From an uncultured Staphylococcaceae bacterium (GTDB lineage Bacteria; Bacillota_I; Bacilli_A; ML615J-28; CAG-313): 64,000 bases of DNA. This document shows, one piece after another, positions 1-64,000 of the stretch. The stretch is from positions 17,620 through 81,619 of the forward strand of contig CAYPEY010000002.1 of assembly GCA_964409955.1 (NCBI GenBank). The letters are read 5' to 3'. Positions within the stretch are counted from its first letter, which is position 1, and the number at the start of each line of letters is the position of its first letter. The translations under genes were made by a program, and so were the position numbers. The notes beneath the pieces were generated by a model that did no database searches, was not told the DNA's origin, and saw only the letters and a list, made by a program, of their open reading frames with translations.

Positions 1-542
1 AAATCACTTTTTTCACGGAAAGCTTTTACAGTTCCATCTTGCGCTAAATCAAGCACTCCTTTATTTTGACCAAAATTATAAACTGAAATAGTACCAATTT
101 TACCATGAGATTTATGAAATTCTACAAGAGCTTTAATGTCAATATCTCCTACAGCATCTCCATATGTTAACATAAATGGCTCATTACCAATATAGTCTTT
201 TATACGTTTTACACGTCCTCCTGTTTGTGTATTAAGCCCTGTATCAACAACTGTAACCTTCCAAAGTTCAGTTGTTTTATTATGTACAATAATATCTGAT
301 CCGTTTGTGAAATCAAATGTAATATCTGATGTGTGTAAAAAATAATCAGCAAACCATTCTTTTATTACATGTTGTTTATATCCAGCACATATAATAAATT
401 CATTAAATCCATAATATGAATATTCTTTCATAATATGCCAAAGAATAGGCATTTCACCTATTTCTATCATTGGTTTTGGTTTTAAATGTGATTCTTCAGA
501 TATTCTTGTTCCAAATCCACCAGCTAAAATTACAACTTTCAT
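1..542 (-). CDS. rfbF: Glucose-1-phosphate cytidylyltransferase (CDP-glucose pyrophosphorylase), partial: C-terminus lies beyond the left edge of the window
   Basis: Minus-strand translation from the ATG at 542 reads MKVVILAGGFGTRISEESHLKPKPMIEIGEMPILWHIMKEYSYYGFNEFIICAGYKQHVIKEWF..., the canonical RfbF/DdhA N-terminus (GGxGTRL nucleotidyltransferase motif). RBS AAAGAGGTGG lies upstream. The ORF stays open to position 1. Confidence 0.85.
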   Translation of the reverse strand, partial: MKVVILAGGFGTRISEESHLKPKPMIEIGEMPILWHIMKEYSYYGFNEFIICAGYKQHVIKEWFADYFLHTSDITFDFTNGSDIIVHNKTTELWKVTVVDTGLNTQTGGRVKRIKDYIGNEPFMLTYGDAVGDIDIKALVEFHKSHGKIGTISVYNFGQNKGVLDLAQDGTVKAFREKSD

Positions 543-556
543 AAGTTTCCACCTCT

Positions 557-1459
557 TTATTTTTTATTATCACTAATAGCATAATCTCTTAAAAATTCTA
601 CTATTTCCATATCTTTATTTTCATCAAACTTACGAGCAAACATTGCCTTGGAATTTAATAATATTTCTTTATCTTCAATGGTATAAGTATATGGTAAACC
701 TCTATCCCAATCAATATGTCGCAAGCACTGATCATTATCATTTTCCATTTCTAATCCATAAAACGAATTTTTAAATGGCGAATTATATAAAATTGTCGCA
801 GCAAAAAACTCTGTGGGACAATATGCCCTGTAAAATGCTTTTTTAAACTTTGGTTCTTCTTTAAGTAAATATTCAACTGCACTATGGGTTATAGAATACC
901 AATCTGCACCTTTTTTTACTTCATAACAAGTTATTTTTTTGTTTTGAATTTTTAATTTTCTTTGTATATTAATTAAAATTCTTCTAATATATATAAACGT
1001 TAAAGATAATGTTTTTGATTTTTGTCTACCTAGCGAAATAAAATAATTTTTATATTTGACCTTATCATCTGTATACTTATAGCAAAAAGAAACAAATTCT
1101 TTTCCTGCATTATTATCAAAAAAATTTAAAAAATCTTTCTGCTTTTTTATTAATAAATCGGAACCTGAAATTAAATGATAATAATCGTATTTTCTTTTAG
1201 ATGATTCCTTTAATAAGGATACCACACCTCTTACCATTGTATAATTACAATAGCTGATTTTAAATCTTTTTACAAAATACAGTTTCGCATACTTCATTTG
1301 ACTAATCCATTCAAATTTTGGATAATTTTTAACTTTTTTATTTATATGTATATATATATCAATTTCTTCCGTGTCCAATTGTTGTAACAAGGCAGTAATA
1401 ACTGAAAAATTATTATGAGCTAATATTAGTATAGCATGTTTCATTATTATCTTTACCAT
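557..1459 (-). CDS. Glycosyltransferase, GT14-like (core-2/I-branching family); the start may be the internal ATG at 1444 (MKHAILILAHNN)
   Basis: N-terminal HAILILAHNNF...IYIHINKK pattern resembles bacterial GT14 branching-enzyme homologues. It sits inside a glycosyltransferase operon with 11 nt to the upstream gene. Confidence 0.5.
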   Translation of the reverse strand: MVKIIMKHAILILAHNNFSVITALLQQLDTEEIDIYIHINKKVKNYPKFEWISQMKYAKLYFVKRFKISYCNYTMVRGVVSLLKESSKRKYDYYHLISGSDLLIKKQKDFLNFFDNNAGKEFVSFCYKYTDDKVKYKNYFISLGRQKSKTLSLTFIYIRRILINIQRKLKIQNKKITCYEVKKGADWYSITHSAVEYLLKEEPKFKKAFYRAYCPTEFFAATILYNSPFKNSFYGLEMENDNDQCLRHIDWDRGLPYTYTIEDKEILLNSKAMFARKFDENKDMEIVEFLRDYAISDNKK

Positions 1460-1470
1460 CCTTATAATTT

Positions 1471-2637
1471 TTATAATAATTCATATATTTTACTCAATAT
1501 AAGTTTATTTTCATTATCAATATCTATTAATTTACAATTATTTTTTAATTTATTCATTAATGATCTATCATCAATTAATCTCTTTATACTTTCATATAAA
1601 CCTTGTATGGATATATCACAAAGTAATCCTGTTAATTCATTAATAATTAATTCATTACCACCGTGAGTTTTAGTAGAAATCACCGGAAGATTTAGGTATT
1701 GTGCCTCACGTATAGTTATACCATAAGCTTCTTGGCGAGCACATTGAACATATATATCAGTGTTTTTCATATACTTATACGGGTTTTTTTGAGAACCAGC
1801 AAAATGAACTCTATCTAATAATTTTAATTCATTAACTATACTATTTAATTTTTCATCAAAGCGTTCATTATCTGCACCACCAACAATTGTCAGCTCACAA
1901 TCATATCCTTCACATATTAACTTATTAAAAGCATATACCAACAGATCAAAGCCTTTTTCAAATACTACTCTTCCTACTGAAACTATACTAATTTTACCTG
2001 ATAAAGTATTTTCTATTGCATCTTTTTTACATTTATCAATATATACGAGATCTATAAAATTATGAATCACTTTACCTTTTTCTTCAAAACAAATTAACGG
2101 ATATTGTTTTTTTACTTCGTTTAAAATACCTTCTGACACAGCACATACATAATCAGCTTTTTTATATATTTTTTCATCTGATTTTTTAATTTTATTAACA
2201 GAATAATGACAGAAAATTATTTTTTTCTTTGCTTTTATATCATTAAAAGCAATATCAGCAGCTATTCCTATTTTATATGCAATTGAGACATCAAATTTTA
2301 ACTTTCTAGTTTTTTTACGAATATATTTTTTAAACATTTTATTTTCTATATATCGTAATATTCTTAACAATATTTTTTGAATTATATTTCTTTTTTTTGC
2401 ATATAATTGTCTTATATGCAAAAAAATCTTTTTCCCTATATAATCATTATTATATTTATTCAATAACAATTTATTGACTTCTGGGGGAATTCTATCTATT
2501 AATTCCAAATTATTAGATAAAATTAATAGCCATACATTATATTTAGAATAATCAAAATTTTTTAAAATGTTTGCTAAACTAACTTCTATTCCACCAACAA
2601 ACATATCAGGATTTACAAAAATAATATTCTTTTTCAT
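1471..2637 (-). CDS. Glycosyltransferase family 4 (GT-B, retaining)
   Basis: N-terminal MKKNIIFVNPDMFVGGIEVSL and C-terminal E..G(I)TIREAQYLNLPVISTKTHGGNELI match the GT4 EX7E region. ATGA overlap with the upstream gene. Confidence 0.75.
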   Translation of the reverse strand: MKKNIIFVNPDMFVGGIEVSLANILKNFDYSKYNVWLLILSNNLELIDRIPPEVNKLLLNKYNNDYIGKKIFLHIRQLYAKKRNIIQKILLRILRYIENKMFKKYIRKKTRKLKFDVSIAYKIGIAADIAFNDIKAKKKIIFCHYSVNKIKKSDEKIYKKADYVCAVSEGILNEVKKQYPLICFEEKGKVIHNFIDLVYIDKCKKDAIENTLSGKISIVSVGRVVFEKGFDLLVYAFNKLICEGYDCELTIVGGADNERFDEKLNSIVNELKLLDRVHFAGSQKNPYKYMKNTDIYVQCARQEAYGITIREAQYLNLPVISTKTHGGNELIINELTGLLCDISIQGLYESIKRLIDDRSLMNKLKNNCKLIDIDNENKLILSKIYELL

Positions 2638-3623
2638 AATTTAACACCAAATCTTCTGATAAATTTTCCTACTTTTTTTCTGAAATAATATTTCTTTAAA
2701 CAACACTTTGGTGATTTTTTCCATTGTTTTAAAAAGTTACTTTTGTAATATTCTTTTTGGATACAGGCATTTTTTAATAAATTATAATATTTTGTTTCTT
2801 TCAAGTAATTCAAAATTTTTTTGGGAGTTTCATTACCATTTAATACAGTTAAAATAGAAAATTCTAATATTCTTGGAATATAAAAATGTAATAATGTATT
2901 TTTAATTACATTAATTCGTTCATCATTATATTGGTCAGCATAATTCACAACTCTTAACATGGCATCTACCGCATCAAAATGTCTATAATCCAATTGCTGC
3001 ATAACAGAGTTTTGATTAATATAATAATTATATACAGCATCATCATTAAAAGTTATATTTTTTGTATGAATCATGTATTTGAATGTAAACTCTTGATCTT
3101 CTCCAGTTCTACAATTAGGAGTAAATTTAATGTAGTTTTGTTTTATTATTTCGGTTTTAAAAATACATCTATAACAAGAAATATATAATCCCTCTAAAAT
3201 AGGCCAACAAAATCGATTAACATCTATTTCATTAATTCTTATATAAGAAGTTTCACCATTGTCAAAAACTTTCAATAATGAACCAATTGATAAATCTGCT
3301 TTTATTATACTTTGATACAAATATAAAACATAATTTGCATCATACCAATCATCACTGTCCAAAAACATTATGTATTCTCCAGTTGCTTCATCTATACCTT
3401 TATTTCTAGCTACAGCAACACCTAAGTTTTCCTGATTTACTACTACAATTCGATTATCTGTATTAGCATATTCTAAGCAAATATTTAAAGAATTATCTGT
3501 TGAACCATCGTTAATAAGTATTAATTCTATATTTTGATATGTTTGATTTAATACACTCTCTATACATCTATTTAAATATTTTTCTGCATTATATACAGGA
3601 ACTATAATACTTATTAAATCCAT
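2634..3623 (-). CDS. Glycosyltransferase family 2
   Basis: SIIVPVYNAEKYLNRCIESVLNQTYQNIELILINDGSTDNS is the classic GT2 N-terminal signature with DxD (DSDD). Confidence 0.8.
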   Translation of the reverse strand: MDLISIIVPVYNAEKYLNRCIESVLNQTYQNIELILINDGSTDNSLNICLEYANTDNRIVVVNQENLGVAVARNKGIDEATGEYIMFLDSDDWYDANYVLYLYQSIIKADLSIGSLLKVFDNGETSYIRINEIDVNRFCWPILEGLYISCYRCIFKTEIIKQNYIKFTPNCRTGEDQEFTFKYMIHTKNITFNDDAVYNYYINQNSVMQQLDYRHFDAVDAMLRVVNYADQYNDERINVIKNTLLHFYIPRILEFSILTVLNGNETPKKILNYLKETKYYNLLKNACIQKEYYKSNFLKQWKKSPKCCLKKYYFRKKVGKFIRRFGVKL

Positions 3624-3640
3624 TCTTTCACTCTTTTCTT

Positions 3641-4210
3641 TTATTTATTATTTTTTTCAGCTTCTTCTTTTCTATTTTTAACTATTTTTGCAGGATTCCC
3701 TACGACAACTGAATATGGTGGAACATCTTTAGCAACAACACATCCTGCACCTATTACACAGCCTTCACCAATTGTTACTCCAGGCATGATCATCACACGA
3801 CGCCCAATCCAAACATCATCACCTATGTGAACTGGTTGAATCGATTTAAACCCTTGTTGATCCATTGTAATATCAACTCTACTTGTTTCATGATTTCGAG
3901 TATATATAATAACTTCTGGACCCATCATTACATGATTACCAATATATGTATTAGGTCCAACCGAACAATTCATACCGATACCAGAATAATCTCCCAAGTG
4001 GATATTCTTATTAAATTTAGCTCTTTTTTCAATGTTAACTTTTTTACCACATTCTTTTATCATTCTTTTAGCTAAAAATCTTCTATATCTTAACCCACAT
4101 TTAATGTGAATAGATTTTTTACCTATTTTAATATATTTATAAGATTCAGGAAACCAATGTCCAGTTAAATAATACAAAATAGAACATATTTTTGAAAATA
4201 TTTTTTTCAT
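3641..4210 (-). CDS. Hexapeptide-repeat (LbH) O-acetyltransferase, WcaF/CatB-like sugar acetyltransferase
   Basis: Repeated [LIV]G-x4 hexapeptides (HIGDDVWIGRRVMIMPGVTIGEGCVIGAGCVVAKDVPPYSVVVGNPAKIV). About 189 aa, typical of colanic-acid/capsule acetyltransferases. Confidence 0.75.
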   Translation of the reverse strand: MKKIFSKICSILYYLTGHWFPESYKYIKIGKKSIHIKCGLRYRRFLAKRMIKECGKKVNIEKRAKFNKNIHLGDYSGIGMNCSVGPNTYIGNHVMMGPEVIIYTRNHETSRVDITMDQQGFKSIQPVHIGDDVWIGRRVMIMPGVTIGEGCVIGAGCVVAKDVPPYSVVVGNPAKIVKNRKEEAEKNNK

Positions 4211-4216
4211 AAAAAC

Positions 4217-5410
4217 CTACATTTCTTCTAATATTGAATAAATTTTTTCAATTTCTTGTTTATTACTATAATCTCTTTTGGAAATATTATATTTAATTTT
4301 TTCTTGTAATTCTTTATTGTTTATAAAATCATATATTCCCTTTGCACATAAATCATTATCAAGAGGAACTATAATTCCGTCAACTCCATCTTCAAGTTGA
4401 CTTGTTGCTGTTGAAAAATTAGTTATTATAACTGGTTTTTCAAGTATTTGAGCTTCTCTCACTGTTACTGCTTTGCCTTCGTATCGTGACGGTTGAACAT
4501 ATATATCGCATGCATTAATATAGGGATACGGATTTTCTTTTTTTCCTAAAATAATAACATTATATTCAACATTATATACTTTAATTTTATCTTTAATAAT
4601 TTGTTCTTGTGACCCATAACCAATAATATACCATTTAACATCTATTCCCATATCTAATATTTTCTTGCAAATATATGGTATATTATCGAAATTTTTAGCC
4701 TCACAAAATCTACCTATTGACAATAACGTTATTTGCTCACTATTATTAACTAGATTTTCATTTAATGATTGTTTTACAATATTTTCTTTAGATAATATAT
4801 TTTCTATCGTAATCAATTTATTTTTTAAAGAAGGAAAAACAATTCCAAAATTAGTTGTTACATCTTGAGACACTCCTACAATAAAATCGTATGGTCGCCA
4901 CATTTTTTCTTGTGATTTTTTATCTAATGCTATGTTCTTATAATCTGTATGTATCCATGCTAATTTTTCTTTTGCTTTTATTTTTTCTTTCACAAAATAA
5001 TGCGGAGCAATAAAACTTATAGCTAAATCATATTCTATTTTTTTTTGAATTTTCGGCATCAACCATTTTGTGTATTTATGATTATAATCGCCATTAATGA
5101 CACCATTTTTAGAATTTTTAGATTTCCTTTTTGCCTTAACTCTAGCAAACAATTTTGATATAAAAATTAATATGTTTCCTTTTTTTAAGTTTTGTCTTAT
5201 TGATGTCTCTATCAACTTGTATCTTTTATTTTCTGCCAACAAATTAACTGTTTTAGGAATATTTTTCAACAATTCTCCTTCATGTGAATTTAAAAACAAA
5301 TCCACTTGATATTTAGAATAATCAAAAGATTCTAATAAACCTATCAAACTACGCTCAGCACCTCCTAAATGCATAGAGCTCATCCAAATAAATATTTTTT
5401 TCATAATCAT
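4217..5410 (-). CDS. Glycosyltransferase family 4
   Basis: MSSMHLGGAERSL N-terminus and C-terminal YEGKAVTVREAQILEKPVIITN motif. Confidence 0.75.
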   Translation of the reverse strand: MIMKKIFIWMSSMHLGGAERSLIGLLESFDYSKYQVDLFLNSHEGELLKNIPKTVNLLAENKRYKLIETSIRQNLKKGNILIFISKLFARVKAKRKSKNSKNGVINGDYNHKYTKWLMPKIQKKIEYDLAISFIAPHYFVKEKIKAKEKLAWIHTDYKNIALDKKSQEKMWRPYDFIVGVSQDVTTNFGIVFPSLKNKLITIENILSKENIVKQSLNENLVNNSEQITLLSIGRFCEAKNFDNIPYICKKILDMGIDVKWYIIGYGSQEQIIKDKIKVYNVEYNVIILGKKENPYPYINACDIYVQPSRYEGKAVTVREAQILEKPVIITNFSTATSQLEDGVDGIIVPLDNDLCAKGIYDFINNKELQEKIKYNISKRDYSNKQEIEKIYSILEEM

Positions 5411-6423
5411 TCCTTTATTTTAATATTTTCTAATGTTTTTTCAATTAATTTATCTGGTTTTAAATAATTATTATAATATATATTATTATTTTTTTTCATA
5501 TTTATTAACTTTTCTTCATTTGTAACCAATTGTTTGATTTTTTCTACACATTCATTAGGGGTTTTAAACGTTAAATAATTTATATTTTCTTTAAACTGGC
5601 CTGGAATTTCGATATCAAATGATTCTGTTACAATTGCAAGAGAACTCGCCAAATATTCGCCAAATTTCCACCCAACACTTTCGTGTAATCCTTTAGTAGC
5701 TACTCCTACATCACACTTTTTTAACATTTTCAAGTAAAACCACTTATTTTCATATTTTTTATTAATAATGTATTGTGGCCCTAATTTACGTGCTAAAGGA
5801 GAATCTGCTAATCCACCAATAAAATTCTCACCAAATTCCTTTGTTAATAATTCCACAATTTTAAATCTCATGTTATTAATTTCATCTCTTTCCTGTGTTA
5901 GTTCTGGAGTTAAGTGTTCCTGTTCGTCCCAAAGCCTTGCCCAATAAGCTATTTTTATTACTTTATTTTTCACAATTTTATTTTCGTATGTTTTATAAGT
6001 ATAATAATATTGTGGTTTTTTTAACAATAGTATTTTAGCAAAACTTTTAAATTTAGATTCATTTAAAGGATTGCCTCTATAAGTAACATGATAATTAAAA
6101 CCTAATGGATACATTTTATTCTTTAGATTTCCAAATTGTTCAGTCTTTTCGCTACAATAACTACGTTTAAAATAATAATCGCAAACGTTTAAATAGTATT
6201 TCATGGCATCTATATTTTGATATCCATCCATCATATCATAAACAATCACATTATTCTCGTATTCTACTATTACAACAGGCACATGATATTTATAATTATT
6301 ATCATTAATATTATCTACGATTTCTAATTTAATTTTTTTCTGTTCTTCAAGCATTTTAAACCCTGTTACAATTTGACTACATACAGCATTTTTAGAAATT
6401 AATTTAATTTTTACTTTTTTCAT
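5407..6423 (-). CDS. Hypothetical polysaccharide-biosynthesis protein, possibly a GT-B-like transferase of unassigned family
   Basis: No signature I can assign with confidence. The C-terminal VATKGLHESVGWKFGEYLASSLAIVTE vaguely resembles a GT-B nucleotide-sugar binding motif. It overlaps both neighbours by 4 nt within the transferase operon. Confidence 0.35.
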   Translation of the reverse strand: MKKVKIKLISKNAVCSQIVTGFKMLEEQKKIKLEIVDNINDNNYKYHVPVVIVEYENNVIVYDMMDGYQNIDAMKYYLNVCDYYFKRSYCSEKTEQFGNLKNKMYPLGFNYHVTYRGNPLNESKFKSFAKILLLKKPQYYYTYKTYENKIVKNKVIKIAYWARLWDEQEHLTPELTQERDEINNMRFKIVELLTKEFGENFIGGLADSPLARKLGPQYIINKKYENKWFYLKMLKKCDVGVATKGLHESVGWKFGEYLASSLAIVTESFDIEIPGQFKENINYLTFKTPNECVEKIKQLVTNEEKLINMKKNNNIYYNNYLKPDKLIEKTLENIKIKE

Positions 6424-7142
6424 TTCTTTTTCCTTGTTAATTTTTGTCGTATATCCTTACCAAATATACGATGTATAATTCTTGTTATTTTATTTCTTAA
6501 AATTTTTCTTTTACTCATCCATGATTTTGCATACCAATGAATAGTATAAGTATTTTCTGTTTTATTAAGTTTTCCTGTTGCATCATCAAATGGGCAAAAA
6601 TAATCTACTGGATAAAGAACCATTCCACCACAATTTTGAAGTTGTCCGTTTGGAACAAATCCATATTCTTTTAAGATGTTTGTAAATATATTACAAACAT
6701 TTATTTTTATACGTTCACCATTTTCATCTAAGAATGCAGCATTATCATACCATTCTCTAGTTTTTTTCATAATTTCATTATTAGGATCTTTAACATACAA
6801 AATTAATCCTGGTGCAACATATTCATCTACTTCAAACCCTGAAAATGCTTCATTTTCAAGAAGATCATCAAGCGGCTTTATTACTTCTACATCTGTATCT
6901 AAATAAATACCACCGTATTGTTCCAATACTAAAAATCTTACATAATCAGATACAAAAGCATATTTCTTTGCTTCATATGCTTGCTTTACATATATATTAT
7001 GATTTATATCAAAATTATCTTCATTCCATTCTTTAATTTCGAAATCAGGAAGATATTTTTTCCAACTTTCAATACATTTTAAAATTATCTTTGGTTTTTC
7101 ATTATGTCCAAACCAACAATAATGAATTATTTTATTGCTCAT
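6420..7142 (-). CDS. Glycosyltransferase with DXD sugar-binding motif (GT32 / capsular polysaccharide synthesis family)
   Basis: IIHYCWFGHNEKPKIILKCIESWKKYLPDFEIKEWNEDNF...GGIYLDTDVEV is typical of Gly_transf_sug/GT32 proteins. RBS AATAGGTGA. Confidence 0.65.
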   Translation of the reverse strand: MSNKIIHYCWFGHNEKPKIILKCIESWKKYLPDFEIKEWNEDNFDINHNIYVKQAYEAKKYAFVSDYVRFLVLEQYGGIYLDTDVEVIKPLDDLLENEAFSGFEVDEYVAPGLILYVKDPNNEIMKKTREWYDNAAFLDENGERIKINVCNIFTNILKEYGFVPNGQLQNCGGMVLYPVDYFCPFDDATGKLNKTENTYTIHWYAKSWMSKRKILRNKITRIIHRIFGKDIRQKLTRKKK

Positions 7143-7150
7143 AAATTCAC

Positions 7151-8305
7151 CTATTTAAATAAATCACTTAATGGAATATGTTGATAGAAATCATACATCC
7201 AGTCACCATTTAGATATTTGCTAAAATATGTATAATAAAAATATATAAAACAAACTAACGAAATAATATAAATTATACTTTTTTCATTTTGATCAATTAT
7301 TCCACATTTTAAAATTATAGCAAAAGATAAACAATTTATTATATCAAAATAATTTCCCATTCTGCCTAACAATATAGCTCCTCCAAAACTAGAAATTACC
7401 ATAAATGCTGCAGAAATAAAACTCAAATTTATACATGTAAAAAAGAATTTATTATCAGTCTTTCTTATATTTTCTTTGTATAAAAAAGACAACGCAGGTA
7501 TTACTAAATATACAGCTACTCTAAATAAACTCATACCCGTACTGTTTGTGAACGAAGATTCATCATATCCACTATCTCCAAGTTCTTCTGCTATACCTAA
7601 TATTCCTTCTGTAAATTCAGTAAAAAATATTCCTATGATAATTGTAACCAAAAGTAACATCCATGTACGTCTATCCCAAATATTTTTTGTAAAGAACGGT
7701 GTTGCAAAAAATATTAATACGTATGGATGAATTAACATAGCAATTAATATCAATATAGATGGTTTTAATATTTTCTTTTTATTTACAAATAATGGTATAC
7801 TCCATATTGCTATTGCAGTAGCAAGAGTTTGTTTAATTGCTGCCATAGTAAATGCATATACTGTAAATGCTATTAATATGAATAACGTAAAACCAAAATC
7901 TACTGAATATTTTTTAATAAATAAAAGGTATGATGTTGTAACTATTATTGCCGTGAAAAATATGAACACATGTGGATTAGTAGATATTAGTGATTTAATT
8001 AATACTCTGTAAATATAAAACAATGGATTTGAACCTATTGTCCAATCTGTTTCTTTAATTCCTGATAAAGTACTAGGTATTTTAGTTTTAAAAGATACTA
8101 TATAATTACCAGTATCATTACCTACTGTCCTAAGTCCAGCAAACAAAATCATAATAATCAATATTATAATAAACATAAGATTAGCCACATTATTATTCTT
8201 TTTATATTCTATTATATTATCTTTAAATATACTGTTATTTGTTTGCTTATTATATGCAATACCTAATAGCGAACAAATAGCAAGCAACAACATAACGTAT
8301 ATCAT
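7151..8305 (-). CDS. EpsG-family / Wzy-type polysaccharide polymerase (polytopic membrane protein)
   Basis: 384 aa with about 10–11 hydrophobic segments and a large loop. The size and position inside a glycosyltransferase cluster are typical of EpsG/Wzy polymerases. Confidence 0.55.
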   Translation of the reverse strand: MIYVMLLLAICSLLGIAYNKQTNNSIFKDNIIEYKKNNNVANLMFIIILIIMILFAGLRTVGNDTGNYIVSFKTKIPSTLSGIKETDWTIGSNPLFYIYRVLIKSLISTNPHVFIFFTAIIVTTSYLLFIKKYSVDFGFTLFILIAFTVYAFTMAAIKQTLATAIAIWSIPLFVNKKKILKPSILILIAMLIHPYVLIFFATPFFTKNIWDRRTWMLLLVTIIIGIFFTEFTEGILGIAEELGDSGYDESSFTNSTGMSLFRVAVYLVIPALSFLYKENIRKTDNKFFFTCINLSFISAAFMVISSFGGAILLGRMGNYFDIINCLSFAIILKCGIIDQNEKSIIYIISLVCFIYFYYTYFSKYLNGDWMYDFYQHIPLSDLFK

Positions 8306-8320
8306 ATTATTACCCCTTCA

Positions 8321-9199
8321 TTAATATTTCTTTTTTGTATTTTTAATATATAAATAATACATTAAACCAAAGGGTAAAAGTATAATTGCATAGAATTTTT
8401 TAGAACATTTTTTTATATAATGTTTTTCTTTTGCAAATTTACTTTCCGCAATATAATGTATCATATTTTTAATAATAAATTTCTTTGATTTAGAAATTCT
8501 CATCATTTCATTTCTAAAATGTGCAAACCCTTTTGCACAAGATTTATATTGTGCAAATTTTGCATATGTCATTGAATCCTCATTATAATCAACTACACAA
8601 GTTGCTTCATTTAATATAAGTAATTGATAATTTTGATCTAATAATTTAAATTTGTAACTTGCAGGATAAAACTTTTCTCCTTCAAATTCTGGATAAGGAT
8701 AAAGTTTAGATAAAGATGATTTGAGAATCAATTTCTTGTCTCCTTTAACTTTATACTTTCCAAAAATATCAAGAGTAGTTGAATGTGAAATCTTAGGAAG
8801 CGGACTTCCTATTATTTCGTTTTTAGGTGTTATGTTATTGGAAATAATACCATAGTATTTATCACTTTTATTTTCTTTCCAAAAACTAGTAATTTTTTCT
8901 ACAGCTTCATCTGTCATCCAATCATCTGAATCTATAATTACATTAATTTCTGTATGAACATTTTCATATGCAAGATTTCTTGCTGTATGCATACCACCAT
9001 TAGGTTTATAAATATATTCTATTTCAATTTTATTTTCTTTTATCCAACTATCAACTAAATCTTTAGTATTATCACTTGATCCATCATCAATAATTAACCA
9101 CAAAAAATCATTTGATGTTTGTCTTAATAATGATTCATATACTTGATGTAAGCAATATGCTCTATTATATGTAGTTGTAATAACTGTTAAAGTTTTCAT
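8321..9199 (-). CDS. Glycosyltransferase family 2
   Basis: LTVITTTYNRAYCLHQVYESLLRQTSNDFLWLIIDDGSSDNT and a later DSDD motif. Confidence 0.8.
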   Translation of the reverse strand: MKTLTVITTTYNRAYCLHQVYESLLRQTSNDFLWLIIDDGSSDNTKDLVDSWIKENKIEIEYIYKPNGGMHTARNLAYENVHTEINVIIDSDDWMTDEAVEKITSFWKENKSDKYYGIISNNITPKNEIIGSPLPKISHSTTLDIFGKYKVKGDKKLILKSSLSKLYPYPEFEGEKFYPASYKFKLLDQNYQLLILNEATCVVDYNEDSMTYAKFAQYKSCAKGFAHFRNEMMRISKSKKFIIKNMIHYIAESKFAKEKHYIKKCSKKFYAIILLPFGLMYYLYIKNTKKKY

Positions 9200-10320
9200 T
9201 ACTTAATTCCTTTATATGTATTAACGTATTTTTCAGTAACCGATTTGATGCTATATCCATGTTTATCAAACGCTTTTTTTATTTTTTCTGCTGAAATTTT
9301 GGTTTTTTTTATGGCACCATTAACTGCATCATTCCATACTTGAAAAGATTCATCTAAATATAGTCTTTCTAGTAAGCCTAAACCTAAATCAGCTTCATTT
9401 GGAATCGCATAAGAACCAACTACTGGAACACCCGAAGCTTGGGCTTCTAAGACTGTACCAGGTAATCCTTCATAGATTGATGGAAAAATTAAAACATCAA
9501 AGACAGATATTAATCTAGGCACATCACCTCTTATTCCTAAGAAAGAAATATATTTACTTAAACCTAAATCAGAAACCTGCTTTTCTATATCCTTTCTTAA
9601 CATTCCATCACCAATAAATAATAGCCTTATATTATCATTCGATTTTCTATATTGATTAAACCATTCTACAATAAATTTGTGGTTCTTCATACTATCAAAT
9701 CTTCCAACATGGCCAATTATAATCTCTTCTTCCGCAATATTCAAATTATTCTTGATTTGATTTTTATCTGCAAAATTTGAAATATACCTTTTTAAATCTA
9801 TAGCATTTGGTATAACTTGAAATTCTTTTTTATTGAATAAAAATTTTCCAGCTTCTCTAGATACAGCAAATCTATGCGTTGAATTTTTATTTATTAAGTA
9901 TTTACCAAATTTTAAAAATAATTTTTTTAACATATTTTTTTGTTTAGAACCAGTTGTTCTAGCATGAGTTATTCTCACAGGTATTTTAACTTTTTTAGCT
10001 GCTAACATAACAAGCCCTGAATGATAAGAAGTATGAGCATGTACTGCATCATAACAACCTTCTTTCATTATTTTTTTTAACTCTTTAATATGTTTTAATA
10101 TTCCAGCATCACGTGGTGATGCTATTTTTATTATTTTTCCATTTAGTTCTTTTATTTCTTTTTCATAATATTGATTTTCATCTTTTGACAAAGTTAAAAA
10201 ATCAAATTCAACTTCTTTTTTATCAATATTACGATATATATCCATCATTCTAGATTCGGCACCACCCATATTAAGTGAACCAAATACTTGTAGTACTTTT
10301 ATTTTTTTTGCTTCATCCAT
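9199..10320 (-). CDS. Glycosyltransferase family 4
   Basis: KVLQVFGSLNMGGAESRMMD N-terminus and C-terminal YEGLPGTVLEAQASGVPVVGS motif. Confidence 0.75.
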   Translation of the reverse strand: MDEAKKIKVLQVFGSLNMGGAESRMMDIYRNIDKKEVEFDFLTLSKDENQYYEKEIKELNGKIIKIASPRDAGILKHIKELKKIMKEGCYDAVHAHTSYHSGLVMLAAKKVKIPVRITHARTTGSKQKNMLKKLFLKFGKYLINKNSTHRFAVSREAGKFLFNKKEFQVIPNAIDLKRYISNFADKNQIKNNLNIAEEEIIIGHVGRFDSMKNHKFIVEWFNQYRKSNDNIRLLFIGDGMLRKDIEKQVSDLGLSKYISFLGIRGDVPRLISVFDVLIFPSIYEGLPGTVLEAQASGVPVVGSYAIPNEADLGLGLLERLYLDESFQVWNDAVNGAIKKTKISAEKIKKAFDKHGYSIKSVTEKYVNTYKGIK

Positions 10321-10367
10321 TACTATATCCTTTTATGTTTCAATAAAAAAATATTTTATTGAAACTT

Positions 10368-11342
10368 TTATAAGTTTTCTTTATACCAAGCTATTGCTTC
10401 GTTTAATCCTTTTTCAAAATCATAATCAGGATCATATCCTAATAATTTTTGTGCTTTAGATATATCTGCATTAGAATGTTTTATATCTCCAAGTCTATCT
10501 GGTCCAAATATTGGTTCAATATCTTTTCCTAATGCTTTTGTTAAAGCATAATAAATATCTATTAGATATTCTCTATCTCCATAAGCAATATTAAAAGCTT
10601 CTCCTGCTGCACTACTTGGTGCAAGACATGCTTTTAAATTTGCTTCAATTACATTTTCTATATATGTAAAATCTCTACTTTGTTTACCATCACCATGAAT
10701 AACAGGTTGTTCGTTATCAAGAAGTTGTTTAATAAACTTAGGAATAACTGCGGCATATGCACCATTTGGATCTTGTCTGCGACCAAATACATTAAAGTAT
10801 CTCATTCCATATGTATCAAGTCCATATAGTTTTGTATATAATTTTGCATATTCTTCATCACATCTTTTTGTTAATGCGTAAGGTGATAAAAGATTTCCCT
10901 CTAATCCTTCTTTTTTAGGAAGTGTTGGTTCATCTCCATATACACTAGATGATGATGCGTAAACAAATTTTTTAACTTTGTTGATGCGTGCTGCTTCAAG
11001 CATATTAAGGGTTCCTTCAATATTGTTTTTACAATAGAAAATTGGTTCTTCAATTGATCTAGGGACACTTCCCCAAGCAGCTTGATTTAAAACATAATCA
11101 ACACCTTCACAAGCTTTAATACATGTATCTAAATCTTTAATATCACCTTTAATAAATTCATAATTTGGATTATCTTTAAACATCTCAACATATTCAATTT
11201 TACCTGTTGATAAATCGTCTAAACATCTTACTTTATATCCCATATTAAGAATTGCTTCACAAAGGTTTGACCCTATAAATCCAGCTCCACCAGTTACTAA
11301 GAAAAGAGTACCTTCTTCGAATTTTAAATGCTTATATCCCAT
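10368..11342 (-). CDS. NAD-dependent nucleotide-sugar 4-epimerase (WbpP/TviC-like, UDP-GlcNAcA/UDP-GlcA or UDP-GlcNAc 4-epimerase)
   Basis: LVTGGAGFIGSNL Rossmann motif and YxxxK region (YALTKRCDEEYAKLY). It lies immediately downstream of a TviB/WbpO-like dehydrogenase, as in Vi and B-band O-antigen loci. Confidence 0.7.
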   Translation of the reverse strand: MGYKHLKFEEGTLFLVTGGAGFIGSNLCEAILNMGYKVRCLDDLSTGKIEYVEMFKDNPNYEFIKGDIKDLDTCIKACEGVDYVLNQAAWGSVPRSIEEPIFYCKNNIEGTLNMLEAARINKVKKFVYASSSSVYGDEPTLPKKEGLEGNLLSPYALTKRCDEEYAKLYTKLYGLDTYGMRYFNVFGRRQDPNGAYAAVIPKFIKQLLDNEQPVIHGDGKQSRDFTYIENVIEANLKACLAPSSAAGEAFNIAYGDREYLIDIYYALTKALGKDIEPIFGPDRLGDIKHSNADISKAQKLLGYDPDYDFEKGLNEAIAWYKENL

Positions 11343-11345
11343 AAA

Positions 11346-12662
11346 TTATAATCTCCAATAGCTGTATCCAGCTTTTTCATATTCATCTCTATTAAGAAGT
11401 CCTTTAACATCTACTAATACTTTTTGTCCTTCACCAAATAAATTATCAATTTGGTTCATTGTAAATTGTTTGAATTCATCATGAGCAACTGCAAGAACTA
11501 CTGCATCCATATTTCTAACATCATTAATATCAACAAATTCAATACCATACAAATGAAGAGCTTCTTCTTTATCTGCAGTAGGGTCTGCAACAACTGGTTC
11601 AATACCATATTCTCTTAATTCCTTGATAATATCAAAAACTTTAGAATTTCTTGTATCTGGGCAGTTTTCTTTAAATGTAAATCCTAAAATTGCAACACGA
11701 GCACCTTTTACAGATTTTGATGCTTTGATAAGATTTTTAACTACGTTTTCAGCAACGTATTTTCCCATATCATCATTTATTCTTCTACCTGCTAAAATTA
11801 CTTGTGAATGATATCCTAACATTTCTGCTTTATATGTTAAATAATATGGGTCAACACCAATACAATGTCCTCCAACAAGACCAGGATAGAATTTTAAGAA
11901 ATTCCATTTAGTACCTGCAGCTTCTAATACTGATTTTGTATCAATGCCAATTTTATTAAATATTATTGATAATTCATTCATGAATGCTATATTAATATCA
12001 CGTTGTGAATTTTCAATAACTTTTGCTGCTTCAGCAACTTTAATAGAGTTAGCTCTATGAACTCCTGCTTCAACTACAAGTTCATAAACTTTAGCTACTA
12101 CATCTAAAGTTTCTTCGTCCATTCCTGAAACTATTTTTACAATTGTTTCAAGACGATGAACCTTATCACCTGGGTTAATTCTTTCAGGAGAATATCCTAC
12201 TTTAAAATCAGTTCCACAAACAAGTCCTGATTCTTTTTCAAGAATAGGTACACAAATATCTTCTGTTACACCTGGATACACTGTTGATTCAAAGACAACA
12301 ACACTTCCCTTTACTAAATTTCTACCTAAAATTCTACAAGCACCTTCGACTGGTGATAAATCTGGCATATGATCATCATGAACAGGTGTTGGTACTGCTA
12401 CTATATGAAATTTAGCATCACGTAATTTCGTTTCATCCGCAGTAAATTCTACAGTTGTTGCTTTTATAGCATCATCACCAACTTCATTAGTTGGGTCTAT
12501 TCCTGATTTATAAAGTTCTATTTTTTTGGCATTTAAGTCATATCCAACAACTTTTACCTTTTTTGCAAAAGCAACCGCTATTGGCATTCCAACATAACCA
12601 AGTCCTACTAGTGATATTTTTTCTTCACCATTTAATATTTTTTCATAAAGATTTTTGTACAT
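11346..12662 (-). CDS. Nucleotide-sugar 6-dehydrogenase (TviB/WbpO/CapL-like UDP-N-acetylhexosamine dehydrogenase)
   Basis: ISLVGLGYVGMPIAVAFAKK...GYDLNAKKIELYKSGIDPTNEV plus a catalytic Cys region (GGHCIGVDPYYL), characteristic of the UDP-glucose/GDP-mannose dehydrogenase family. Confidence 0.8.
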   Translation of the reverse strand: MYKNLYEKILNGEEKISLVGLGYVGMPIAVAFAKKVKVVGYDLNAKKIELYKSGIDPTNEVGDDAIKATTVEFTADETKLRDAKFHIVAVPTPVHDDHMPDLSPVEGACRILGRNLVKGSVVVFESTVYPGVTEDICVPILEKESGLVCGTDFKVGYSPERINPGDKVHRLETIVKIVSGMDEETLDVVAKVYELVVEAGVHRANSIKVAEAAKVIENSQRDINIAFMNELSIIFNKIGIDTKSVLEAAGTKWNFLKFYPGLVGGHCIGVDPYYLTYKAEMLGYHSQVILAGRRINDDMGKYVAENVVKNLIKASKSVKGARVAILGFTFKENCPDTRNSKVFDIIKELREYGIEPVVADPTADKEEALHLYGIEFVDINDVRNMDAVVLAVAHDEFKQFTMNQIDNLFGEGQKVLVDVKGLLNRDEYEKAGYSYWRL

Positions 12663-12674
12663 ATATTTACTCTC

Positions 12675-13778
12675 CTATAATTCCATAGTATTAATTACTG
12701 TTAAATTTACTTTTTTTACATCAAATTTATCTTCTACCATCTTACGGCCAAGACGTGCCATTTCAGGTATAATTTCTTTATGTTCGATAAAATAAATCAT
12801 TTTATCAGCTAAAGCATTTATATCTTTAGCTTCCACTAAATACCCATTTACTCCATCTACAACAGTTTCCCTGCATCCAGGAACATCTGTTGTAAGAATA
12901 GCTTTATATGAAGCCATTGCTTCAAGTACTGATTTTGGAGTCCCTTCTCGGTAAGATGGTAACACAAAAACACTACATTCTTTAAGATATGGTCTTACAT
13001 CTTTTTGCTCTCCAAAATATTCGACTACATTATTATCTATATAAACTTGTAATTCTTCAGGTTTTAAACTAGATGGATTAGTATCAAATGGGCCAACAAG
13101 TAAAAACCTGGTATTTGGGTATTGTTCTTTTACAAGACGAGCTGCCTCTAAATATTCTACAACACCTTTATCTTTAATTAAACGACTAACCGATAAGAAT
13201 GTTACATCACTTGGTAATTCTTGGGGAACAAAATTTTCAAGATTAACCCCTGATCCATGCATTATAACAACTTTATCTTGTTTAATAATACCTAGTTTTA
13301 TAAACAAATCAACGTCATCTTGGTTTTGAAAAAATACTTTTTTAGCTTTTTTAAGAGCTATCTTATATTCAGTTTTTAGAATAAACCTAACTAATGAGGC
13401 TTTTAATCCTTTAGATAAAAAAACAGAACCAACCCCAGCAATCAGTGGATATGTATCAATTTTATATTTTCTTGATGCAAGTCCACCATAAATAACAGGC
13501 TTTGCCTGATATGTAAAGATTTTATCTGGTTTTTCTTCTTTTAATATTTTCTTTAAATGTTTTAATGTTTTTAAATCTTTTAAAGGATTCATTCCATTTT
13601 TTTCAACATTAAATTTTCTATATTTAATTCCTACTTCTTTAAATGAATCTAACCATTTATTCTCATCTTCATTTCCTATTGCAATCACTTCATGTCCTCG
13701 CAATAAAAAATCCTTCATCATATCCATTCTAAACCAAAATAATGAAGGTGTGTGACTAGATATTACTAAAACTTTCAT
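12675..13778 (-). CDS. Glycosyltransferase family 4 (WbuB-like); first gene of the transferase operon
   Basis: GT4 C-terminal motif YREGTPKSVLEAMASYKAILTTDVPG. About 200 bp of non-coding sequence with a terminator lies upstream. Confidence 0.7.
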   Translation of the reverse strand: MKVLVISSHTPSLFWFRMDMMKDFLLRGHEVIAIGNEDENKWLDSFKEVGIKYRKFNVEKNGMNPLKDLKTLKHLKKILKEEKPDKIFTYQAKPVIYGGLASRKYKIDTYPLIAGVGSVFLSKGLKASLVRFILKTEYKIALKKAKKVFFQNQDDVDLFIKLGIIKQDKVVIMHGSGVNLENFVPQELPSDVTFLSVSRLIKDKGVVEYLEAARLVKEQYPNTRFLLVGPFDTNPSSLKPEELQVYIDNNVVEYFGEQKDVRPYLKECSVFVLPSYREGTPKSVLEAMASYKAILTTDVPGCRETVVDGVNGYLVEAKDINALADKMIYFIEHKEIIPEMARLGRKMVEDKFDVKKVNLTVINTMEL

Positions 13779-13955
13779 AAATATAACCTCATCTAGTTAA
13801 AAGTAATACATGTTGTAATATATAATGTGTGTATTTTACTTACTATTCTATTTCTTATTATACTATTTTTTTTCATTTTTTTCAAGTATAATTTACTATT
13901 TTATTAAATTATAATTCACTATTTTATTAAATTAGTTAGTTTTAATGTATTAAAC

Positions 13956-13981
13956 ATAAAAAATCGCATCCAAAGATACGA
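13956..13981 (-). terminator. Rho-independent terminator after the kinase gene
   Basis: Imperfect 8-bp stem atcgcatc/gatacgat with caaa loop. On the minus strand it is followed by a T-run (the plus-strand aaaaaa at 13956–13961). Confidence 0.45.
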
Positions 13982-13985
13982 TTTT

Positions 13986-15101
13986 TTAAATTTTTTGTAA
14001 TGTTTTTACTACTATTTGTTCAAGTTCTTTCATGTTTTGTTCAATAATTGATACAAGTTTTAATTGGTTTCTAGCACGTTCTAAATTAATATTAGGACGA
14101 CGTTTCTTTTGGTCTTGGTTAAGTTCAAAGTATTTATCACCATTGATATAGTCAGTTAAGAAACGCATGCCAAGTTCAAGGGTTATTGTATAATATCCTG
14201 TCATTAGAAGTGATATTTCTTCTTTTGTAATTAAACCTTTGATATTCTTTAAGAATCCTTCTGTGAATGCTTCAATGAGTTCAAAGTTAATATTTACTTT
14301 AGAAAGATCTGTTTCGTCTTCTTTTGCAGTTGATGCGCCAAGACGAAGGGCATCACCAAAGTCATATACAAGTGAACCTTTCATTACAGTATCTAAATCT
14401 ATCATACATAAAGCTTTAGTACCAGTTTTATCAAACATAATATTATTTAATTTTGTATCATTATGAACCACACGTCTTGGGATTTTTTTAGTTTCAAGAG
14501 CATTTACAATAGTTCCCATTGTAGATGATCTTTCATTTACAAAATTAATTAGGTCTGTACATTCTTCTACACGTCCTGCTAAATCTAGTTTTACCGCATT
14601 TGTAAAATCTTCAAAACGTGCTGGAGTATTATGAAAGTTTTTGATATTATCACTTACAAGTCTTGTATGAAAACCATCTAAAAGTTTATGGAATCTTCCG
14701 ATTGCAGCTCCTGCTTCATAAAAGATTTTAGGATCTTCAGTATTATCATATGTAACACCATCTATACAAGTATAGCATCGCCAATATTCATCTTTTACAA
14801 TCGCAAAATTTTCATCATACTTTGTTTTTATAACTGTTAAAGTAGAATTACGATAATTCTTACCTTCATATATTTCTTGTTTACGAATATAATTAGTTAT
14901 TAAATCAATGTTATGCATAACTCCAATTGGAGAATGGAAAACATTCTCATTGATTCTTTGCAAAATATATTTAGTATCTTCAAATTCTACTAAATATGTA
15001 TTGTTAATTAATCCCCCACCATATGGAGTAACACTAACAATATTGTCTACATTAAACCATTCTTTTAAAATTTTTCTTATTTTTTCATTATTTTTTAACA
15101 T
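13986..15101 (-). CDS. Phosphotransferase-family kinase (APH/choline-kinase fold; possibly a sugar-1-kinase or choline/ethanolamine kinase decorating the polysaccharide)
   Basis: Brenner-type catalytic motif HNDTKLNNIMFD and a downstream DLD. The ORF track begins at a GTG (15110); the ATG at 15101 has a GGTGA RBS. Confidence 0.55.
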   Translation of the reverse strand: MLKNNEKIRKILKEWFNVDNIVSVTPYGGGLINNTYLVEFEDTKYILQRINENVFHSPIGVMHNIDLITNYIRKQEIYEGKNYRNSTLTVIKTKYDENFAIVKDEYWRCYTCIDGVTYDNTEDPKIFYEAGAAIGRFHKLLDGFHTRLVSDNIKNFHNTPARFEDFTNAVKLDLAGRVEECTDLINFVNERSSTMGTIVNALETKKIPRRVVHNDTKLNNIMFDKTGTKALCMIDLDTVMKGSLVYDFGDALRLGASTAKEDETDLSKVNINFELIEAFTEGFLKNIKGLITKEEISLLMTGYYTITLELGMRFLTDYINGDKYFELNQDQKKRRPNINLERARNQLKLVSIIEQNMKELEQIVVKTLQKI

Positions 15102-15285
15102 TCTAATCACCTATAATATCTGTTGTATATTATGAATAAGATACTTATTTTGTTACAATTTAAATAAAGTTGTTAATTAATTTTTTCCTAGTGCCATATA
15201 TTTTATATTATAAATGAAACATAAATTATCTTATATATAGTATATCATTTTTTATACGCCTTGTCAAATTGCTATTTTATCCATT

Positions 15286-16430
15286 TTATAAAAAAGTATC
15301 AATTAAATTTCCTATCCATATTGATATATTCTTGATTTTTAATAGCTTAAATATACATATTCTAATAAAATCTATTATAGTGCAACTTAAATATATAATT
15401 ATGCACCACAAAAATATAGCCAAAATCATTATCGGCAAATTTTCATATGATAAATTAATAAATCCGAAATTAATCAAATTATAATAGATAAGCGGATGAA
15501 CATGAATTAAATAAACACCAAATGAAGTACTAGCACCAAGAGTAATTATTTTTTGATACCTTTTTTTAATTTGTAGCTTACTAAAAATTATTAAAAATAA
15601 TATTGAACTAATCACGATATTAGGTGATTGATAATATAGTAAATATGGTAAGTTATATTGTTTATTAAATATTTGTAGCACCATGAAATTAACTAATACA
15701 TTTACCGCTACAGTAACAAGCAATATTATAAATAAATATATAATGCATCTTTTAACTGTAAATTTTTTGAAAGGATCATATATTGAAACATACCCTCCAA
15801 CTAAATATAATATTGCTAACCACAAAAAAGAATATCCATAATTTATTGAATTATATTGTCCCCGAATAATACCAAAACAACAATAAATTATAAATACTAT
15901 AGTAGCATATTTTTTTAACTCTTTTCTTGGTACATTTAATAAGAGATAATTTAATAACGGCATAAACATAAATAATATTACATAAGCAGAAAAATACCAA
16001 TATTGTTCAAATGTAAAAGGTAAAAAGCCTTTTATTAATGTTTTAACCTCTAATACTCCAGTATTCATATATGTATATATAACATATACTATAGTAATTA
16101 TTATAGAATAAAATAACGCTTGTATCCAAAGTTGTATAAGATTAGAATATTTATGTTTAGATTTTATACCTACATAGCCAGATATTAACGCATAAATATT
16201 AACACATGTTAGGCTTATAACATATAAGAATTCTACTATTATACCTTTTGGTGAAAGAAGATTAAGATTCCCTCTTATGCCTCCTTGCCCCAAAATATGT
16301 GTAAGCACAACTAAAAACATCGAAACAATTCTAAGTAAATCAATCCCATAGTTTCTTTCTTTTTTTGTTTCTTTTTTTTACTATTATATTTTCGTAAGTT
16401 ATATTTGTTGCATTCTCCATAACGATATTC
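15286..16430 (-). pseudogene. Acyltransferase-3 family (OatA/OafA-like) membrane O-acyltransferase, frame-shifted at an A8 homopolymer. Codons 1–16 (MENATNITYENIIVKK, from the ATG at 16430 with RBS AAAAGGAG) are in one frame and the body (..KETKKERNYGIDLLRIVSMFLVVLTH.., ORF 15286–16320) is in another
   Basis: The body ORF carries the canonical Acyltransf_3 N-terminal motif GIDLLRIVSMFLVVLTH upstream of its first ATG, but no start codon in frame. A 26-codon ORF with a strong RBS ends 19 nt upstream. Removing one A from the A8 run (plus-strand T8 at 16372–16379) fuses them into one ORF of about 381 aa. Confidence 0.7.
16372..16379 (-). repeat. Homopolymeric A8 tract (T8 on the plus strand) at the frameshift site; a second A7 tract lies 6 nt downstream
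   Basis: Read directly: plus strand ...ctttctttttttgtttcttttttttac... Confidence 0.9.
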
Positions 16431-16757
16431 TCCTTTTATATTTATTATACAATAATATAATGTGTTTTTCAAATTAAATAACTTTTGCAAACACTTGTCT
16501 GATTACTTTATAACAAAATTCAACTTATTTAAAAATATCAACACAACTATAATTAAATTAGCACATTCATCATTAAATATATAATTTTTAATATACAAAA
16601 TCTGAATATTTAAAAACTAAAACGTAATTTAATATTTTTTATTCGTATTATATAAGCGAAAGGAGAATTTTTTCTATTCCATCAAACTTTCGATTATGCT
16701 TGCCATGCGGCTAATTTAGTATATAATATAGCCATAACAACTATTAGGAGGTGTAAT

Positions 16758-17021
16758 ATGATAATCATACCAATGCGTGATTTAAAAGATACGGTCAACA
16801 TAGAAAAACGATGTAAAGAAGCTAATGGACCTGTTTTTGTTACTAAAAATGGATATGGTAAATTAGTAGTCATGGATATATCTTATTACGAAAAATTAAT
16901 AAGTAAAATAAAAGAAGCTAAATTAATTAACCAAGGTTTATCAGATATAAACAATAATGAAGTTTTAGATGTAGAAACTGTAATGAAAAATATAGCTGAT
17001 AAATATGGATTTAAAAAATAA
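16758..17021 (+). CDS. Type II antitoxin, Phd/YefM family
   Basis: MIIIPMRDLKDTVNIEKRCKEANGPVFVTKNGYGKLVVMDISYYEKL matches the Phd/YefM fold pattern. Strong RBS AGGAGGTG. Overlaps the downstream toxin ORF by 17 nt. Confidence 0.65.
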   Translation: MIIIPMRDLKDTVNIEKRCKEANGPVFVTKNGYGKLVVMDISYYEKLISKIKEAKLINQGLSDINNNEVLDVETVMKNIADKYGFKK

Positions 17022-17325
17022 ATATGCTTTTACTAAAACTGCATATAAAGATTTAATAGATATTTTAAATTATATTTCTATAACTCTATCTAATTATAGA
17101 GCTGCTGAAAAATTATACAAAAATATCTTGCAAAAACTTGATCAATTAGTATATTTTTCAAATATGGGAGAAACAGTAAACAATACTTTTTTTAACAATA
17201 AAAATGTTAAAATAATAATGATAAACAAATTTAAATTGTACTATATTTTTTCTGAAGAAGAAAAAGAAATTATAATCTTAAGAATTTTATATTCTAAACA
17301 AATTCTTAAATTTTTAGAACTATAA
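17005..17325 (+). CDS. Type II toxin, RelE/ParE superfamily
   Basis: 106 aa. The N-terminal YAFTKTAYKDL and C-terminal KLYYIFSEEEKEIIILRILYSKQ resemble the RelE/ParE pattern (…yrliY.vd…v.vlrigHR…). Translationally coupled to the Phd-like gene. Confidence 0.5.
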   Translation: MDLKNKYAFTKTAYKDLIDILNYISITLSNYRAAEKLYKNILQKLDQLVYFSNMGETVNNTFFNNKNVKIIMINKFKLYYIFSEEEKEIIILRILYSKQILKFLEL

Positions 17326-17431
17326 TTTTTATAAGTAAAAACCTGTTCACAATTTGAAATAGTCAAGAAATTCATAACAATATCTATGATATATCTTTAT
17401 ATATATGATTGTTTTCTGCAATTTTCTTAAC

Positions 17432-17480
17432 AAAAGACTACAAATTTACTTTGTTTTCTAGTAAGTTTGTAGTCTTTTTC
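17432..17480. terminator. Bidirectional hairpin between the convergent parE-like and abiEii genes
   Basis: 12-bp perfect stem aaagactacaaa / tttgtagtcttt with a loop of about 22 nt, flanked by A- and T-runs. Confidence 0.45.
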
Positions 17481-17538
17481 TTTATTGGCTTTCTAATCTT
17501 TTGTATAATAAACTTTTAGTTAATCCAGTAATATTTCG

Positions 17539-18696
17539 CTACTGCTTTAATATGTCAATCAACTTTTCTAATCTAACGCTATCCTTCACAAACATTTTTT
17601 TATTTTCATATTCAATTACATAATACTTAGAATATGTATTTGTTTTATTACCAAAATTTAAAGTAAAATCGTCACTACAAATATATTGAAATAATATTTT
17701 ATTAATATTATTTATTTTATTTTTAAGTTCACTAGAAGAGCTACAATATATTGTAGATATTTTTTTTCTTTCTAATTCGTAGTTTACTCCCCATTTTGAT
17801 ACATCATATTTTATCAGTGATAAATTTATTTCATTAGATTTTAATTGTAAAATTCTTTGTTTAAAATAATTATTAGACCATATAGATATAAAATCAATAT
17901 TATCTAAAAAAGAAAATAAGTCTTTTTTAGCAATGTTTAAATCAATAGATTCTATTTTATCTATTAACATTTTTTGTACATCTAATATAGTTAAATTAAC
18001 ATTATCTTTTAAATGTCCTGTTTGAATCATTCTTTGTGACAAATGATGAACATTTAAAATACAATTATTCTTTATATAAAAATCTAGATCATACAAATCT
18101 CTTCCCTTTACTCTATTTTTCCATCCCCTACATAATACTGCATGCACTTTTCCAGCAAATAATGATGCTTCATCATATATTTTAATTTTATGAATTAAAG
18201 GAAATTCTTTTGTTTTATACTCATATGTTGCTCCAGCTGGCGGATTTACATCTATTTCAAACTTGATTTTAATTACTTCATTTTTTTGAATATGATTAGC
18301 TACATCATTTAACGGGTTTATTAATAACAAATGTTCTAACGTATTTCCTTTTAAAAATGCAGATTGGATATTTGATTCTTGTGTTTTTTCTTTCAATACT
18401 GGTTCAAAGTTTAACCCAAATTTTCTGAATGTATTAGAAATACTTGAAAAATATTTTTCTAAATTAAAATTTGAATTATGATTACATAAAGAAAAATCAA
18501 GACCCTCACTAAATCTATTTAACCCATAAAATATTCTCAGAGCTGTACCACCATAAAATGCAGCATGATCAAAAAAATCAGTTAAACTTAATGCATATAA
18601 AGTTATTTCTTGTACAATTTCTTTAAATGCATTGATATATTGTTCTTTTGTAGAACAATTATATTTAGTTAACATTTGTTCTATTAATGTTTTCAT
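17539..18696 (-). CDS. abiEii: AbiEii/AbiGii-family nucleotidyltransferase toxin (type IV TA / abortive infection)
   Basis: FYGGTALRIFYGLNRFSEGLDFSL is the DUF1814/AbiEii signature. ATGA overlap with the upstream antitoxin. Confidence 0.8.
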   Translation of the reverse strand: MKTLIEQMLTKYNCSTKEQYINAFKEIVQEITLYALSLTDFFDHAAFYGGTALRIFYGLNRFSEGLDFSLCNHNSNFNLEKYFSSISNTFRKFGLNFEPVLKEKTQESNIQSAFLKGNTLEHLLLINPLNDVANHIQKNEVIKIKFEIDVNPPAGATYEYKTKEFPLIHKIKIYDEASLFAGKVHAVLCRGWKNRVKGRDLYDLDFYIKNNCILNVHHLSQRMIQTGHLKDNVNLTILDVQKMLIDKIESIDLNIAKKDLFSFLDNIDFISIWSNNYFKQRILQLKSNEINLSLIKYDVSKWGVNYELERKKISTIYCSSSSELKNKINNINKILFQYICSDDFTLNFGNKTNTYSKYYVIEYENKKMFVKDSVRLEKLIDILKQ

Positions 18697-19280
18697 AAGT
18701 TATCCCCCAATAACATTTTCTTTAAAATTTTTAAATTTTTTCTTTTATAATAATCACAAATAGATATAATAGCTTCTTTATTTAACTTTGAAAAGTCTTC
18801 TTCATCAATTCTTAAATCATCAAACAATAATTCCTTTAATTGTTTTACTGAAGTTACTTGTGGTTTTTTGTATAATAAATCACACAAAGCTTTTTCAGGA
18901 GTTGCTATCATATAAGTATAATTATTCTCTTCTTTTATTATAATACCCATATTCCAAACATCTACTGGAATATCAGTGTAATAATAATTACCAAATATAT
19001 TACTTATATACTTATTATGCCTTTTTAAAGTTGTTGCAGAAGTATATACTTTGACTTGTTCTAAAATCAATCCATACTTTGATAATGCATATTCGAATGA
19101 AAGATATGATGGAGATTCTATTACATTAGCTAATAAATATCCTTCTACATTAATATTATCTTCGTATATACCTCTATTAACCTTATAAAACTTTCCACTA
19201 TCAATTTCTCTTTTAATTTTATCTTTTGGATTACTATAATTTTTATATTTTTCTAATAATTCTTTTGTAGTTAATATCAT
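18693..19280 (-). CDS. abiEi: AbiEi-family antitoxin / transcriptional regulator
   Basis: About 195 aa with N-terminal ILTTKELLEKY...GKFYKVNRGIY typical of AbiEi_4. The ATG at 19280 has a GGTGA RBS; the track's GTG start at 19289 is probably an over-extension. Confidence 0.75.
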   Translation of the reverse strand: MILTTKELLEKYKNYSNPKDKIKREIDSGKFYKVNRGIYEDNINVEGYLLANVIESPSYLSFEYALSKYGLILEQVKVYTSATTLKRHNKYISNIFGNYYYTDIPVDVWNMGIIIKEENNYTYMIATPEKALCDLLYKKPQVTSVKQLKELLFDDLRIDEEDFSKLNKEAIISICDYYKRKNLKILKKMLLGDNL

Positions 19281-19496
19281 TTTGCTCACCCAAGTCCAAT
19301 TTTATCATACTTCGTTGAGCAAATCAACATATATACATTTAATTATTCTAATTTAATAACATCTCAAAAAATATAGTTTTTATTTTAACACCTTACCTTT
19401 ACGCTTACATTTACCTAATAAGTAAGCGTGAAAGTAAAGTAATTAAATATTATACTCTTATTCTATAATCAAAGAGTTTCTTGTACATTCCTTTAT

Positions 19497-19931
19497 TTAT
19501 AATTTTTCAGAACCATTATCTTTTTTAATAACTTCTTGAATTAAATTTAAATAATTATCTGTAGCAGATATTGTTGGAACTTTATTTCGGACAAAACCTT
19601 GCATTATATATTTTCGCAAAATCTCTATTGCAAACCTTCTAAAAATTATCCCACGCTTACTTTTAACGCGATATCCAACAGCTAATACAACATCAAAATT
19701 ATAATATTTTACATCATTTACAATTTTGATATACTCTACATTTTTTTCTAATTCATTAACTTTATAGCTATTTCTTACATGTCGTAGTATAGTAGCTCTT
19801 TCTTTACGAAATAAAGTTGACATACCATCTAGTGTTAACCACACCGTTTCATCATTAGGCATAATTAAAACTTCAATTTCTTTTTCTCCATCTTTAAATT
19901 TTACAATTTCATAGTTTTTTTCTTCAATCAT
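19497..19931 (-). CDS. RhuM-family protein, N-terminal fragment only (144 aa; full-length RhuM is about 330 aa), likely a gene remnant
   Basis: FKDGEKEIEVLIMPNDETVWLTLDGMSTLFRKERATILRHVRN...VLAVGYRVKSKRGIIFRRFAIEILRKYIMQGF matches the RhuM N-terminal half. The region downstream is non-coding. Confidence 0.55.
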   Translation of the reverse strand: MIEEKNYEIVKFKDGEKEIEVLIMPNDETVWLTLDGMSTLFRKERATILRHVRNSYKVNELEKNVEYIKIVNDVKYYNFDVVLAVGYRVKSKRGIIFRRFAIEILRKYIMQGFVRNKVPTISATDNYLNLIQEVIKKDNGSEKL

Positions 19932-20163
19932 TTTCTTTTCCTTCCTTTTTTAAAAAATAAAAAAGCGGCCAATTAACTAAAACAAAAGTATCCTATTAAA
20001 AAATAGGATTAACTCTCATTTTATTTAATTAGCCGCGTACGTCTCTTGCGCGAATGAACTTACCGTTTATTCTTTGGACTAGTAAATCATCAATATAAAT
20101 ATTATCCCAAAAGACTAGATAATAGATTTTAAAACTTGACTTTTTACAACTTAAATTATATCA
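19929..20163. repeat. Inverted repeat, left copy (about 235 bp; pairs with 24305–24540); contains an internal 8-bp-stem hairpin ATCCTATTaaaaAATAGGAT
   Basis: The reverse complement of 24305–24540 matches this segment base for base, with one 1-nt indel near the outer end and two mismatches near the inner end. The outer end is the ATG of the RhuM-fragment gene. Confidence 0.9.
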
Positions 20164-20213
20164 ATTTTTTATAATAAATACAAGCATTTTATATATATTT
20201 TTAAATATAAAAA

Positions 20214-20236
20214 ACCTCTTTTTAAGAGGTTTAATT
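20214..20236 (-). terminator. Rho-independent terminator of the GNAT-fold gene/operon
   Basis: aacctctt-ttt-aagaggtt perfect 8-bp stem followed on the minus strand by a T-run. Confidence 0.55.
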
Positions 20237-21352
20237 TATTGTTTTTACATAAGCTCTTCTACGTTTGTGAAGAACAGAATCAAATAGCTTCCATTGATTT
20301 TGGATATTATCATTTGTTTCTAAATTAAGATTTGTTTCAGCATATTCAATATCACCATTTGATAACATCTTCATTACTTCATTTAATATAGCTGATGCAA
20401 TTCCTTTTCTTTCATATTCAGGAAGTACTCCGATTAATCCAAGGTCTAATACCTTAGGTTTTTTTATTGCTTTTAGAACTCTTGCTATTGCGCATGGTGT
20501 TAAATGACCACGAGATTTTTGAACGGCTTTTGCAAGAGATGGGAAACAAATTCCAAAGCATACAACATTATTCGCCTCATCTACTATTACCGCAACTCTT
20601 TTTAAGTCTATGATTAATTTAAAATTATCTATCATCATTTTACGAGTTGCTTTTGTAAATGGTACAGAACCATATATATCTACATATGTTTCATCAATAA
20701 TATCGAAGAATTTATCGGCATATTTTTTAATAAAATCTTTTGTGTTTTTAGCTTCGCCAAATTTTAAATTATATTTTTTCATCATCATTGAACTAATTTT
20801 ATCAAGACGTGGATCGATAGTTTTTGGCAAATATAATTTTCTTTCAGTCCAATCTACTTCTTTTTGAAAACCATAATTTTCAATTAAAGTTTGATAATAT
20901 TCATAATTATATTGTTCCTCGAAAGTTGATAGTTGATCAAACCCATCAACTAAGAGTCCTTCACGCTCAAGATCTGAAAAGCCAAGTGGTCCAACGATTG
21001 TATCCATTCCTTTGGACTTAGACCATGCTTCAACGGTTTCAAATAATTTGTTTGCAACTTCTTGATTATTAATTGCATCAAATCTAGTAAATCTAACTCG
21101 TTTTTGATTTTCTTTTTTATTAGATACATGTTGAATAATTCCAGAAATTCTACCTACTATTTTACCATCTATATATGCATTATAATACACAGCTTCTGCT
21201 TGATCTAAATAAAGATAATTCTTTTTGAAAATTTTCTTTTCATCCATATATAGTGGTGGAACAAAATAAGGATTATCCTTATATAAATTTAGAGGGAAAT
21301 TTAAAAATTCCTTTTGTTGCTTTTTAGTTTTAACTTCTTTAATTTCTACCAT
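20231..21352 (-). CDS. GNAT-fold acyl/aminoacyl-transferase-like protein (two-lobed, FemAB/Acetyltransf_6-like), uncharacterized
   Basis: The C-terminal LPEYERKGIASAILNEV resembles GNAT motif A. The N-terminal EIKEVKTKKQQKEFLNFPLNLYKDNPYFVPPL is a recurring N-terminus of about 380-aa 'GNAT family' proteins of Firmicutes. The track ORF starts at a TTG (21388) that overlaps the degV stop; the ATG at 21352 is more likely. Confidence 0.45.
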   Translation of the reverse strand: MVEIKEVKTKKQQKEFLNFPLNLYKDNPYFVPPLYMDEKKIFKKNYLYLDQAEAVYYNAYIDGKIVGRISGIIQHVSNKKENQKRVRFTRFDAINNQEVANKLFETVEAWSKSKGMDTIVGPLGFSDLEREGLLVDGFDQLSTFEEQYNYEYYQTLIENYGFQKEVDWTERKLYLPKTIDPRLDKISSMMMKKYNLKFGEAKNTKDFIKKYADKFFDIIDETYVDIYGSVPFTKATRKMMIDNFKLIIDLKRVAVIVDEANNVVCFGICFPSLAKAVQKSRGHLTPCAIARVLKAIKKPKVLDLGLIGVLPEYERKGIASAILNEVMKMLSNGDIEYAETNLNLETNDNIQNQWKLFDSVLHKRRRAYVKTIN

Positions 21353-21362
21353 ATTAAAAAGC

Positions 21363-22232
21363 CTATTTATGTTTTGCGTAGAATGCAACTCCTACTGTAT
21401 CAGGTCCACAATGACTTCCTGCAGTTGGATTAACAACAACATATTCAATATTTAAATTATTGCCATATTTTGCTTTTAACATTTCACCTAGTTTTTCAGC
21501 TAAATGAAGTGAATCAGTATGTCCAATAATTATTCGATGTTTATCTATATCAACACTTAAATTTTCAACATATTCAAGAAGTTTATTTAAAGCAGTAACT
21601 CTACCTCTTGATTTTGCAATGTTAGTCATTGTACCATTATCGTCCATATAGATAATTGGTTTAATCCCAATTACTCCACCCATGATTGCTGCAATATTAG
21701 TGACACGACCACTTCTTCTAAAGAACTTTAAGTTATCAGCAAAAAAGTAAGTTGCAAAGTGTTTTACTTCTTTATCAGCCCACGCCATTATATCTTCAAT
21801 TGAACTACCATTTTTATACATATCACCAATTTCTTTTACAATTATATTACTTAAAATTGTTATCCCCATTGTGTCAATTGTATAAAATTTTCGATCAGGA
21901 TATTTTTCATGTAATTCTTCAACCGCAATATTCATTGCGTTGAAAGTTCCACTCATTGCGCGAGAAAAATGAACATAAAGTATATCATTACCTTTTGCAA
22001 ATTCAGGTTCAAAGTATTCCATATAAGTAACAGGACTTATTGCGCAAGTAGAAGGAAGCGCCCCTTCTCTTAGAGTATCATAAAATGTTTTATAATCAAA
22101 AACTTCAAAATCTTCATATGGCTTAATTTCTTTACCATCTATCACATATGGCATACTAATCAATTTATATCCGTATTCTTTTGCCTCTTGCAAAGTAATA
22201 TCAGTATCAGTATCTGTAAATAATGTTAACAT
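21363..22232 (-). CDS. DegV-family fatty-acid-binding protein
   Basis: FTDTDTDITLQEAKEYGYKLISMPYVIDGKE...ILYVHFSRAMSGTFNAMNIA is typical DegV. Strong RBS GGAGGA. Confidence 0.8.
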   Translation of the reverse strand: MLTLFTDTDTDITLQEAKEYGYKLISMPYVIDGKEIKPYEDFEVFDYKTFYDTLREGALPSTCAISPVTYMEYFEPEFAKGNDILYVHFSRAMSGTFNAMNIAVEELHEKYPDRKFYTIDTMGITILSNIIVKEIGDMYKNGSSIEDIMAWADKEVKHFATYFFADNLKFFRRSGRVTNIAAIMGGVIGIKPIIYMDDNGTMTNIAKSRGRVTALNKLLEYVENLSVDIDKHRIIIGHTDSLHLAEKLGEMLKAKYGNNLNIEYVVVNPTAGSHCGPDTVGVAFYAKHK

Positions 22233-22353
22233 AATTAATCCTCCAAATATTTTATTTTATAATAAGATATCCTTCCTAGATTAATTATACTAAATTAACT
22301 TCAATCAAAAATCAACTAAATTTCAACTTTTGTTGACAAAATTCGACATCTAG

Positions 22354-23403
22354 CTATTTTAATTTAACTGTAAATTTGCATCCTTTATCTTGTAAATTTT
22401 CAACATTGATACTACCTTCATGAATATCAATTATCTTTTTAACTAAAGAAAGGCCAAGCCCATTTCCCTCACTTTTATGAGATGTATCTATTTGATAAAA
22501 CTTATTAAAGATAAAATCTATTGATTCTCCCTTAATACCTGGCCCTTCATCTTCTATTGTAAATATAATTTCATCACCAATATTCTTTAAGGTAATTTTA
22601 ATAATAGCACTCTTTGGTCCGAATTTAATCGCATTGTCGATTAAATTATTCCACACATGCATCATTAAACTTTCACTACCTGTAAATTTTACTTCATCTA
22701 AATCAACATCAAATTCAACATTCTTTTCCATCCATTTAGGTTCTAAAAACAAAATAGATTGTCTAATTTGTTCATCTAATGAATATTCATTTTTCTTAAA
22801 ATTAATTGCTTGATTATCAATTTTAGAAAGTAGTAATATATTTTGAATAAGCTCATTCATCCTTCTTGCGTTGAAATGGATTTTTTCAATATATTCCTTT
22901 CTTTCAATTTCAGTAATATTATCATCTGAAAGTAGTGTTGCATAACCATCTATTGCATTAAGTGGAGTTTTAAATTCATGAGATACGTTAGATATAAAAT
23001 CTGATTGAATAGTTTCAGTAGCAGAAAGTTCTTTCATCATTAAATTAAAATAGTGTTTCATATCTTCGATTTCATCGAAGATACTCTTTTCATTAGCACG
23101 AATGTTTAAATTACCATTAGCAACTTCATTCATTAAATCTTTTAATTCTTTAATTGGATTAATTAAGCTTTTACCGATAAAAAAGGCTAAAATTAATCCT
23201 ACTATTAAACTCACTGTAAAAGTGATTAAATAATTAGGTATTTCTATATCTTCTGATAATAATAGATTTAATACTTCATTAAATGCTGATCCAATACTAA
23301 TTGCGCTAGCAATTACAATCATACTAAATAGTACAAAATAAAATTTAAAACTTTGTCTTTTTTTAGTTTTCCAACTACGATAATTAAACTTTATCTTTTT
23401 CAC
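22354..23403 (-). CDS. Sensor histidine kinase, intramembrane-sensing type (two N-terminal TM helices with a loop of about 20 aa, no extracellular sensor domain)
   Basis: H-box SHEFKTPLNAI; G-boxes GNGLGLSLVKKII. The GTG start overlaps the RR stop codon (GTGA). Confidence 0.8.
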   Translation of the reverse strand: MKKIKFNYRSWKTKKRQSFKFYFVLFSMIVIASAISIGSAFNEVLNLLLSEDIEIPNYLITFTVSLIVGLILAFFIGKSLINPIKELKDLMNEVANGNLNIRANEKSIFDEIEDMKHYFNLMMKELSATETIQSDFISNVSHEFKTPLNAIDGYATLLSDDNITEIERKEYIEKIHFNARRMNELIQNILLLSKIDNQAINFKKNEYSLDEQIRQSILFLEPKWMEKNVEFDVDLDEVKFTGSESLMMHVWNNLIDNAIKFGPKSAIIKITLKNIGDEIIFTIEDEGPGIKGESIDFIFNKFYQIDTSHKSEGNGLGLSLVKKIIDIHEGSINVENLQDKGCKFTVKLK

Positions 23404-24071
23404 TTTTTTACCACCTTATATCCAAGACCTCTCATAGTTACAATTTCAAAGTCGGGATTATCTTTAAATTTTTTTCTAAGACGCTCTATATGTACATCTA
23501 CCGTATGCATATCACTATCAGAATCAAATCCCCAAATATCCATCATTAATTGTTGTCTTGTAAATATTTTACCAGGATATGTTACCATCTTATAAAGGAC
23601 TTGAAATTCCTTTAGAGGAAGCTCTACTTTTTCTCCATTCGATATAACTATAAAAGAATCATATTCAAGTACTGTATTACCAATTATTTGGCGTCTTTCA
23701 CTAGTCATTTTGGCGCGTCTTAAAAGAGCTTCTGCTCTTATTACCATTTCATTAACATTAACAGGTTTTGTCATATAATCATCACTACCCGATAAAAAAC
23801 CTAGTCTCATATCTGAGAAAGATGTTTTTGCGGTGATCATCATTACTGGAATTGTTGATCCTGATTCTCTTAATGAACTAACAAGCTCATACCCATCCAT
23901 CTCCGGCATCATTATATCACTAATAATTAAATCATAATAATTTTTATCAAGTTCATCTAGTGCTTCTTTTCCGTTTGAAACAGTTTTTACTAAATAACCT
24001 TTCTTAATAAATACACTTTGAAATAGTTGTCTTAATTCTCTATCGTCTTCTGCAATTAATATCTTATTCAT
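23400..24071 (-). CDS. OmpR-family response regulator
   Basis: KILIAEDDRELRQLF...DLIISDIMMPEMDGYEL receiver domain plus a C-terminal winged-helix (RGLGYKVVKK). RBS GGGAG. Confidence 0.85.
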   Translation of the reverse strand: MNKILIAEDDRELRQLFQSVFIKKGYLVKTVSNGKEALDELDKNYYDLIISDIMMPEMDGYELVSSLRESGSTIPVMMITAKTSFSDMRLGFLSGSDDYMTKPVNVNEMVIRAEALLRRAKMTSERRQIIGNTVLEYDSFIVISNGEKVELPLKEFQVLYKMVTYPGKIFTRQQLMMDIWGFDSDSDMHTVDVHIERLRKKFKDNPDFEIVTMRGLGYKVVKK

Positions 24072-24101
24072 AATAAACTCCCATTTACACTAATTATATT
24101 T

Positions 24102-24130
24102 ATTATAACATATATATATCTTTTTTGCAA
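24102..24130 (-). promoter_or_regulatory. Sigma-A-type promoter of the RR-HK-degV-GNAT operon
   Basis: On the minus strand: TTGCAA, 17 nt spacer, TATAAT, about 30 nt upstream of the RR start codon. Confidence 0.5.
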
Positions 24131-24190
24131 AAATTAACATATCTAAAATATAACAAAAAAATTATTTTTTTGTTATAATATATATACCAA

Positions 24191-24265
24191 GTCCCTGTAG
24201 TTAAATGGACATAACGAGGTCCTCCTAAGACCTTATTGCAGGTTCGATTCCCGCCGGGGACGCCA
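24191..24265 (+). tRNA. tRNA-Arg (anticodon CCT)
   Basis: Hand-folded cloverleaf: acceptor GTCCCTG/CGGGGAC (one G·U pair), D-arm GTTA..TAAC, anticodon stem AGGTC/GACCT with loop CTCCTAA (U33, CCT, A37), T-arm GCAGG-TTCGATT-CCCGC (one A·C mismatch), discriminator G and encoded CCA. Confidence 0.75.
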
Positions 24266-24304
24266 TATATTTTTTTAACATTATTTTTGATTTCAAAAAG
24301 AAAA

Positions 24305-24540
24305 TATGATATAATTTAAAATGTAAAAAGTCAAGTTTTAAAATCTATTATCTAGTCTTTTGGGATAATATTTATATTGATGATTTACTAGTCCAAAGAA
24401 TAAACGGTAAGTTCATTCGCGCAAGAGACGTACGCGGCTAATTAAATAAAATGAGAGTTAATCCTATTTTTTAATAGGATACTTTTGTTTTAGTTAATTG
24501 GCCGCTTTTTTATTTTTTAAAAAAGGAAGGAAAAGAAATG
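24305..24540. repeat. Inverted repeat, right copy (pairs with 19929–20163); the outer end is the ATG of the AlbA_2-family gene
   Basis: See left copy; the identical sequence includes AAAAGCGGCCAATTAACTAAAACAAAAGTATCCTATTAAAAAATAGGATTAACTCTCATTTTATTTAATTAGCCGCGTACGTCTCTTGCGCGAATGAAC... Confidence 0.9.
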
Positions 24541-25923
24541 TTACATAAATTAATAGTAGAATGTTCAGATTATGATTTTAAAGAAAAATTAGAAATTAAT
24601 AAGCCAAAAAGTTGGTTAAAGAGTGTCTCAGCATTTGCAAATGGAATCGGTGGTACCTTATTCTTTGGTATAGCAGATGACAAAAATTTAGTTGGTATTG
24701 ATAACCATCAATATATATGTGAAAAAATTTCCGAATTAATTAATTCACGAATCGACCCTATACCTACTTATACAATTAATCCATATAGTGAAGATGGTGT
24801 TATCTTTTTAGCATTAAATGTATCTCCTGGTCCTTTAACACCTTATTGTTATTCATCTAATGGTATAACAGAAGCATATATTAGATGTGGGAACCAAACA
24901 ATTAAAGCACCAGGATATGTTTATGCTGAATTAGTATTAAAAGGTAAAAATAAAACGTATGATTCTCTTATTACCCATTATTTAAAAAAAGATTATTCTT
25001 TTACTTTTTTTGAAGCAACTTTTTTTGAAAGAACCCTAACAAGAATTAAAAATTCTGACTATATTTCTTTTTCACTAGCAACTGATGATGGATATTTAAC
25101 AAATGCAGGTGTATTATTTTCAGACCAAAATATATACAGACATAATCGAATTTTTTGTACTAGATGGAATGGATTAACTAAAACTTCTCTTGAAGAGGCT
25201 TCTGATGATAATGAATATACTGGTGGAATTGTAAAGTTACTTGATTCAGCACTTAATTTTGTAAAAATTAATACTAAGAAAAAATGGAAAAAAGAACCAA
25301 GTGGTAGGGTTGAAATGCCTGAATATGATGAAATAGCGGTAAAAGAAACTATAGTAAATGCATTAATACACAGACAATATACTAATCTAGGTTCAGAAGT
25401 AACAGTAGATATATATGATGATAGAATCGAAATCACATCTCCAGGACCACTAGCTTCTGGCCATCAAATAAATAAAGAAATCAAAAATACAATACCATCC
25501 ATAAGAAAAAATCCTATACTTGCAGATGTATTTGTTAGAATGAAATATATGGATCGTCGCGGAAGTGGGTTTGATAAAATAATTAATGGAACAAACAGAT
25601 TATTTAAAGATAATAATAATCATGTAGAAATTTTTGCGACAGATATATATTTTAGAGTGGTCATCTATAATGCAAATTATGAAATTGACAATATAAATGG
25701 CAACACAAATGACGATATAAATGGCGATATAAATTTAACAAAAAATGCAAAAATAATATTAAAAGCAATCATCGAAAATCCCTGCATTACAAGATATGAA
25801 TTAGCAAAAATTATCAACAAATCCGAAAGAACAATAGATAGGTTAATTAAAGAATTAAAATTAAATGGCTATATTAGCGAAAAAGAAATATATAAAACAG
25901 GTAATTGGAAAATAATCAAATAA
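24538..25923 (+). CDS. AlbA_2 (Schlafen-like) DNA-binding domain + HATPase_c_4 (RecG C-terminal-like) + C-terminal wHTH protein; putative ATP-binding transcriptional regulator often found in defence islands
   Basis: KSWLKSVSAFANGIGGTLFFGIADDKNLVGI (AlbA_2 signature). ETIVNALIHRQYTNLGSEVTVDIYDDRIEITSPG (HATPase_c_4 signature). Confidence 0.65.
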   Translation: MLHKLIVECSDYDFKEKLEINKPKSWLKSVSAFANGIGGTLFFGIADDKNLVGIDNHQYICEKISELINSRIDPIPTYTINPYSEDGVIFLALNVSPGPLTPYCYSSNGITEAYIRCGNQTIKAPGYVYAELVLKGKNKTYDSLITHYLKKDYSFTFFEATFFERTLTRIKNSDYISFSLATDDGYLTNAGVLFSDQNIYRHNRIFCTRWNGLTKTSLEEASDDNEYTGGIVKLLDSALNFVKINTKKKWKKEPSGRVEMPEYDEIAVKETIVNALIHRQYTNLGSEVTVDIYDDRIEITSPGPLASGHQINKEIKNTIPSIRKNPILADVFVRMKYMDRRGSGFDKIINGTNRLFKDNNNHVEIFATDIYFRVVIYNANYEIDNINGNTNDDINGDINLTKNAKIILKAIIENPCITRYELAKIINKSERTIDRLIKELKLNGYISEKEIYKTGNWKIIK

Positions 25924-25937
25924 TTACTAAGTATAAT
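25908..25937 (+). repeat. Direct repeat copy A (gaaaataatcaaataattactaagtataat), covering the last codons and stop of the AlbA_2 gene
   Basis: Matches 26991–27021 with a single 1-nt indel. Confidence 0.8.
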
Positions 25938-26085
25938 TAATGTTTAAATGATAAAGATATAAGATAAATTATTTTTCATAAAAAAACTATAAATATGTGT
26001 ATTATTACTACATATAATATTAGTATATTAAAAACTTTACAAAAGAATTAACATATGATATCATATGTATATAAGAGGTGATACT

Positions 26086-26541
26086 ATGCCATTTAATCAA
26101 AATGAATATATATCAAATTTCAATAAGAATAATTATAAAATGTATCAATTTAGGGTTAAGAAATCAGACACTAATATTATTAATCATTTAGATAATATAG
26201 AAAATAGAAATGGTTATATTGTTTCTTTAATTAATACTGATATAAATAATTCTATTTATACAATAAAAGAAATTAAGAATATTATTAAACCAATTCTTAA
26301 TAAACACGGAATAACAGAAATTTATCTTTTTGGATCATACGCTAGAGGAGAGGCAAAAGAGTCAAGTGATATTGATATTTATTGTAATAAAGGAAATATT
26401 AAAACATTTATAGATCAAGGGTTACTTGAAGATGAATTAGAAACATCTTTAAATAAAAAGGTTGATATTATATTTGATTCATCTTATATTGATGAATATT
26501 TTAAAAAACAAATAATGGAGGATATGATTAAATTATGTTAG
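26086..26541 (+). CDS. mntA: MntA-type nucleotidyltransferase antitoxin (Pol-beta superfamily)
   Basis: EIYLFGSYARGEAKESSDIDIY (GS-x9-DxD NTase motif). The true start is the second ATG of the track ORF, preceded by the AAGAGGTGA RBS. Overlaps the downstream HepT-like gene by 7 nt. Confidence 0.7.
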   Translation: MPFNQNEYISNFNKNNYKMYQFRVKKSDTNIINHLDNIENRNGYIVSLINTDINNSIYTIKEIKNIIKPILNKHGITEIYLFGSYARGEAKESSDIDIYCNKGNIKTFIDQGLLEDELETSLNKKVDIIFDSSYIDEYFKKQIMEDMIKLC

Positions 26542-26870
26542 GGGTTAAAGATAGAGGGATATTGTTACAAATTATTAAAAGATGTAATCGTATTATTGAA
26601 AAAATATCCGATATAAATGAAACAGAATTTGCTTTAAATGATGACATTGAAGAAGTTATTTGTTTTAATTTATTTCAAATTGGAGAATTAGCTAATGGTT
26701 TATCAGTTGAATTTGTAAAAGAATATAATAAGATTCCTTGGAAACAGATAATTGGTATGAGAAACAGAATTGTTTATGGATATGATACTATTAATTTAGA
26801 AATAGTTTGGAATACAGCAAACGAAAGTATTCTTGAATTAAAAGATTATTGTAAGAACATTTTAAAATAA
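26535..26870 (+). CDS. hepT: HepT-like / DUF86 toxin (putative RNase of the HepT-MntA module)
   Basis: 111 aa. The GMRNRIVYGYD region corresponds to the DUF86 Rx4HxY motif, with Tyr where His is expected. Coupled to the MntA gene. Confidence 0.6.
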   Translation: MLGVKDRGILLQIIKRCNRIIEKISDINETEFALNDDIEEVICFNLFQIGELANGLSVEFVKEYNKIPWKQIIGMRNRIVYGYDTINLEIVWNTANESILELKDYCKNILK

Positions 26871-26990
26871 GAATTTTTTGCTTGTTACAAAAATTAGGTC
26901 ATTCCTACAAAAGATACATTTTAAGAAACCTGTAGATCTTCTAGTAGAGTAGATCTATTTTTTATTTTATAGCGTATCTAGAAGTGCGAT

Positions 26991-27021
26991 GAAAATAATC
27001 AAATAATTACTAAAGTATAAT
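26991..27021 (+). repeat. Direct repeat copy B (gaaaataatcaaataattactaaagtataat), immediately followed by the terminator
   Basis: Matches 25908–25937. Confidence 0.8.
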
Positions 27022-27052
27022 AAAATCCTGTTCTTATGAACAGGATTTTTAT
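27022..27052. terminator. Bidirectional rho-independent terminator (thiN operon on the minus strand; original terminator of the AlbA_2 gene on the plus strand)
   Basis: aaaatcctgttc-ttat-gaacaggatttt perfect 12-bp stem with an A-run before and a T-run after. Confidence 0.7.
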
Positions 27053-27196
27053 ATTGATTATTCTTTTTCTTTTGAAAATAATTTAAGAAAAAAGCAAATT
27101 ATTTTTGAAAGAAATCTTGGTAATTTAATAATACGAAAATGCATAAGAATCCTCCTAGTTATTACATTATATGTGCTAGGAGATTAAATATTCATT

Positions 27197-27829
27197 TTAG
27201 TAATTAATAAATAAAAAGATGCCACCTTTATTTACTTCAATAATAGGATGAGTATTATTATTTAATCTTTCATTACTAATTAGATAAGTATCACTTGGTT
27301 TGATTGTTTTATCAAATAGTGGATACTTAGCATTTTCTATAGATACTACTGAAGTAGTATTTGTAAATATTGAAAAATATTTAACTTTTTGATTTTTTAT
27401 TTTATAAGATGATTTTGCTTTTAAATACATTACTTGATTTTCTTCATCAATTAATTTAATTGAATAATTAGAATATTTAGCAAGTAACATATATGTATTA
27501 TATTCATGATCAAGTCTACCATGTGTTGCATCATAGATTTCAACTTCTAAATCAATTGCGCCTTTTAATGTATCAAGATGCATTAATGCAAGTTCTAAAT
27601 CAGTTTCATTTTTTTCTTTAGGATGAATTGATACTTCATAAGAATTAGCTTTAATTAAATCTAAATCTTGTGCTGAATCAAAATCTCCTATAGCATAATC
27701 AATCTTTATTCCCATTTTAATTAACTCTAAACAGCCTGAATCTACTCCTATATAATAATCCGATGGATTTCTATGATACAGTTTAGTAAAAGTTTTATTA
27801 GGAGCACCAGCTACTATAATTATTTTCAT
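27197..27829 (-). CDS. thiN: Thiamine diphosphokinase
   Basis: KIIIVAGAP...DYYIGVDSGCLELIKMGIKIDYAIGDFDS TPK motifs. ATGA overlap with rpe. Confidence 0.8.
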   Translation of the reverse strand: MKIIIVAGAPNKTFTKLYHRNPSDYYIGVDSGCLELIKMGIKIDYAIGDFDSAQDLDLIKANSYEVSIHPKEKNETDLELALMHLDTLKGAIDLEVEIYDATHGRLDHEYNTYMLLAKYSNYSIKLIDEENQVMYLKAKSSYKIKNQKVKYFSIFTNTTSVVSIENAKYPLFDKTIKPSDTYLISNERLNNNTHPIIEVNKGGIFLFINY

Positions 27830-28470
27830 AGTGATTCAAGTTCCTTAACAGTTTGTTTTAAATCTGGATTTTTAAAGAAGTATGTTCCCGCAACCACGAT
27901 GTCACATCCTGCCTCTTTGGCAAGAGGTGCTGTAACATTATTAATGCCACCATCAATTTCAATTAAATAGTTGTAACCTTTTTCTTCTCTTAAAGTTTTT
28001 AATAATTTAACTTTTTCAAGCATATCTTCCATAAACTTTTGACCACCAAAACCAGGTTCAACACTCATAACAAGTACTAAATCTAAATCAGCTAAATATG
28101 GCAGGATTTCATCAACAGGTGTTTTAGGTTTAATTGAAATACCGACCTTTTTACCTTTTGCTTTTATTTTATTGATAATTTCTTGTGCTTTTGTTGTTGC
28201 TTCGATATGAAATACTAAATAATCACTTTCAGTATCTAAATAATTATCAATTGCATTTTCTGGTTTATCAATCATTAAGTGCGTGTCAATAATTAAATTT
28301 GACACCTTTTTTATTTCTTTAACTAAAGCCCAATCAAATGTTGTATTTGGAACAAATACACCATCCATTACATCTAAATGTAAATAAGTTAAACCTATGT
28401 GATTTAGTTTTTCAATTGTACTTGGTAAATTTTCATCTATTACTGATAATATTGAAGGAGCTACTTTCAT
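27826..28470 (-). CDS. rpe: Ribulose-phosphate 3-epimerase
   Basis: KVAPSILSVIDENL...HLDVMDGVFVPNTTF...VMSVEPGFGGQKF. Confidence 0.9.
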   Translation of the reverse strand: MKVAPSILSVIDENLPSTIEKLNHIGLTYLHLDVMDGVFVPNTTFDWALVKEIKKVSNLIIDTHLMIDKPENAIDNYLDTESDYLVFHIEATTKAQEIINKIKAKGKKVGISIKPKTPVDEILPYLADLDLVLVMSVEPGFGGQKFMEDMLEKVKLLKTLREEKGYNYLIEIDGGINNVTAPLAKEAGCDIVVAGTYFFKNPDLKQTVKELESL

Positions 28471-28471
28471 C

Positions 28472-29350
28472 CTACCACTTCCTTTTCGTATCTAATTCTT
28501 TTATAAATTGTTGATAATTCTCATATCGAGATTGTAAGATTTCTTTTTGTTCTACTGCTTTTTTTATTCTACAAGATGGTTCATTTAAATGAAGACAACC
28601 ATTATATTTACATTCATTTGAAAGATTAAAAAATTCTATAAAACTATGGGCTACATCTATTTTTTCCATATCAATTAATTCCATTGTCCCAAAGCCAGGA
28701 CTATCAGCAAGCCAACCTTCACATATATTAAATAGTTTTGTAAACCTTGTTGTATGCTTTCCTCTATTTAGAGCTTTTGATATTTCGCCTGTATCCATAT
28801 TAATCGTATCATCTAATACATTTAAAATACTACTTTTACCTACACCACTTTGTCCAGCAAAAACACTAATCTTACCTTTAATAAATGGTTTAATATCTTC
28901 TATAGTAAGTGGATTGGCATTACTTGTAACAATTGTATTATAACCAATTCCTTTATAATAATTTACTATTTCTAATGATTCTGTTAATTCTTTTTCAGTT
29001 AATAAATCACTTTTGGAAAAGATTAAAATAGGTACAATATTTTGATACTCAAATATTGTAATAATACGGTCAAGTAAATTTGTATTAATATCTGGCTCTT
29101 TTAGTGATGTTACAACAAAAGCTTGATCTATGTTTGCGACAGCGGGGCGGACAAAATCATTTTTTCTTTTCCCTACTTTTGTAATGATTGCATGAGGTGA
29201 TCCTTCTGTATATTCAACAATATCACCTACTTTAACAGTAGTTTTATTGTTTCTAAATACTCCACGTGCTTTTGCAAGAATTTCTTTTTTAGAATTTGTA
29301 TCATATATTGTATATTCACCAGAAATATTTGATATTACAAGTGCATTCAT
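28472..29350 (-). CDS. rsgA: Ribosome small-subunit-dependent GTPase A
   Basis: FAGQSGVGKSSILNVL P-loop, C-terminal CxxC...C.H..C zinc knuckle, DSPGF. Confidence 0.85.
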   Translation of the reverse strand: MNALVISNISGEYTIYDTNSKKEILAKARGVFRNNKTTVKVGDIVEYTEGSPHAIITKVGKRKNDFVRPAVANIDQAFVVTSLKEPDINTNLLDRIITIFEYQNIVPILIFSKSDLLTEKELTESLEIVNYYKGIGYNTIVTSNANPLTIEDIKPFIKGKISVFAGQSGVGKSSILNVLDDTINMDTGEISKALNRGKHTTRFTKLFNICEGWLADSPGFGTMELIDMEKIDVAHSFIEFFNLSNECKYNGCLHLNEPSCRIKKAVEQKEILQSRYENYQQFIKELDTKRKW

Positions 29351-30390
29351 TAATTTTCTTCCTTTAATTTTTTAGCTCGAAGTTGACCACATGCTGCAGA
29401 GATATCTGCGCCATGTTCCATTCTTAGTGTTGCATTAATTCCTCTTTCATGTAGTACACTAAAGAATGCTTCAGCATCTTTTTTAGTTGTTTGTTTATAT
29501 GGTTTAGTTGATACTTCATTATATGGAATTAAATTAACATATGCATTAATTCCTCTTAATAAATTAGCAAGTTCTATTGCACATTCTTTTGTATCATTTA
29601 CACCATGTAATAATATATATTCAAAAGTTACTCTTCTATTAGTAATTTCAATATATTCTTTTACAGCATCAATAACTTTCTCAATCGGATAACTTTTATT
29701 GATTTTCATAATCTTACTTCTTAAGTCATTGTTTGGTGCATGCAAACTTATCGCAAGGTTAACCTGAAGCTCAAAATCAGCAAATTCTTTGATTTTTGGA
29801 ACTAACCCACAAGTAGATACCGTCATATGACGAGCTCCAATTTCAAAGCCTTTAGCGTAGTTTACAATTCTTAAAAAGTTCATAACATTATCATAATTAT
29901 CAAATGGCTCTCCAATTCCCATTACAACAATATTTGAAACTCTTTGATAACTTTTATCAAGATCTCGTTGAACCATCATAATTTGTTGAACCATTTCTCC
30001 AGTTGTAAGGTTTCTCACCTTTCCAAGTTCACCACTTGCACAGAAACTGCATCCCATATTACAACCTACTTGACTTGTAATACATACACTATTACCATAG
30101 TTATGTCTCATAAGAACTGTTTCAATCAATTTTGAATCTTTTAACTTTGATAAATATTTAACAGTTCCATCAACTGATACTTGTTTTGTAACGATCTCTA
30201 AATCTTCAAGGGCAAAATCTTTTTCTAAAATTTCAATAGTCTTTTTTGAAACATTAGTCATATCTGAGAAACTACTAATTCTTGTGCGGTATAACCATTC
30301 AAAGATTTGAGTTGCACGAAATGGTTTTTCGCCTTTTTCTATGAAGTATTGTTTTAAATCTTCTAATGTATAATCATATATATTATTCAT
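29350..30390 (-). CDS. rlmN: 23S rRNA (A2503-C2)/tRNA methyltransferase, radical SAM
   Basis: CITSQVGCNMGCSFCASGE radical-SAM cluster motif and C-terminal CGQL. Confidence 0.9.
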   Translation of the reverse strand: MNNIYDYTLEDLKQYFIEKGEKPFRATQIFEWLYRTRISSFSDMTNVSKKTIEILEKDFALEDLEIVTKQVSVDGTVKYLSKLKDSKLIETVLMRHNYGNSVCITSQVGCNMGCSFCASGELGKVRNLTTGEMVQQIMMVQRDLDKSYQRVSNIVVMGIGEPFDNYDNVMNFLRIVNYAKGFEIGARHMTVSTCGLVPKIKEFADFELQVNLAISLHAPNNDLRSKIMKINKSYPIEKVIDAVKEYIEITNRRVTFEYILLHGVNDTKECAIELANLLRGINAYVNLIPYNEVSTKPYKQTTKKDAEAFFSVLHERGINATLRMEHGADISAACGQLRAKKLKEEN

Positions 30391-31621
30391 CGCTTACTTC
30401 CTTTAACCTACATATATAAAAACCATCTTCTTTTACACTTGGAAGAGTTTTTATAACTTTTTCAATTTTAAAATTATTATGAGTTTTTAAGAATTTTTCT
30501 ATAAATAACTCATTTTCTTCTTTGTTTATTGTACAAGTACTATAAACAAATATTCCACCTTTTTTTAAATACTTAATAACATTTTCAACAATACTTGATT
30601 GTAACTTAATGATATCATTTATTTTATCTTGGGTCATATGATATTTTAAGTCTGGTTTATGATGCATAACACCAAGTCCTGAGCATGGAACATCTGCCAA
30701 GATTAAATCAAACGCCTCATCAAATGAAACCTTGCTGGAATCTGCACATTTTGCCTTTACACAAGTAATACCAAGTTTATTGGCATTTTCTTCAATTAAT
30801 TTAATCTTATGCTTATGAACATCTATCGCAACGATTTTTCCTTCATTTTTCATAGATGTGGCCATATGCATTGTTTTCCCACCTGGTGCACTACATGCAT
30901 CTAGTACTTTCATATTAGGTAAAGCATTTGCGACAACTCCTACCATAATACTTGATTTATCTTGGGCTATAATTTTTCCTTCTTTAAAAAGTGTTGTATC
31001 TACTAAACTTTTATTTGTAGTTAATATAATATCTTCCTCAACTGTATATTCAACATCTATTAAAGCTTCTTTAATTTCTTGAAGATTGGTTTTTAATGTA
31101 TTAATACGGTATGTATTGACTCCTTCTTTTGAAGCACTTAATATATCTTCAATAGAACCTGAATATTGTTTTTGTAACAATTCTACTATATCTTTATTTA
31201 CACTATATTTAATACTTAATAAGTCAGATCCTTTTAGATTATCTAAACTTCTTCTGTCACTTGCAATATATTTTCTTAAAATTGCATTAACAAATGATGA
31301 TGCTTTATAATCTTTTTTCTTAACTGTTGAAACAATCTCTTTTACTAAATAATGGTTTTGAATATTCAAAAAGTCGATCCCGTATACCGCAACCCTTAAA
31401 GCATTCTTAAAATAAGGTTTTACCCTCTTTCCACTTATGTGAGGTTGAAGTAAATAATCTAACATTAATTTCTTTTCTACAACGCCATATACAAGTCTTG
31501 TATATAACTTTTTATCATAATCGTTAAATTTAGCATTTTTAATCGTATTATTAACTGTAATATTAACATAGGCATCTTCATTAAATATTTCGATTAAACT
31601 CATTATGACTTTATTAAACAT
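30383..31621 (-). CDS. rsmB: 16S rRNA (cytosine967-C5)-methyltransferase (Sun/RsmB family)
   Basis: DACSAPGGKT SAM motif; catalytic DVPCSGLGV and YSTCT. The track start is a TTG (31636); the ATG at 31621 has a GGTGA RBS and overlaps the upstream gene's stop by 8 nt. Confidence 0.85.
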   Translation of the reverse strand: MFNKVIMSLIEIFNEDAYVNITVNNTIKNAKFNDYDKKLYTRLVYGVVEKKLMLDYLLQPHISGKRVKPYFKNALRVAVYGIDFLNIQNHYLVKEIVSTVKKKDYKASSFVNAILRKYIASDRRSLDNLKGSDLLSIKYSVNKDIVELLQKQYSGSIEDILSASKEGVNTYRINTLKTNLQEIKEALIDVEYTVEEDIILTTNKSLVDTTLFKEGKIIAQDKSSIMVGVVANALPNMKVLDACSAPGGKTMHMATSMKNEGKIVAIDVHKHKIKLIEENANKLGITCVKAKCADSSKVSFDEAFDLILADVPCSGLGVMHHKPDLKYHMTQDKINDIIKLQSSIVENVIKYLKKGGIFVYSTCTINKEENELFIEKFLKTHNNFKIEKVIKTLPSVKEDGFYICRLKEVSDE

Positions 31622-32243
31622 TCTTATCACCCGCAAGTATTACAAAAGCATGTAATAAAAAATCATGCATTTCATTTATATAGTCATCTTTATTTTCTAG
31701 AGTTTTAATAATTTTTGAAAACATTTGTTCAATTTGAATATATATATTTTTATTTAAACCATAAAGATCAACTACTTTATTTACTAGTTTTTTACTATTC
31801 TCATCAATACTTTCTTCAAGAAGTCTTGTTGCGCATTTTTTAAACTTAATTAAATCAATGGCATAAATATTATCAATATAATGCTTTATTGAGTAAATTT
31901 TTAAATTTTCATCTATTTCTTTGCTCATGCTTCTTAGTTCATCATATTTTAACTTTTCAATCAAAACCAAGCAATTGGCACTAAATAAAGGATAAATATC
32001 TTCTTTAAATTCACCTATCATCCGATTTAACATATAATTATCATTATCAATATAATTAATAAGAGTTTGATTAACTTCTACTATTTGATATTGTCTTATA
32101 TTGTTTTCAAGATCTTGATATAAATTGATAGTATAAACCCACTTTCCTTTAAGTTCACTATCTTTAACAAAATTCATTAATAAGTCTATAATAGCTATAT
32201 CTTTTTTAAGTTTTGGTAAATCATTTGTAATTTTTTCTACCAT
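31614..32243 (-). CDS. Hypothetical protein (209 aa), translationally coupled to rsmB
   Basis: ORF with no motif I recognise. Confidence 0.4.
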   Translation of the reverse strand: MVEKITNDLPKLKKDIAIIDLLMNFVKDSELKGKWVYTINLYQDLENNIRQYQIVEVNQTLINYIDNDNYMLNRMIGEFKEDIYPLFSANCLVLIEKLKYDELRSMSKEIDENLKIYSIKHYIDNIYAIDLIKFKKCATRLLEESIDENSKKLVNKVVDLYGLNKNIYIQIEQMFSKIIKTLENKDDYINEMHDFLLHAFVILAGDKNV

Positions 32244-32329
32244 AATTAATTTCCCCTTATTAATTATTATTTTAATATATTATACAATATTTACAAAGTT
32301 TTTTCAATTAATGGGTTTATATAAATCTT

Positions 32330-32363
32330 TTTTTTAGATATTTCCTTTTGTTTGTGTTATAAT
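32330..32363 (+). promoter_or_regulatory. Putative lgt promoter with extended -10 (TGtTATAAT)
   Basis: TATAAT at 32358–32363 with TG 1 nt upstream; weak -35; 22 nt to the start codon. Confidence 0.4.
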
Positions 32364-32385
32364 AATAAAAACAAGGAGTGATTTA

Positions 32386-33201
32386 ATGAAACCAGAAATA
32401 TATATATTTGGTATAGAAATACCAATGTTTGGGCTAATGATAGCAACAGGAATTTTAGCTCTGACAATACTAGTCCTACATTTATTTAGGCGTCATAATG
32501 TAAGTGAATATAAAATTGACCAACTTATCATCATAACTGCCGCAAGCGGCGCAATGTTTGCTTTGGGCGCATCTTTCTTTGATGGGCTTTGGCATAGTTT
32601 ATCTGAATACAAAGTAACTGGTACTTTCAAATATGAATTTTATGGCATCACATTCTCAGGTGGTCTATTAACAGCATTTACAACATATATAATTATTTAT
32701 TATATTTTTTCTAAATATGATAGACACATGATGTTTTACTATTTAGACTTTATTGTAATTGGTATTTGTATTGCTCATGCATTTGGCAGAATTGGATGTT
32801 TCTGTGGAGGATGTTGTTATGGTAAAGTTGTTCCTGAAGGAACATTCTTATCAATGATGTATCCAACAGATCACGGAATGGAAAATGTATATCCAACCCA
32901 ACTATTTGAATCAGCATTTTTATTTATATTAACCATTATTTTATTATTTGTTATTAAGAAGAATAGAAGCGCTTGGTACTTTATTAGCTATAATGTTTTT
33001 AGATTCTTACTTGAATTCTTAAGAGGCGACAACCGTGGGTCTAGCCCATTTGGATTCTTAAGTCCCTCTCAATTCTTAAGTATTATTATGTTAATATTTG
33101 GAATTATTTTATTAATTTTTAGAAAACAAATAGAAAATTGGCTTTTAAATCGCAATTTAAAAGTAACTATCGAGGAATCAAATGAAGAACAAAACGCTTA
33201 G
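32386..33201 (+). CDS. lgt: Prolipoprotein diacylglyceryl transferase
   Basis: Lgt signature HAFGRIGCFCGGCCYGK and Y..PTQLFES. Confidence 0.85.
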   Translation: MKPEIYIFGIEIPMFGLMIATGILALTILVLHLFRRHNVSEYKIDQLIIITAASGAMFALGASFFDGLWHSLSEYKVTGTFKYEFYGITFSGGLLTAFTTYIIIYYIFSKYDRHMMFYYLDFIVIGICIAHAFGRIGCFCGGCCYGKVVPEGTFLSMMYPTDHGMENVYPTQLFESAFLFILTIILLFVIKKNRSAWYFISYNVFRFLLEFLRGDNRGSSPFGFLSPSQFLSIIMLIFGIILLIFRKQIENWLLNRNLKVTIEESNEEQNA

Positions 33202-34006
33202 TATTATTGATTCAATAGTTTTGGTGTTAGCATCGATTATACTTGTTGCTTTAATGGTAAGTGCAGCTGTATTACCAATAGCTAAATCGAAAAACTATTA
33301 TATGAAAGAACATAATAAAAATAATGTTGTCGAAATATTAAAAGAAGATACCTTTAATGGTATTAGCCACTTTCACCGAATAAATGATGAAAGAGTTCAA
33401 TGTTACTACCCAATATATGATGTAACTTGGACTGATGTTGAAAATGCAACCGAACATATAATTAACTACCTATATAATCAAGATGTTGAAAGTATGCAAT
33501 TTACAGTAACAACAAGTGAAGGTGAAGTTGAATTTTTTTCTAGTCAAGCTATATCACATATGAAAGATGTTAAAGTTTTATTCATTGGTGGAATTCACCT
33601 TACATATATAGCTATTATACTTTTTATTCTATGTTGTATATATCTAATCTGGCGAAGAAATACCGTTAAAAATAAAATATTTAAAACTTATCTTGTAACT
33701 GTTATTATAATGATTTGTTTTACATTATGCCTTGTTGTATTTGCGGCAAGTAATTTCGATTTGGCATTTGATGTATTTCATAAAGTAATATTCCCTGATG
33801 CATCCAAATATGAAGAAGCAATAACATTTACATTTTGTGATACATTAACTAATGTATTAACAGGTGAATTTTTTATGCATATCGGTTTAACGATTGGTAT
33901 TATCTTTATTACACTACTTTCTTTATCAATTATTTTAATGATTCTTGCAAAAAAATATTTGCCTATTATTTTATCTAAATATCAAAAAGAAAAGACAATC
34001 TCTTAA
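33182..34006 (+). CDS. Hypothetical polytopic membrane protein
   Basis: N-terminal TM helix, a soluble domain of about 100 aa, then 4 TM helices; no assignable family. Confidence 0.4.
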   Translation: MKNKTLSIIDSIVLVLASIILVALMVSAAVLPIAKSKNYYMKEHNKNNVVEILKEDTFNGISHFHRINDERVQCYYPIYDVTWTDVENATEHIINYLYNQDVESMQFTVTTSEGEVEFFSSQAISHMKDVKVLFIGGIHLTYIAIILFILCCIYLIWRRNTVKNKIFKTYLVTVIIMICFTLCLVVFAASNFDLAFDVFHKVIFPDASKYEEAITFTFCDTLTNVLTGEFFMHIGLTIGIIFITLLSLSIILMILAKKYLPIILSKYQKEKTIS

Positions 34007-34012
34007 GATTGT

Positions 34013-35317
<1,305 letters not shown>

Positions 35318-37555
35318 TTATATTTTTTTATATTCATAATTAGTATATACAAAACCAACTATAACATTCGTAACAACTAGACTTAAACTAATCATCGCAA
35401 ATTTTAAATCATAACCTACATATGATATCGTATGAATAGTTCTCAAAATTAAATCAAAATCTCTTGTTACATAGTAATTTAAAATACTACCAAAAACAAG
35501 ACAAATTAATAATACCAAAGTATTTTTAATAATGTTTAACTTTAACCACCTATCATAAGAAAGTCCAAAAGTTTTTAATTTTTTAATATTTTCTTTTTGA
35601 TATAAAAAATCTAAATAAAATAAATAAATTGAAAAAAACACAATAAATATTACTAATCCGATAAACACCGCTATCGTAACATCTACTGATTTCATATATA
35701 ATGATACAACTTTATCTAAAGTAGTTTTAAAATTAATAATAAAATAATTATTCGATTGAAAATCTTTTGCTAGTTCTTCAGCTGATATATTATCATTTAC
35801 AATATAACCATTATATAAATAATCTGAATCACTCATAATAGCAACATTAGCAGTTGGATAATTAATGAATTTAACTACATAAAATTCTTCAGTATGTTCA
35901 CCTATTCTAATTGAAACAATATCTCCAACATCTAAATCACTAACATTTTGATGATATTTCGATAATATTACACTTTTTCTACTTTGATAAACTAACTTCT
36001 CATCAGTTGTCATTTCAATATTTGTATATTCATCAACTTGATCACTATTTAGTCCCAACATTATAGATAAATACATTCTATCAAGTTGGCCATTATTACC
36101 CATTTTAATAAGGTCATATTTATCAGTATTAACATATTTAGATGTTGTCGCAACAACTTCATCTATTTCTAAAAATTTAGATAAATCACCAACTGTAACT
36201 TTATAATAAGATGCTGAACTTAAAATAACAGTACAAACAATTATCATCATTATTTGAATTAACATATTATTTTTTAAAAAATTATTTTTTGAGTTAATAT
36301 TATAAATATATGTTCTTAATAAAGATGGTTTCAAAAATTTAAGTAGATATAATAAAAGATCTATTAATAGTGTAACCACTATAACTACTAATAATACTTT
36401 TAAAACAGTTAAATAGTGTTCAGTCTTTACTAAAAGCATCCCTACACATAATAAAGCGCAAATAATAAGTAATATTAATCGTATACATTTTTTAGAAATC
36501 TTTATTGGTAATCCTTTAAGTGCTAACGCAAGTGGCATAATCATCAACATTAAGAATGACTTTAAGTAACTTAATCCTCCTATAACATAAGGAGTTTTAC
36601 AATAATAAATTGGTTTAAATACATCTAATATTAGATTTGCAAAAACACTACCAAATATAGTACTAATAATAAATAAAGCAAGCCACCAAATAAATTTTAC
36701 CGATTTATAATAATTAGCTTGACTATTGATATCAAAAAACAATAATTGTTTTTTTAATCTATAATTATAAATACCACAAATTAATATTGCAACAACAATA
36801 AATAACATACTAGCAACGATACAAATTATTTTCATTATATCTGTTGTCATAGTACTTGCTAATTCTTCATCTAAAATATTTGTTACATTATATTCAGAGT
36901 AACGATTTTTAATGATTGGATAAACTTCTTTAACTTTATCATCATCTTTTAAATCTATTAATATATGATTTGAGAATTTATAATTAATACCACTATAACA
37001 ATAACTAATATTTTTACCACCAACTAAAGCATACGATCCATCAATTAAACCCGTACCTTCAATAATATCAACTACTTGATATATATATACTTGGTCTTTA
37101 ATTGGAATTGAAATATTATCATTAATATTAATATTTAATGCATCAGATACTTCTTTTGTTAATACTACTTCATTATTTAATGGAATAACATCTAATGAAA
37201 ATGCTATTTGATAGTCAGTGCTATCTGCCTCGTAAACTTGAACAAACATTTCTTTATCATCTATCTTAATAGGTAGAGCACAATCATAAAATGATACAAC
37301 TCTATCTAGTTCATCTTTATACTCATCATTTAAACTATCATATACACCTTTTGTTGAAAGTATCGTATTTGCTTTAATAGATATATCAAAGTCATTGTTA
37401 TTATAATGCATACTCTCAATATTAGCATAAGTTAAAAATCTAGGAATTTCAAATGATAATAAGCTAACACACATTGTCAGTGAACATAAAAGTAAAATTA
37501 ATAGTGATATTACCTTATTATGTAAAAAGTTTTCTTTTAATAATTTTATGCGCAT
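35318..37555 (-). CDS. ABC transporter permease, FtsX-domain, BceB-like topology (about 10 TM helices with a large extracytoplasmic domain between TM7 and TM8)
   Basis: 745 aa. The hydrophobic segment pattern is read from the sequence. Overlaps the ATPase gene by 10 nt. Confidence 0.65.
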   Translation of the reverse strand: MRIKLLKENFLHNKVISLLILLLCSLTMCVSLLSFEIPRFLTYANIESMHYNNNDFDISIKANTILSTKGVYDSLNDEYKDELDRVVSFYDCALPIKIDDKEMFVQVYEADSTDYQIAFSLDVIPLNNEVVLTKEVSDALNININDNISIPIKDQVYIYQVVDIIEGTGLIDGSYALVGGKNISYCYSGINYKFSNHILIDLKDDDKVKEVYPIIKNRYSEYNVTNILDEELASTMTTDIMKIICIVASMLFIVVAILICGIYNYRLKKQLLFFDINSQANYYKSVKFIWWLALFIISTIFGSVFANLILDVFKPIYYCKTPYVIGGLSYLKSFLMLMIMPLALALKGLPIKISKKCIRLILLIICALLCVGMLLVKTEHYLTVLKVLLVVIVVTLLIDLLLYLLKFLKPSLLRTYIYNINSKNNFLKNNMLIQIMMIIVCTVILSSASYYKVTVGDLSKFLEIDEVVATTSKYVNTDKYDLIKMGNNGQLDRMYLSIMLGLNSDQVDEYTNIEMTTDEKLVYQSRKSVILSKYHQNVSDLDVGDIVSIRIGEHTEEFYVVKFINYPTANVAIMSDSDYLYNGYIVNDNISAEELAKDFQSNNYFIINFKTTLDKVVSLYMKSVDVTIAVFIGLVIFIVFFSIYLFYLDFLYQKENIKKLKTFGLSYDRWLKLNIIKNTLVLLICLVFGSILNYYVTRDFDLILRTIHTISYVGYDLKFAMISLSLVVTNVIVGFVYTNYEYKKI

Positions 37556-38205
37556 TCTAACTTACCATTATTAAATTTAATAAACTTCTTACCATATACT
37601 AAGTTCTCCATTTCATGAGTAACTAGTACTATAGTTAAATTTAATTCACTATTTAATTTTTTTAAGATCTCCATTACTTCTTTTGTCGCAACATAGTCAA
37701 GAGAGCCTGTTGGTTCATCACAAAATAACACTTTAGGTTTATTTACAAGTGAGCGAACAATCGCCACACGTTGTTTTTGACCTCCAGATAAAGATGCAGG
37801 ATATTTATTAATAATTGATTCTAATTTAAATTCACTAATTAAACTATCTACATAAGCTTTATCAATATTTTTATTCAAATATTGCATTAACATAATGTTA
37901 TCATAAACATTAAGTTCATCAATTAACATAAAGTCTTGATAAATAAAGCCACTTTCTTTAACCTTAATGCTTGCAAAATCTTTATCTTTTAAACTATATA
38001 TATCAATATCATTCCAGTATACTTTTCCTACAGTCGGCTTTTGAATTCCACTTAAATTCTTTAGAAGCGTTGTTTTACCACTACCACTAGGACCTGTAAT
38101 GATAACAAAATCACCATCTTCTATTGTAAAGTTTTCGTCTTTAAATAATACTTGTTTACTAGAACCATTCTTATATTCACTTGTAATGTTGCTAACTTTA
38201 ATCAT
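37546..38205 (-). CDS. ABC transporter ATP-binding protein (MacB/BceA-type)
   Basis: GPSGSGKTTLL Walker A; LSGGQKQRVAIVRSL signature; LFCDEPTGSLD Walker B. Confidence 0.85.
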   Translation of the reverse strand: MIKVSNITSEYKNGSSKQVLFKDENFTIEDGDFVIITGPSGSGKTTLLKNLSGIQKPTVGKVYWNDIDIYSLKDKDFASIKVKESGFIYQDFMLIDELNVYDNIMLMQYLNKNIDKAYVDSLISEFKLESIINKYPASLSGGQKQRVAIVRSLVNKPKVLFCDEPTGSLDYVATKEVMEILKKLNSELNLTIVLVTHEMENLVYGKKFIKFNNGKLECA

Positions 38206-38222
38206 TTTTAATCTCTCTTTTT

Positions 38223-38251
38223 ATTATATTTATATATATAAATTATATCAA
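38223..38251 (-). promoter_or_regulatory. Sigma-A-type promoter of the ABC transporter operon
   Basis: Minus strand: TTGATA, 17 nt spacer, TATAAT, then RBS AAAGAGAGA. It follows the hairpin terminator of the upstream acyltransferase gene. Confidence 0.5.
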
Positions 38252-38279
38252 AAAAGCACCTTATTTCATAATAAGATGC

Positions 38280-39542
38280 TTATTCTTTATTTTTTAAATT
38301 ATACAAATAGATTTCTTCTGTCGCAAATCCAAGCTTAGTAATAACGTTTTGTTTTGTTGGATAACAAAAATATGAATCATCTTCAGTATTAATAACAAAA
38401 CAGTCATATGGTTTTATATGTACATGATCATATTCAATATGTAGACTATTTGCCTCGCGTGGAAGTCGCTTTATACAATAATCTTCATTATTATAATGTC
38501 CTACCAGTGTAAAACCATCTTTTATTGTATGTGTTATCTTTGCATCACCTAAAAGCATAACTTTTGTAGTTCTTGGAAGTGAATATACTTCAACATCATC
38601 GCTGAATGTATAAGTTCCATCTTCTACTTGCTTTCTAATATTTGATCTTTCCCAATTGTACCAATCAGGAATATGGCTAAACTCAGTATTACCATCAAGT
38701 GCAGTTAGGCTTCCATCCTCATTTAAATTCCATCTCTTACCACATTCTTCACAGTAAATTTTTGTTCCACTTGATGACATCTTAAATTCTGTTAAACAGT
38801 GTGGACATTGATATAAGATTTTATGAAGTCCCTCAGCACGGAATGGCTCTGTAATTAAAATATTATTATCTTTTTGATATTTATATTCATCATATACAAA
38901 AGCTTCTTTAATAATGTTGTTAATTTCACTCACACTAAGTGTTTCTATTTGTTCTTTTGTTAAAACTTGTGTAACTGTTGTATAAAAAGGTACTTTTCTT
39001 TTCCTTCTAAAATTCCAAAATGGTGTATGTAAATGATTACCATGGTGAATTACCACAACAACTGGAACTTTACACATTTTAACTAGTTTTCCAACTGATT
39101 CTGGAATGTATGAAGTAATCCCGCATGCAGAATATCTTGCCTCAGGATAAAGCCCAACAATATGACCTCTTCTAAATACTTCTTTTATTGATTTAATTAA
39201 ATGAAGATCGCTAGTAAACTTACGCGTACAAATTCCACCAATTAATCTCATAAGCCAAGCTCTTTTAATGTATCCATCAATGTTAATTACATTATTAACA
39301 CGGTGTGGGAAAGTAGCTAGTGCAGCAAGTTCAAAATCAACAAAATACATATGATTACTTAACATTAAATATGGTGGTTTTAAACCTTCCATATTAATCT
39401 TTTCAATTTTATACTTTTTACCAATAAAGGCAAATTTACTAAGTACCCAAATCAACAGTGTTAAAAAAAAGTTTTGTCTCATTGGATATCTTGCGGTATT
39501 ATATCTTTTTTTATTTTTATAATTTACTTCCTTTTTTTCCAT
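38280..39542 (-). CDS. Lysophospholipid/glycerol-3-phosphate-type acyltransferase (LPLAT/PlsC family) with a C-terminal zinc-ribbon-like extension
   Basis: NHMYFVDF (HX4D acyltransferase motif I), GLYPEARYS (motif III-like), and C-terminal CPHC...CEECGKRW. Confidence 0.5.
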   Translation of the reverse strand: MEKKEVNYKNKKRYNTARYPMRQNFFLTLLIWVLSKFAFIGKKYKIEKINMEGLKPPYLMLSNHMYFVDFELAALATFPHRVNNVINIDGYIKRAWLMRLIGGICTRKFTSDLHLIKSIKEVFRRGHIVGLYPEARYSACGITSYIPESVGKLVKMCKVPVVVVIHHGNHLHTPFWNFRRKRKVPFYTTVTQVLTKEQIETLSVSEINNIIKEAFVYDEYKYQKDNNILITEPFRAEGLHKILYQCPHCLTEFKMSSSGTKIYCEECGKRWNLNEDGSLTALDGNTEFSHIPDWYNWERSNIRKQVEDGTYTFSDDVEVYSLPRTTKVMLLGDAKITHTIKDGFTLVGHYNNEDYCIKRLPREANSLHIEYDHVHIKPYDCFVINTEDDSYFCYPTKQNVITKLGFATEEIYLYNLKNKE

Positions 39543-39659
39543 ATATTTTCATCCTTCTTACATATTATACTATATTTTGACAAAATAAGCAATATATGTT
39601 TCTTGGTTGCGAAAATTATTTAAGTATGATATATTTTATATATATGAGAGGTATTAAAC

Positions 39660-40601
39660 ATGGATTGGTATTGGTATATTTTAATTATATTTACAATTAT
39701 AATATTGTTAGTTTTATTAGCATGCTATATATGTTTTAGAATGACATTTTATACAAAAAATAAACAATATGAAAAAACTGATAATATATATCTTCCTGAT
39801 GATGAAATCTTCAATGAATTTAGAGATTTAATAATTCAAGATATCAAAGAAGTAAGATGTATGCCACATCAAGAATTTTCAATTAAATCTTTTGATGGAC
39901 TAACATTATATGGTAGATACTATGAATGTATAAAAGGTGCTCCAATAGAAATTATGTTTCATGGCTACCGCGGTGATAGTGAAAGAGATTTAAGCTCTGG
40001 AGTGAAAAGAGCATTTAAATGTAACCGTAATGTATTAATAGTTGATCAAAGAGCAAGTGGTAAAAGTGAAGGACATATTATTTCATTTGGCATCAATGAA
40101 AGACGAGATTGTTTGAGTTGGTTAAATTTTGTGATTGAGCACTTTGGAAGTGATGTTAAAGTGATTTTAACAGGTATTTCAATGGGTGCTGCAACAGTTC
40201 TTCTTGTATCTAATGAAGACTTACCTAAAAATGTAATCGGAATACTTGCAGACTGTGGATATAATAGTGCTAAAGATATTATTCAAAAAGTAATTAAAGA
40301 TATGAAACTTCCACCTAAAGTTTTCTATCCTTTTATTAAACTTTCTGCAAAACTTTTCGGTCATTTTAATTTAGAAGAATCAACTCCATATGAAGCCGTA
40401 CAAAATGCAAAAGTACCAATAATTTTTATTCATGGTGATAATGATACATTTGTACCATGTCATATGAGTCAAAAATTATATGATGCATGTACATCATATA
40501 AAAAACTAGTAACTATCAAAAATGCAAAACACGGAACAAGTTACTTAAAAGATCCAGATACATATATAACAGAACTTAATAATTTTTTTAAAAACAATTA
40601 A
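39660..40601 (+). CDS. Alpha/beta-hydrolase (membrane-anchored esterase/peptidase S9-like)
   Basis: N-terminal TM helix; nucleophile elbow GISMGAA; downstream HGDNDTFVP. Confidence 0.65.
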   Translation: MDWYWYILIIFTIIILLVLLACYICFRMTFYTKNKQYEKTDNIYLPDDEIFNEFRDLIIQDIKEVRCMPHQEFSIKSFDGLTLYGRYYECIKGAPIEIMFHGYRGDSERDLSSGVKRAFKCNRNVLIVDQRASGKSEGHIISFGINERRDCLSWLNFVIEHFGSDVKVILTGISMGAATVLLVSNEDLPKNVIGILADCGYNSAKDIIQKVIKDMKLPPKVFYPFIKLSAKLFGHFNLEESTPYEAVQNAKVPIIFIHGDNDTFVPCHMSQKLYDACTSYKKLVTIKNAKHGTSYLKDPDTYITELNNFFKNN

Positions 40602-40629
40602 AAAGTGCTACATTTTAGTAGCACTTTTC

Positions 40630-42870
40630 TTATTTTTCATATGTAAGAAGCATAAATATAGATGCAAGTTCATTAACATATAAGATATCCGCATCTTCTA
40701 CTTCACCTGTTGATTTTAAAATAACTATACAATCATCAATTCTTGTAATAATAGATGGAGTTAAAATTGATAAAACTTCTGATCCATCTTCGTCTAATAT
40801 TTGATAAATTTCTTCAACAAATCTTGCTATTTCATTCATTAACTCTGTATCAATAATACTATCTAAATATTCATATTGGTATAATAATAATTGATTATTA
40901 GTCAAACCAATTTGAAGATTTCCAACTCCTGATAAGTGAAGATTTATATCTATAATAGTTTTGAACACTTCATAATCTTCTTCTATACAATTTAATATGT
41001 TATTAATTGTTACATCATCTAAATCATTCATATATATTAAAAGAGCTTCTTTAATACAAGGTTTAAGCGTTATAAACATATCTTTATCAATTTCATTTAG
41101 AGCTTTTAAAATAATGTTTATATATTCATTAACTTCATTACTTGAAATATCAAGTGATGAAGCTGATACTTTTTGAATGAAATTATATAACGCTAAAAGT
41201 TCTTCTTCTGTATATTCTATCGTAGTGTTTTCGAGTTTAGAAATAACCAAACTTAATAAATCATCTGTTAGTGTTCCATTAAATAATACATCTATAATTA
41301 ACTGGGTATCAAGACCTTGATATTGATTCATAAATATTGAAAAATCCAATAATTCCTTTAAATCTGTTTTTAAAATTTCCGCATTATTTATAACTTTCAT
41401 ATAGTTATTTTGAAGTTTTTCAAGTTCTGCTTCATATTCAAAGTTCCTATATGTTTCATCTAACACTCCATCTACTATAACATCTATATTATAGTTTGTA
41501 TAATTAATACTTTTTAAGAAAGTTAAATTACTATTAATAAATGTTACTACTTCATTATAATATGATTTTAAAGTATCAAAATTAATTTCTGGAATAAAAC
41601 CTGTTTGTGCATATATAAATTCTTCAATGTGTAATGCGTTATTAATAGCATCTAAATTAGTAATAATACTATCGCTTGGAATTATTGATTCTACTTCTTC
41701 AACTACCTGGTCTTTAAAATTAAGTGCATTTTTAACAACTTCATCTAATTCTTCACTACTTTCAATTTTAGAAGCTTCTTCAACTATACTATTAAATTTA
41801 GATTCAAGTCCCATTAAAATATTTATAGAATTATATGTATCTTTTAATTCTTTACTAAAACTAGCAATAAAGCTTTCCACAACATTATCTAATTCTTCAT
41901 CATTATTCATATATAATGGAAGTAAGTTTTCACATCTTAACTTCTTCATTTTGTCCTCAAAACTTCTTGTAAGAAGTGTGATAGTTGAGGAATATGTAGA
42001 TTTAAAAATTGATTGATAACCTAAAATAAATTTTTCAATATCCGTATAAGTATAGATAAATTCTTCATTATTTGTTTTATTTTTAAATACTAGTTTATCA
42101 TTATTCTTCGTTACATTAAATTCTTTTAGTAATCCTTTAGATGTTGCGTCAATAACCCAAGTTTCAGCACTTTCATAACTTGTTCCAAGGACAAGCGTAT
42201 TAAACATAACAGGTACAATAAAATTTGTAAATTCTATGTTTTCGCTAAAACTAGTTATATTTGAATTATAATATCCCGATTGGATAAATACGTTATAGAA
42301 ATCTTGTGCTTTAGTACTAGCAGATGAAGATAGTTGATAATAATATTGATCTTTTAAATGTAATTCTATTAACGCATCTGTATAATAAACCATAAAAGAA
42401 AGAATTTCTTTCGTATTATCACTTTCTAAAAGATAATTGATAAATGTATCAAACGAAGAATAAATTTTGTTCTCAAATGTAGTTGCATCTATATTATAAG
42501 AATAAACTGCTATTGCAACTTGATCTTTTAATTTAGCATATCCATCAACATCATCATACCCTGTAAGTAGTTTTTCTGCTGCCGTATAACAAGCCACAGG
42601 AAGTGTTTGAAACTTTGCGACTAAATCTATCGATTTATTAATACTTGTTGAAAAATCGAATAACTTTCCATCATATATCCAACCTATAAAAATATAACCA
42701 CTCTTTTTTGGATCTGTTGAAATTTGAGAAATTGTTTCTCCTTTTTCTACTTCTATAGTTTCTATAAGTTCATTATCTACATAAAAGTTTACTGTACATT
42801 TTTTATTACAAGAAGTTATTATTAATAATAATAAACAAGAAATGATTAACAAATTTAACTTTTTTATCAT
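40630..42870 (-). CDS. Surface lipoprotein with N-terminal Listeria-Bacteroides (InlB B-type) repeat and a long Asp/Glu/Asn-rich helical region
   Basis: Signal peptide plus lipobox LIITSC. GYIFIGWIYDGKLFDF is the Flg_new repeat signature. RBS AAGGAGGG. Confidence 0.5.
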   Translation of the reverse strand: MIKKLNLLIISCLLLLIITSCNKKCTVNFYVDNELIETIEVEKGETISQISTDPKKSGYIFIGWIYDGKLFDFSTSINKSIDLVAKFQTLPVACYTAAEKLLTGYDDVDGYAKLKDQVAIAVYSYNIDATTFENKIYSSFDTFINYLLESDNTKEILSFMVYYTDALIELHLKDQYYYQLSSSASTKAQDFYNVFIQSGYYNSNITSFSENIEFTNFIVPVMFNTLVLGTSYESAETWVIDATSKGLLKEFNVTKNNDKLVFKNKTNNEEFIYTYTDIEKFILGYQSIFKSTYSSTITLLTRSFEDKMKKLRCENLLPLYMNNDEELDNVVESFIASFSKELKDTYNSINILMGLESKFNSIVEEASKIESSEELDEVVKNALNFKDQVVEEVESIIPSDSIITNLDAINNALHIEEFIYAQTGFIPEINFDTLKSYYNEVVTFINSNLTFLKSINYTNYNIDVIVDGVLDETYRNFEYEAELEKLQNNYMKVINNAEILKTDLKELLDFSIFMNQYQGLDTQLIIDVLFNGTLTDDLLSLVISKLENTTIEYTEEELLALYNFIQKVSASSLDISSNEVNEYINIILKALNEIDKDMFITLKPCIKEALLIYMNDLDDVTINNILNCIEEDYEVFKTIIDINLHLSGVGNLQIGLTNNQLLLYQYEYLDSIIDTELMNEIARFVEEIYQILDEDGSEVLSILTPSIITRIDDCIVILKSTGEVEDADILYVNELASIFMLLTYEK

Positions 42871-42966
42871 AAATAACCCTCCTTATTTTGCTTTAGTTTA
42901 TTATACACTATTTCATCTATAAAATCAAGTATAAACAAAAGGATTGCCTAAGGCAATCCTTTAATT

Positions 42967-45900
42967 TTATAAACTATTTGGTAAAATTGTAGATAATGTT
43001 ACAGTCTTAGTTGTTGAACCTTCTACATATGTTACTGTATAAGTAACACATTCAACATTAGATGGAAGAGATGTAACACGACCTAAGTTATTAATATAAC
43101 TAGAATTAGATGCAAGTGAAACTGAAGCAGAAGTTGTTCCTGTTTCATATAAAGCCATTTGTTGTCTAGTTAATTCAACAAATTCATACCAAATTTCTAA
43201 ATCATTTTCAAGTAATGGTTGAGGACAATCTTTACCTGAGAAGAAATGGTGACCAACTAAACGATTAAGTGGTAAATTAAATTGTAATAATAACTTAGCA
43301 CAAAGTTGAGCTGAATATTGCCATGTTAACCATAAATCAGAAAGTACTCTTACACTTGATTCAATACCAATTGAGTTCAAGTTACCACCTAATGAACAAA
43401 TATAACCATATGAACTATTATAATAATGTCCACCAAGATACCAAGTTGTTCCTACTAGTTTTACACCAAGACCCATATCATTCATCTTTGTATAACTATA
43501 ACCTGTTGTATTCTTAACTGTTGTTTTTACACCTTTAATATAGAAGTAGTTATCACTACCACAAGTTACATCTGTTGTATAAACATCTGTTCCAACTTGT
43601 GAAGTTGTAACACCAGATGAAGCCCATGTCATAGTTTTTGATGTACCTGCATGCCATGCGCCATAAGCAACATTTTGACAATACCAAATACCATCATTAC
43701 CTGTAGAATAGTTCCATGAAGCACCTGTACCATTAGTATTACATGTTTTATTATAAGATGCTAAGTTTTTACCACCTGTTAAAGCATATTTTGCTTGATT
43801 AGCTGCACTAGCTGCAGTTCCCATATCAGCCGCATAGTGGAATGTAATAAAGTCAACTCCACCTGTACCAGTACCTGTAAGTGTTGTTTTATTAGCAGGA
43901 CTTGATAAATAATAATCTGTATGTTCTACATATGGTGTAAATAATAATTTAGATACACTTCCAATAACATCATAATAATATTCAGGAGTACCAGCACCAA
44001 TAGCAAGATTTGTTCTTGTGAAAATACTTGTATTATTACTATCTGCAATTACTTTTAACATACCAGTTGGTTCATCATTAAATACTGTTACATAGAATGT
44101 GAAATAGAAATAATCACTATATGGAGATTGAGCTTTAATTGTTGCAACACCTTCTGATACACCTGTTACTACACCACCTGCTACAGTTGCAATATTTGGT
44201 GTTTCAGATACCCAAAGAATTTCTTCATTTGCGCCACTTTCATAATAAGCACTTAATTCAATTTGTTCTCCAGCTACAACCCAAGATTGTTCTTCAAATG
44301 AACCGATGATTTCATCATCTAAAATCCAACGAGCAATAACTGTAGTATCAGCTGTAAAGTCTGAACCTTTTGTATATTTTACATTATTTTCATCATACCA
44401 ACCAGCAAAAATATAACCTGTTCTTGAAGGAATTATTAAATTTGTATTTTGATTTATTTCAAATACTGTACCAGTTGTCGATTGAGTAACTTTACTAAAG
44501 TTAACTGTTAAAGCATTTGTTGTTGTAGCTGTTGTGATATCACCACTAAATGCAACAACTAAACCTTCTGTAACTTTATTTACATCAAAATTAGCTGTTC
44601 CTGTTCCTGCATAACCTGTATAATATACAATTACATATTCTGCAGTTGTTGGAGCATCTGGTTTAGTTCCTGTACTTGGATCAACTGGAAGAGATACACC
44701 TACAACTACATATTGACCAGTTGTAGAATCTTTTGCAAGATAAATATGAGTCCATGCTTTTGCTGTTGTTGAGCTATGTGGAAGACTATATACAAAGATA
44801 TCATTAGTATATCTTTCTGTTGTAAAGTGACTACCACCATTTGCATTATTATAGTTATTAACAACTAAAGTAGTAACAACTTCTGTACCTGTGACAGTAC
44901 CTGCAGTTGTTCCACCGTTTAAATCAAATGTTACTGTATAAGTAATTAATTCTTCCCATTGCGCATATAACACTACGTTATCAGTGCCTGATTGTTTATA
45001 TGTATCAATGTAATCAGTAGATGAAGATTTAAGAGTCCAACCTAAGAAATGATATCCTTCACGTGTAGGAGTATAAAGTGTAACATTAGTATCAACTACT
45101 GCAATTTGAGATTCATCTCCTACACCTTCATTTAAGATATAAACGATTGTATAAGTTGCATCTTCAATTACATTATAATATGTATCTGCTGCATAAGCTT
45201 GAGCTAATTGTGCTCCTGTATAAGTCGCATAAGTATATCCTGCAGGATAAGTTCCATTAGTCCAACATTCATATGAACCTGTAAATGTACAATTAATGAA
45301 TACGTTATATGCATAAGTTGAATTTGTACCTTGATATGAAGTAGTAGAAAGTCTAATAACTGAATCTACATATGTATTATATTTAATATTAGCTTTTCCT
45401 GTACAATTGTATAACATTAAGTTAGTACCTGTTGAATTAGTTATATGGTTACCAACAAATTCAATAGTACCTGTAGTAGATTTGAAGTTTTTAATTTCGA
45501 TAGAAGTACATTCTCCACCATTATAACCAGCGATTATATTATTCATAATATAAACATTTGTACAACCACTACAATCACCAAGTTCAATAAAATAATTGTC
45601 TGTTTCATCAATAAGTGTATTATTTGAAATATTAACATTACCTGTCATAGTAGTAAAGCTAAATGGAATACCAGCAGCTGAATCATTAATAGAAACGTAT
45701 GAATTAGTGAATTCAAAATTATTAACAACACTTGCAGCTTTAATGAATGTATTATCTGAATTATATCCTGTGCAACGTAAATTTGTTAATACTATATTAG
45801 AAACAGAATTAAGAGTTATACCACTACCTCCAATTGAAATACCATCAATTGTAACGTTGTTTGCTGAAATTGTAACAGATCCGTTAATTGTTGCTTCACT

Positions 45901-48399
45901 ATTTCTTGTTGCTGTACCAGCTATACCAGCATTAGGACCTAAAATTGTTACGTTAGCTACGCTTACTGTTACAGTTTCTGCGTATGTACCAGGCATTACA
46001 TAAATAATAGAACCTTCTGTTGCTGCTGCAAGACCAGCTGTAATTGTTGTATAAGTTTGGTTAGCACCAACAACAATACATTGTGCTTGATCTAATTCAA
46101 ATGATGCCCAAAGAGTCATATTACCTGTTGTGCCTTGACTAATTTGAGTTACTTTATTAGTTAACGATTCTTCTTTATACCAACCAAGGAATGTATAGCC
46201 TTCTTTTGTTGGTGCTAAGAATGTAAAGCTTGTTTCTACTGTATAAATATTAATATTTTCTTCATTTTGAACACTATCATTTAATTCATAATTAATTGAA
46301 TAATAAATTGGATCATAAATAGGTTCAAGAGTTACATTTTCTGTAATACTTGAGAAATCATAATCCCAATATGATGTATAACCTACTTTAGCTGGGATTG
46401 TTGGGATATCAGTTAATGCTTCATTTACTTTAACTGTTTTTTCGATATTACCACTTTCTAAAACGAATGTAACTGTACGAACGTTATTATTACCAATTGT
46501 TAATGTTGCACTCATTGCTGCAATTGCTTTATAGTTAGGATTATTGTGAGTAAAGTTTGCAACTACTGTATATGTACCAATTTCAGTTTGATTATTACCT
46601 GTATAAGTTACTGTTACACCTGTAGGAAGAGTTCCGCTAATTGCAAGTGATTTAGTTGTACCATCATATGAATATTCTTTACTTGCAAATGTGATACCAC
46701 TCATGTTGTATTCACCTTGTTCAATAGTTAAAGTTGCTGACATTGATTCAGGGTTATTATAATTTCCTGTAGTATCAACAAAATTAGCTACTACTATATA
46801 TGTACCAACATTTGTATTTTCATTATTATCATAAACTACTTTAAGACCTGCTGGAAGACCTGCAACCGCTAATGATTGAATGAATTGTGTATATGTAACA
46901 GTTTTATTTTCAAATGATACACCACTCATATCATAATCAGCTTTATTAATTACAAGTGTTGCCTCAAGTGCTGGAACATCTGAATAATTACCAGTTGTAT
47001 CATTAAATACAGCTTGTACAATATATGTTCCGGCATTTGTTTGATTATTATTAACATAAGAAACAGTTACACCTTCTGGAAGTGTTCCACTAATTTCAAG
47101 TGAATGAGGATTTCCATCATAAGTTACTGTTTTTCCATCAAACGTAACACCTGTAAATGGATTAGCTTTAATTGTTAAAGTAGCTTGTAAAGATGTAGGA
47201 TTATTATAGTTTCCTGTAGTATCTGTAAAGTTTGCTACGACTGTATATGTTCCAATTTCAGTTTGTCCATTGCCTGTGTAATTTACTGATAAACCTGCAG
47301 GAAGGGCACCTTGAACATAAATATTTTGAGCACTACCACTATATATTACTGACTTATCAACAAAAGTAACTCCTGACATATCATAATCAGCTTTATTAAT
47401 TGTAAGAGTTGCAGTCATTGGTTCTACTGGATTATATTCAATATAATCATGATTGAATATTGCTGTTACAGTATATACACCTGCATTTACTTGACCATTA
47501 TTTTCATAAATAACTTCGAAGAATTCAGGTAAATCACCTTCATTTGAAATTTCAATCGAATGAGCATTGCCATCATATGTTACTGTAACATCATTAAATG
47601 TAATATTAGATAAATCAAAATCTAATTTATTGATACTTAAATTACTTGCAAGTGGAGCAATACTGTTATAGTTAGGATTATTATGAGTAAAGTTTGCTAC
47701 TACTATATATGTTCCAGCTTCAGTTTGATTATTATTTTCATAAGATACACTTACACCTTCAGGTAAAGTTCCTTCAATTTGAAGAGAGTGAACTTCTCCA
47801 TTATAAGTAACTGATTTACCCGGTAATACAACACTTGACATATCATAATTAGCTTTATTAATTGTAAGCGTTGCAGAAAGTGGAGCAATAGTTCCATATA
47901 TTCCTGTTGTATCTATGAAATTTGCTGTTACTGTATAAGTTCCTGCATTTACTTGACCATTACCTGTATAAGATACACTTACACCTTGAGGTAAAGTTCC
48001 TGTAATTTCAATTGAATGAGCACTTCCATCATAAGTAACAGTTTTATTATTTAAACTAATTCCAGTAAGAGTTTGATTAGTTTTTTCTTTAATAACAAGA
48101 TTTGCTGTTAAATTAGGAATAGGTTTATATTTTTCTGTTGTATCTGTAAATGATGCAACAACAATATGTGTGCCTACTTTTGTTTGTTCATTTCCTACAT
48201 ATGTTACTGTAATACCTTCTGGTAAATTACCAGCAATATATATAGAATGAGCATTTCCATCATACTCTACCTCTTTACTTTCAAAAGTGATACCAAATTC
48301 TTCAAAAGAAAAATCTTTTTTCTTAGATTCTTTCGTACAACCTACAAAAGTTAGAAGTAATAAAATAGTAAATAAACTAAATATTATTCTTTTCTTCAT
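42967..48399 (-). CDS. Giant surface lipoprotein (about 1810 aa): 8 tandem MBG repeats, three Listeria-Bacteroides repeats, a right-handed beta-helix region, a Big_2 domain and a C-terminal split N-acetylmuramoyl-L-alanine amidase (Amidase_2/PGRP-like) domain
   Basis: Lipobox LTFVGC. Eight repeats of about 80 aa (VTYDGxAHSIEI.G.LP.GVSV.Y.GNGQ...GTYTV.ANF). GYTFLGWYKEE, GYHFLGWTL and GYIFAGWYDEN repeats. NVTIDGISIGGSGITLNSVSNIVLTNL beta-helix rungs. ANEEILWVSETPNIATVAGGVVTGVSEGVATIKAQS (Big_2). Amidase_2 motifs ITFHYAAD, WNYSTGNDGIWYCQNVAYGAWHAG, NSIGIE and VGHHFFSGKDCPQP. The true start is an ATG 10 codons inside the track ORF, with RBS AAAGGAGAAGAAA. Confidence 0.6.
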   Translation of the reverse strand: MKKRIIFSLFTILLLLTFVGCTKESKKKDFSFEEFGITFESKEVEYDGNAHSIYIAGNLPEGITVTYVGNEQTKVGTHIVVASFTDTTEKYKPIPNLTANLVIKEKTNQTLTGISLNNKTVTYDGSAHSIEITGTLPQGVSVSYTGNGQVNAGTYTVTANFIDTTGIYGTIAPLSATLTINKANYDMSSVVLPGKSVTYNGEVHSLQIEGTLPEGVSVSYENNNQTEAGTYIVVANFTHNNPNYNSIAPLASNLSINKLDFDLSNITFNDVTVTYDGNAHSIEISNEGDLPEFFEVIYENNGQVNAGVYTVTAIFNHDYIEYNPVEPMTATLTINKADYDMSGVTFVDKSVIYSGSAQNIYVQGALPAGLSVNYTGNGQTEIGTYTVVANFTDTTGNYNNPTSLQATLTIKANPFTGVTFDGKTVTYDGNPHSLEISGTLPEGVTVSYVNNNQTNAGTYIVQAVFNDTTGNYSDVPALEATLVINKADYDMSGVSFENKTVTYTQFIQSLAVAGLPAGLKVVYDNNENTNVGTYIVVANFVDTTGNYNNPESMSATLTIEQGEYNMSGITFASKEYSYDGTTKSLAISGTLPTGVTVTYTGNNQTEIGTYTVVANFTHNNPNYKAIAAMSATLTIGNNNVRTVTFVLESGNIEKTVKVNEALTDIPTIPAKVGYTSYWDYDFSSITENVTLEPIYDPIYYSINYELNDSVQNEENINIYTVETSFTFLAPTKEGYTFLGWYKEESLTNKVTQISQGTTGNMTLWASFELDQAQCIVVGANQTYTTITAGLAAATEGSIIYVMPGTYAETVTVSVANVTILGPNAGIAGTATRNSEATINGSVTISANNVTIDGISIGGSGITLNSVSNIVLTNLRCTGYNSDNTFIKAASVVNNFEFTNSYVSINDSAAGIPFSFTTMTGNVNISNNTLIDETDNYFIELGDCSGCTNVYIMNNIIAGYNGGECTSIEIKNFKSTTGTIEFVGNHITNSTGTNLMLYNCTGKANIKYNTYVDSVIRLSTTSYQGTNSTYAYNVFINCTFTGSYECWTNGTYPAGYTYATYTGAQLAQAYAADTYYNVIEDATYTIVYILNEGVGDESQIAVVDTNVTLYTPTREGYHFLGWTLKSSSTDYIDTYKQSGTDNVVLYAQWEELITYTVTFDLNGGTTAGTVTGTEVVTTLVVNNYNNANGGSHFTTERYTNDIFVYSLPHSSTTAKAWTHIYLAKDSTTGQYVVVGVSLPVDPSTGTKPDAPTTAEYVIVYYTGYAGTGTANFDVNKVTEGLVVAFSGDITTATTTNALTVNFSKVTQSTTGTVFEINQNTNLIIPSRTGYIFAGWYDENNVKYTKGSDFTADTTVIARWILDDEIIGSFEEQSWVVAGEQIELSAYYESGANEEILWVSETPNIATVAGGVVTGVSEGVATIKAQSPYSDYFYFTFYVTVFNDEPTGMLKVIADSNNTSIFTRTNLAIGAGTPEYYYDVIGSVSKLLFTPYVEHTDYYLSSPANKTTLTGTGTGGVDFITFHYAADMGTAASAANQAKYALTGGKNLASYNKTCNTNGTGASWNYSTGNDGIWYCQNVAYGAWHAGTSKTMTWASSGVTTSQVGTDVYTTDVTCGSDNYFYIKGVKTTVKNTTGYSYTKMNDMGLGVKLVGTTWYLGGHYYNSSYGYICSLGGNLNSIGIESSVRVLSDLWLTWQYSAQLCAKLLLQFNLPLNRLVGHHFFSGKDCPQPLLENDLEIWYEFVELTRQQMALYETGTTSASVSLASNSSYINNLGRVTSLPSNVECVTYTVTYVEGSTTKTVTLSTILPNSL

Positions 48400-48455
48400 T
48401 TTCTTCTCCTTTTTTCTGAAAGCTTGCAAAAATAAAAGCGCTTTCCTTCATTATA

Positions 48456-48484
48456 ATTATACTACATTATATGTTTTTTTTCAA
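48456..48484 (-). promoter_or_regulatory. Sigma-A-type promoter of the giant lipoprotein gene
   Basis: Minus strand: TTGAAA, 17 nt spacer, TATAAT, about 50 nt upstream of the start codon. Confidence 0.5.
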
Positions 48485-48502
48485 TAGATACGTTTTAAAA
48501 AC

Positions 48503-48536
48503 AAAAAAAAGATCTATGAAACACATAGACCTTTTA
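48503..48536 (-). terminator. Terminator downstream of the GGGtGRT gene
   Basis: tctatg/cataga stem with aaacac loop, followed on the minus strand by T8. Confidence 0.45.
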
Positions 48537-48552
48537 TAGTTTTTTGTTTTGA

Positions 48553-49554
48553 TTATTTTGCTAATGCTTGAGAAACAGCTACTGCAACAGCAACTGTAGC
48601 ACCAACCATTGGGTTATTACCCATACCGATTAATCCCATCATTTCTACGTGAGCAGGAACTGATGAAGAACCAGCGAATTGTGCATCTGAATGCATTCTT
48701 CCAAGAGTATCAGTGAAACCATAAGAAGCAGGACCTGCAGCCATGTTATCTGGGTGAAGAGTACGACCTGTTCCACCACCTGATGCAACTGAGAAGTATT
48801 TTTTACCAAGTTCTACACATTCTTTTTTGTATGTTCCAGCAACTGGATGTTGGAAACGAGTTGGGTTAGTTGAGTTACCAGTAATAGATACGTCAACACC
48901 TTCGTAGTGCATAATTGCAACACCTTCTCTAACATCATCAGCACCATAACAGTTAACTAAACCACGATCTCCTTCAGAATATTTTGTACGATTTACTTCA
49001 TGAAGTTTACCAGTTGAATAGTCAAATTTAGTTTCTACATGAGTGAAACCATTGATACGTGAAATAATTTTAGCAGCATCTTTTCCAAGACCATTTAAGA
49101 TAACACGTAAAGGTTCTTTACGAACTTTATTAGCAGTTTTAGCAATACCTATTGCACCTTCTGCTGCAGCAAAAGATTCATGCCCAGCTAAGAATGCGAA
49201 ACATTTAGTTTCTTCAGAAAGTAACATTGCACCAAGGTTACCATGACCAAGACCAACTTTTCTATCATCTGCAACTGAACCAGGAATACAGAATGATTGT
49301 AAACCAACACCAATCCATTTAGCAGCTTCACTAGCATTTGCAGCATTGTTTTTGATAGCAAGAGCAGCACCTACAGTGTATGCCCAACATGCATTTTCAA
49401 AACAAATAGGTTGAATACCTTTAGTAATGTTATAAGCATCAACACCAGCAGCATCACAGATAGCTTTAGCTTCTTCTAAAGATGCAATACCATTTTCATT
49501 TAATGCTTTATTAATTTGATTAATTCTTCTTTCGTAACTTTCAAATAATGCCAT
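48553..49554 (-). CDS. GGGtGRT-family protein (conserved protein of anaerobes, function unknown)
   Basis: Contains the eponymous SGGGTGRTLHPDNM motif; size about 333 aa. Confidence 0.7.
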   Translation of the reverse strand: MALFESYERRINQINKALNENGIASLEEAKAICDAAGVDAYNITKGIQPICFENACWAYTVGAALAIKNNAANASEAAKWIGVGLQSFCIPGSVADDRKVGLGHGNLGAMLLSEETKCFAFLAGHESFAAAEGAIGIAKTANKVRKEPLRVILNGLGKDAAKIISRINGFTHVETKFDYSTGKLHEVNRTKYSEGDRGLVNCYGADDVREGVAIMHYEGVDVSITGNSTNPTRFQHPVAGTYKKECVELGKKYFSVASGGGTGRTLHPDNMAAGPASYGFTDTLGRMHSDAQFAGSSSVPAHVEMMGLIGMGNNPMVGATVAVAVAVSQALAK

Positions 49555-49566
49555 TATAGTTACCTC

Positions 49567-50259
49567 CTATTCTTGACGAGGATCAATATATTTTGATCCT
49601 TCAGCAAATCTACCATAAGTACCAGTAGCTTTCTTTAATGCTTCGTCAGCATTGATACCTTTCTTTAAGAAGTCAGTAAATTTACCTAAATGTAAATATT
49701 CATAACCAATGATTTCATCATTAGCATCAAGTGCTAAACGAGTAACATAACCTTCTGCAAGTTCAAGATAACGAGGACCTTTTACTTTAGTACTATAAGA
49801 AGTACCAACTTGGCTTCTTAATCCTTTGCCTAAGTCTTCTAGACCTGCACCGATTGATAAACCACCTTCAGAGAAAGCAGATTGTGTACGACCATAAATA
49901 ATTTGTAAGAATAATTCTCTCATTGCTGTGTTGATAGCATCACAAACAAGGTCAGTATTAACAGCTTCTAATACAGTTTTTCCTACGATTGCTTCACTAG
50001 CCATAGCAGCAGAGTGAGTCATACCTGAGCATCCGATTGTTTCGATTAATGCTTCTTCGATGATTCCGTTTTTAACATTTAATGTTAATTTACATGCACC
50101 TTGTTGAGGGGCACACCAACCAATACCGTGTGTAAAACCATTGATGTCTTTGATTTCACGAGAATAAGTCCATTGTCCTTCTTGAGGAATTGGAGCACAT
50201 CCGTGACTCGCACCAACTTTTACACTACACATTTCTTTTACTTCATGTGAATAGTTCAT
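49567..50259 (-). CDS. IscU/NifU-like Fe-S scaffold-domain protein (partner of GGGtGRT)
   Basis: GWCAPQQGACKLTLNVKNGIIEEALIETIGCSGMTHSAAMASEAIVGKTVLEAVN aligns with the IscU pattern GAPACGD...GC..AIASSS...GK...EA, with three conserved Cys. The start is the ATG with RBS AAAGGAGA, 12 codons inside the track ORF. Confidence 0.6.
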   Translation of the reverse strand: MNYSHEVKEMCSVKVGASHGCAPIPQEGQWTYSREIKDINGFTHGIGWCAPQQGACKLTLNVKNGIIEEALIETIGCSGMTHSAAMASEAIVGKTVLEAVNTDLVCDAINTAMRELFLQIIYGRTQSAFSEGGLSIGAGLEDLGKGLRSQVGTSYSTKVKGPRYLELAEGYVTRLALDANDEIIGYEYLHLGKFTDFLKKGINADEALKKATGTYGRFAEGSKYIDPRQE

Positions 50260-50355
50260 TGTTTTTTCTCCTTTATTTTTTATTTTTTTTACCATGTATA
50301 ATTATATACGAAAATTAACTTTTTTTCAAATGTTAAGATTTTTTATTTGTTTAAA

Positions 50356-51117
50356 TTATAAATAAATATAAAGATATACCCCTAACCATTGAACAACAGC
50401 ACCTAGTAAAACGAATATATGCCAAATGAAATGTGATGATTTTTTGTTTAATGCGAAAGGAATAATTCCTAACATATAAATAATACCACCAATAAGTATA
50501 TACCATAATAAGGCAGTATGAAGCATATTAGGAAAAAGTATTATTCCACACCAGCCAAGTAATATATAAAGAGTATAATTTAACCACTTAATACGATTTG
50601 GTCCAAAGATACATACAAATGTAATTCCAATAATAATAATTAACCATTGTAAAATACAAAAGATTATGCCATACATACCACCAATAAAATTTAGTAAAAT
50701 TGGCGTATACGTTGCTCCTATAAGAATATAGATTGATGAATAATCAAATTTTCTAAACACTCTTTTTACTGTACTACCATATGGAAAACAATGGTATAAA
50801 CAACTCATTAAAAATAATATAAATATACCTATAGAATATACAATAGCACTTATATATTCAAGCAATGTATCAGATTTTATAATCATTAATATAAATACTA
50901 TGATTGCAAAAATAGCTCCCACACCATGACTTACACCATTTCCAATTTCATTTAATGCACTTCTATATGGTGGATTAACTACCTCTTTATTGGCATTTAC
51001 ACAATCAACTAATCTATCAACATATTCTTCTTTTTGATGTTTTTTATTTTCTTTAAATTCTTTCTTTAAATTTTTTTTATTTTGTTTATATTCTTTCTTT
51101 AATTCTTTTTTAGTCAT
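50356..51117 (-). CDS. Hemolysin-III / PAQR-family membrane protein
   Basis: 7-TM pattern with conserved His (SHGVGAIFAI, LYHCFPY, IWHIFVLLGA). The start is the ATG with RBS GAAAAGGAG; the lysine-rich N-terminal extension in the track ORF lies upstream of it. Confidence 0.7.
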   Translation of the reverse strand: MTKKELKKEYKQNKKNLKKEFKENKKHQKEEYVDRLVDCVNANKEVVNPPYRSALNEIGNGVSHGVGAIFAIIVFILMIIKSDTLLEYISAIVYSIGIFILFLMSCLYHCFPYGSTVKRVFRKFDYSSIYILIGATYTPILLNFIGGMYGIIFCILQWLIIIIGITFVCIFGPNRIKWLNYTLYILLGWCGIILFPNMLHTALLWYILIGGIIYMLGIIPFALNKKSSHFIWHIFVLLGAVVQWLGVYLYIYL

Positions 51118-51276
51118 AACATGCTCCTTTTCAACAACTACAATTATACTCAAAACCCCTTAATAAATCAACACCTTTATTAGGTATTTTAGTCTATTGT
51201 TTTATTTTTAGAAAGAGAATTTTTAATTTTTTTCTCTCTTAAATAGAGAAATAGCAAAAAAGTGCTAGGAAGCATC

Positions 51277-51304
51277 AAAAGACAGGAATTAATCCTGTCT
51301 TTTT
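51277..51304 (-). terminator. Terminator of gpmI (bidirectional-looking)
   Basis: gacagga-attaa-tcctgtc stem flanked by an A-run and a T-run. Confidence 0.6.
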
Positions 51305-51313
51305 AAGATGCCA

Positions 51314-52846
51314 CTATTTACGATTTTTAATCATACTCGTTCCAGTCATTTCTACTGGTTTTTCAATTCCAAGTAATTCTAACATTGTTGGCGCAATATC
51401 ACCTAAGTTACCAGTTTCTCTTAATTCTACACTTGTATCAGTTACAAGGAATGGAACTGGACTTGTTGTATGTGCAGAAAATGGATTTTTATTTTCATCC
51501 CAAATGCAGTCAGCATTACCATGGTCAGCTGTAAGAACAATTGTACCATTAACTTTCTTAACTGCTTCATATACACGGCCAACACATTCATCAACTGCTT
51601 CTACTGCTTTAATAGATGCATCATATACTGCAGTATGTCCAACCATATCACAGTTAGCATAGTTTAAAATAATAGTATCATATTTTTCAGATTCTATTGC
51701 TTCAATAACTTTATCAGTTACTTCATATGCGCTCATTTCAGGTTGCATATCATATGTTGCAACTTTTGGAGATGCAACTAAGATTCTATCAGCTCCAACA
51801 AGTTCTTTATCTACTCCACCATCAAAGAAGAAAGTTACGTGTGCATATTTTTCTGTTTCTGCAATTCTTAATTGTTTTAATCCAAGTTTAGAAATTACTT
51901 CACCATAAATGTTATTTAATTCTTGTAAGCCGAATGCTACATCACCTTTTACAAGATCAGAATATAACATCATTTGAACAAAACATAAATTATTGAATTC
52001 TACATAATCTTTTAAATCACCCTTAGGAGATTTAGCCTCACGTGGATTAGTTAAAGCAACACTCATTTGAATAGCTCTATCTGGTCTAAAGTTTGCAAAA
52101 ATTACAGAATCATTTTCTTTAATATTAGAACCCTCAGTTACAATATAAGGTTTAACAAATTCATCAGTTACATCACTTGCATAGCTTTCATCAATACCTG
52201 AAAGTAAACCTTTAATAGGAGCATCACCTTTTACTAAAGCATCATATGCAACTTGAGTTCTATCATAGTTTTTATCTCTATCCATTGCATAGTATCTTCC
52301 ACTTACAACGCCAAGATCTACACCCTTTACGCGTGCAGCATCAAGTGCTGATAAGAATTCTTTTGCTGATGTTGGTGGAACATCACGTCCATCAAGGAAT
52401 GAATGAACATAAACTTGTTTAACTCCTCTTTCTTTTGCTTTATTCATTAAATAAATAATATGATCGATATGAGAGTGAACACCACCATCACTCATAAGAC
52501 CCATAATGTGAAGGCTTGAATTATTTTTAATTGCATGATTGATTGCATTATCAATTGCAGGTTGCTTATCTAAAGTTTTTTCACGGCATGCAATATTAAC
52601 TCTTGTTAATGATTGGAATACAACACGACCAGCGCCAATATTTAAGTGACCAACTTCACTATTTCCCATTTGTCCATCTGGAAGACCTACAGCTTCACCT
52701 GATGCACCAATTAAAGTATTTGGATATGTTGCAAATAATTTATCTAAATTAGGTTTTTTAGCATTCGCAATTGCATTACCACAACAAGTTGTTCTAATAC
52801 CATAACCATCCATAATAACTAACATTACTAAATTTTTTTGGCTCAT
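51314..52846 (-). CDS. gpmI: 2,3-bisphosphoglycerate-independent phosphoglycerate mutase
   Basis: VMLVIMDGYGI...SDGGVHSHIDH...GNSEVGHLNIGAGR, the classic iPGM sequence. Confidence 0.95.
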   Translation of the reverse strand: MSQKNLVMLVIMDGYGIRTTCCGNAIANAKKPNLDKLFATYPNTLIGASGEAVGLPDGQMGNSEVGHLNIGAGRVVFQSLTRVNIACREKTLDKQPAIDNAINHAIKNNSSLHIMGLMSDGGVHSHIDHIIYLMNKAKERGVKQVYVHSFLDGRDVPPTSAKEFLSALDAARVKGVDLGVVSGRYYAMDRDKNYDRTQVAYDALVKGDAPIKGLLSGIDESYASDVTDEFVKPYIVTEGSNIKENDSVIFANFRPDRAIQMSVALTNPREAKSPKGDLKDYVEFNNLCFVQMMLYSDLVKGDVAFGLQELNNIYGEVISKLGLKQLRIAETEKYAHVTFFFDGGVDKELVGADRILVASPKVATYDMQPEMSAYEVTDKVIEAIESEKYDTIILNYANCDMVGHTAVYDASIKAVEAVDECVGRVYEAVKKVNGTIVLTADHGNADCIWDENKNPFSAHTTSPVPFLVTDTSVELRETGNLGDIAPTMLELLGIEKPVEMTGTSMIKNRK

Positions 52847-52911
52847 TTTATTACCTCTATTTCTATATATTTTTAATCCTTAAATATTATAACAAATTTT
52901 CTTATTTTTTT

Positions 52912-53427
52912 CTACTTATTTGAATTTAATAACTGATCTAGTTTCATTCTTAAAAATTGAGAATATAATATAAATACTAAAATAGCTGTAACTGGACTCT
53001 TAACAAGAGCTATTGCTACACGAATTGGTAACATCGCAAGAGCTGATTCTAATCCATAATAAAGTATTAAATAAACCGTATTAATACCTGTTGCAAGAAG
53101 TGCAGTCATAAAAACTACTGCAATTAAGAATAATTTATCTAATTTTTTATTATAAAACAATCCTCCAGCAACTCCCCATACTATTGTTGTAAACATCATA
53201 ATAAATGAAAAAGGAAATGGAGAAAAGATAAGTCCATAAATTAAGTCAGCACCTAGTGCACAAATCCCACCATAGAAAGGTCCAACAAGCATTCCTGCTA
53301 AAAATAGTGGCAACTCCCAAATACTAATTCTAAATTCCCCATTACCAATAGAAAAAGTTTTGAATACTACACCTAGCGCCATAAATATAGCTATTACTGC
53401 GATTTTTTTTGTATTTATTTTAAACAT
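52912..53427 (-). CDS. ECF-transporter S component-like small membrane protein
   Basis: 171 aa with 5–6 TM helices and a Gly-rich helix (LVGPFYGGICALGADLIYG), reminiscent of FolT/ThiT-type S components. Confidence 0.45.
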   Translation of the reverse strand: MFKINTKKIAVIAIFMALGVVFKTFSIGNGEFRISIWELPLFLAGMLVGPFYGGICALGADLIYGLIFSPFPFSFIMMFTTIVWGVAGGLFYNKKLDKLFLIAVVFMTALLATGINTVYLILYYGLESALAMLPIRVAIALVKSPVTAILVFILYSQFLRMKLDQLLNSNK

Positions 53428-53509
53428 ATATATACCCCGTATAACTTAAGATATATATATTATATCAAAATTTTTTTAATAAATAAACAAAAAGATTAAA
53501 CTATTTTGT

Positions 53510-54298
53510 TTAATCTTTACTTTTATTATCTTTTTGATTAAATATTATCTTTAATGCGTTTTTCTCAAGGCGTGATACTTGTGCTTGAGAAATACCAAGT
53601 TCCTCTGCAATCTCCATTTGGGTTTTATTATCATAATATCTACTATATATAATTCCACGTAGTCGATCGTTTAGTCTTGCAATTCCTTCATCAATAATCA
53701 TTTTATTAAGTCTTTTTTCTTCACTATCAACATTATCAGCAATCTGATCTATTAAATATATTTCATCTCCACCATTACTATAAATTGGTGTATATATTGA
53801 AATAGGTTCTTGAATAGCTTCAAGTGCTACAACAATGTCAATTGGCTCTACTTCTAAGTATTCAGCCATTTCTTCAGTTGTTGGTTCTAAACCTTTTTGA
53901 TTAAAATACGATTCTTTAAACTGAAGAGCTTTATATGCTAAATCTTTTATAGATCTGCTAACTCTAATAATTGAATTATCTCTTAAGTATCTTCTAATTT
54001 CACCAATAATCATTGGTACTGCATATGTAGAAAATTTTACTCCATGAGAAAAGTCAAAATTATCAACAGCTTTAACAAGGCCCATTGCGCCTACTTGAAA
54101 CAAATCATCTAAATCTTCTTTACGATTATTAAATCTCTTAACTACACTTAAAACTAGTTTTAAGTTTCCTTCCACCACCATATATCTTGCATCAAAGTCA
54201 CCTTGTTGACTTAATTTTATTAACTCTAATGTTTCATCATGAGATAAAACTCTTAAATCTTGGGTATTAACACCAGTAATTTCAACTTTATTACGCAT
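53510..54298 (-). CDS. sigG: Sporulation sigma factor G
   Basis: Near-identity of segments to B. subtilis SigG (RNKVEI.GV, LVLSV..RFNNR, DDLFQVG..GL.K..DNFD, VKFSTYAVPMIIGEIRRYLRDN, TQMEVAEE.GISQAQVSRLEK). The start is the second ATG, with RBS GGAGGA. Confidence 0.85.
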   Translation of the reverse strand: MRNKVEITGVNTQDLRVLSHDETLELIKLSQQGDFDARYMVVEGNLKLVLSVVKRFNNRKEDLDDLFQVGAMGLVKAVDNFDFSHGVKFSTYAVPMIIGEIRRYLRDNSIIRVSRSIKDLAYKALQFKESYFNQKGLEPTTEEMAEYLEVEPIDIVVALEAIQEPISIYTPIYSNGGDEIYLIDQIADNVDSEEKRLNKMIIDEGIARLNDRLRGIIYSRYYDNKTQMEIAEELGISQAQVSRLEKNALKIIFNQKDNKSKD

Positions 54299-54403
54299 AA
54301 TCTTATCCTCCAATAAAAGTATGCGTAAAATTAAAATTTTTTATGCAATTTTTAAAAATTTCTGATTTTTAAAAATATTTTTAATTAAATAAAATGTCTA
54401 AAC

Positions 54404-55114
54404 CTATGCTATTTTTACTAATGATTCAATATCATGCCTCATTTTTTCCATTATTCGTTTTTCAAGTCGAGAAATGTATGATTGCGAAATTCCTAGTAAA
54501 TCTGCAACTTCTTTTTGAGTAAGGGGTTCTTTCCCATTTAGTCCGAATCTTAAAATTACAATTTCACGTTCTCTTTTATTTAATCGATTAATAGCATAAT
54601 ATAAATTTCTAATATCTTCTTCTTCTGTCATTTTTGTAAGCACTAGTGGATCATTAGAACATATAACATCCGCAAGCAACATTTCATTACCCTCAGAATC
54701 AATACTCAAAACTTCATCTAAGGAATATTCAAGTCTAGTTTTTTGTGTTTTTCTTAAATGCATTAATATTTCATTTTCTATACAACGTGAGGCATATGTA
54801 GCAAGTTTAATGTTTTTTTCAAGTTTAAAGGTTTGAATTCCTTTTATTAAACCGAGTGAACCAATACTAATTAAGTCTTCCATATTGATCTTTGTTGATT
54901 CAAATTTTTTTGCAATAAATACAACTAATCTTAAATTATGTTCAATCAATTTATTTCTTGCTTCTATATCTCCCTCCCTAACAAGTAACAATAATTTTGT
55001 CTCTTCTTCCTCATTAAGCGGTTGAGGTAGTTGATTGCTACTATGAATATATAAACAACATTTATCCTTTCTAACAAAGAATTTATCTAAAATCTTTTTT
55101 ATTAATGTTAACAT
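54404..55114 (-). CDS. sigE: Sporulation sigma factor E (pro-sigma-E with N-terminal pro-sequence)
   Basis: LPQPLNEEEE...REGDIEARNKLIEHNLRLVVFIAKKFESTKINMEDLISIGSLGLIKGIQTF...KLATYASRCIENEILMHLRK closely matches SigE. Confidence 0.85.
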   Translation of the reverse strand: MLTLIKKILDKFFVRKDKCCLYIHSSNQLPQPLNEEEETKLLLLVREGDIEARNKLIEHNLRLVVFIAKKFESTKINMEDLISIGSLGLIKGIQTFKLEKNIKLATYASRCIENEILMHLRKTQKTRLEYSLDEVLSIDSEGNEMLLADVICSNDPLVLTKMTEEEDIRNLYYAINRLNKREREIVILRFGLNGKEPLTQKEVADLLGISQSYISRLEKRIMEKMRHDIESLVKIA

Positions 55115-55115
55115 A

Positions 55116-55805
55116 CTATCCCCCTATTTCTTTATTTAACACTACATCATATTTTATATGTTTTGAAAATGAATAATATACCTCCTTTTCAATTTTATTA
55201 ATAATAAGTTTTGGTCCAATATATATGTTTATTAAATGAGGTCCTTCCACTGTATTTATATATATATTATCTAATTCTTTAAATTCGTAAGAAAAATATT
55301 TTTGGTTTATAAACACAATAGGAATATTATTATAACTTGTAATATTACCTGTATCATAAAAACCTTTTAAATTTAAGTTACCTATTCTTATTTCCTTAAT
55401 TACCTTATTCTCTTGTTGATAACTTTGAATTAAATATAAAAAAATTATATATATCATCGTAACAAACATCATACTTACACTTCTAACATTTAATACTATT
55501 AGGCAACCAATAAAACTTAAATTCAGTAAATAAAAAATTGTCGTTTTTATAATTAACTTTTTTACATCACTACTATCAAAAGCTGTAAGTGCAATAATAA
55601 TTCCCATAAAATATCTAATTACAAAATATATTTTATAAGGTAACAAAAATAAAAATAACATTACAAGCGATAATATAAGAGCAAATGTTACTCTAATCGG
55701 TTTTAACTTTTCTTTATAAATAAGCGCAATAGTTTTAATAAAAGCATAATTTACAACAATAGTTGCCAAGATAAATAAGTCCAAATAAACAATCATATTA
55801 AACAC
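55116..55805 (-). CDS. spoIIGA: Sigma-E processing aspartic peptidase SpoIIGA
   Basis: Polytopic N-terminus plus a C-terminal domain with the DTGN active-site motif (GFYDTGNITS). Position immediately upstream of sigE. Confidence 0.75.
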   Translation of the reverse strand: MFNMIVYLDLFILATIVVNYAFIKTIALIYKEKLKPIRVTFALILSLVMLFLFLLPYKIYFVIRYFMGIIIALTAFDSSDVKKLIIKTTIFYLLNLSFIGCLIVLNVRSVSMMFVTMIYIIFLYLIQSYQQENKVIKEIRIGNLNLKGFYDTGNITSYNNIPIVFINQKYFSYEFKELDNIYINTVEGPHLINIYIGPKLIINKIEKEVYYSFSKHIKYDVVLNKEIGG

Positions 55806-55882
55806 CTCTATAAGTATACACTACTTTATATAAATATTTTGTCACTTCTTTACGCAAGAAAAAAAGTAACAAGAATCACTTG

Positions 55883-58800
55883 TTACTTTTCATCTTTTAT
55901 TTTATCTTTTGCAACCGATAACATTAATTTGATACGATTTAATTGATTAACTTCACTTGCTCCTGGATCATAATCAATAGCTGTAATATTTGCATCAGGA
56001 TATTCTTTTTTTAACACTTTAATTACACCTTTACCAACTATATGATTAGGTAAGCATGCAAATGGTTGTACACATATGATATTTGGTGTTCCAGTTTTTA
56101 ATAATTCCACCATTTCTCCTGTTAAAAACCATCCTTCACCATACTGATTTCCTATAGAAATAAATGGTTTAGCATATTCAGCAATCTTTTCAATAGGAAC
56201 AGATTCACTAAATCTTTTACTACGTTTTAATGCTTGATCTGCCGGTTTTCTTAAGCTTCCTATAAATTTAATAGCTATTTTAGATATTATATCGCTAAGT
56301 TTAGATTTTCCTAAATACTTATATTTATATTGCATATTATACATACAATAATTTAAGAAATCAATTAAATCAGGAACAACTACTTCTGCTCCTTCTTTTT
56401 CTAATAAATCTACTAAATGATTATTAGCTAGTGGCATATATTTAACTAAAATTTCACCAACTATTCCTACTCGTGGTTTTTTTAATTTTTCATTAATTTC
56501 AAAGTTATCAAATCTATCAACTATAATGTTGCACATATCTTTAAATTTATATGTTGAATTTAATATTGAATCAACACACATATCTTTAAGTTCATTATAT
56601 AAGGCATTAGCAGAGCCTTTTTTTAATTCATAAGGCCTTATGCGATATAAACATTTCATTAAAAGGTCTCCATAGATTATACATTTACCACAATCCATAG
56701 CAAATTTCAATCCCATTTTAAAACCTTCATTTTTTTCCATACCATTCATATTTAATGACAAAACCGGAATATGTGATAGACCTACTTGATCTAAAGCTCT
56801 TCTAATAAAACCGACATAATTACTTGCGCGACAAGCACCGCCTGTTTGTGTCATAACTATTGCGAGTTTATTAGTATCATATTTTCCAGAAAGAACTGCA
56901 TCCATAACCTGACCTACTACTGTAATAGAGGGATAACATGCATCATTATTAACAAATTTTAACCCCATATCTACAGCATTTTTATTATCATTAGTTAATA
57001 CTTCTACATTATATCCATGATGTCTTACGATTGGTTGTAAAATATCAAAATGAATAGGACTCATTTGTGGTGCCAAAATAGTATATCCTTCATCTTTCAT
57101 CTTTTTAGTAAATTCACTTCGGTGATATGTTATATCCGTAAATGTTGGCAAAACATTAAGTTTTTTTCGCATATTAATAGCAGAAAGTAAACTTCTAACT
57201 CTTATTCTTGCAGAACCCAAATTATTTACTTCATCTATTTTTAATACTGTATATAGTTTATTGTTTTTTTCTAAAATTTCATTAACCTGATCTACTGTAA
57301 CTGCATCTACGCCACAACCAAAAGAATTTAATTGTATAACATCTAAATCATTTCTTTTTGATACAAATTCTGCTGCATTATATAATCGTGAATGATAAAC
57401 CCATTGATCATTGACACGAATAGGACGAGTTGGATTAAAGTCAAAGGAAATACTATCTTCTGTTAAAACTGCCATATTATATGAAGAAATCATTTCAGGA
57501 ATCCCATGATTGATTTCTGGATCAATATGATAAGGTCTTCCAAGTAATATTATTCCATGAGCATTATTTTCTTCTATCCAAGAAAGAGCTTTTTTACCTT
57601 CTTTAATAATATCACTCTTGCATAATAAAAGTTCATTCCATGCCGCATCTACTGCGTTTTTTACTTCCTTACTAGATATATTCCATTCATCTTTACATAC
57701 TTTAGCAAGTCGTTTAAATACTACATCTTTATCATTAAAAGATATAAATGGTCTAATATATTTAACCTCATTATTATTAACAGCATCAACATTATTTTTT
57801 AGATTTTCAGGATAACCTATAACAATAGGGCAATTAAAATTATTTTGAGCATCCTTTGTTTCTTTTCTTTCATAAAATATACAAGGGTGAAAAATTGATT
57901 TAACTCCTTTATTAATTAACCATGTTATATGACCATGAGATAATTTTGCTGGATAGCATTCAGATTCAGAAGGTATTGATTCCATTCCTAGTTCATATAT
58001 AGCACGACTAGATTCAGGTGAAAGCATTACTCTAAACTTTAATATTTTAAAGAATGTTGCCCAAAAAGGATAATTTTCATATATATTTAAAACCCTAGGT
58101 ATTCCAATTACTCCTCGTGTTGCTTGACTCAATTCTAAAGGCTCATAATCAAATATTCTATGCTTCTTATATAAAACTAAATTAGGTGCATCATTCTTTT
58201 TAGTATTGTTACCTAAACCCTTTTCACAACGATTACCGCTAATATACTTTTGATTATCTTTGAATTTATTAACTGTAAGTAAACAATTATTAACACATTT
58301 TCCACAACGTACATTTGAAGTAGTATGAGTAAGATTAGGTATCTCATTAAGTGGTAACATTGAAGTTTTTTGATTATTATGTCTATCTCTTGCGAAGAGT
58401 GCAGCGCCAAATGCTCCCATTATTCCAGCAATATCAGGACATATTACTTCTAATCCTGTTATTTTTTCAAAAGCACGTAAAACTGCTTTATTATAAAAAG
58501 TTCCACCTTGGACAACTATGTTTTTGCCAAGTTTTGATATATCAGTTAATTTAATTACTTTATATAATGCATTCTTAATAACTGAATAAGCAAGACCTGC
58601 TGAAATATCTGAAACGCTAGCACCTTCTTTTTGAGCTTGCTTTACATTAGAATTCATAAATACTGTACAACGGCTTCCAAGATCAATTGGGTTCTTCGCA
58701 TATATTGCCTCATTTGCAAACTCCTCAGCACTATAACCAAGTGAATTTGCAAAATTTTCAATAAAGGAACCACATCCTGATGAACACGCTTCATTTAATA

Positions 58801-60109
58801 ATATAGTATCAACAAATTGGTTTTTAAGTCTTATATATTTCATATCTTGACCACCAATATCAAGAACACAATCAACATCATTATCAAAAAAACTTGCCGC
58901 AGTAGAATGAGCAATAGTTTCAACTACACCTTCATCTAAGCAAAATGCTGATTTTAATAATTCTTCTCCATAACCTGTTGAACAAGAATATGCAATCTTA
59001 GCCGATGAGGGAATTAAATCTCTTAACTCTTCTAAAGCTTTAATACTAACTTTAACAGGACTTCCCTCATTACTGCCATAATATGAATAAAGCAACTCCC
59101 CTTCTTCTCCTATTAGTGCAATTTTTGTGGTAGTCGATCCTGCATCAATTCCTAAATAACAATTACCTTTATATTTTTCTATTTGGCCTTTTTTAACTAT
59201 CGCTTTATCATGTCTTTTTAAAAACTCATTATATTCAGATTCATTATTAAATAAAGCGTCAAGTCTTTTTATTTCAAAATCCATTGTTATTTTATTATTT
59301 AATAATAAAATTAATTCATCTAAATCTTTTTCTACTGATTCATCACTAGATAATGCGGAACCCATTGCAGCAAGTAAATGTGAATTTTTTGGATCTATAA
59401 CTTCGTTATCTTTTAATTTTAATGTTCTAATAAAAGCAGTTTTTAATTCTGATAGAAAATGAAGTGGCCCACCTAAAAATGCAACAGTGCCTCTTATTGG
59501 CTTACCACAAGCCAGTCCTGATATAGTTTGGTTAACTACTGCTTGAAATATTGATGCAGCTAAATCACTAATTTTAGCTCCATCATTAATTAATGGCTGA
59601 ATATCTGATTTCGCAAATACTCCACATCTTGCAGCAATAGGATAAATTTGATTATATTCTTTGGCTGCTTCATTTAATCCTTGTGCATCAGTTTGCAAGA
59701 GTGAGGCCATTTGATCAATAAATGATCCCGTTCCACCAGCACATACACCATTCATTCTTTCATCAAGTCCACCTTTAAAATATATTATTTTTGCATCTTC
59801 ACCACCAAGTTCTATTGCAACATCAGTGTTTGGTGCAATACATTTTATTGCTGTTGCTACTGCAACAACTTCTTGAACAAAAGGTATATTTAATTTTTTT
59901 CCTAAATTTATTGATCCACTACCTGTTATTTTTAAATCTAATTTATTAATGTTCAATAATTCTTTAGCTTCCTCTAACAATGTTGCTAATGTCTTTTGAA
60001 TTTCCGCAAAATGTCTTACATAATTTCCATAAACAATATTATTTTCTTCATCAATAACTACAAATTTTACTGTTGTAGATCCTATATCTATTCCGCCTCT
60101 AAATTTCAT
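55883..60109 (-). CDS. Large fused CoA-substrate-specific enzyme activase (two BadF/BadG/BcrA/BcrD-type ATPase domains) / 2-hydroxyacyl-CoA-dehydratase-like protein, about 1408 aa
   Basis: Two acetate/sugar-kinase-fold motifs (GIDIGSTTVKFVVID and GIDAGSTTTKIALI), conserved Cys clusters, and a size typical of the clostridial 'acyl-CoA dehydratase activase-related' fusions. The start is the ATG downstream of the track's TTG. Confidence 0.65.
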   Translation of the reverse strand: MKFRGGIDIGSTTVKFVVIDEENNIVYGNYVRHFAEIQKTLATLLEEAKELLNINKLDLKITGSGSINLGKKLNIPFVQEVVAVATAIKCIAPNTDVAIELGGEDAKIIYFKGGLDERMNGVCAGGTGSFIDQMASLLQTDAQGLNEAAKEYNQIYPIAARCGVFAKSDIQPLINDGAKISDLAASIFQAVVNQTISGLACGKPIRGTVAFLGGPLHFLSELKTAFIRTLKLKDNEVIDPKNSHLLAAMGSALSSDESVEKDLDELILLLNNKITMDFEIKRLDALFNNESEYNEFLKRHDKAIVKKGQIEKYKGNCYLGIDAGSTTTKIALIGEEGELLYSYYGSNEGSPVKVSIKALEELRDLIPSSAKIAYSCSTGYGEELLKSAFCLDEGVVETIAHSTAASFFDNDVDCVLDIGGQDMKYIRLKNQFVDTILLNEACSSGCGSFIENFANSLGYSAEEFANEAIYAKNPIDLGSRCTVFMNSNVKQAQKEGASVSDISAGLAYSVIKNALYKVIKLTDISKLGKNIVVQGGTFYNKAVLRAFEKITGLEVICPDIAGIMGAFGAALFARDRHNNQKTSMLPLNEIPNLTHTTSNVRCGKCVNNCLLTVNKFKDNQKYISGNRCEKGLGNNTKKNDAPNLVLYKKHRIFDYEPLELSQATRGVIGIPRVLNIYENYPFWATFFKILKFRVMLSPESSRAIYELGMESIPSESECYPAKLSHGHITWLINKGVKSIFHPCIFYERKETKDAQNNFNCPIVIGYPENLKNNVDAVNNNEVKYIRPFISFNDKDVVFKRLAKVCKDEWNISSKEVKNAVDAAWNELLLCKSDIIKEGKKALSWIEENNAHGIILLGRPYHIDPEINHGIPEMISSYNMAVLTEDSISFDFNPTRPIRVNDQWVYHSRLYNAAEFVSKRNDLDVIQLNSFGCGVDAVTVDQVNEILEKNNKLYTVLKIDEVNNLGSARIRVRSLLSAINMRKKLNVLPTFTDITYHRSEFTKKMKDEGYTILAPQMSPIHFDILQPIVRHHGYNVEVLTNDNKNAVDMGLKFVNNDACYPSITVVGQVMDAVLSGKYDTNKLAIVMTQTGGACRASNYVGFIRRALDQVGLSHIPVLSLNMNGMEKNEGFKMGLKFAMDCGKCIIYGDLLMKCLYRIRPYELKKGSANALYNELKDMCVDSILNSTYKFKDMCNIIVDRFDNFEINEKLKKPRVGIVGEILVKYMPLANNHLVDLLEKEGAEVVVPDLIDFLNYCMYNMQYKYKYLGKSKLSDIISKIAIKFIGSLRKPADQALKRSKRFSESVPIEKIAEYAKPFISIGNQYGEGWFLTGEMVELLKTGTPNIICVQPFACLPNHIVGKGVIKVLKKEYPDANITAIDYDPGASEVNQLNRIKLMLSVAKDKIKDEK

Positions 60110-60146
60110 AATGTCAACTCTTTTCTTATTATAAGGGGTTATGATA

Positions 60147-60175
60147 ATTATACTCTTTTTGTCGTTTTTTGTAAA
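60147..60175 (-). promoter_or_regulatory. Canonical sigma-A promoter of the activase-fusion gene
   Basis: Minus strand: TTTACA, 17 nt spacer, TATAAT, about 35 nt upstream of the ATG at 60109. Confidence 0.55.
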
Positions 60176-60237
60176 CAAATTTTATCTTAAAAAATAAAAA
60201 AAAAGCATTTCTATTAGAAATACTTTTTTTTGTTATC

Positions 60238-61383
60238 TTATTTGAATCTATTTTGTAACCAACTAGGAACTTTAGTTTCTTTTTGTTCTTTTCCTGGTTC
60301 TTTTGTTGAACCTGTTCCAACAAATGGTTGTCTTTGAACTGGTTCAGGTTTAGGTTGTTGTGTTTGATAATTATTATAGTTTGGATAATGATTTGCAGGT
60401 GTTTCTTCAACTTTATTTACTTGTTCTTTAGTTGTATCAAAACCTGTCGCTATAACTGTAACTACAATTTCACCATTTAATTCTAAATTAAATCCTGTTC
60501 CGTGGTTAATTTCAATTTCTGTAGATGATGCATTTTGAATTTCAGTAATTACATCTTCAATTTCTTTTAAAGTAATATCTGTATCACTTGTAATTTGTAC
60601 AATAGCATCTGTTGCGCCATTTATATCCATTTCTAATAATTCACTATTAATAGCCATTCTTGCTGCTTCAATAGCTCTGTTTGGTCCACTTGCAACGCCA
60701 ATTCCCATAAGGGCAGTTCCTTTACCTTGAAGTACTGCTCTTACATCCGCAAAGTCTACATTGATTACACCAGGAAGAGCAATAACTTCCATAATACCTT
60801 GGACACCGCGTCTTAATACGTTATCTGATTCATGTAATGCTTCCATATAAGTTGTATTAGTTCCAATAACACTTAATAATTTTTCATTAGGAACAACAAC
60901 TAAAGTGTCAACATATGGTCTCATTTGTTCAATACCATTAATTGCATTTTGCATACGACGTTTTCCTTCAAAACCAAATGGTTTTGTTACTATCGCAACA
61001 ATTAAGCAACCAGCTTCTTTAGCATATCTAGCAACTACTGGTGCAGCACCTGTTCCAGTTCCTCCACCCATACCTGCAGTAATAAACACTAAATCAGCGC
61101 CTTTTAATACCTCTCTTATTTCTTGTTCAGATTCTTCAGCAGCACGACGACCTACTTCTGGATTTGCTCCAGCACCAAGTCCTCTTGTAAGTTCGTTACC
61201 TATAGGAATTCTAACGTCAGCCTTAGATAATCTCAACACTTGACAGTCAGTATTAATAGCTATATATTCTACCCCACGTATATCAGTATCTATCATACGA
61301 TTTACAGCGTTACCGCCACCGCCACCAACGCCTATTACTTTAATAACCGCTTTGGCTGAAAACATATCTTGTGGTTGATTCAT
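60238..61383 (-). CDS. ftsZ: Cell-division GTPase FtsZ
   Basis: [28 protein letters not shown] tubulin signature, [18 protein letters not shown]. Confidence 0.95.
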
Positions 61384-61433
61384 AGTATTCCTCCTTCTTT
61401 TTCAAGTTTATCCTTATTTTTATTTATTTTAAT

Positions 61434-62627
61434 TTATTTAATATTTCCAAGTCTTACAACGTCACGAGCAATCATTAACTCTTCTTCAGTTGGGATTAAA
61501 TAAACTTTAACTTTAGAATCAGCTGAAGAGATTTCTCTTTCTACGCCTCTTACATTATTTAAATCTTTATCAAGTTTAGCACCTAAAACACTAACTCTTT
61601 CGATTACTTGTTCACGGCATCTAGCACAGTTTTCACCAATACCAGCTGTAAATACGATGGCATCAACACCACCCATATAAACATAGTAAGAACCAATGTA
61701 ATCTGCAATTCTCTTATATTGAATATCTAAAGCAAGTTTAGCTCTTTCGTTTCCAGCATCCATAGCGTTTTCTAAATCACGAGAGTCATTAGAAACACCA
61801 CTTACACCAAGGTAACCTGATTGTTTATTTAAAATATTAATTAATTCAGGTAATGTATAACCTTTCTTTTCAGCCATAAAACTTAGAACTGTTGGATCTA
61901 AGTTACCACTTCTTGTTCCCATTGGAATACCTTCAAGTGGTGTTAATCCCATTGATGTATCAACACATTTACCACCTTTTACAGCTGAAATAGAAGCACC
62001 ATTTCCTAAGTGACAAGTAATAATTTTTAAATCTTTAACATCTTTACCCATTAATTCAGCACAACGGTAAGCAACATATTTATGGCTTGTTCCATGAGCA
62101 CCATATTTTCTAACTTTTTGTTCTGTATACCATTCATAAGGGATTGCATACATATATGCATCTTCTGCCATTGTTTGATGGAATGCAGTATCAAATACAG
62201 CTACCATTGGAACATTTGGAAGTACTTTTTTAAATGCATGAATACCTACTAAGTGTGGTGGATTGTGAAGTGGAGCTAAAGCACATAATTCATCAATTTT
62301 ATTGATAACATCTTCATCAATTAAAATGGAATCATCAAAGTACCAACCACCTTGCACAATTCTATGTCCAATACCTTCGATTTCTTCTAAAGATTGAACA
62401 ATACCTCTTTTGATTAATTCATCTAATAATTTTTGAACTGCAACGCTATGGTCTTTAATAGGTAATACTTCTTTTTGTTTTTCCCCATTAATTTTAATTG
62501 TGAAATAAGCGTCTTCAAGTCCAATTCTTTCAACGATACCTTCTGTAATAACTTTTTCTTCAGGCATTTGATACATCTTAAATTTTAAAGATGAACTACC
62601 TGCGTTAACTGACATAATTTTACTCAT
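61434..62627 (-). CDS. ackA: Acetate kinase
   Basis: IMSVNAGSSSLKFK...HLGNGASI...acetate/propionate kinase signatures. The start is the ATG after RBS GGAGGGAAAATAT; the track ORF begins 5 codons upstream and includes the RBS. Confidence 0.9.
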   Translation of the reverse strand: MSKIMSVNAGSSSLKFKMYQMPEEKVITEGIVERIGLEDAYFTIKINGEKQKEVLPIKDHSVAVQKLLDELIKRGIVQSLEEIEGIGHRIVQGGWYFDDSILIDEDVINKIDELCALAPLHNPPHLVGIHAFKKVLPNVPMVAVFDTAFHQTMAEDAYMYAIPYEWYTEQKVRKYGAHGTSHKYVAYRCAELMGKDVKDLKIITCHLGNGASISAVKGGKCVDTSMGLTPLEGIPMGTRSGNLDPTVLSFMAEKKGYTLPELINILNKQSGYLGVSGVSNDSRDLENAMDAGNERAKLALDIQYKRIADYIGSYYVYMGGVDAIVFTAGIGENCARCREQVIERVSVLGAKLDKDLNNVRGVEREISSADSKVKVYLIPTEEELMIARDVVRLGNIK

Positions 62628-62778
62628 ATATTTTCCCTCCAAAAATATTCTATTCTTCTAACTTATTATAACACAACGCCTATTTTTTTTCAATAATTTA
62701 ACAAATAAGTTTTTTTAGGTGAGAAAAGTTGTTAGATTTTCATCTAACAACTCTCATTTTTTTATTTAATTTGATAAA

Positions 62779-64000
62779 TTAAGCTAAACGTTGTAAACGC
62801 GTTTTAGCGTGTCTGTTACCTTTATCTGATGCTTTTTTGTACCAATAAACAGCTTTTTCTAAATCTTTTTCTACACCTTTTCCATATTCATAGAAAGATC
62901 CAAGATTATCTTGTGCCCAACCGTTTCCTTTTTCAGCAGCTTGTAAGTACCATTTATATGCTTCTTCATAGTTTTGTTCTACACCATAACCATTAGCATA
63001 GCAATCACCAAGTTTGTTTGTAGCGTTTTCAATGTTTTGTTCTGCAGCTTGTAAGTACCATTTAACAGCTTCTTCATAGTTTTGTTCTACACCATGACCA
63101 TTGAAATAACAGTTACCAACACTAAATTTAGAGAAGTTATGTCCTTCTTCTGCAGCTTGTAAATACCATTTAAACGCTTCTTCGTAGTTCTTTTCTACAC
63201 CACGTTCATAGTAATAGCAATCACCCATTCTGCACATTGAATTTTTATTACCAGCTTCTGCTGATTTTTTGAAGTATTCAAATGCTTTTGCTTCATCTTG
63301 TTCTACACCATCGCCATAGTAGTAACAATTAGCAAGTTTATTTTGAGCCCATTCGTTACCAGCATCTGCAGCTAGTGTATACCATTTAAATGCTTCGCTA
63401 AAATCTTTTGCCACACCATTTCCAAAGAAATAGCAATCACCTGCTGAGCTTGCAGCAAGAATGTGGCCTAATTTTGCAGCTGCAACATAATATTCTGCAG
63501 CTTTAGCTTCATCTTTTTCTACACCTTTTGCATAGAAATAACATTCACCTAAATAATATAAGCTCCATGCACTATCATTTTGTGCAGCAAGTTCAAAATA
63601 TTTAATAGCTTCAAGGTAATTTTGTACTACACCTTCGCCACGGTAGTAGCAATTAGCTAAGCTTTCATATGCACCAGCATATTCTTGTTTAACAGCTTGT
63701 TTATACCAATAAACAGCTTTTTTATAGTTTCTTGGAACACCTTGTCCAAAGTAAAAGCAATCTCCAATTGAATTTTGTGCTTCTGCATTTTCAAGCATTG
63801 CAGCAAGTTCGAAATAATATGATGCTTTCTTATCATCTTTTTCAACACCATATCCTGTTTGATATAATTGTGCAAGTTCAAGTTCAGCCTCTGCACAGTC
63901 TAGTTTAGCAGCTTGTTCATAATACATCAAAGCTTCTTCATACTTTTCATTTTTTAAACATTCTTTCGCAAGAGCATGTTTTTCTTCTTTTGTTTGTAAA
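62779..64000 (-). CDS. Sel1/TPR-like repeat protein, partial (the ORF continues beyond the right edge; the 'M' at 63930 in the track is a TTG inside the ORF)
   Basis: More than 10 tandem 36-aa Sel1-like repeats (A..GN..AQ..LG.CYY.G.GVEQ[ND]YEEA.KWY). The in-frame translation stays open upstream to position 64000. Confidence 0.7.
   Translation of the reverse strand, partial: LQTKEEKHALAKECLKNEKYEEALMYYEQAAKLDCAEAELELAQLYQTGYGVEKDDKKASYYFELAAMLENAEAQNSIGDCFYFGQGVPRNYKKAVYWYKQAVKQEYAGAYESLANCYYRGEGVVQNYLEAIKYFELAAQNDSAWSLYYLGECYFYAKGVEKDEAKAAEYYVAAAKLGHILAASSAGDCYFFGNGVAKDFSEAFKWYTLAADAGNEWAQNKLANCYYYGDGVEQDEAKAFEYFKKSAEAGNKNSMCRMGDCYYYERGVEKNYEEAFKWYLQAAEEGHNFSKFSVGNCYFNGHGVEQNYEEAVKWYLQAAEQNIENATNKLGDCYANGYGVEQNYEEAYKWYLQAAEKGNGWAQDNLGSFYEYGKGVEKDLEKAVYWYKKASDKGNRHAKTRLQRLA

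Follow-up and report, generated by a model that had tools for sequence, protein, structure and literature searches.

A poly(A) tract that sets the reading frame of a polysaccharide-locus acyltransferase gene occurs in in-frame and frameshifted lengths in an uncultured bacterium

Gene organization and reading frames

The window, by which we mean the whole 64,000-nt stretch of contig CAYPEY010000002.1 that was analyzed, comes from an uncultured bacterium, apparently a low-GC gut member of the Bacillota. Pfam scans placed an acyltransferase gene first in a polysaccharide locus on the minus strand, the downstream members of which encode an APH-like kinase, GT4/GT2/GT1 glycosyltransferases, a UDP-glucose dehydrogenase, an epimerase, an EpsG-type polymerase, a hexapeptide acyltransferase, and a Branch-type glycosyltransferase (Table 1). 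The neighboring histidine kinase has matches in gut MAGs (Anaeroplasmatales, Eubacteriales, and Clostridia) at up to 63 % identity.

Table 1. Features of the acyltransferase gene and its surroundings (window coordinates)
Feature	Position	Strand	Basis or remark
Downstream polysaccharide biosynthesis genes	557..15110	-	Pfam scans
Promoter-like TTGACA-17 nt-(TG)TATACT	15239..15267	-	Between acyltransferase stop and next gene
Acyl_transf_3 gene body	15286..16320	-	Annotated as 344-aa ORF P0001 from M34
Startless in-frame extension KKETKKERNYGIDLLRIVS	16321..16377	-	Encodes R30 of R-X10-H and predicted first half of TMH1; sequence, hydropathy, and motif of PMC7448272
26-codon ORF MENATNITYENIIVKKRNKKRKKLWD	16340..16420	-	True 5' end of the gene in the OFF (A8) frame; TGA at 16342-16340
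12-nt tandem repeat AAAAAAGAAAC/GA, KKET+KKER	16352..16378	-	Tandem Repeats Finder: period 12, 2.2 copies, 93 % matches
Second poly(A) tract, A7	16360..16366	-	Unchanged in all three sequences (window, L019, L020)
First poly(A) tract, coding strand	16372..16379	-	A8 in the window; polymorphic site
Ribosome-binding site AAAAGGAG	16430..16437	-	Direct reading; precedes ATG 16420
Promoter-like TTGAAA-17 nt-TATAAT	16444..16472	-	11/12 matches; about 24 nt upstream of ATG, well placed

The acyltransferase gene is present as two halves, a 26-codon open reading frame (ORF) and a longer Acyl_transf_3 ORF that runs from an ATG at 16320 to a stop at 15286, and the split between them can be read directly as a +1 frameshift in GTA-A8-GAAAC-A7. 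Both poly(A) tracts fall within codons 14 to 21 of the gene, and the first of them, A8 in the window, constitutes codons 14 to 17, so that its length sets the reading frame. The acyltransferase frame is open from 16377, right after a TAA made up of T16380 and the first two A residues of the A8 tract. Between this TAA and the ATG at 16320 (M34) there is no ATG, GTG, or TTG in that frame, and no Shine-Dalgarno sequence lies ahead of M34; on these grounds we discarded an alternative start for the main frame. A first-pass annotation, made from the letters and their ORFs, had described the gene as broken at the A8 tract and OFF as sequenced, with no start codon ahead of its conserved N-terminal motif, and the direct reading bears this out: the codons of the motif are in frame but precede the first ATG. 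The ribosome-binding site that it reported 7 nt before the upstream ATG is indeed present, with a spacer that measures 9 nt from GGAG; the figure of 7 nt holds only when GGAGAA is counted as the Shine-Dalgarno sequence.

In silico deletion of one A from either the A8 or the A7 tract yields a single ORF of 377 aa, rather than the approximately 381 aa given at first. With the first tract at A7, the product is 377 aa, and at A10 it is 378 aa; lengths of A5, A6, A8, and A9 result in peptides of 25 to 36 aa. The pair of tracts stems from a 12-nt duplication (KKET|KKER), and the same repeat was recovered as a direct repeat in a separate repeat search. A second lesion is absent from the 344 codons past the shift, and with its start codon, ribosome-binding site, and promoter-like site intact, the gene looks recently functional. 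The 26-codon and 344-codon ORFs are one AT3-only gene of about 377 aa.

In this AT-rich region, promoter-like matches such as the one upstream of the gene are about as frequent as chance predicts (26 found versus 25.4 expected). The second such site, downstream of the acyltransferase stop, may be a separate promoter for the remaining polysaccharide genes. We consider it unlikely that the promoter region contains an inverton, since the inverted repeats there are weak and AT-rich, and a search for Rfam families near the gene returned no match.

Protein family and conserved motif

The repaired 377-aa protein matches Pfam PF01757 with an E value of 2.8e-28 (99.4 bits; cut-off, 31) over residues 23 to 343, corresponding to profile positions 1 to 325 of 326. 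This is its sole Pfam match, which makes it an AT3-only protein without a fused SGNH domain. Homologs measure 360 to 410 aa, and those at 43 to 45 % identity reside within polysaccharide loci. Kyte-Doolittle hydropathy indicates many hydrophobic segments from residue 25 to residue 362, of which TMH1 would span approximately residues 25 to 46; AT3 proteins cross the membrane about 10 times. The profile match and the locus context thus support the original assignment of the product as a predicted AT3 O-acyltransferase of a surface polysaccharide.

All 19 aligned homologs are intact across the motif region and carry (K)ERNYGIDLLR. R22, Y24, D27, and R30 are invariant among them, and here the codons for these residues precede the first ATG of the 344-aa ORF. 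In the repaired (A7) protein, R30-X10-H41 fits the R/K-X10-H motif of TMH1, for which the R14A and H25A mutants of Salmonella OafA (R14 and H25 being its motif residues) keep <1 % activity (PMC7448272); in the A8 allele, R30 lies outside every ORF that has a start codon. Further along, YALISG (residues 76 to 81) corresponds to the FFXISG motif of AT3 TMH2, and the loop that follows is the basic KSKHK and not RXXR, a motif that is not absolutely conserved in AT3 loop 2-3 (PMC7448272). A frameshift that interrupts a gene conserved in this manner exceeds chance.

We searched for copies of the gene in 5.8 billion proteins, GTDB species representatives, JGI metagenome contigs (by protein and by exact DNA), and IMG/VR. 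Apart from the 344-aa call of the window itself and a single 89-aa fragment (80 %), nothing in these collections exceeded 46 % identity, and both the full-length ON protein and the partial products from the Logan assemblies are absent from a 15-billion-protein collection. A phage origin of the gene is unsupported, as it has no match in IMG/VR.

In-frame and frameshifted alleles in other sequencing runs

We then compared the tract in independent Logan assemblies of other SRA runs in which the same strain occurs. Six Logan contigs, drawn from three runs, align to the window over 26,929 nt and differ from it by one single-nucleotide polymorphism (SNP) and one indel; the indel lies in the first poly(A) tract. 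Contig L019 (SRR14307642), which shares 1,321 nt with the window at 100 % identity, carries A8, the OFF length. Over the 1,121 nt of contig L020 (SRR14307656), the sole difference from the window is A7 at 16372-16379, the ON length, and here the gene was called as one continuous frame from the upstream ATG at 16420, reading MENATNITYENIIVKKETKKERNYG... The repair that had been predicted from the window, A8 to A7 (...IIVKKETKKERNYG...), is therefore found in nature. A comparison of tract length in related material had been proposed beforehand as a check on slipped-strand variation, and the two lengths are what such variation leads one to expect.

As a control, we inspected the other homopolymers in the same alignments: 142 observations of A/T runs of at least 6 nt, 49 of at least 7 nt, and 11 of at least 8 nt, one A9 included, are free of indels. 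The sample for the tract itself is two or three observations of two allele states, the window assembly and the SRR14307642 contigs being possibly not independent, though they are one SNP apart. SRR14307656 is represented by the 1.1-kb L020 alone, which suggests low coverage, and the control contigs come from other runs. Taken together, the A7 length on otherwise identical DNA and the indel-free controls point to a genuine tract-length polymorphism with ON and OFF alleles, and the broken frame described at first is confirmed. Sequencing error, which had been offered as the alternative explanation of the break, is accordingly unlikely.

The tract in its genomic setting

The window (27.6 % GC) contains 19 A/T runs of at least 8 nt, as against 25 to 48 expected under order-0 to order-5 Markov models; thus, the A8 run alone is not beyond chance. 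Twelve of the 19 sit within intact ORFs, some of them outside the polysaccharide locus. It had also been suggested that other surface genes be checked for such runs within their 5' coding regions: in the window, 5 of the 12 coding runs fall in the first 80 nt of their genes, several of them outside the polysaccharide locus, so that the 5' location is not special here. Within the locus, six other A8/A9 runs occur in glycosyltransferase genes (at 2391, 5038, 5489, 9303, 10071, and 10302).

The closest homolog (P0121/L018; 80 % identity) has A6 and lacks the 12-nt duplication. Among the other homologs, the tract is present solely where the genome is AT-rich and in none of those from higher-GC genomes. 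The A8 tract is hence neither unusually long nor over-represented nor conserved in relatives, and it has the look of an incidental product of AAA lysine codons, not of an evolved switch.

Comparison with known on/off genes

Parallels exist in oafA of Haemophilus, wcjE of the pneumococcus, and inlA of Listeria, and the kind of on/off mutation that it represents is already well known. The closest likeness in the tract itself is to inlA of Listeria monocytogenes, in which A7 is in frame and A6 is out of frame (Orsi et al. 2010; PMC2831843). In Listeria, 5' poly(A) tracts of 6 to 7 nt in inlA toggle about 1,000 times as often as point mutations arise, and the reversion frequencies of the A6/A7 tracts are 5.5e-7 and 3.9e-8 (PMC2831843). 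Both genes belong to Bacillota, both are surface-related and have a short poly(A) tract within their first codons, both tract lengths are found in nature, and the OFF form is a tiny peptide; the mechanism in inlA is replication slippage. They differ in that inlA encodes an internalin and not an AT3 acyltransferase, that the ON and OFF lengths here are A7 and A8 with a second A7 tract 5 nt downstream, and that reversion frequency was measured in Listeria, whereas the present tract is known from consensus contigs. Classical contingency loci switch at rates far above the two Listeria frequencies.

The AT3 genes oafA and wcjE are themselves phase-variable or recurrently inactivated (PMC9558356). 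Haemophilus influenzae oafA encodes an AT3 protein turned ON and OFF by the length of a 5' coding repeat, and its first genome copy was likewise frameshifted (PMC9558356). However, the repeat there is a tetranucleotide array and not a 7- to 8-nt homopolymer, and the substrate is an LOS heptose of a Gram-negative pathogen. The oafA array switches at high rates and is a recognized contingency locus. The likeness to Streptococcus pneumoniae wcjE rests on the shared AT3 family: it is a stand-alone AT3 gene in a Gram-positive cps locus (11A/11E and 9V/9A), and its natural inactivated alleles alter capsule O-acetylation and antigenicity (PMC9558356). These alleles carry many different, mostly irreversible mutations, i.e., they reflect microevolution and not a repeat switch. 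In Escherichia coli K1, neuO also varies capsule O-acetylation by slipped-strand changes, but through heteropolymeric repeats (PMC3090145), and NeuO is not an AT3 protein (PMC9558356). In Bacteroides fragilis, one extra C in a run of four shifts the frame of a polysaccharide-locus gene (PMC3090145); this frameshifted O-acetyltransferase case is a comparison between strains, with no evidence of switching.

Proposed mechanism and alternative explanations

We favor, at slightly better than even odds (roughly 0.55), the interpretation that this is one AT3 gene in which the poly(A) tract serves as a mutational ON/OFF site, with A7 as ON and A8 as OFF. Both alleles lie on otherwise identical DNA in natural samples, and to that extent the tract behaves as such a site. 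A first tract of A7 keeps the gene in frame (ON); addition of one A by replication slippage would shift the frame, and translation would then stop after 26 codons. The sole downstream ATG, that of M34, has no ribosome-binding site, and a product started from it would lack the essential arginine of TMH1 and half of that helix, for which reason the enzyme is probably not made. The polysaccharide would consequently be left un-acylated until the same slippage returned A8 to A7, and either state could be favored by selection, whether from phage, from host immunity, or from the cost of acylation. We infer slippage as the cause, as well as the loss of activity, its reversibility, and the phenotype.

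The main competitor, which we consider possible but clearly less probable, is a one-off loss of function or incipient pseudogenization, in which A7 is ancestral and an A was inserted in one lineage at the likeliest site for an indel. This would agree with an A8 run that is ordinary for the genome, where such runs are not enriched, with a tract that is not conserved in the closest homolog, and with the observation of just two states, each apparently dominant in its own sample. The low rates of comparable Listeria tracts and the inactivation of capsule-locus AT3 genes by assorted mutations (wcjE in serotype 11E) point the same way. Against it, the flanks are identical, with 0 SNPs in 1.1 kb and 1 SNP in 26.9 kb overall, which implies that the A7/A8 change is very recent; moreover, decay has left no second lesion in the 344 codons, the expression signals are intact, and the A8 tract is still able to revert. 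Given that ability, the irreversible and reversible readings differ in rate only. That there is a single true tract length, miscalled either as A8 (window and L019) or as A7 (L020), is improbable: homopolymers are classic sites of indel errors, L020 is short and its coverage probably low, and we found no paper citing the runs, but such errors would have had to spare all 142 control observations. In addition, A8 recurs in two assemblies, the NCBI contig and Logan L019, which are set apart by a SNP at another position. The window is 93 % coding, and none of its 12 other coding runs of at least 8 nt breaks the frame.

We give very little credence to recoding, by which the A8 allele would be leaky and not OFF, being expressed through RNA polymerase slippage (A7/A10 transcripts) or a +1 ribosomal shift. 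Runs of A or T do support transcriptional slippage; its usual threshold is about 9, but in some IS elements a run of eight As is apparently enough, and human apoB regains about 10 % of its product through an A8 run (PMC1088944). Yet the frame here can be restored only by a shift of +1 or -2, and a -1 ribosomal frameshift on A-AAA-AAA is thereby excluded; no prfB-like stimulatory element is evident. The tract is also unconserved among homologs, and the existence of the in-frame A7 allele makes recoding unnecessary to explain the function of the gene.

Our preferred reading, a mutational ON/OFF site, retains only part of the phase-variation switch that was originally proposed: a tract that sets the frame and an ON/OFF length polymorphism are both present, but the tract is an ordinary one and is unconserved in the nearest homolog. 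A true contingency switch, whereby populations of gut Bacillota flip capsule O-acylation between animals or times in response to phage or immune pressure and the six A8/A9 runs of the locus form a combinatorial phasome for glycan structure, is a doubtful extension. Poly-G tracts form such a combinatorial "phasome" in Campylobacter. The switches described so far in gut commensal Firmicutes are inversion-based, and a contingency switch at this locus, if real, would extend slipped-strand capsule variation to them.

Implications

The conceptual gain is small, as it has long been established that homopolymer frameshifts can switch or inactivate surface genes, O-acetyltransferases among them. The case does bear on annotation: the automated call, the 344-aa P0001, lacks the catalytic TMH1 arginine, and the true 377-aa product needs the A7 allele. 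Immune evasion, the role first ascribed to the variation, is suggested by analogy only, and phage pressure is at least as plausible a selective role in gut Bacillota. If the tract toggles in vivo, it would provide a metagenome-readable marker of surface-glycan variation in an uncultured gut bacterium, and correlations of the per-sample A7:A8 ratio with host, time, or phage load could be sought.

A frameshifted O-acyltransferase gene at a poly(A) tract

The minus-strand acyltransferase 3 (AT3) gene is split into a 26-codon open reading frame (ORF), which starts at the ATG at 16420, encodes MENATNITYENIIVKKRNKKRKKLWD, and ends at a TGA (16342 to 16340), and a 344-aa ORF. On the coding strand the break reads GTA-A8-GAAAC-A7-GAAAGAAAC (A8, 16379 to 16372; A7, 16366 to 16360). 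The +1 frame is open right after a TAA formed by T16380 and the first two As of the A8 tract, encodes KKETKKERNYGIDLLRIVS, contains no ATG, GTG, or TTG before M34 (ATG at 16320), and runs to a stop at 15286. No Shine-Dalgarno sequence precedes the ATG of M34. The publicly annotated protein (P0001; 15286 to 16320) starts at this M34 and lacks the arginine of the first transmembrane helix (TMH1); the call is a gene-calling artefact on a frameshifted gene. Removal of one A from either tract yields a single ORF, bearing out the claim of the first-pass annotation that the frame is broken at the A8; the continuous ORF that it proposed is 377 aa long rather than about 381. Only lengths of A7 or A10 in the first tract give the full-length protein, and A5, A6, A8, and A9 give peptides of 25 to 36 aa.

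Both alleles occur in public sequencing runs

A close copy of the acyltransferase was absent from every searchable collection examined. Exact-protein look-ups of its neighbors retrieved Logan assemblies of the same strain from three other SRA runs (see the table), which align with the window over 26,929 nt with one single-nucleotide polymorphism (SNP) and one indel. The sole indel is the tract at 16372 to 16379. In contig L020 (SRR14307656) the gene is called from the upstream ATG (MENATNITYENIIVKKETKKERNYGIDLLRIV..., until the contig end), exactly as the A8-to-A7 repair in the first-pass annotation predicted. The same contigs provide 142 control A/T runs of at least 6 nt (49 of at least 7 and 11 of at least 8), none of which, the A9 at 5038 to 5046 included, changed in length. 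The only SNP in these 26.9 kb, C>A at 14572 (C in the window and A in SRR14307642, at about position 414 of contig L016), causes R180L in the APH-like kinase adjoining the acyltransferase; therefore, the A8 in the window and that in SRR14307642 are not trivially one consensus. From this we take A7 (ON) and A8 (OFF) to be genuine alleles of a single strain.

Contigs L019 and L020, from different runs, end no more than 6 nt apart (16055 to 16061) at a low-complexity, (AT)n-like stretch of the acyltransferase gene, and L017 ends at 15363. As the gene is never whole in the Logan assemblies, the full-length ON protein is not on record.

The break cuts a conserved motif off from the main ORF

The repaired protein belongs by sequence to the AT3 family, matching Pfam PF01757 (Acyl_transf_3) over residues 23 to 343 (E = 2.8 × 10−28; profile positions 1 to 325 of 326), and a search of 5.8 billion proteins recovered >1,500 relatives. 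The 19 relatives that we aligned (360 to 410 aa; 37 to 45% identical to the repaired protein across the full alignment) are all intact, and all carry the motif (K)ERNYGIDLLR(I/L)(V/I)SM. In the window, the codons for its invariant R22, Y24, D27, and R30 precede the first ATG of the 344-aa ORF. R30 and H41 form the R/K-X10-H motif of TMH1, which is common to all characterized AT3 acetyltransferases according to Pearson et al. (PMC7448272); the R14A and H25A mutants of OafA retain <1% of activity (PMC7448272). Hydropathy places TMH1 at about residues 25 to 46, so that translation from M34 would leave out the arginine and half of TMH1. We infer an OFF state for the window allele.

The tract in its sequence context

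There is little special about the A8 tract. A/T runs of at least 8 nt number 19 in the window, versus 25 to 48 expected under order-0 to order-5 Markov models; 12 of the 19 lie in intact ORFs, with 5 of these 12 in the first 80 nt of the gene and several outside the polysaccharide locus. Both tracts stem from a 12-nt tandem duplication (AAAAAAGAAAC/GA, encoding KKET|KKER), reported by Tandem Repeats Finder with period 12, 2.2 copies, and 93% matches and also recovered as direct repeat D6, and this duplication made the slippage target twice as large. The closest homolog (P0121, an 89-aa fragment with 80% identity) reads MENTQVINTENKKERNYG, with an A6 only and without the duplication; relative to its scaffold, L018, the window has 22 extra nucleotides at the tract and the ON allele 21. 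Among more distant homologs, an A7 occupies the same place in one whose locus has 30% GC, and the tract is missing from those whose loci have 35% and 44% GC. The tract thus appears to be a side effect of encoding lysine as AAA in a positively charged cytoplasmic tail, and neither the run counts nor the closest or distant homologs show a sign of selection as a switch.

L018 (ENA ERZ28633882 scaffold_82495) is chimeric at positions of about 360 to 995, where the acyltransferase gene's AT-rich bacterial 5′ part runs into DNA that is richer in GC and resembles a mammalian tRNA-derived SINE, probably of the artiodactyl type; the C terminus of P0121 is therefore an assembly artefact.

Glycosyltransferase genes of this polysaccharide locus contain six more coding-strand A8 or A9 runs, which could be further slippage targets. 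The window keeps the reading frame at each of them, and none differs where contigs of SRR14307642 and SRR14307658 cover it.

Genomic context

The acyltransferase is the first gene of a minus-strand series extending to the window start and including the APH-like kinase, several GT4, GT2, and GT1 glycosyltransferases, a UDP-glucose dehydrogenase, an epimerase, an EpsG-type polymerase, a hexapeptide acyltransferase, and a Branch-type glycosyltransferase. Homologs with 43 to 45% identity are likewise housed in polysaccharide loci. Since a second promoter-like site separates the acyltransferase from the next gene, the effect of the frameshift may be confined to acylation; polarity on downstream genes is possible.

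Upstream, a small defense or mobile islet separates the polysaccharide locus from the next genes; its GC content is 22.7%, versus 28.6% for window positions 20231 to 64000 (27.6% for the whole window). The histidine kinase of the window has matches of at most 63% identity in gut metagenome-assembled genomes labeled Anaeroplasmatales, Eubacteriales, or Clostridia. The phosphoglycerate mutase has no relative with at least 90% identity among 15 billion proteins, and therefore the organism is a rarely sampled, uncultured low-GC member of the Bacillota.

Features of the window and Logan contigs aligned to it
Feature	Position	Strand	Remarks
Promoter-like site TTGAAA-17-TATAAT	16472-16444	minus	upstream of acyltransferase ATG
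AAAAGGAG	16437-16430	minus	between promoter-like site and ATG at 16420
Promoter-like site TTGACA-17-TG-TATACT	15267-15239		between acyltransferase and next gene
A8 run	2391-2398		glycosyltransferase gene
A9 run	5038-5046		glycosyltransferase gene
A8 run	5489-5496		glycosyltransferase gene
A8 run	9303-9310		glycosyltransferase gene
A8 run	10071-10078		glycosyltransferase gene
A8 run	10302-10309		glycosyltransferase gene; one of the six runs is at nt 11 of GT4 gene 9199-10320
Defense or mobile islet	16758-19931
Phd-like antitoxin and ParE toxin	16758-17325	plus
AbiEii nucleotidyltransferase toxin and 198-aa upstream partner	17539-19289	minus	partner probably AbiEi
RhuM-family fragment	19497-19931		144 aa; profile positions 17-91 of 252 only
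Intergenic stretch	19932-20230		300 nt; locally GC-richer segment (...ttcgcgcaagagacgtacgcggc...), then hairpin and T-run; no Rfam family at gathering score
tRNA-Arg (CCT)	24191-24265	plus	single; divergent gap beside two-component system (22354-24071)
1,820-aa protein	42967-48429		Listeria-Bacteroides repeats (TIGR02543); probably a surface protein
1,431-aa protein	55883-60178		duplicated acyl-CoA dehydratase activase (CoA_E_activ) domains
Contig L016 (SRR14307642)	6014-14985		1 SNP; tract not covered
Contig L017 (SRR14307658)	11976-15363		no difference; tract not covered
Contig L019 (SRR14307642)	16061-17381		no difference; A8 (OFF)
Contig L020 (SRR14307656)	16055-17176		1 gap; A7 (ON)
Contig L021 (SRR14307658)	2819-12003		no difference; tract not covered
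Contig L022 (SRR14307642)	51840-54780		no difference; tract not covered

Slippage as the proposed mechanism

The best reading, to which we give a probability of about 0.55, is that the acyltransferase frame is switched back and forth by replication slippage in the poly(A) run. With A7 the enzyme would be made and the polysaccharide O-acylated; with A8 a 26-aa peptide and no enzyme would be made, leaving the polysaccharide un-acylated, and either state could be selected in large gut populations. Reversion is to be expected, as the A8 is itself slippery. The phase-variation switch proposed in the first-pass annotation stands as regards a frame-setting tract with natural length polymorphism; the tract is neither unusual nor conserved, and the locus therefore belongs to the contingency-locus class only in part. 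A less favored but tenable account makes the A8 a recent null allele left by one-off slippage, as in pneumococcal wcjE of serotype 11E, and the rates for the A6/A7 of Listeria inlA (5.5 × 10−7 and 3.9 × 10−8) are a warning that runs of 7 to 8 nt switch slowly; rate is the only difference between this account and a switch.

A homopolymer miscall is unlikely, given the constant length of all 142 control runs and an A8 seen in two sequences that differ by a SNP. Recoding of the A8 allele appears quite improbable: RNA-polymerase slippage on eight As could yield a few per cent of A7 transcripts and hence a leaky OFF state, but the existence of an in-frame allele makes recoding unnecessary. As for ribosomal shifts, a −1 frameshift is ruled out, the shift needed being +1 or −2.

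Replication slippage at this tract has its nearest analog in mechanism in the 5′ poly(A) tract of Listeria inlA. By gene family, the nearest analogs are oafA and wcjE. The AT3 gene oafA of Haemophilus influenzae is phase variable, and its copy in the first genome sequence of Rd carried a frameshift; the AT3-only wcjE of a pneumococcal cps locus is subject to variable inactivation. Escherichia coli K1 is already known to control capsule O-acetylation by a slipped-strand mechanism, and a polysaccharide locus of Bacteroides fragilis is reported to contain a frameshifted gene. A specialist would not find the acyltransferase tract surprising; it is a clean, real example, with its alleles recovered from independent public runs.

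Follow-up and report, generated by a model that had tools for sequence, protein, structure and literature searches.

In the 64-kb stretch of DNA analyzed here (the window), a non-coding unit of 238 bp was found in two nearly identical, inverted copies, each of which runs up to the start codon of a gene that faces outward. The unit probably forms a two-member "propagated promoter/5'-UTR" family that either arose by a recent duplication or was made uniform through gene conversion. The original prediction had put forward an invertible DNA segment, with a duplicated mobile promoter/UTR element as an alternative. We favor the latter, as the unit agrees with the definition of putative mobile promoters (PMPs; Matus-Garcia et al., 2012) and is absent from homologous genes and from relatives.

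Inverted arms in front of two unrelated genes

A repeat search, MAFFT and a base-by-base script were concordant in delimiting two reverse-complement arms of 238 nt each, with a GC content of 25.6% and separated by 4,131 bp (Table 1). The arms share a perfect run of 217 nt. Four mismatches were found (20149-50/24321-20 and 20164-65/24306-05), and past 20169/24300 all likeness between the arms is lost. The predicted near-identity is therefore borne out by the perfect run, while the mismatches number four rather than two. The outer ends were predicted to coincide with the start codons of the flanking genes, and both do adjoin an ATG, that of a RhuM-like gene (19929-31, minus strand) and that of an AlbA_2 gene (24538-40, plus strand). 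To bring the two ATGs into register, a 1-nt indel has to be placed in the run of A's that separates each SD from its ATG (GAAAATG vs. GAAATG).

Table 1. Coordinates of the arms, their parts and the neighboring genes in the window.
Feature	Position	Strand	Basis or detail
RhuM-like gene, 144 aa, N-terminal domain only	19497-19931	-	PF13310; PADLOC phage-defence candidates PDC-S05, PDC-S23
Left SD GGAAGGA (19945-39) and RhuM-like ATG (19931-29)	19929-19945	-	Sequence; spacer one A longer than on the right
Left arm, fronts RhuM-like gene	19932-20169	-	Perfect match of 19932-20148 to 24538-24322
Left predicted terminator, sequence identical to the right copy	19952-20036	-	Sequence and fold; hairpin 20036-19965, U-tract 19964-19952
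Left predicted outward promoter	20155-20183	-	Read from sequence; -35 TTGTAT 20183-78 (3/6 matches, outside repeat), 17-nt spacer, TG 20163-62, -10 TATAAT 20160-55
GNAT terminator hairpin	20212-20232
Inner block	20231-24071	-	RR 23400-24071, HK 22354-23403, DegV 21363-22232, GNAT 20231-21352
tRNA-Arg(CCT)	24191-24265	+	Reads toward right arm, 35 nt upstream
Right predicted outward promoter	24287-24315	+	Consensus scan, 10/12 matches plus TG; -35 TTGATT 24287-92 (outside repeat), 17-nt spacer, TG 24307-08, -10 TATAAT 24310-15 (inside repeat)
Right arm, fronts AlbA_2 gene	24301-24538	+	Repeat search, MAFFT, base-by-base script
Right predicted intrinsic terminator/attenuator	24434-24518	+	Between promoter and SD; 32-bp hairpin 24434-24505, U6AU6 24506-18
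Right SD GGAAGGA (24525-31) and AlbA_2 ATG (24538-40)	24525-24540	+	Sequence
AlbA_2 (Schlafen-like)/HATPase_c_4/winged-HTH gene, 461 aa	24538-25923	+	Domain search

The two genes were described as unrelated defence-type genes with a common 5' region, and this holds, with PF13310 in the RhuM-like protein and AlbA_2, HATPase_c_4 and HTH domains in the other. The annotations proposed for both genes and for the GNAT, DegV, HK, RR and tRNA-Arg(CCT) genes between them were all confirmed, with HATPase_c_4 and winged-HTH domains in addition for the AlbA_2 gene. In the contig, the four inner genes share their direction with nearly every gene of the window, and the RR-HK-DegV-GNAT block is kept in relatives. 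The tRNA gene has no terminator of its own ahead of the right arm. The neighborhood is of the defence/toxin-antitoxin type, with one module of RhuM-like plus AbiE and another of AlbA_2 plus MNT/HepT.

The window contains exactly two occurrences of a 31-mer taken from the arm, compared to 0 expected from shuffles, and the arm pair is the sole long non-coding repeat of the 64 kb. A blastn check for additional copies had been suggested; blastn and nhmmer found two copies and no third in the 64-kb window, diverged ones included. A MITE or a composite transposon would have terminal inverted repeats within the unit, a target-site duplication and many copies; in the 64 kb there are two copies and no further diverged one, and the outer ends are start codons. 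Two runs, SRR14307658 and SRR14307642, provided independent Logan unitigs with 100% identity to the window. These unitigs (L001, 18550-19961; L002, 20119-24350) break precisely at the points at which an inverted repeat in two copies would branch a k=31 graph. At all four arm junctions the unitigs of the two runs agree with the window in every base, and this holds for the inner-end variants too.

The unit is absent upstream of the closest AlbA_2 homologues (69-70% identity), which have short, ordinary 5' regions; their sequence becomes homologous to the window again from ATG TTA CAT AAA. It is likewise absent after GNAT in the inner block's nearest relatives (GNAT identity 82-84%), where tRNA genes are found. 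On these comparisons, neither neighborhood had the unit ancestrally. In the closest relative the coding identity to the window is about 77% and the likeness ends at the gene ends. Set against this, identity over 217 intergenic bases implies that the event was recent. No homologue of the unit was found in any collection searched, including plasmid and phage collections.

Predicted promoter, leader and terminator of the arms

Read outward, both arms have the same order of predicted elements, from an extended -10 (TGATATAAT) through a leader of some 197 nt and a 32-bp hairpin with U6AU6 behind it to an SD and the ATG. The perfect run sets in about 7 nt past the -10 hexamer, where transcription would be expected to start, and it ends at the start codon. 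On the right, the predicted transcription start (24321-24323, approximately) coincides with the start of this run. The -35 of the left promoter was below the threshold of the scan, so this promoter would rely on its extended -10. The claim that each repeat supplies an identical promoter, RBS and ATG is thus correct for the -10 and the SD, which are present in both arms, but not for the -35 hexamers, which lie outside the repeat and differ. An inward promoter (TTGACT-N17-TATCAT) had also been proposed at the inner ends. It is one of 38 promoter-like matches, no better than chance (39.0 ± 6.2 in shuffles), and the opposite strand carries an outward promoter of the extended -10 type that matches just as well.

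The leader was found to contain no ORF of at least 20 aa, and its first 117 nt are no more structured than shuffled sequences (z = -0.07). The 32-bp hairpin ahead of the U6AU6 tract folds at -36.5 kcal/mol (z = -8.8), and we read the two as a predicted intrinsic terminator. In a comparison of the strands, the hairpin reaches -31.9 kcal/mol on the outward strand and -19.4 kcal/mol on the inward strand, a difference of 12.5 kcal/mol that is due to G.U pairs. A stronger outward strand is what would be expected of an RNA element co-transcribed with the outward genes. Since the SD lies directly 3' of the U-tract, there is no room for another promoter. The 8-bp hairpin and the GC-rich quasi-palindrome listed as separate elements in the original prediction are both present, but they are the tip and base region of the 32-bp terminator hairpin or adjoin it. 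Neither of them is a recombinase site.

Regulatory RNA, inversion and assembly as alternatives

It is unlikely that the arms are stand-alone small RNA genes, in which promoter, RNA of about 197 nt and terminator would make up a trans- or cis-acting regulator that was duplicated with its position beside cargo genes. Such an RNA could, for instance, be an antitoxin or could control the neighboring defence gene, in an architecture like that of type III toxin-antitoxin systems. The promoter-like element, the end defined by a strong terminator and the leader devoid of ORFs are consistent with an RNA gene. As in type III (ToxIN-like) toxin-antitoxin systems, the promoter would be followed first by a non-coding RNA, then by an intrinsic terminator and last by a protein gene, the setting is a defence island, and a real ToxI-like repeat with ToxN is found in a relative. 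However, no meaningful tandem array was detected in the arms, and the leader lacks the tandem RNA repeats of these systems. The downstream proteins are not RNases of the ToxN/AbiQ type, and the RNA body is unstructured. In Rfam 15 the tRNA alone reached the gathering score while the arms gave no match even at E ≤ 10, and homologues were absent from the collections searched.

The same observations bear on a ligand- or protein-controlled, riboswitch-like attenuator, in which the terminator base would face competition from an upstream fold, and termination of both defence genes would be relieved together by a signal. We consider this improbable. The terminator does lie directly ahead of the SD, and in a search for an antiterminator, prefix folds gave a weak alternative three-way junction that takes up the first 6-7 nt of the terminator 5' arm. 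Yet this fold amounts to about 3 kcal/mol against a hairpin of 36 kcal/mol, and the candidate aptamer region is the unstructured first part of the leader, so that the structured sensor domain of a riboswitch was not found. No Rfam family was matched and there is no conservation in relatives.

The probability is also low for a functional phase-variation switch, with the arms as crossover sites for RecA or a trans-acting invertase and with the outward defence genes or the inner block altered. The geometry speaks for it: a distance of 4,131 bp separates inverted arms that are perfectly identical over 217 bp, a flip would exchange between the outward genes what lies inside the invertible part, namely the -35 hexamers and the tRNA gene, and the unitig graph fits either orientation. 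In invertons, too, the site-specific invertible promoters and shufflons of the PhaseFinder type, inverted repeats flank a segment with promoter parts and the neighbors are defence- or surface-type genes (PMC11892184). Inverton repeats, however, are 10-40 nt long and are bound by a dedicated invertase, usually one nearby, with the promoter within the flipped DNA (PMC11892184), whereas the arms are about six-fold longer. As originally stated, no recombinase is encoded nearby; none of the tested ORFs of at least 110 aa in the 64-kb window had a Pfam match to a recombinase, integrase or transposase, though an enzyme encoded elsewhere in the genome may act in trans. Furthermore, the -10, leader, terminator and SD are inside the identical arms and would stay with each outward gene in both states, with upstream input blocked by the predicted terminator. 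A flip had been thought to redirect inward promoters, but any crossover would fall in the perfect run of identical arms, the block would then meet the same arm sequence at either end, and nothing would be redirected. What would be swapped is limited to the -35 hexamer and the upstream neighbor (the tRNA gene or the end of the GNAT operon), both behind the terminator. Since the arms are symmetrical and each has a terminator, a flip would be nearly without effect on the outward genes. It would set the four inner genes against the prevailing gene direction, with which they are aligned in the contig. With no recombinase match in the tested ORFs and with long, symmetrical arms, the invertible segment is not supported by anything testable here.

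Homologous recombination is known to cause inversions where long repeats face each other, for example rRNA operons, IS copies or island paralogues. The arms resemble these in having inverted homology of a few hundred bp and no dedicated recombinase, and gene conversion keeps such copies identical. They differ in that the repeats there are genes or IS elements, while the repeat described here is a non-coding promoter-leader unit and its inversion is putative. The 217 bp of perfect homology are a plausible substrate for RecA, and RecA-mediated inversion of the 4.1-kb block is possible judging from the sequence.

Very unlikely is a combination in which the leader of about 200 nt would be an undescribed, lineage-specific regulatory RNA (an antitermination-controlled attenuator or a small RNA) that places both defence modules under one signal, and in which a flip of the TCS-DegV-GNAT-tRNA block by homologous recombination would exchange the gene downstream of the tRNA-Arg promoter. 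Although the source is an NCBI contig of 91.5 kb seen with metagenome runs only, and the block orientation hangs on read pairs because a 238-bp inverted repeat exceeds the usual k-mers, it is extremely improbable that a metagenome assembler made the repeat or joined the block to its flanks, since the independent unitigs match all four arm junctions exactly and two copies limit the ambiguity to block orientation without affecting the existence of the repeat.

The arms as a probable copied promoter/5'-UTR module

PMPs are sequences of at least 50 nt with at least 80% identity that are located upstream of non-homologous CDSs and have non-homologous upstream neighbors; two-member families are commonest, the worked example is conserved to about position -5, and the mean length is 66 nt (Matus-Garcia et al., 2012; PMC3488235). 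The arms likewise are near-identical sequences within one genome, and their length and identity, with ends at the ATGs, are well within these limits. The RhuM-like and AlbA_2 genes downstream are not homologous. Upstream of the left arm lies the GNAT terminator and upstream of the right arm tRNA-Arg. These neighbors are unrelated and the likeness ends before either, so the pair is not a segmental duplication. As for PMPs, conservation extends nearly to the start codon, the family has two members, and neither an IS element nor a known riboswitch is involved; no transposase domain was found in the tested ORFs of at least 110 aa in the window, and no plasmid or phage collection gave a match. The arms differ from PMPs in their length (238 nt vs. 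a mean of 66 nt), in the strong terminator between promoter and SD, and in being inverted on either side of a conserved housekeeping block, with only 4.1 kb between them.

We suggest that the copied promoter/5'-UTR unit would act as an expression module consisting of the extended -10, the leader, the last 85 nt of which form the very stable predicted terminator, the SD and the start codon. This module would have been copied very recently, or held identical by gene conversion, ahead of two unrelated defence-island genes. Transcription would start at about 24322 on the right and about 20148 on the left, and most transcripts would end at the hairpin with its U-tract. The same site would stop read-through, which on the right would come from the tRNA-Arg gene and on the left from the RR-HK-DegV-GNAT operon. 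Because both kinds of transcripts would stop at the terminator, the two potentially harmful genes would be insulated and held at a low, read-through-dependent expression under common control. The inverted layout would be a by-product of where the copies landed, and it would allow occasional RecA-dependent inversion of the 4.1-kb block with almost no regulatory effect. Against this reading, the leader has no evident purpose, given the lack of structure in its first 117 nt, and a strong terminator between promoter and gene is odd unless it is relieved. As there are two copies only and no homologue, an RNA function receives no support from covariation or comparison. Random duplication does not explain why the ends of both copies lie no more than 1 nt from a start codon.

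Altogether, the unit looks like a recently copied regulatory module rather than a purpose-built DNA switch. A gene block between long inverted repeats is not necessarily a switch: in this case the symmetry of the arms would make inversion nearly silent. If the reading is true, this would be a clean and very recent case of a ready-made promoter-leader-RBS unit that is re-used to plug acquired defence genes into the chromosome, with a built-in terminator that holds potentially toxic cargo low. The significance would be local, for the evolution of defence islands, and the general surprise limited.

Extent of the inverted repeat and its gene neighborhood

The inverted repeat described in the original prediction was recovered by a repeat search, in agreement with a MAFFT alignment, and by base-by-base comparison. 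The arms (238 nt) are 98% complementary and are separated by 4,131 nt. A perfect run of 217 nt is followed inward by two mismatches, 13 matching bases, two further mismatches and four matching bases, beyond which arm similarity was gone. The arms had been predicted to differ by two mismatches and a 1-nt indel; the indel, located in the A-run 3′ of the Shine-Dalgarno sequence (SD), is required once the ATGs are joined to the alignment, but the mismatches number four. As predicted, the outer end of each arm adjoins the start codon of a flanking gene, RhuM-like on the left and AlbA_2 on the right. An arm 31-mer occurs exactly twice in the window and not at all in 100 shuffles. Neither blastn nor nhmmer found a third or diverged copy in the 64-kb window, and the whole-window repeat scan found no other long non-coding repeat.

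Two sequencing runs gave Logan unitigs that were 100% identical to the window and ended at the branch points expected of a k=31 graph for a two-copy inverted repeat. Since unitigs from two runs match the window and break at the arms, the repeat is not an artefact of a single assembler, and an origin by faulty assembly is contradicted by independent unitigs that reproduce it. The exact proteins of the window were found in only one NCBI contig, of 91,528 nt, and the two Logan runs; the organism is rare.

Three toxin-antitoxin modules (Phd/ParE, AbiEi/AbiEii, and MNT/HepT) cluster around the repeat. Nearly all genes in the window, including, in the assembled orientation, the four protein genes between the arms, are on the minus strand. 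The statement that no recombinase is encoded nearby agrees with our scan, in which no recombinase, integrase or transposase domain was found in the scanned ORFs of at least 110 aa across the 64 kb. The tRNA 3′ end occurs only once in the window, and the idea of an island att site was rejected.

Some gene models deserve comment. The GNAT ORF as listed has a TTG start and 385 aa. Because its homologues are all about 373 aa, as is the protein's database entry, translation probably begins at the ATG at 21352, with which the overlap with DegV disappears. A tandem of three RhuM-family genes (154, 153, and 294 aa) was observed at positions 2049-3886 of locus L016. Since short RhuM-like proteins with the N-domain alone (about 150 aa) occur repeatedly, the 144-aa ORF of the window may be a complete short protein rather than a fragment. 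The AT-rich palindrome between the response regulator and tRNA genes, with several divergent promoter-like hexamers, is probably a control region common to the operon and the tRNA.

Elsewhere in the window, the SpoIIGA gene is followed by two genes for sigma-70-family factors, probably sigE and sigG. Together with SpoIVA in a relative (L019) and a GC content of 26%, these genes indicate a spore-forming, Clostridia-type MAG.

Features of the window and of the two arms
Feature	Position	Strand	Remarks
Polysaccharide biosynthesis cluster	1-13778
Phd/ParE	16758-17325	+	Left of left arm
AbiEi/AbiEii	17539-19289	-	Left of left arm; strong PADLOC matches
RhuM-like protein		-	Left of left arm; N-terminal domain only, PF13310; PADLOC PDC-S05/S23
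RhuM-like ATG	19931-19929	-
Left arm	19932-20169	-
Right arm	24301-24538	+
Perfect run	19932-20148 / 24538-24322
Outer mismatches	20149-50 / 24321-20		Left AC, right TT
Inner mismatches	20164-65 / 24306-05		Left AT, right TA
-35, left copy	20183-78		TTGTAT; by eye
-35, right copy	24287-92		TTGATT; consensus scan
Predicted terminator hairpin, right copy	24434-24505		32 bp, then U6AU6; -36.5 kcal/mol, z = -8.8; predicted 3′ end near 24518 (left copy, 19952)
GNAT, DegV, histidine kinase, OmpR-type regulator		-	Between arms
GNAT ORF as listed	20231-21388	-
Imperfect palindrome region	24095-24186		46-nt palindrome
tRNA-Arg(CCT)	24191-24265	+	Between arms, 35 nt before right arm
AlbA_2 ATG	24538-24540	+
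AlbA_2/HATPase_c_4/wHTH protein		+	Right of right arm
MNT/HepT pair	26065-26870	+	Right of right arm
thiN, rpe, rsgA, rlmN, rsmB			Core genes beyond MNT/HepT
1,820-aa protein	42967-48429		Coding repeats of roughly 225 nt; Listeria-Bacteroides repeat domains; amidase domain
SpoIIGA, two sigma factors	53510-55805
ftsZ	60238-61383
Sel1-repeat protein	62779-63930		Separate from the 1,820-aa protein; 108-nt tandem units
Logan unitig L001	18550-19961
Logan unitig L002	20119-24350
Logan unitig L003	21226-24350

Anatomy of the arms

Read toward the outward genes, the 13 conserved bases at the inner end of each arm form an extended -10 element, TGATATAATTTAA. The -35 hexamers, 17 nt upstream, lie outside the repeat and differ between the two copies. 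About 7 nt separate the -10 hexamer from the perfect run, which opens where transcription is expected to start (predicted near 24322 on the right and 20148 on the left) and stops at the ATG, so that the 100% identical stretch coincides with the predicted 5′ UTR, or leader. The whole leader folds better than its shuffles (z = -5.2), a signal that comes entirely from one hairpin element with the form of a terminator, while its first 117 nt equal shuffles in structure (z = -0.07). The folding energy of the hairpin, which contains several G.U pairs, is -31.9 kcal/mol on the outward strand versus -19.4 kcal/mol on the inward strand. This modeled asymmetry points to an RNA element transcribed together with the outward genes. 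The perfect 8-bp hairpin and the GC-rich quasi-palindrome noted originally are both present but are not separate elements: the first is the tip of the 32-bp hairpin, and the second spans the 5′ base of that hairpin plus some adjacent upstream bases.

The SD, GGAAGGA, directly adjoins the 3′ end of the U-tract and leaves no space for a second promoter. In a search of Rfam 15 only the tRNA reached the gathering score, and the arms had no match at E ≤ 10. A leader peptide or small ORF was considered and rejected: the leader contains no ORF of at least 20 aa, and two short ATG frames, one of 7 codons in the hairpin and one of 14 codons facing inward, were found by eye to lack an SD. The proposed inward TTGACT-N17-TATCAT promoter is one of 38 promoter-like matches in 5.6 kb, compared to 39.0 ± 6.2 in shuffles, and since the count is no higher than in shuffles the match carries no evidential weight.

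The unit and its neighbors in related loci

An exact arm 23-mer had no match in contigs of species-representative genomes, and three arm patterns had none in viral contigs. The five matches of an arm 20-mer in JGI metagenomes were all due to chance, in contigs of 63-70% GC. Distant blastn of the unit against plasmids and phages found nothing, nor did blastn and nhmmer searches of all the relative loci retrieved.

The closest AlbA_2 homologues are 69-70% identical and have ordinary short 5′ regions. In one group (L004-L009) 131 nt separate the gene from a divergent HTH gene; another (L015) carries a TGGTATAAT promoter some 45 nt upstream, its homology to the window restarting at ATG TTA CAT AAA. 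Because the closest homologues carry such ordinary 5′ regions, the leader appears, by sequence comparison, to have been grafted onto AlbA_2 rather than being ancestral to it. Homologues of the RhuM-like protein were at most 49% identical.

The DegV-GNAT core pair is conserved, at 70-84% identity, across many Clostridia-type MAGs. Locus L021 retains the full set of response regulator, histidine kinase, DegV and GNAT, and L020 all but the response regulator; the unit is absent from both. Similarity between L020 and the window ends at gene ends, at a coding identity of about 77%. Against this background, 217 identical intergenic bases in one genome point either to something that happened very recently or to gene conversion that is still at work.

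In L020, the contig most closely related to the window, where GNAT is 84% identical at the amino acid level, a convergent tRNA-Arg(CCT) (2985-3059) lies 40 nt after the GNAT terminator. In L021 the apparent start of another tRNA gene after GNAT was seen by eye; the contig is truncated and ARAGORN called no tRNA. The window tRNA, 89% identical to that of L020 with the promoter region included (window 24166-24270), is found at the opposite end of the block: it precedes the response regulator and diverges from it, while the L020 tRNA converges on GNAT. A single inversion cannot derive one gene order from the other, because the tRNA changes sides yet keeps its strand.

A few kb downstream of DegV-GNAT in another relative, L017 (GCA_964384805.1, CAYLLO010000011.1), a ToxN_toxin gene is immediately preceded by a 34-nt × 3.1 tandem repeat (95% matches); this locus, at 6317-6951, has the layout typical of type III toxin-antitoxin systems.

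A proposed copied module and the alternatives

Putative mobile promoters are defined as sequences of at least 50 nt with at least 80% identity, located directly upstream of non-homologous CDSs and with unrelated upstream neighbors (PMC3488235). Most families in the survey had two members, and a worked example showed conservation extending to about position -5 (PMC3488235). Judged by sequence, the unit fits this definition in length, identity, non-homologous downstream CDSs and unrelated upstream neighbors. We prefer to regard it as a copied module of promoter, leader, terminator and SD, and favor the duplicated promoter/UTR element offered originally as an alternative.

A riboswitch-like attenuator was also considered, but the first part of the leader contains no structured sensor and the antiterminator is weak (about 3 kcal/mol). 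An sRNA or a type III toxin-antitoxin-like unit is opposed by the lack of tandem repeats in the leader and of a ToxN-type protein downstream.

The invertible switch of the original prediction was not supported. Invertons have repeats of 10-40 nt recognized by an invertase (PMC11892184), whereas here the arms measure 238 nt and the scan of the 64 kb revealed no invertase. The symmetry of the arms weighs more heavily: wherever within the 217-nt run a crossover took place, the -10, leader, predicted terminator and SD in front of either outward gene would stay as they are. Nor would a flip redirect inward promoters, as the block would still meet identical arm sequence at both ends, the supposed inward promoter included. 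What would change places are the -35 hexamers and the upstream neighbors, both behind the predicted terminator, and four co-oriented genes would be turned against the prevailing gene direction. Occasional RecA-mediated inversion is physically plausible.

As a copied module, the unit would supply the two defence genes with one and the same translation start and, through its predicted promoter and terminator, with transcription that in both cases is insulated and strongly attenuated. Besides transcripts initiated at the module's own predicted promoter, the terminator would halt those running in from the tRNA gene (right copy) and from the four-gene operon (left copy). The unit would belong to an already known kind, the putative mobile promoters, of which it is a new example.

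Follow-up and report, generated by a model that had tools for sequence, protein, structure and literature searches.

A probably horizontally acquired mntA-hepT toxin-antitoxin module lies between two imperfect 30-bp copies of an AlbA_2 gene end

Class I HEPN/MNT systems, the type VII toxin-antitoxin (TA) systems, are encoded by neighbouring genes for a PF01909-type minimal nucleotidyltransferase (MNT) and a PF01934- or PF08780-type HEPN protein (PMC7641770). In the HepT toxin, the arginine and histidine of the RX4HXY motif are the RNase catalytic residues and the tyrosine accepts AMP; GSX10DXD is the adenylyltransferase motif of the MntA antitoxin, and canonical MNT antitoxins have no DNA-binding domain (PMC7641770). 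The stretch of DNA analysed here (64,000 nucleotides, 27.6% G+C; hereafter the window) contains a gene pair of this class with an intact GSX10DXD motif, an altered RX4HXY motif, and scores below the NCBIfam cut-offs. The order of the genes is that of HepT/MntA in Shewanella oneidensis (SO_3166/SO_3165), with the MNT gene directly upstream of the HEPN/DUF86 gene and overlapping it. The module has the following parts, given in coordinates of the window:

26000 to 26883, plus strand: conserved mntA-hepT module with promoter, operator and both genes, delimited by blastn to other genomes
26036 to 26068, plus strand: promoter from a promoter scan, with -35 box TTTACA (26036-26041) and TG-extended -10 box TATCAT (26059-26064)
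26086 to 26541, plus strand: mntA, minimal nucleotidyltransferase, 151 aa (PF18765, PF01909)
26535 to 26870, plus strand: hepT, HEPN/DUF86, 111 aa (PF01934, 1.3e-20), overlapping mntA by 7 nt
26775 to 26777, plus strand: codon TAT (Tyr81) of hepT, a histidine codon in every other homologue examined
26932 to 26964, plus strand: weak terminator-like hairpin after hepT, with an 8-bp stem followed by T6 (z -1.35)

A preliminary description of this DNA had proposed a cassette carrying its own promoter, mntA (NTase) and hepT (DUF86), and both the promoter scan and the Pfam searches bear this out; mntA and hepT are the only genes of the insert that lies between the repeat copies described below. The mntA start codon at 26086 is preceded by a ribosome binding site (RBS), and the open reading frame at 26065/26086-26541 matches PF01909 (5e-12) and PF18765 (5.6e-14). 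Its GSX10DXD motif, GSYARGEAKESSDID (MntA residues 83-97), is invariant in 15 aligned MntA homologues. MntA also has a conserved N-terminal extension of ~58 aa: the N-terminal 60 aa had no Pfam match at E up to 10, the PDB MntA chain 5yep matches residues 75-129 only and leaves the extension without a PDB match, and residues 1-55 fall below 50 in an AlphaFold2 model with a mean pLDDT of 58.7. A perfect 18-bp palindrome, ACATATGATATCATATGT, overlaps the -10 box at 26051-26068 and is a putative operator, being invariant in 10 of 10 aligned contexts in which its flanks vary. The extension, which may be of the ribbon-helix-helix type, probably binds this palindrome and would thereby make the operon autoregulated. 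Against the NCBIfam models NF047752 (MntA) and NF047751 (HepT), the two proteins scored 44.5 and 44.1 bits, respectively, compared to cut-offs of 60, and they are family-level relatives of these models, not equivalogs.

MntA would be expected to neutralise the RNase by AMPylation of the tyrosine in RX4HXY of HepT. In the window this motif reads RNRIVYGY (H81Y), with the arginine and the acceptor tyrosine retained. The catalytic histidine is present in all other HepT homologues fetched, both close and distant (~35 distinct sequences), and because the window copy is the sole exception, its toxin is probably inactive or attenuated; judged from the motif, H81Y would account for a loss of toxicity, and the module may be either decaying or antitoxin-only. 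Other lesions in hepT were found at three of the loci fetched for comparison (denoted by L numbers): W69 to TAG in L049, Q12 to TAA together with W69 to TGA in L053, and a frameshift in L052. In all four copies with hepT lesions, that of the window included, mntA is intact. With four independent lesions in about eleven contexts, decay of the toxin gene following transfer is a recurrent event, and the hepT of the window should not be annotated as an active toxin.

To look for the same mntA-hepT unit with different flanks elsewhere had been recommended as a check, and the search found it at 82-91% DNA identity with entirely different flanks. The module of ~0.9 kb occurs at this identity in at least eight other flanking contexts on AT-rich gut metagenome contigs; by blastn, full-length matches have 82-87% identity, three partial copies have 85-91%, and a further locus, L055, has 71%. 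The carriers at 82-91% over ~26000-26883 are the L032/L022-type loci, L039, L040, L049, L051-L054, and L057. The cassette flanks bear no relation to those of L032, and the adjoining open reading frames vary among the cassette loci. Among the best 120 MntA clusters, nearly all show 86-93% protein identity, and the best relatives of the neighbouring genes reach 70% for AlbA_2 and 71% for thiamine pyrophosphokinase (next at most 61%). Horizontal acquisition of the cassette is thus well supported, since the cassette is 82-91% identical elsewhere and its neighbours no more than 70-71%. The cross-genome identity of the cassette could partly reflect purifying selection instead of recent transfer, but its non-coding promoter region is also conserved across genomes. 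No phage records and no viral contigs were found among the carriers, the only match of this kind being one of 11% coverage in two Enterococcus plasmids. In exact-protein look-ups with AlbA_2, HepT, thiamine pyrophosphokinase, and the response regulator, every contig found was 100% identical to the window.

The surroundings of the cassette comprise these features:

24191 to 24265, plus strand: tRNA-Arg(CCT) (ARAGORN; Rfam tRNA, 56 bits), left neighbour of the variable block
24322 to 24537, plus strand: leader upstream of AlbA_2, promoter-proximal, with a hairpin of ~30 bp (24434-24505) and a U-tract at its end
24538 to 25923, plus strand: AlbA_2 (Schlafen-type)/HATPase_c_4/winged-HTH gene, 461 aa (Pfam)
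25908 to 25937, plus strand: repeat copy 1, the final 16 nt of the AlbA_2 open reading frame and 14 nt of 3' flank
25938 to 25999, plus strand: filler, 62 nt separating copy 1 from the region of cassette homology
26991 to 27021, plus strand: repeat copy 2, a displaced 3' end of AlbA_2, with its final 7 nt base-paired in the lower part of the terminator stem
27022 to 27049, both strands: bidirectional intrinsic terminator, common to the plus-strand AlbA_2/TA block and the minus-strand operon
27058 to 27144, minus strand: 28-aa open reading frame (MHFRIIKLPRFLSKIICFFLKLFSKEKE) at the end of the convergent operon, preceded by an AGGAGG RBS
27197 to 27829, minus strand: thiamine pyrophosphokinase gene (Pfam), used as a housekeeping yardstick

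The AlbA_2 protein matches PF04326 at its N-terminus (7.9e-22), PF13749 in its centre (1.6e-19), and PF13412 in a C-terminal winged HTH (1e-5), all above the Pfam gathering scores, and the same architecture is found in more than 6000 homologues. The nearest non-self homologue has 70% identity, and the C-terminal residues G-x-W-K-I-[IL]-K recur in most of 11 homologues checked. A scan of a genome collection with AlbA_2 gave 16 loci at 35-72% identity, none of which (0/16) had the TA pair, thiN, or the repeat nearby, and AlbA_2 is therefore not syntenic. Phd/ParE, AbiEi/AbiEii, and RhuM genes also lie at 16.7-19.9 kb of the window. The tRNA-Arg gene was considered as an integration site and rejected, as its 3' end is not repeated downstream.

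As an observation in its own right, the leader upstream of AlbA_2 has a 217-nt exact (100%) inverted copy 4 kb away at 19932-20148, folds with z-scores of -5.3 to -6.8, and has further copies, detected by nhmmer, in L009, L010, L041, and L042. Searches of Rfam at E up to 1 across 23900-27400 returned only the tRNA and thus no family for the leader, and its core had no match in viral contigs. A conserved, terminator-containing leader of 217 nt common to two defence loci is the more unusual side observation of this analysis.

The two repeat copies measure 30 nt (25908-25937) and 31 nt (26991-27021) in the sequence of the 64-kb window. They share an exact core of 23 nt, GAAAATAATCAAATAATTACTAA, which occurs only twice in the window, at 25908-25930 and 26991-27013; past the core, copy 2 has one additional A, after which both copies continue with GTATAAT. 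The duplication initially described as 31-bp direct repeats is real and non-random, although it is not a perfect 31-mer. Allowing up to three mismatches on both strands, two core matches were found compared to 0.01 expected, and two or more were seen in none of 100 shuffles. The longest substring common to both flanks of the cassette is 23 nt (shuffles: mean 10.5, maximum 15), and identity breaks off sharply at both edges. Elsewhere in the window, direct sharing of 20-mers is confined to four stretches within two repeat-protein genes:

42967 to 48429: Flg_new-repeat open reading frame with internal direct 20-mers
62779 to 63930: Sel1-repeat open reading frame with internal direct 20-mers

Copy 1 includes the AlbA_2 stop codon (25921-25923), and the mini-ORF ATG AAA ATA ATC AAA TAA reported for copy 2 is present at 26989-27006. 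We consider it extremely improbable that the repeat is a chance AT-rich match or an assembly error beside a TA pair that has long resided in this intergenic region. Low-complexity A/T-rich matches of 10-15 nt are common at 27.6% G+C, but 23 exact nucleotides followed by seven more lie far beyond the shuffle distribution, the two copies coincide exactly with the gene end and with the terminator, respectively, and the cassette is missing from the nearest relative. Assemblers typically use k-mers longer than this 23-nt repeat. The region is also present in two Logan contigs from separate sequencing runs (SRR14307658 and SRR14307642), neither of which is broken at the repeat; both are 100% identical to the window, base for base, and a one-off assembly artefact is for this reason unlikely.

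Copy 2 is followed directly by the strong hairpin terminator that the preliminary description had placed there, which consists of a 12-bp stem with a 4-nt loop and folds at -18.2 kcal/mol (z -6.8) on the plus strand and -15.7 kcal/mol (z -5.95) on the minus strand. That description had also taken the terminator to be that of AlbA_2, a view that we abandon: it is bidirectional, and it occupies the same position after the thiN operon in relatives that lack AlbA_2. The convergent minus-strand operon consists of rlmN-rsgA-rpe-thiN and a small open reading frame, and the terminator begins 8 nt past the stop of this conserved 28-aa frame, the end of the thiN operon. The small frame, which had no Pfam match at E up to 10, is kept in L041, L043, and L044, where it immediately follows the thiamine pyrophosphokinase gene. 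The terminator is shared by the two convergent transcription units, is not AlbA_2's own, and should be annotated to both. The final 7 nt of copy 2 take part in the pairing of the terminator stem, which suggests that this copy is in its native context. AlbA_2 homologues elsewhere often have a terminator-like hairpin ~10-70 nt from the stop codon when inspected by eye, which is consistent with an ancestral arrangement of AlbA_2 next to a terminator. The nearest relative (L041/L042) has thiN, the small open reading frame, and a terminator; a different gene comes next, and AlbA_2 and the TA pair are both absent there. In more distant relatives this series leads on to housekeeping genes. A true empty site, with AlbA_2 joined directly to the terminator, was found in no genome, and the other copies from this strain are all 100% identical.

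Insertion of a small mobile cassette with target duplication was one of two origins first proposed for this arrangement, and the evidence does not support it. In ten other cassette contexts the longest substring shared by the two flanks is 9-13 nt, equal to the shuffle expectation, compared to 23 nt in the window; terminal inverted repeats of the insert gave an alignment score of 17 (shuffle mean 17.5); and none of the 56 window open reading frames of at least 110 aa matches a recombinase, transposase, or integrase family. Nor are the ends of the element constant, as the limits of module homology by blastn differ between contexts on the left (25988-26051) and on the right (26851-26921). Homology ends 62 nt inside the left repeat and 13-107 nt inside the right repeat. 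On the left, the filler has no similarity to any other cassette locus and contains no terminator, the fold of 25900-26010 being at background (z +0.49). On the right, the hairpin after hepT resembles intergenic hairpins in L051 and L057, and 26916-26977 matches L057 116-177 at 86% and L051 1916-1971 at 81% (blastn). The cassette is an ordinary, non-transposon acquisition, and the 30-bp duplication looks like a one-off recombination scar that is not encoded by the element.

Site-specific integration, in which the 30/31-bp repeats would be attL/attR-like cores, the 3' end of an AlbA_2-family gene the target, restored in the manner of tRNA-targeting islands, and the recombinase supplied in trans, is very improbable. 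The geometry is that of gene-3'-end targeting, since one junction preserves the gene end while the other carries a copy displaced from it, and L053 offers a second association of the cassette with a remnant of an AlbA_2-type gene. Against this, the window encodes no integrase or transposase (a trans-acting enzyme elsewhere in the genome is conceivable), the ten other cassette copies lack flanking repeats and differ in their boundaries, searches for a phage, plasmid, or viral carrier were negative, dyad symmetry of the type seen in recombinase core sites is at chance level in the repeat, and the 23-mer of the repeat had no match in 118 other fetched loci and, among the loci fetched, recurs only in identical copies of the window locus. 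A more elaborate version, in which a miniature non-autonomous TA cassette, mobilised in trans, targets the 3' ends of AlbA_2-family defence genes and rebuilds the gene end, with L053 as a second, decayed case, is slightly more improbable still.

An unlikely but more serious alternative is that the arrangement is the scar of an allelic replacement by homology-facilitated illegitimate recombination. An AlbA_2 allele with the TA pair downstream would have entered through a homologous left join, in AlbA_2 or its leader, and an illegitimate right join immediately before the final 16 nt of the resident AlbA_2 gene, leaving copy 2 as a remnant of an older, mostly deleted gene. Several observations fit: in L053 a HATPase_c_4/AlbA_2-type pseudogene, frameshifted and truncated at its 5' end, lies downstream of the cassette and points the same way; the AlbA_2 homologue nearest to that of the window (L121; 70% identity in protein, 76% in DNA) is similar essentially from start to stop of the open reading frame only, which suggests that these frames are exchanged as modules; AlbA_2 copies are tandem and fragmentary in L011 and L017; the locus was recently rearranged, given the 100% identity of the 217-nt leader to its inverted copy; and the single base by which the repeat copies differ is compatible with two alleles that had diverged. 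However, the 14 nt beyond the stop are also shared, so that the alleles would have to be near-identical at their ends and yet the old gene otherwise gone, and the donor order of AlbA_2, 62 nt, and cassette was not found in any collection searched.

We therefore favour, as the probable history, horizontal acquisition of the TA module followed by a single insertion between the AlbA_2 stop-codon region and the terminator shared with the rlmN-rsgA-rpe-thiN operon, with the 30 bp duplicated in the insertion event. The acquired module would have comprised the promoter with its 18-bp palindromic operator, the mntA and hepT genes with their translational overlap, and the weak terminator behind them. 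The splicing event, and not machinery of the element, would have doubled 30 bp of target (16 nt of open reading frame and 14 nt of 3' flank), and as a consequence the AlbA_2 end is intact and the displaced copy adjoins the terminator. Under this single-insertion history the empty-site junction is reconstructed as ...AACAGGTAATTGGAAAATAATCAAATAATTACTAA(A)GTATAATAAAATCCTGTTC... Since no terminator precedes the cassette, AlbA_2 transcripts probably read through to 27022-27049. Two points weigh against the insertion: the parts of the insert between the homology limits and the repeats have no known source, and we know of no simple mechanism that predicts a 30-bp duplication, the event being a reconstruction.

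The locus provides a small, clean example of a promoter-to-terminator TA module that moves among distantly related gut bacteria without mobility genes, and it also displays the junction structure of such a transfer. The N-terminally extended MntA and the invariant palindromic putative operator would make a modest addition to the biology of type VII TA systems, whose antitoxins are described as having no DNA-binding domains. No long-standing question is opened by these findings.

Compared to HepT/MntA of Shewanella oneidensis, the window pair likewise has the GSX10DXD motif in MntA and the AMP-receiving tyrosine in HepT, but it differs in the tyrosine that replaces the catalytic histidine, in the N-terminal extension of MntA, and in the invariant palindrome over the -10 box. 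Integrative islands target the 3' ends of genes, classically tRNA genes, and are bounded by attL/attR direct repeats, for which ~30 bp is in the usual range of att cores. The locus resembles them in that the gene end is complete at one boundary and is repeated in a short, displaced form at the opposite one. It departs from them in that its element is only 1.05 kb, no integrase is encoded in the element or the window, and the repeat is not found where this cargo has inserted elsewhere. Homology-facilitated illegitimate recombination, or short-homology insertion in natural transformation, usually deletes recipient DNA and does not duplicate it; the window shows a duplication, but shares with such events a one-off junction, the absence of element-encoded ends, variable boundaries, and filler at the junctions. 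Lastly, in its probably inactivated toxin and retained mntA, the module resembles chromosomal TA modules that decay in defence or variable islands, for which this is the expected fate.

The repeat observed behind the AlbA_2 gene is confirmed, and between its copies a horizontally circulating toxin-antitoxin (TA) module has been inserted downstream of that gene. In the window, which has a G+C content of 27.6%, the 23-nt core GAAAATAATCAAATAATTACTAA occurs at 25908-25930 and 26991-27013, with no third site on either strand at up to three mismatches; these two matches compare with 0.01 expected, and 0 of 100 dinucleotide shuffles reached two. Past the core, copy 2 has one additional A, after which both copies continue with GTATAAT. 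The preliminary description of 31-bp direct repeats was thus right about a real, non-random duplication and inexact about its length, which is 30 nt in one copy and 31 nt in the other.

Features of the AlbA_2 and cassette region, and of the two repeat-protein genes
24538-25923, AlbA_2 gene: SLFN_AlbA_2, HATPase_c_4 and winged-HTH protein, 461 aa
25908-25937, repeat copy 1, 30 nt, spanning the AlbA_2 stop codon (25921-25923)
26036-26064, sigma-70-type promoter (TTTACA, 17 nt, TG-TATCAT)
26051-26068, perfect palindrome ACATATGATATCATATGT, overlapping the -10 box
26086-26541, mntA, 151 aa, matching Polbeta and NTP_transf_2
26535-26870, hepT, 111 aa, HepT-like, overlapping mntA by 7 nt
26932-26958, weak hairpin after hepT with a T6 run (z -1.35)
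26991-27021, repeat copy 2, 31 nt, with a 12-bp-stem hairpin (27022-27049) directly after it
27058-27144, minus strand, 28-aa ORF MHFRIIKLPRFLSKIICFFLKLFSKEKE with a strong AGGAGG RBS, directly after thiN
42967-48429, Flg_new/amidase surface protein with internal repeats, 1820 aa
62779-63930, Sel1-repeat protein with internal repeats

The copies start 1083 nt apart with 1053 nt in between, and similarity ends abruptly at their outer edges. Two Logan contigs, each from its own run, match the window exactly throughout this region. Apart from the two repeat copies, all direct repeats of 20 nt or longer in the window (46927/47377, 47480/47942, 47740/47968 and 62936/63044) are internal to the two repeat-protein genes. 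As had been proposed, the second copy runs directly into a terminator hairpin, and the intervening segment carries its own promoter together with mntA and hepT, both found by Pfam; we place the mntA start at 26086 because an RBS (AAGAGGTGA) stands before the ATG there. Terminator scanning and folding found no terminator between AlbA_2 and the cassette. Similar hairpins of terminator-like form (AAATCTGTAGGTCTTCT...AGATCTATTTTTTATTT.ATAG) recur between genes at unrelated positions of cassette-bearing genomes, with members in the cassette tail of the window (26916-26977), in L051 (1916-1971 and ~4838-4885) and in L057 (116-177), two of the loci fetched for comparison.

The cassette is a separable, horizontally travelling module. 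MntA yielded 1642 homologues with E-values up to 1e-5; of the 120 best clusters, nearly all were 86-93% identical. DNA similarity to other cassette loci is restricted to ~26000-26883 of the window (right limit 26921 in L051), with identities of 82-87% for full-length copies, up to 91% for partial copies and 71% for L055. One abundant lineage has the cassette after a small-ORF array downstream of an RHS-type gene, followed by an Abi_2 gene or fragment (L022-L038, L040) or an AAA_23/MC2/CTD6 cluster (L039). The same unit was also found with other flanks, as anticipated: L049, L051-L055 and L057 share only the cassette with L032 of that lineage, and their neighbouring ORFs differ from locus to locus. 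The left limit of homology varies, and several copies hold an upstream hairpin terminator absent from the window. No phage, plasmid or viral-contig carrier of the cassette was found. Separately, L062 holds a lone fragment with the cassette promoter and mntA 5' end (4929-5132, 78% identity to 26015-26212), ~9 kb from the complete cassette L049 on one metagenome contig.

The best explanation for the similarity of these cassettes is horizontal transfer between gut bacteria with AT-rich genomes (23-29% G+C). Across genomes they are about 90% identical in protein and 84% in DNA, promoter included; the best non-self AlbA_2 homologue among 5.8 billion proteins is 70% identical, and the best thiamine pyrophosphokinase (thiN) relative is 71% identical, the next at most 61%. 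Had the cassette-bearing genomes been close relatives, their pyrophosphokinases should have shown up, and they did not. Database labels of the relatives are Bacilli, Erysipelotrichaceae and Anaeroplasmataceae.

Target duplication by a mobile element, as first suggested, found no support: ten other copies are without flanking repeats and the window is without a transposase. The longest flank-to-flank common substrings were 9-13 nt in ten other cassette copies, equal to the shuffle expectation, versus 23 nt in the window; neither inverted repeats at the insert ends nor dyad symmetry within the repeat was found, and none of the 56 window ORFs of at least 110 aa that were scanned encodes a transposase or integrase. 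It is very improbable that an att-flanked cassette was mobilised in trans; none of the other fetched loci contains the 23-mer. Moreover, cassette homology starts 62 nt past copy 1 and, with its terminator-like tail, stops about 13 nt before copy 2. On these grounds we favour as the probable origin one recombination event, illegitimate or guided by short homology, which would have brought the cassette in and happened to duplicate 30 bp. The main rival, to which we give a distinctly smaller chance, is allele replacement, with copy 2 as all that is left of an earlier AlbA_2 copy. Consistent with replacement, homology to the closest AlbA_2 homologue (L121) is limited to the ORF, and in L053 a 5'-truncated, frameshifted HATPase_c_4/AlbA_2-type pseudogene (2886-3234) lies behind the cassette in the same orientation. 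In L053, as in the window, the cassette is associated with the 3' part of an AlbA_2-family gene, the second such case. We read the insertion signature as a one-off scar, not a new mobility mechanism.

Folding is strong on both strands for the hairpin at 27022-27049 (z -6.8 and -5.95), and on the minus strand this hairpin begins 8 nt past the stop of the 28-aa ORF. This small ORF and its directly following terminator are kept 3' of thiN in L041, L043 and L044, which have no AlbA_2 at the thiN site; the terminator is therefore not AlbA_2's alone, and belongs to the convergent rsmB-rlmN-rsgA-rpe-thiN-small-ORF operon at least as much. The earlier view that it stands where the AlbA_2 terminator should be is borne out as to a strong hairpin, but one held in common with the thiN operon. 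The final 7 nt of copy 2 pair into its lower stem, which suggests that copy 2, not copy 1, holds the original context. The 28-aa ORF had no Pfam match; it resembles Bacillus SpoVM (MKFYTIKLPKFLGGIVRAMLGSFRKD) and stands in the corresponding rpe-thiN-spoVM position. The window also contains ftsZ, SpoIIGA and two sigma factors (53510-61383), and the host may be capable of sporulation.

At this site in the nearest relative (L041/L042; pyrophosphokinase 71% identical in protein, 78% in DNA), thiN, the small ORF and the terminator are followed by a promoter-leader and an unrelated gene (AbiEi N-terminus-like by eye, without a Pfam match), with neither AlbA_2 nor TA genes; in more distant relatives an aminotransferase gene and rpmB come next. 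Since relatives carry other genes past the terminator, the block between tRNA-Arg and the terminator is lineage-specific. No other copy of the strain has AlbA_2 joined directly to the terminator, all being identical to the window. Several AlbA_2 homologues elsewhere have a terminator-like hairpin (by eye) ~10-70 nt past the stop codon, which looks like the inferred ancestral state. A ~100-nt conserved element, ...CCAAAATGTCC...AATGTGGG...AAATAACAA.TATACGCATCAAGGTATAATGCTTTGGTGCTTTT, absent from the window, lies downstream of several AlbA_2 homologues (L121 6076-6260; directly after them in L008, L013 and L015) and is perhaps a small RNA or a structure in the 3' UTR.

More unusual than the cassette insertion is the leader shared by two defence units, one of them within a second small defence/TA island (16758-19931).

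Features of the leader copies and the second island
16758-17325, plus strand, Phd/YefM and ParE
17539-18696, minus strand, AbiEii
18693-19289, minus strand, AbiEi
19497-19931, minus strand, short RhuM-family protein (PADLOC PDC-S05/S23)
19932-20148, minus strand, inverted leader copy preceding the RhuM-AbiEi-AbiEii operon
24191-24265, tRNA-Arg, left neighbour of the variable block
24322-24538, plus strand, leader, 217 nt directly upstream of the AlbA_2 start codon

The two copies are 100% identical over 217 nt (98.7% over 237 nt), and each ends essentially at the start codon of its defence unit. Diverged copies precede AlbA_2 homologues in L009/L010 (7784-7999) and a different gene in L041 (1082-1296), and L043 has a 5' fragment of the leader downstream of thiN (8873-8983). 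Although the sequences have diverged, the 3' half folds in three lineages into a ~30-bp hairpin with a U-tract after it, directly ahead of the RBS, with energies of -35 to -39 kcal/mol (z -5.8 to -6.8). RNAalifold shows compensatory changes in 11 of 42 pairs; no Rfam family matched. The leader may be a portable promoter and conditional-terminator element for defence genes, and its inverted copies could mediate inversion of the intervening 4.2-kb segment, which encodes GNAT, DegV, a histidine kinase, a response regulator and tRNA-Arg.

Class I HepT/MntA pairs are defined by two motifs, the adenylyltransferase motif GSX10DXD in MntA and RX4HXY in HepT, the latter comprising the RNase R and H and the AMP-receiving Tyr (PMC7641770). 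The window MntA holds GSYARGEAKESSDID, in which GSX10DXD is intact. The HepT motif reads RNRIVYGY, with His81 replaced by Tyr (codon TAT at 26775-26777), and because of this substitution the module is likely toxin-disabled, judging from its sequence; His occupies this position in every other retrieved homologue (~35 distinct sequences, 86% to ~25% identity). Elsewhere hepT is independently damaged beside an intact mntA, in L049 (3941-4270; W69 to TAG), L052 (4335-4665; frameshift) and L053 (2499-2831; Q12 to TAA and W69 to TGA). NCBIfam equivalog cut-offs were missed (44 vs 60 bits). In this subfamily MntA begins with a conserved extension of ~58 aa at its N-terminus, with the invariant pattern YKMYQFRVKK...I-I..LD...N...YI..LI..D; this extension has no match in Pfam or PDB and poor structure-model quality. 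Its strand-helix-helix pattern and the palindrome over the -10 box, invariant in 10 of 10 aligned contexts, suggest that MntA may autorepress the module. According to PMC7641770, canonical MNT antitoxins have no DNA-binding domain.

Follow-up and report, generated by a model that had tools for sequence, protein, structure and literature searches.

A giant lipoprotein of uncultured gut Bacilli ends in an Amidase_2 module with a conserved inserted subdomain

Introduction

Within the 64-kb window, by which the whole stretch of DNA analysed is meant, two adjacent genes on the minus strand encode lipoproteins of 1810 aa (42967..48399) and 746 aa (40630..42870). An earlier note on this DNA had read the larger product as an unusual lipid-tethered autolysin/adhesin with a peptidoglycan amidase at the far end of a long stalk. 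The locus raises the question of what such a protein does: whether its C-terminal domain is a working amidase, on which cell wall it would act, and whether the smaller lipoprotein is its co-factor.

Gene organization and transcriptional signals

The large gene starts with the ATG at 48399, which is served by the ribosome-binding site AAAGGAG; the mechanical ORF begins with a TTG located 10 codons 5' of it. An open frame of 5.4 kb in DNA of 27-31% GC is far beyond chance, and an identical 1810-aa protein was found both in public collections and in an independent contig from Logan. A sigma-70-type promoter-like site (TTGAAA-17-TATAAT, 11/12 matches) was located at 48456..48484 on the minus strand and is preceded by the terminator of the upstream GGGtGRT gene (48507-48535). 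The large gene is closed by an intrinsic-terminator-like hairpin with an 11-bp stem followed by a T run (42938..42962, minus strand). Based upon the near-consensus promoter-like site and the flanking terminators, expression of the large gene is predicted to be vegetative and monocistronic, and each gene of this type would represent an independent, vegetatively expressed unit. The genes flanking it are housekeeping genes.

The amidase module

At the level of sequence and predicted fold, the C-terminal 357 residues make up a single compact unit built around an Amidase_2 core. It consists of a conserved N-terminal beta extension (aa 1454-1510; 43870..44040), the first half of the core with zinc ligand H1521 and the WHAG motif (H1583) (aa 1511-1585; 43645..43869), an inserted subdomain, the second half of the core with the catalytic E1680, zinc ligands H1717/C1725 and K1723 (aa 1671-1735; 43195..43389), and a C-terminal helix with a small beta domain (aa 1736-1810; 42970..43194), all on the minus strand. 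The conserved Amidase_2/PGRP blocks which the earlier note had recognized are present in order, at aa 1520, 1562-1585, 1675 and 1716. Pfam matched Amidase_2 (PF01510) to aa 1515-1728 over profile positions 5-131 with 38 bits against a cut-off of 26, and the score was 57 bits when the insertion was spliced out. A match to the NCBIfam model 'lipo_LytA' was too weak to be considered, with an E value of 0.028 and 14.6 bits where the cut-off is 110.

Relatives were recovered by a search with the last 357 aa, the full-length query being swamped by MBG-repeat proteins; 98 of them were used for residue conservation, 71 complete ones for N-termini and 78 loci for neighbouring genes. The resulting family profile matched XlyA with an E value of 3.7e-30 in two stretches, which directly adjoin each other in XlyA (residues 7-85 and 86-147) and lie about 95 positions apart in the family profile. 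The AF2 model of the module (pLDDT 87, pTM 0.90) gave target-normalised TM-scores in Foldseek of 0.80 with XlyA and 0.73 with PlyL, both at probability 1.0, and of 0.59 with AmiA/AmiE. Residues E1680/H1717/K1723/C1725 were aligned with E90/H129/K135/C137 of PlyL, and H1521, H1583, E1680, H1717, K1723 and C1725 are invariant in all 98 family members, down to approximately 27% identity.

Since the Amidase_2 fold is adopted in the model and the His/His/Cys ligands, the Glu and the Lys are invariant, the zinc site proposed earlier holds at sequence and fold level, and the C-terminal domain is, by profile and predicted structure, a genuine Amidase_2 of the XlyA/PlyL type. The module is probably an active amidase, and for the whole family this activity is a prediction. 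Two features of the module weigh against the autolysin/adhesin reading proposed below. Position 1563, which is His in 94 of the 98 relatives, is Asn in the 1810-aa protein alone; PGRPs carry Asn at the equivalent position, so that this residue may be tolerated. The catalytic module is also near-neutral (pI about 6), unlike self-sufficient cationic lysins. The alternative raised in the earlier note, an inactive peptidoglycan-binding anchor, is disfavoured because the catalytic residues are completely conserved.

The inserted subdomain

The two halves of the core are separated by 85 residues (aa 1586-1670; 43390..43644, minus strand), of which 54% are Ser, Thr, Gly or Tyr, in keeping with the composition noted earlier. 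The segment is more than an interruption of the amidase, being conserved, aromatic-rich and, in the AF2 model, beta-rich and folded with pLDDT values of 84-98. It is kept in 98/98 relatives at a length of 81-139 aa, is never absent, and enters the XlyA fold at a single point, after the WHAG strand and before the GGNxNSIGIE strand. When a profile was made of the insertion by itself, nothing significant was retrieved from PDB sequences (the best hit, a FliJ chain at E 0.019, was judged to be noise), and a Pfam 'LCI fold' match at E 0.007, below the cut-off, was dismissed likewise. A structure search of PDB and BFVD revealed no entry covering the insertion together with the N- and C-terminal extensions (query-normalised TM-score at most 0.37). 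As judged from conservation and the model, the insertion is a structured, family-defining subdomain with no detectable homologue and not a low-complexity linker. It probably extends peptidoglycan recognition, since the corresponding region of related enzymes lies next to the substrate groove.

Lipid anchor and stalk

The N-terminus of the large protein was found to be MKKRIIFSLFTILLLLTFVG-C21, in which the lipobox Cys ends the signal peptide (aa 1-21, ...LLLTFVG-C21, read from the sequence; 48337..48399, minus strand); it fits the PROSITE PS51257-type lipobox pattern. The 746-aa neighbour carries IITS-C21, so that the lipoprotein signals reported earlier for both genes are borne out. A lipobox-like N-terminus was also found in 57 of the 71 complete family members. 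The genes lgt (prolipoprotein diacylglyceryl transferase; LGT, 120 bits) and lit (lipoprotein intramolecular transacylase; Lit, 72.7 bits) follow one another at 32386..34006 on the plus strand, and no lspA was seen within the window. The lipid tether is predicted because of the lipobox, its frequency among the relatives and the presence of lgt and lit in the window. Some relatives instead carry a conventional cleaved signal peptide or dockerin-like segments, or lack any signal, so tethering to the membrane is not obligatory for module function.

The stalk begins with eight MBG_3 repeats of 73-78 aa (aa 33-636; 46492..48303, minus strand), which can be read directly in the sequence and agree in number and nearly in size with the eight repeats of about 80 aa counted before. 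Neither MBG nor Big_2 was reported by Pfam on the full-length protein; both were above cut-off on separate segments. The segment aa 33-259 matched MBG_3 (PF18887), which is carried by homologues, with 43.5 bits against a cut-off of 25. Listeria-Bacteroides repeats (Flg_new; PF09479, TIGR02543) had been claimed for both proteins and were detected in both, the large one scoring 90 bits in Pfam (cut-off 27) and 67.5 bits in NCBIfam and the small one 31.9 bits in Pfam. In the large protein two of them span aa 638-768 (46096..46488; best Pfam stretch aa 700-765, the first repeat identified by eye), one lies at aa 1083-1149 (44953..45153; Pfam and reading of the sequence), and one is split into two Pfam stretches by a domain of about 125 aa whose type was not assigned (aa 1153-1358; 44326..44943), all on the minus strand. 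This last unit is seen again in relatives.

Between these repeats lies a putative right-handed parallel beta-helix (aa 770-1075; 45175..46092, minus strand), a module which is found again in other family members. No Pfam family (Beta_helix, Pectate_lyase and similar) was matched at E values up to 10 and a word-index homologue search with the segment found nothing. The model, built from a two-sequence alignment with P0017 (pLDDT 71, pTM 0.76, good over about 250 residues), retrieved only beta-helix proteins as top Foldseek matches, with a best E value of 2e-5 and a TM-score of about 0.5. The assignment of aa ~770-1075 to a parallel beta-helix is made with moderate confidence and at fold level only. 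The stalk is completed by a Big_2 Ig-like domain (aa ~1365-1441, Pfam core aa 1377-1423; 44077..44307, minus strand), also predicted previously, which exceeded the Pfam cut-off on the segment aa 1359-1460 (PF02368; 25.7 bits against 22.8). Most relatives have Big_2 ahead of the amidase module, with scores up to 99.9 bits.

Distribution of the family and gene neighbourhood

The same C-terminal module is encoded at 306 loci in species-representative gut Bacilli/Erysipelotrichaceae-like MAGs. It is carried on variable stalks of 0.4-3.7 kaa, the proteins being mostly lipoproteins, and a genome has at least 3-8 copies. Given a family of this extent with several paralogues per genome, the 1810-aa protein is no singular oddity; the earlier reading as a lipid-tethered autolysin/adhesin is still the best. 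Literature searches on this architecture revealed no description, and the family is a large, uncharacterised one of giant surface proteins in uncultured gut Bacilli, undescribed in the literature searched.

No conserved partner gene was detected when 583 neighbouring ORFs from the 78 loci were clustered; only housekeeping synteny, at no more than nine loci, was recovered, and no immunity, transporter or recycling gene was found as a conserved neighbour in these loci. The 746-aa lipoprotein has one Flg_new repeat (Pfam cut-off 27; no NCBIfam match) and an acidic body without family match, in which E/D/N make up 26%. Its promoter (42900-42928) and terminator (40600-40629) are its own, and a terminator and a separate promoter stand between the two genes. 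Homologues are absent from 78/78 related loci, the syntenic locus L018 included, while the only clear full-length homologue (P0175) adjoins the orthologous ABC transporter and has no amidase lipoprotein in its vicinity. Because it has separate transcription signals and does not co-occur with the amidase loci, the 746-aa lipoprotein is not the co-factor that had been suggested but is unrelated to the amidase system.

Host cell wall and the question of phage origin

The low GC content and the labels 'Mollicutes' or 'Acholeplasmatales' on some hosts would suggest a wall-less host. This idea is unsupported for the window: ftsZ, spoIIGA, sigE and sigG are located within it, and in a related genome (locus L046) a class B PBP gene and mraW adjoin the family gene. 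Related orders are reported to be without sortases, as stated for RFN20 and ML615J-28, to have lost many lyt/cwl hydrolases and to have peptidoglycan of the m-DAP type, and their precursor pathways are predicted to be incomplete so that scavenged muropeptides are needed (PMC10868615). XlyA and PlyL act on m-DAP-type peptidoglycan.

The closest solved and profile relatives of the module are the phage and prophage lysins XlyA, PlyL and PlyG, and PHROG lysis families were matched at 1e-12 to 1e-9, as would be expected of a captured prophage endolysin domain without a cellular role. However, no match to the family module was found in 50,697 phage genomes and only one partial match in IMG/VR, and a phage lysin origin was rejected on these grounds. 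An assembly or annotation artefact is opposed by the intact frame with its own promoter, ribosome-binding site and terminator and by the identical protein on an independent assembly, and the 306 cellular loci and the housekeeping genes on the flanks speak against both versions. This explanation is effectively refuted.

Comparison with known systems

The Amidase_2 catalytic domains of XlyA (B. subtilis PBSX; 3HMB/3RDR) and of the B. anthracis prophage/phage lysins PlyL (1YB0/2AR3) and PlyG (2L47) are the nearest known structures. XlyA and PlyL share with the module the fold (TM-score 0.73-0.80) and the Glu-type set of His/His/Cys ligands, Glu and Lys. XlyA, PlyL and PlyG are cytoplasmic phage lysins of 155-165 aa with a C-terminal wall-binding domain, whereas the module described here adds the 85-aa insertion and N- and C-terminal extensions, to a total of 357 aa, and closes a secreted 1810-aa lipoprotein without phage context. 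E. coli AmiD and P. aeruginosa AmpDh2 are likewise zinc amidases of the Amidase_2 group (family-profile E 4e-3 and 3e-6, respectively) and are lipoproteins. They are Gram-negative outer-membrane proteins of approximately 260 aa, in contrast to 1810 aa, with the catalytic domain beside the anchor and facing the periplasmic wall, and they lack a stalk or insertion of this type.

Fusion of Amidase_2 to repeat modules is also seen in the staphylococcal Atl (AmiA/AmiE), Aas and Aae, in Listeria Ami and in pneumococcal LytA, and dual roles as wall hydrolase and adhesin are established for several Gram-positive autolysin/adhesins. In these proteins the catalytic domain is upstream of GW, R or choline-binding repeats, which retain it noncovalently, with no lipid anchor involved. 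The 1810-aa protein has the opposite order: the lipid anchor is followed by the MBG/Flg_new/beta-helix stalk and the amidase comes last, in many paralogues. The N-terminal 640 aa match hundreds of giant MBG/Flg_new/BspA-type surface proteins of gut Firmicutes and Bacteroidota at 30-50% identity, but most of these lack an amidase and bear heads of the LRR/BspA or another type. Of the 120 top matches listed, only the protein itself (P0001) and P0017 combined MBG/Flg_new repeats with Amidase_2. The C. difficile Cwp family, some members of which are amidases, is similar in organisation only, with many paralogues having a constant wall-directed module and variable regions. The constant part of Cwp proteins consists of three non-catalytic CWB2 repeats with the amidase in the variable part, whereas here the amidase is constant; there is no sequence relationship.

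Proposed function and alternatives

The best explanation, to which we assign just short of an even chance, is that of an active, lipid-tethered autolysin/adhesin acting on the producer's own wall. Judging from its anatomy, the protein would be exported, lipidated by Lgt at Cys21 and probably converted by Lit to the lyso-form, and would stay on the outer face of the membrane by its lipid tether. The approximately 1,400 residues of beta-rich adhesin-type modules (eight MBG, about five Flg_new, the beta-helix and Big_2) should place the C-terminus tens of nanometres out, through and past the cell's own wall. There zinc would be bound by H1521/H1717/C1725, with E1680 as general base and K1723 assisting, and the enzyme would detach stem peptides from the glycan strands on the outer side of the wall or at the septum, in turnover and daughter-cell separation. 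The amidase may give a second grip on the wall, and the variable stalk may serve adhesion. The narrower claim that the own wall is the main substrate is held tentatively and stands at rather less than an even chance. The stalk is longer than needed to reach the own wall, multiple paralogues with hypervariable giant stalks fit adhesin or antagonism families better than housekeeping autolysins, and some relatives are without the lipoprotein signal.

The same features could be read as those of a tethered exolysin, whose stalk would bind neighbours or wall debris while the amidase at its tip strips foreign peptidoglycan, either to kill or weaken competitors or to harvest muropeptides and peptides on behalf of an organism with a reduced genome. 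The invariant catalytic residues are consistent with this reading, as is the position of the amidase, which by domain count would project past the producer's wall, and the combination of variable adhesin-like N-termini with a constant catalytic end in at least 3-8 paralogues per genome is a targeted-lysin organisation; some members are secreted or have dockerin-like segments, and related orders are predicted to be short of peptidoglycan precursors and to scavenge muropeptides (PMC10868615). We consider it unlikely, however, as the 78 loci show no conserved immunity, transporter or recycling neighbour, the hosts that were examined possess a wall of their own, whose m-DAP peptidoglycan an XlyA-type enzyme would attack as well, and binding of bacteria by the stalk modules is purely putative. 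Its extension to a lineage-specific surface system, in which sortase-less, reduced-genome gut Bacilli would display dozens of giant lipid-tethered contact-dependent exolysins, each with an active amidase and its new insertion at the tip of a variable targeting stalk, for antagonism and for muropeptide supply where precursor pathways are incomplete, appears improbable as well. The module might instead serve as a sortase-independent wall anchor whose main task is to bind peptidoglycan and which turns it over little if at all, the lipid providing export and a hold on the membrane. CWB2, SLH and GW are wall-anchoring families, and a constant C-terminal module on variable regions resembles them. 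Relatives whose signals are cleavable and not of the lipoprotein type would depend on the module to be retained, the aromatic-rich conserved insertion could add a glycan-binding surface, and sortases are reported to be lacking in RFN20 and ML615J-28 (PMC10868615). Against this, the five catalytic residues are invariant (98/98), the core without its insertion matches Amidase_2 over the full length, and there is a single module instead of the tandem repeats usual for non-covalent anchors. Non-catalytic PGRPs, which are binding-only derivatives of the Amidase_2 fold, typically lose the Cys ligand. Such a purely anchoring role is therefore given little probability, and the own-wall autolysin/adhesin is retained as the working explanation.

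Significance

Within the window the 1810-aa protein conforms well to an enzyme family that is readily recognised, and the surprise is moderate. By its predicted structure the module represents a new variant of Amidase_2, and the insertion may set substrate specificity, which would be relevant to lysin engineering. If the module is active, the usual Gram-positive layout of secreted amidases with C-terminal wall-binding repeats and sortase-anchored adhesins would be replaced in these bacteria by one expanded family that combines a lipid anchor, a variable adhesin stalk and a constant amidase with a new insertion. The family would then be a candidate for wall remodelling and adhesin display in lineages reported to be without sortases and many autolysins, and would offer a testable tie to the muropeptide scavenging proposed for them.

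Gene starts, transcription and lipid anchor

The large gene, encoding the 1810-aa protein, is located at 42967-48399 on the minus strand, and that of the 746-aa protein at 40630-42870 on the same strand. The mechanical start of the large open reading frame is a TTG situated 10 codons upstream of an ATG at 48399; the latter is preceded by a ribosome-binding site (AAAGGAG) and yields exactly the 1810-aa protein found in public collections and in an independent Logan assembly. Because the GC content across the window is only 22-34%, the 5.4-kb open frame is not attributable to chance. A sigma-70-like promoter (11/12 consensus matches) was identified for the large gene which, together with its own terminators, suggests that expression may be vegetative and monocistronic. 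A terminator with an 11-bp stem closes this gene, and the small one is preceded by its own promoter (TTGATT-17-TATAAT) and ribosome-binding site. With a terminator and then a separate promoter between them, the two genes are therefore separate transcription units.

The lipoprotein signal peptides which the earlier note had assigned to both products were confirmed, each ending in a lipobox cysteine (LTFVG-C21 in the 1810-aa and IITS-C21 in the 746-aa protein). Genes lgt and lit were found, in this order and with a 20-nt overlap, at 32386-34006 on the plus strand (PF01790, 120 bits; PF07314, 72.7 bits). The lit product is the lipoprotein intramolecular transacylase, associated with the lyso-form, and the gene pair suggests that the organism may produce lyso-form lipoproteins.

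Domain composition of the 1810-aa protein

Eight MBG_3 repeats of 73-78 aa each were read directly at aa 33-636 (43.5 bits on the segment vs a cut-off of 25), and homologues of the protein carry PF18887 (MBG_3). Flg_new repeats occupy aa 638-768 and 1083-1149 (E 9.8e-26 on the full length). The intervening parallel beta-helix (aa ~770-1075) was recognized at fold level only: Pfam gave no match to this segment even at E = 10, and the model (pLDDT 71, pTM 0.76) was built from this protein aligned with a single further sequence, its orthologue P0017. All of its top Foldseek matches were right-handed parallel beta-helices, among pectin methylesterases, phage tail fibres and the PfbA adhesin. A further Flg_new repeat (aa 1153-1358; 44326-44943, minus strand) is split by a domain of ~125 aa without a family match; this composite unit recurs in many relatives at 25-35% identity, and the beta-helix recurs in family members too. 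Big_2 was located at aa ~1365-1441 (25.7 bits on the segment vs a cut-off of 22.8) and Amidase_2 at aa 1515-1728, where 214 residues are spread over a 131-position profile (38 bits vs a cut-off of 26). MBG and Big_2 were scored on protein segments only, the full-length scan not reporting them. With the beta-helix resting on its fold, the domain list drawn up from the sequence proved correct.

The amidase module

Among proteins of solved structure, those nearest in sequence are XlyA of B. subtilis together with PlyL and PlyG of B. anthracis. A family profile built from 29 members matched XlyA (E 3.7e-30) in two stretches, residues 7-85 and 86-147; these adjoin in XlyA, whereas their counterparts are ~95 positions apart in the profile. 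The extra material is therefore a clean single-point insertion between the WHAG and GGNxNSIGIE strands, and once it was spliced out in silico the Pfam Amidase_2 score increased to 57 bits (38 bits before), the profile then being covered in full.

The last 357 residues, modelled by AlphaFold2 with the family alignment (pLDDT 87, pTM 0.90), matched XlyA (0.80), PlyL (0.73) and AmiA/AmiE (0.59) in the PDB, based on target-normalised Foldseek TM-scores; PlyP100 was also found. No PDB or BFVD entry covered more than the core (query-normalised TM-score at most 0.37). PlyL residues E90, H129, K135 and C137 align to E1680, H1717, K1723 and C1725, and H1521 is the first ligand. All four, as well as H1521 and H1583, are invariant across the 98 aligned family members (97 taken from fetched genomic loci). 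The amidase assignment, which had been made to depend on the C-terminal fold and on conservation of the zinc ligands, held on both counts at the level of sequence and predicted fold, since the model resembles XlyA and PlyL and the ligands do not vary. Judged by sequence and predicted fold, the 1810-aa protein agrees with Amidase_2 in every feature tested. At aa 1563 (codon 43711-43713) Asn is present only in this protein, while 94/98 members have His; the strand reads S-W-N-Y here and SWHY in the closest relatives.

The insertion (aa 1586-1670) is kept in every family member (98/98) at a length of 81-139 aa. It is beta-rich and among the best-predicted parts of the module (pLDDT 84-98), which is therefore one compact unit. 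Thus the earlier note was right about the interruption and its Ser/Thr/Gly/Tyr-rich composition (54% in the 1810-aa protein), but not in so far as a linker-broken domain was implied. An aromatic-rich pattern, F.W..TGV...DP..P..TI..D.YF.INGxKT ... N..GL..KVVDG.YY.G.T.W, is found family-wide. Pfam has no model for the insertion, and its profile gave nothing significant against the PDB. In related amidases this position flanks the substrate groove, and from there the insertion may extend peptidoglycan recognition.

Distribution of the module

The earlier note had treated the protein as a single unusual case; when one genome was scanned for each GTDB species, 306 loci encoding the module were detected. 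The genes are often in tandem, with at least 3-8 copies in single assemblies. Since the best match was 70% identical, the source genome is not a species representative. The 78 loci retrieved are from gut metagenome-assembled genomes (goat, sheep, deer, buffalo and human) labelled Bacilli bacterium, Erysipelotrichaceae, Coprobacillus sp. CAG:698, Staphylococcus sp. CAG:324 and 'Mollicutes'. Complete ORFs measure 358-3178 aa (median 1234), while truncated ones reach at least 3713 aa. The module is C-terminal, mostly after Big_2. The family loci have no conserved neighbour in common.

A lipobox was present at the N-terminus of 57 of the 71 complete ORFs and an ordinary signal peptide in seven, two of them with a dockerin-like segment (GDLNSDGVVDTSDVIYLL) close to their N-terminus; a few short ORFs have no signal. 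Members with cleaved signal peptides and tandem paralogues were recorded at loci L014 (5631-9353), L018 (7724-11038), L002 and L005, the last two having 2-3 tandem paralogues with near-identical N-termini. Stand-alone modules of 358-361 aa without signal peptide (L044, 11715-12797; L047, 166-1239) might represent its ancestral form or an intracellular one. A 2998-aa member was found on a 557-kb scaffold labelled Prevotella sp. (JAMPDF010000001.1), its N-terminus near-identical to those in Staphylococcus sp. CAG:324 and 'Mollicutes' UMGS116; this genome is probably mislabelled or mis-binned.

The 746-aa neighbour

The 746-aa protein has one Flg_new repeat (31.9 bits), so that such repeats occur in both lipoproteins as had been noted, and an acidic body (E/D/N 26%, pI 4.2) without a family match. 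Only ~3 full-length relatives emerged when 1.8 billion representatives were searched exhaustively, the remaining matches being to the Flg_new repeat. No homologue of the body was identified in the 78 family loci. Synteny with the window was seen at locus L018 (identity of 51% for the alpha/beta hydrolase and 67% for the acyltransferase); a family gene occupies the corresponding place there, without any lipoprotein of the 746-aa type. The best full-length relative, P0175 (30% identity), lies on another metagenome contig, where it immediately precedes the orthologues of the ABC ATPase (63% identical) and of the FtsX-type permease (36%) encoded at 35318-38205 in the window, with no amidase lipoprotein nearby; on that contig it is itself preceded by a two-component system as well as a trypsin-like protease. 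The proposal that this protein is a co-factor of its larger neighbour is unsupported, because of the separate transcription units, the absence from family loci and the position of P0175 beside an ABC transporter. If the 746-aa protein has a partner at all, this would be the ABC transporter, to which it may be functionally linked.

Genomic context

Genes ftsZ, spoIIGA, sigE-like and sigG-like (53510-61383, minus strand) are the hallmark of a sporulating, walled Firmicute; a CoA-enzyme-activase-like gene of 1431 aa (BcrAD_BadFG/DUF2229) separates ftsZ from the cluster of sporulation sigma genes. In a related genome mraW and a class B PBP are beside a family gene. One comparative study, on RFN20, RF39 and ML615J-28 as uncultured related orders (family CAG-698 belonging to the last of these), reports that sortases are absent, that many PBPs and lyt/cwl hydrolases have been lost, and that the peptidoglycan is of the m-DAP type with incomplete precursor pathways; dependence on scavenged muropeptides is considered possible there (PMC10868615). 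A long glycosyltransferase-like run (557-16320, minus strand) looks like a locus for surface polysaccharide, the genes checked being an EpsG-family polymerase (7151-8305), Acyl_transf_3 (15286-16320) and an APH-family kinase. The segment 17539-19289 (minus strand) encodes a nucleotidyltransferase toxin of AbiEii type (PF08843, 89.7 bits) and, overlapping it upstream in the AbiEi antitoxin position, a 198-aa ORF without a Pfam match. A Schlafen AlbA_2/HATPase_c_4/HTH protein and a Polbeta-type nucleotidyltransferase (24538-26541, plus strand, opposite to most genes), by tRNA-Arg(CCT) (24191-24265), may represent a small islet of defence or mobile genes.

Proposed function

At the level of sequence and fold, the 1810-aa protein consists of a lipobox export signal, a long beta-rich repeat array and, at the far end, a complete XlyA-type zinc amidase containing the conserved inserted subdomain. 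The mature protein would be tethered through its N-terminal lipid, and the stalk, estimated from the domain count at 50-60 nm if fully extended, would cross and overshoot the wall. The module would cleave MurNAc-L-Ala bonds, the protein working as a lipid-tethered autolysin/adhesin at the outer face of the producer's wall or at the septum, with the stalk giving adhesion and the module also a second wall hold. Amidase enzymology is plausible for this protein and, based on sequence and model, the module is probably active; that the producer's own wall is the main substrate is a tentative proposal.

A tethered exolysin acting on foreign peptidoglycan, for antagonism or muropeptide harvest, is an unlikely alternative role for such an enzyme. 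A mainly binding, sortase-independent anchor is disfavoured because the catalytic residues are invariant, and we consider it improbable. Least credible by far is a phage remnant or artefact. The nearest viral relatives are PHROG lysis families (1e-12), IMG/VR held one partial match, and tblastn of 50,697 phage genomes gave none; the family is essentially absent from viruses.

As a putative lipid-tethered autolysin/adhesin, the 1810-aa protein is reversed in comparison with phage lysins, Atl, Ami and LytA, in which the catalytic domain comes first, wall-binding repeats follow and there is no lipid anchor. It is also unlike AmiD and AmpDh2, small Gram-negative lipoproteins without a stalk. No paper describing the architecture was found in the literature. 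The components are familiar; three features for which we found no described counterpart are the constant module of 357 aa that includes the inserted subdomain, the reversal of the domain order, and the multiplication of the gene into many giant paralogues.
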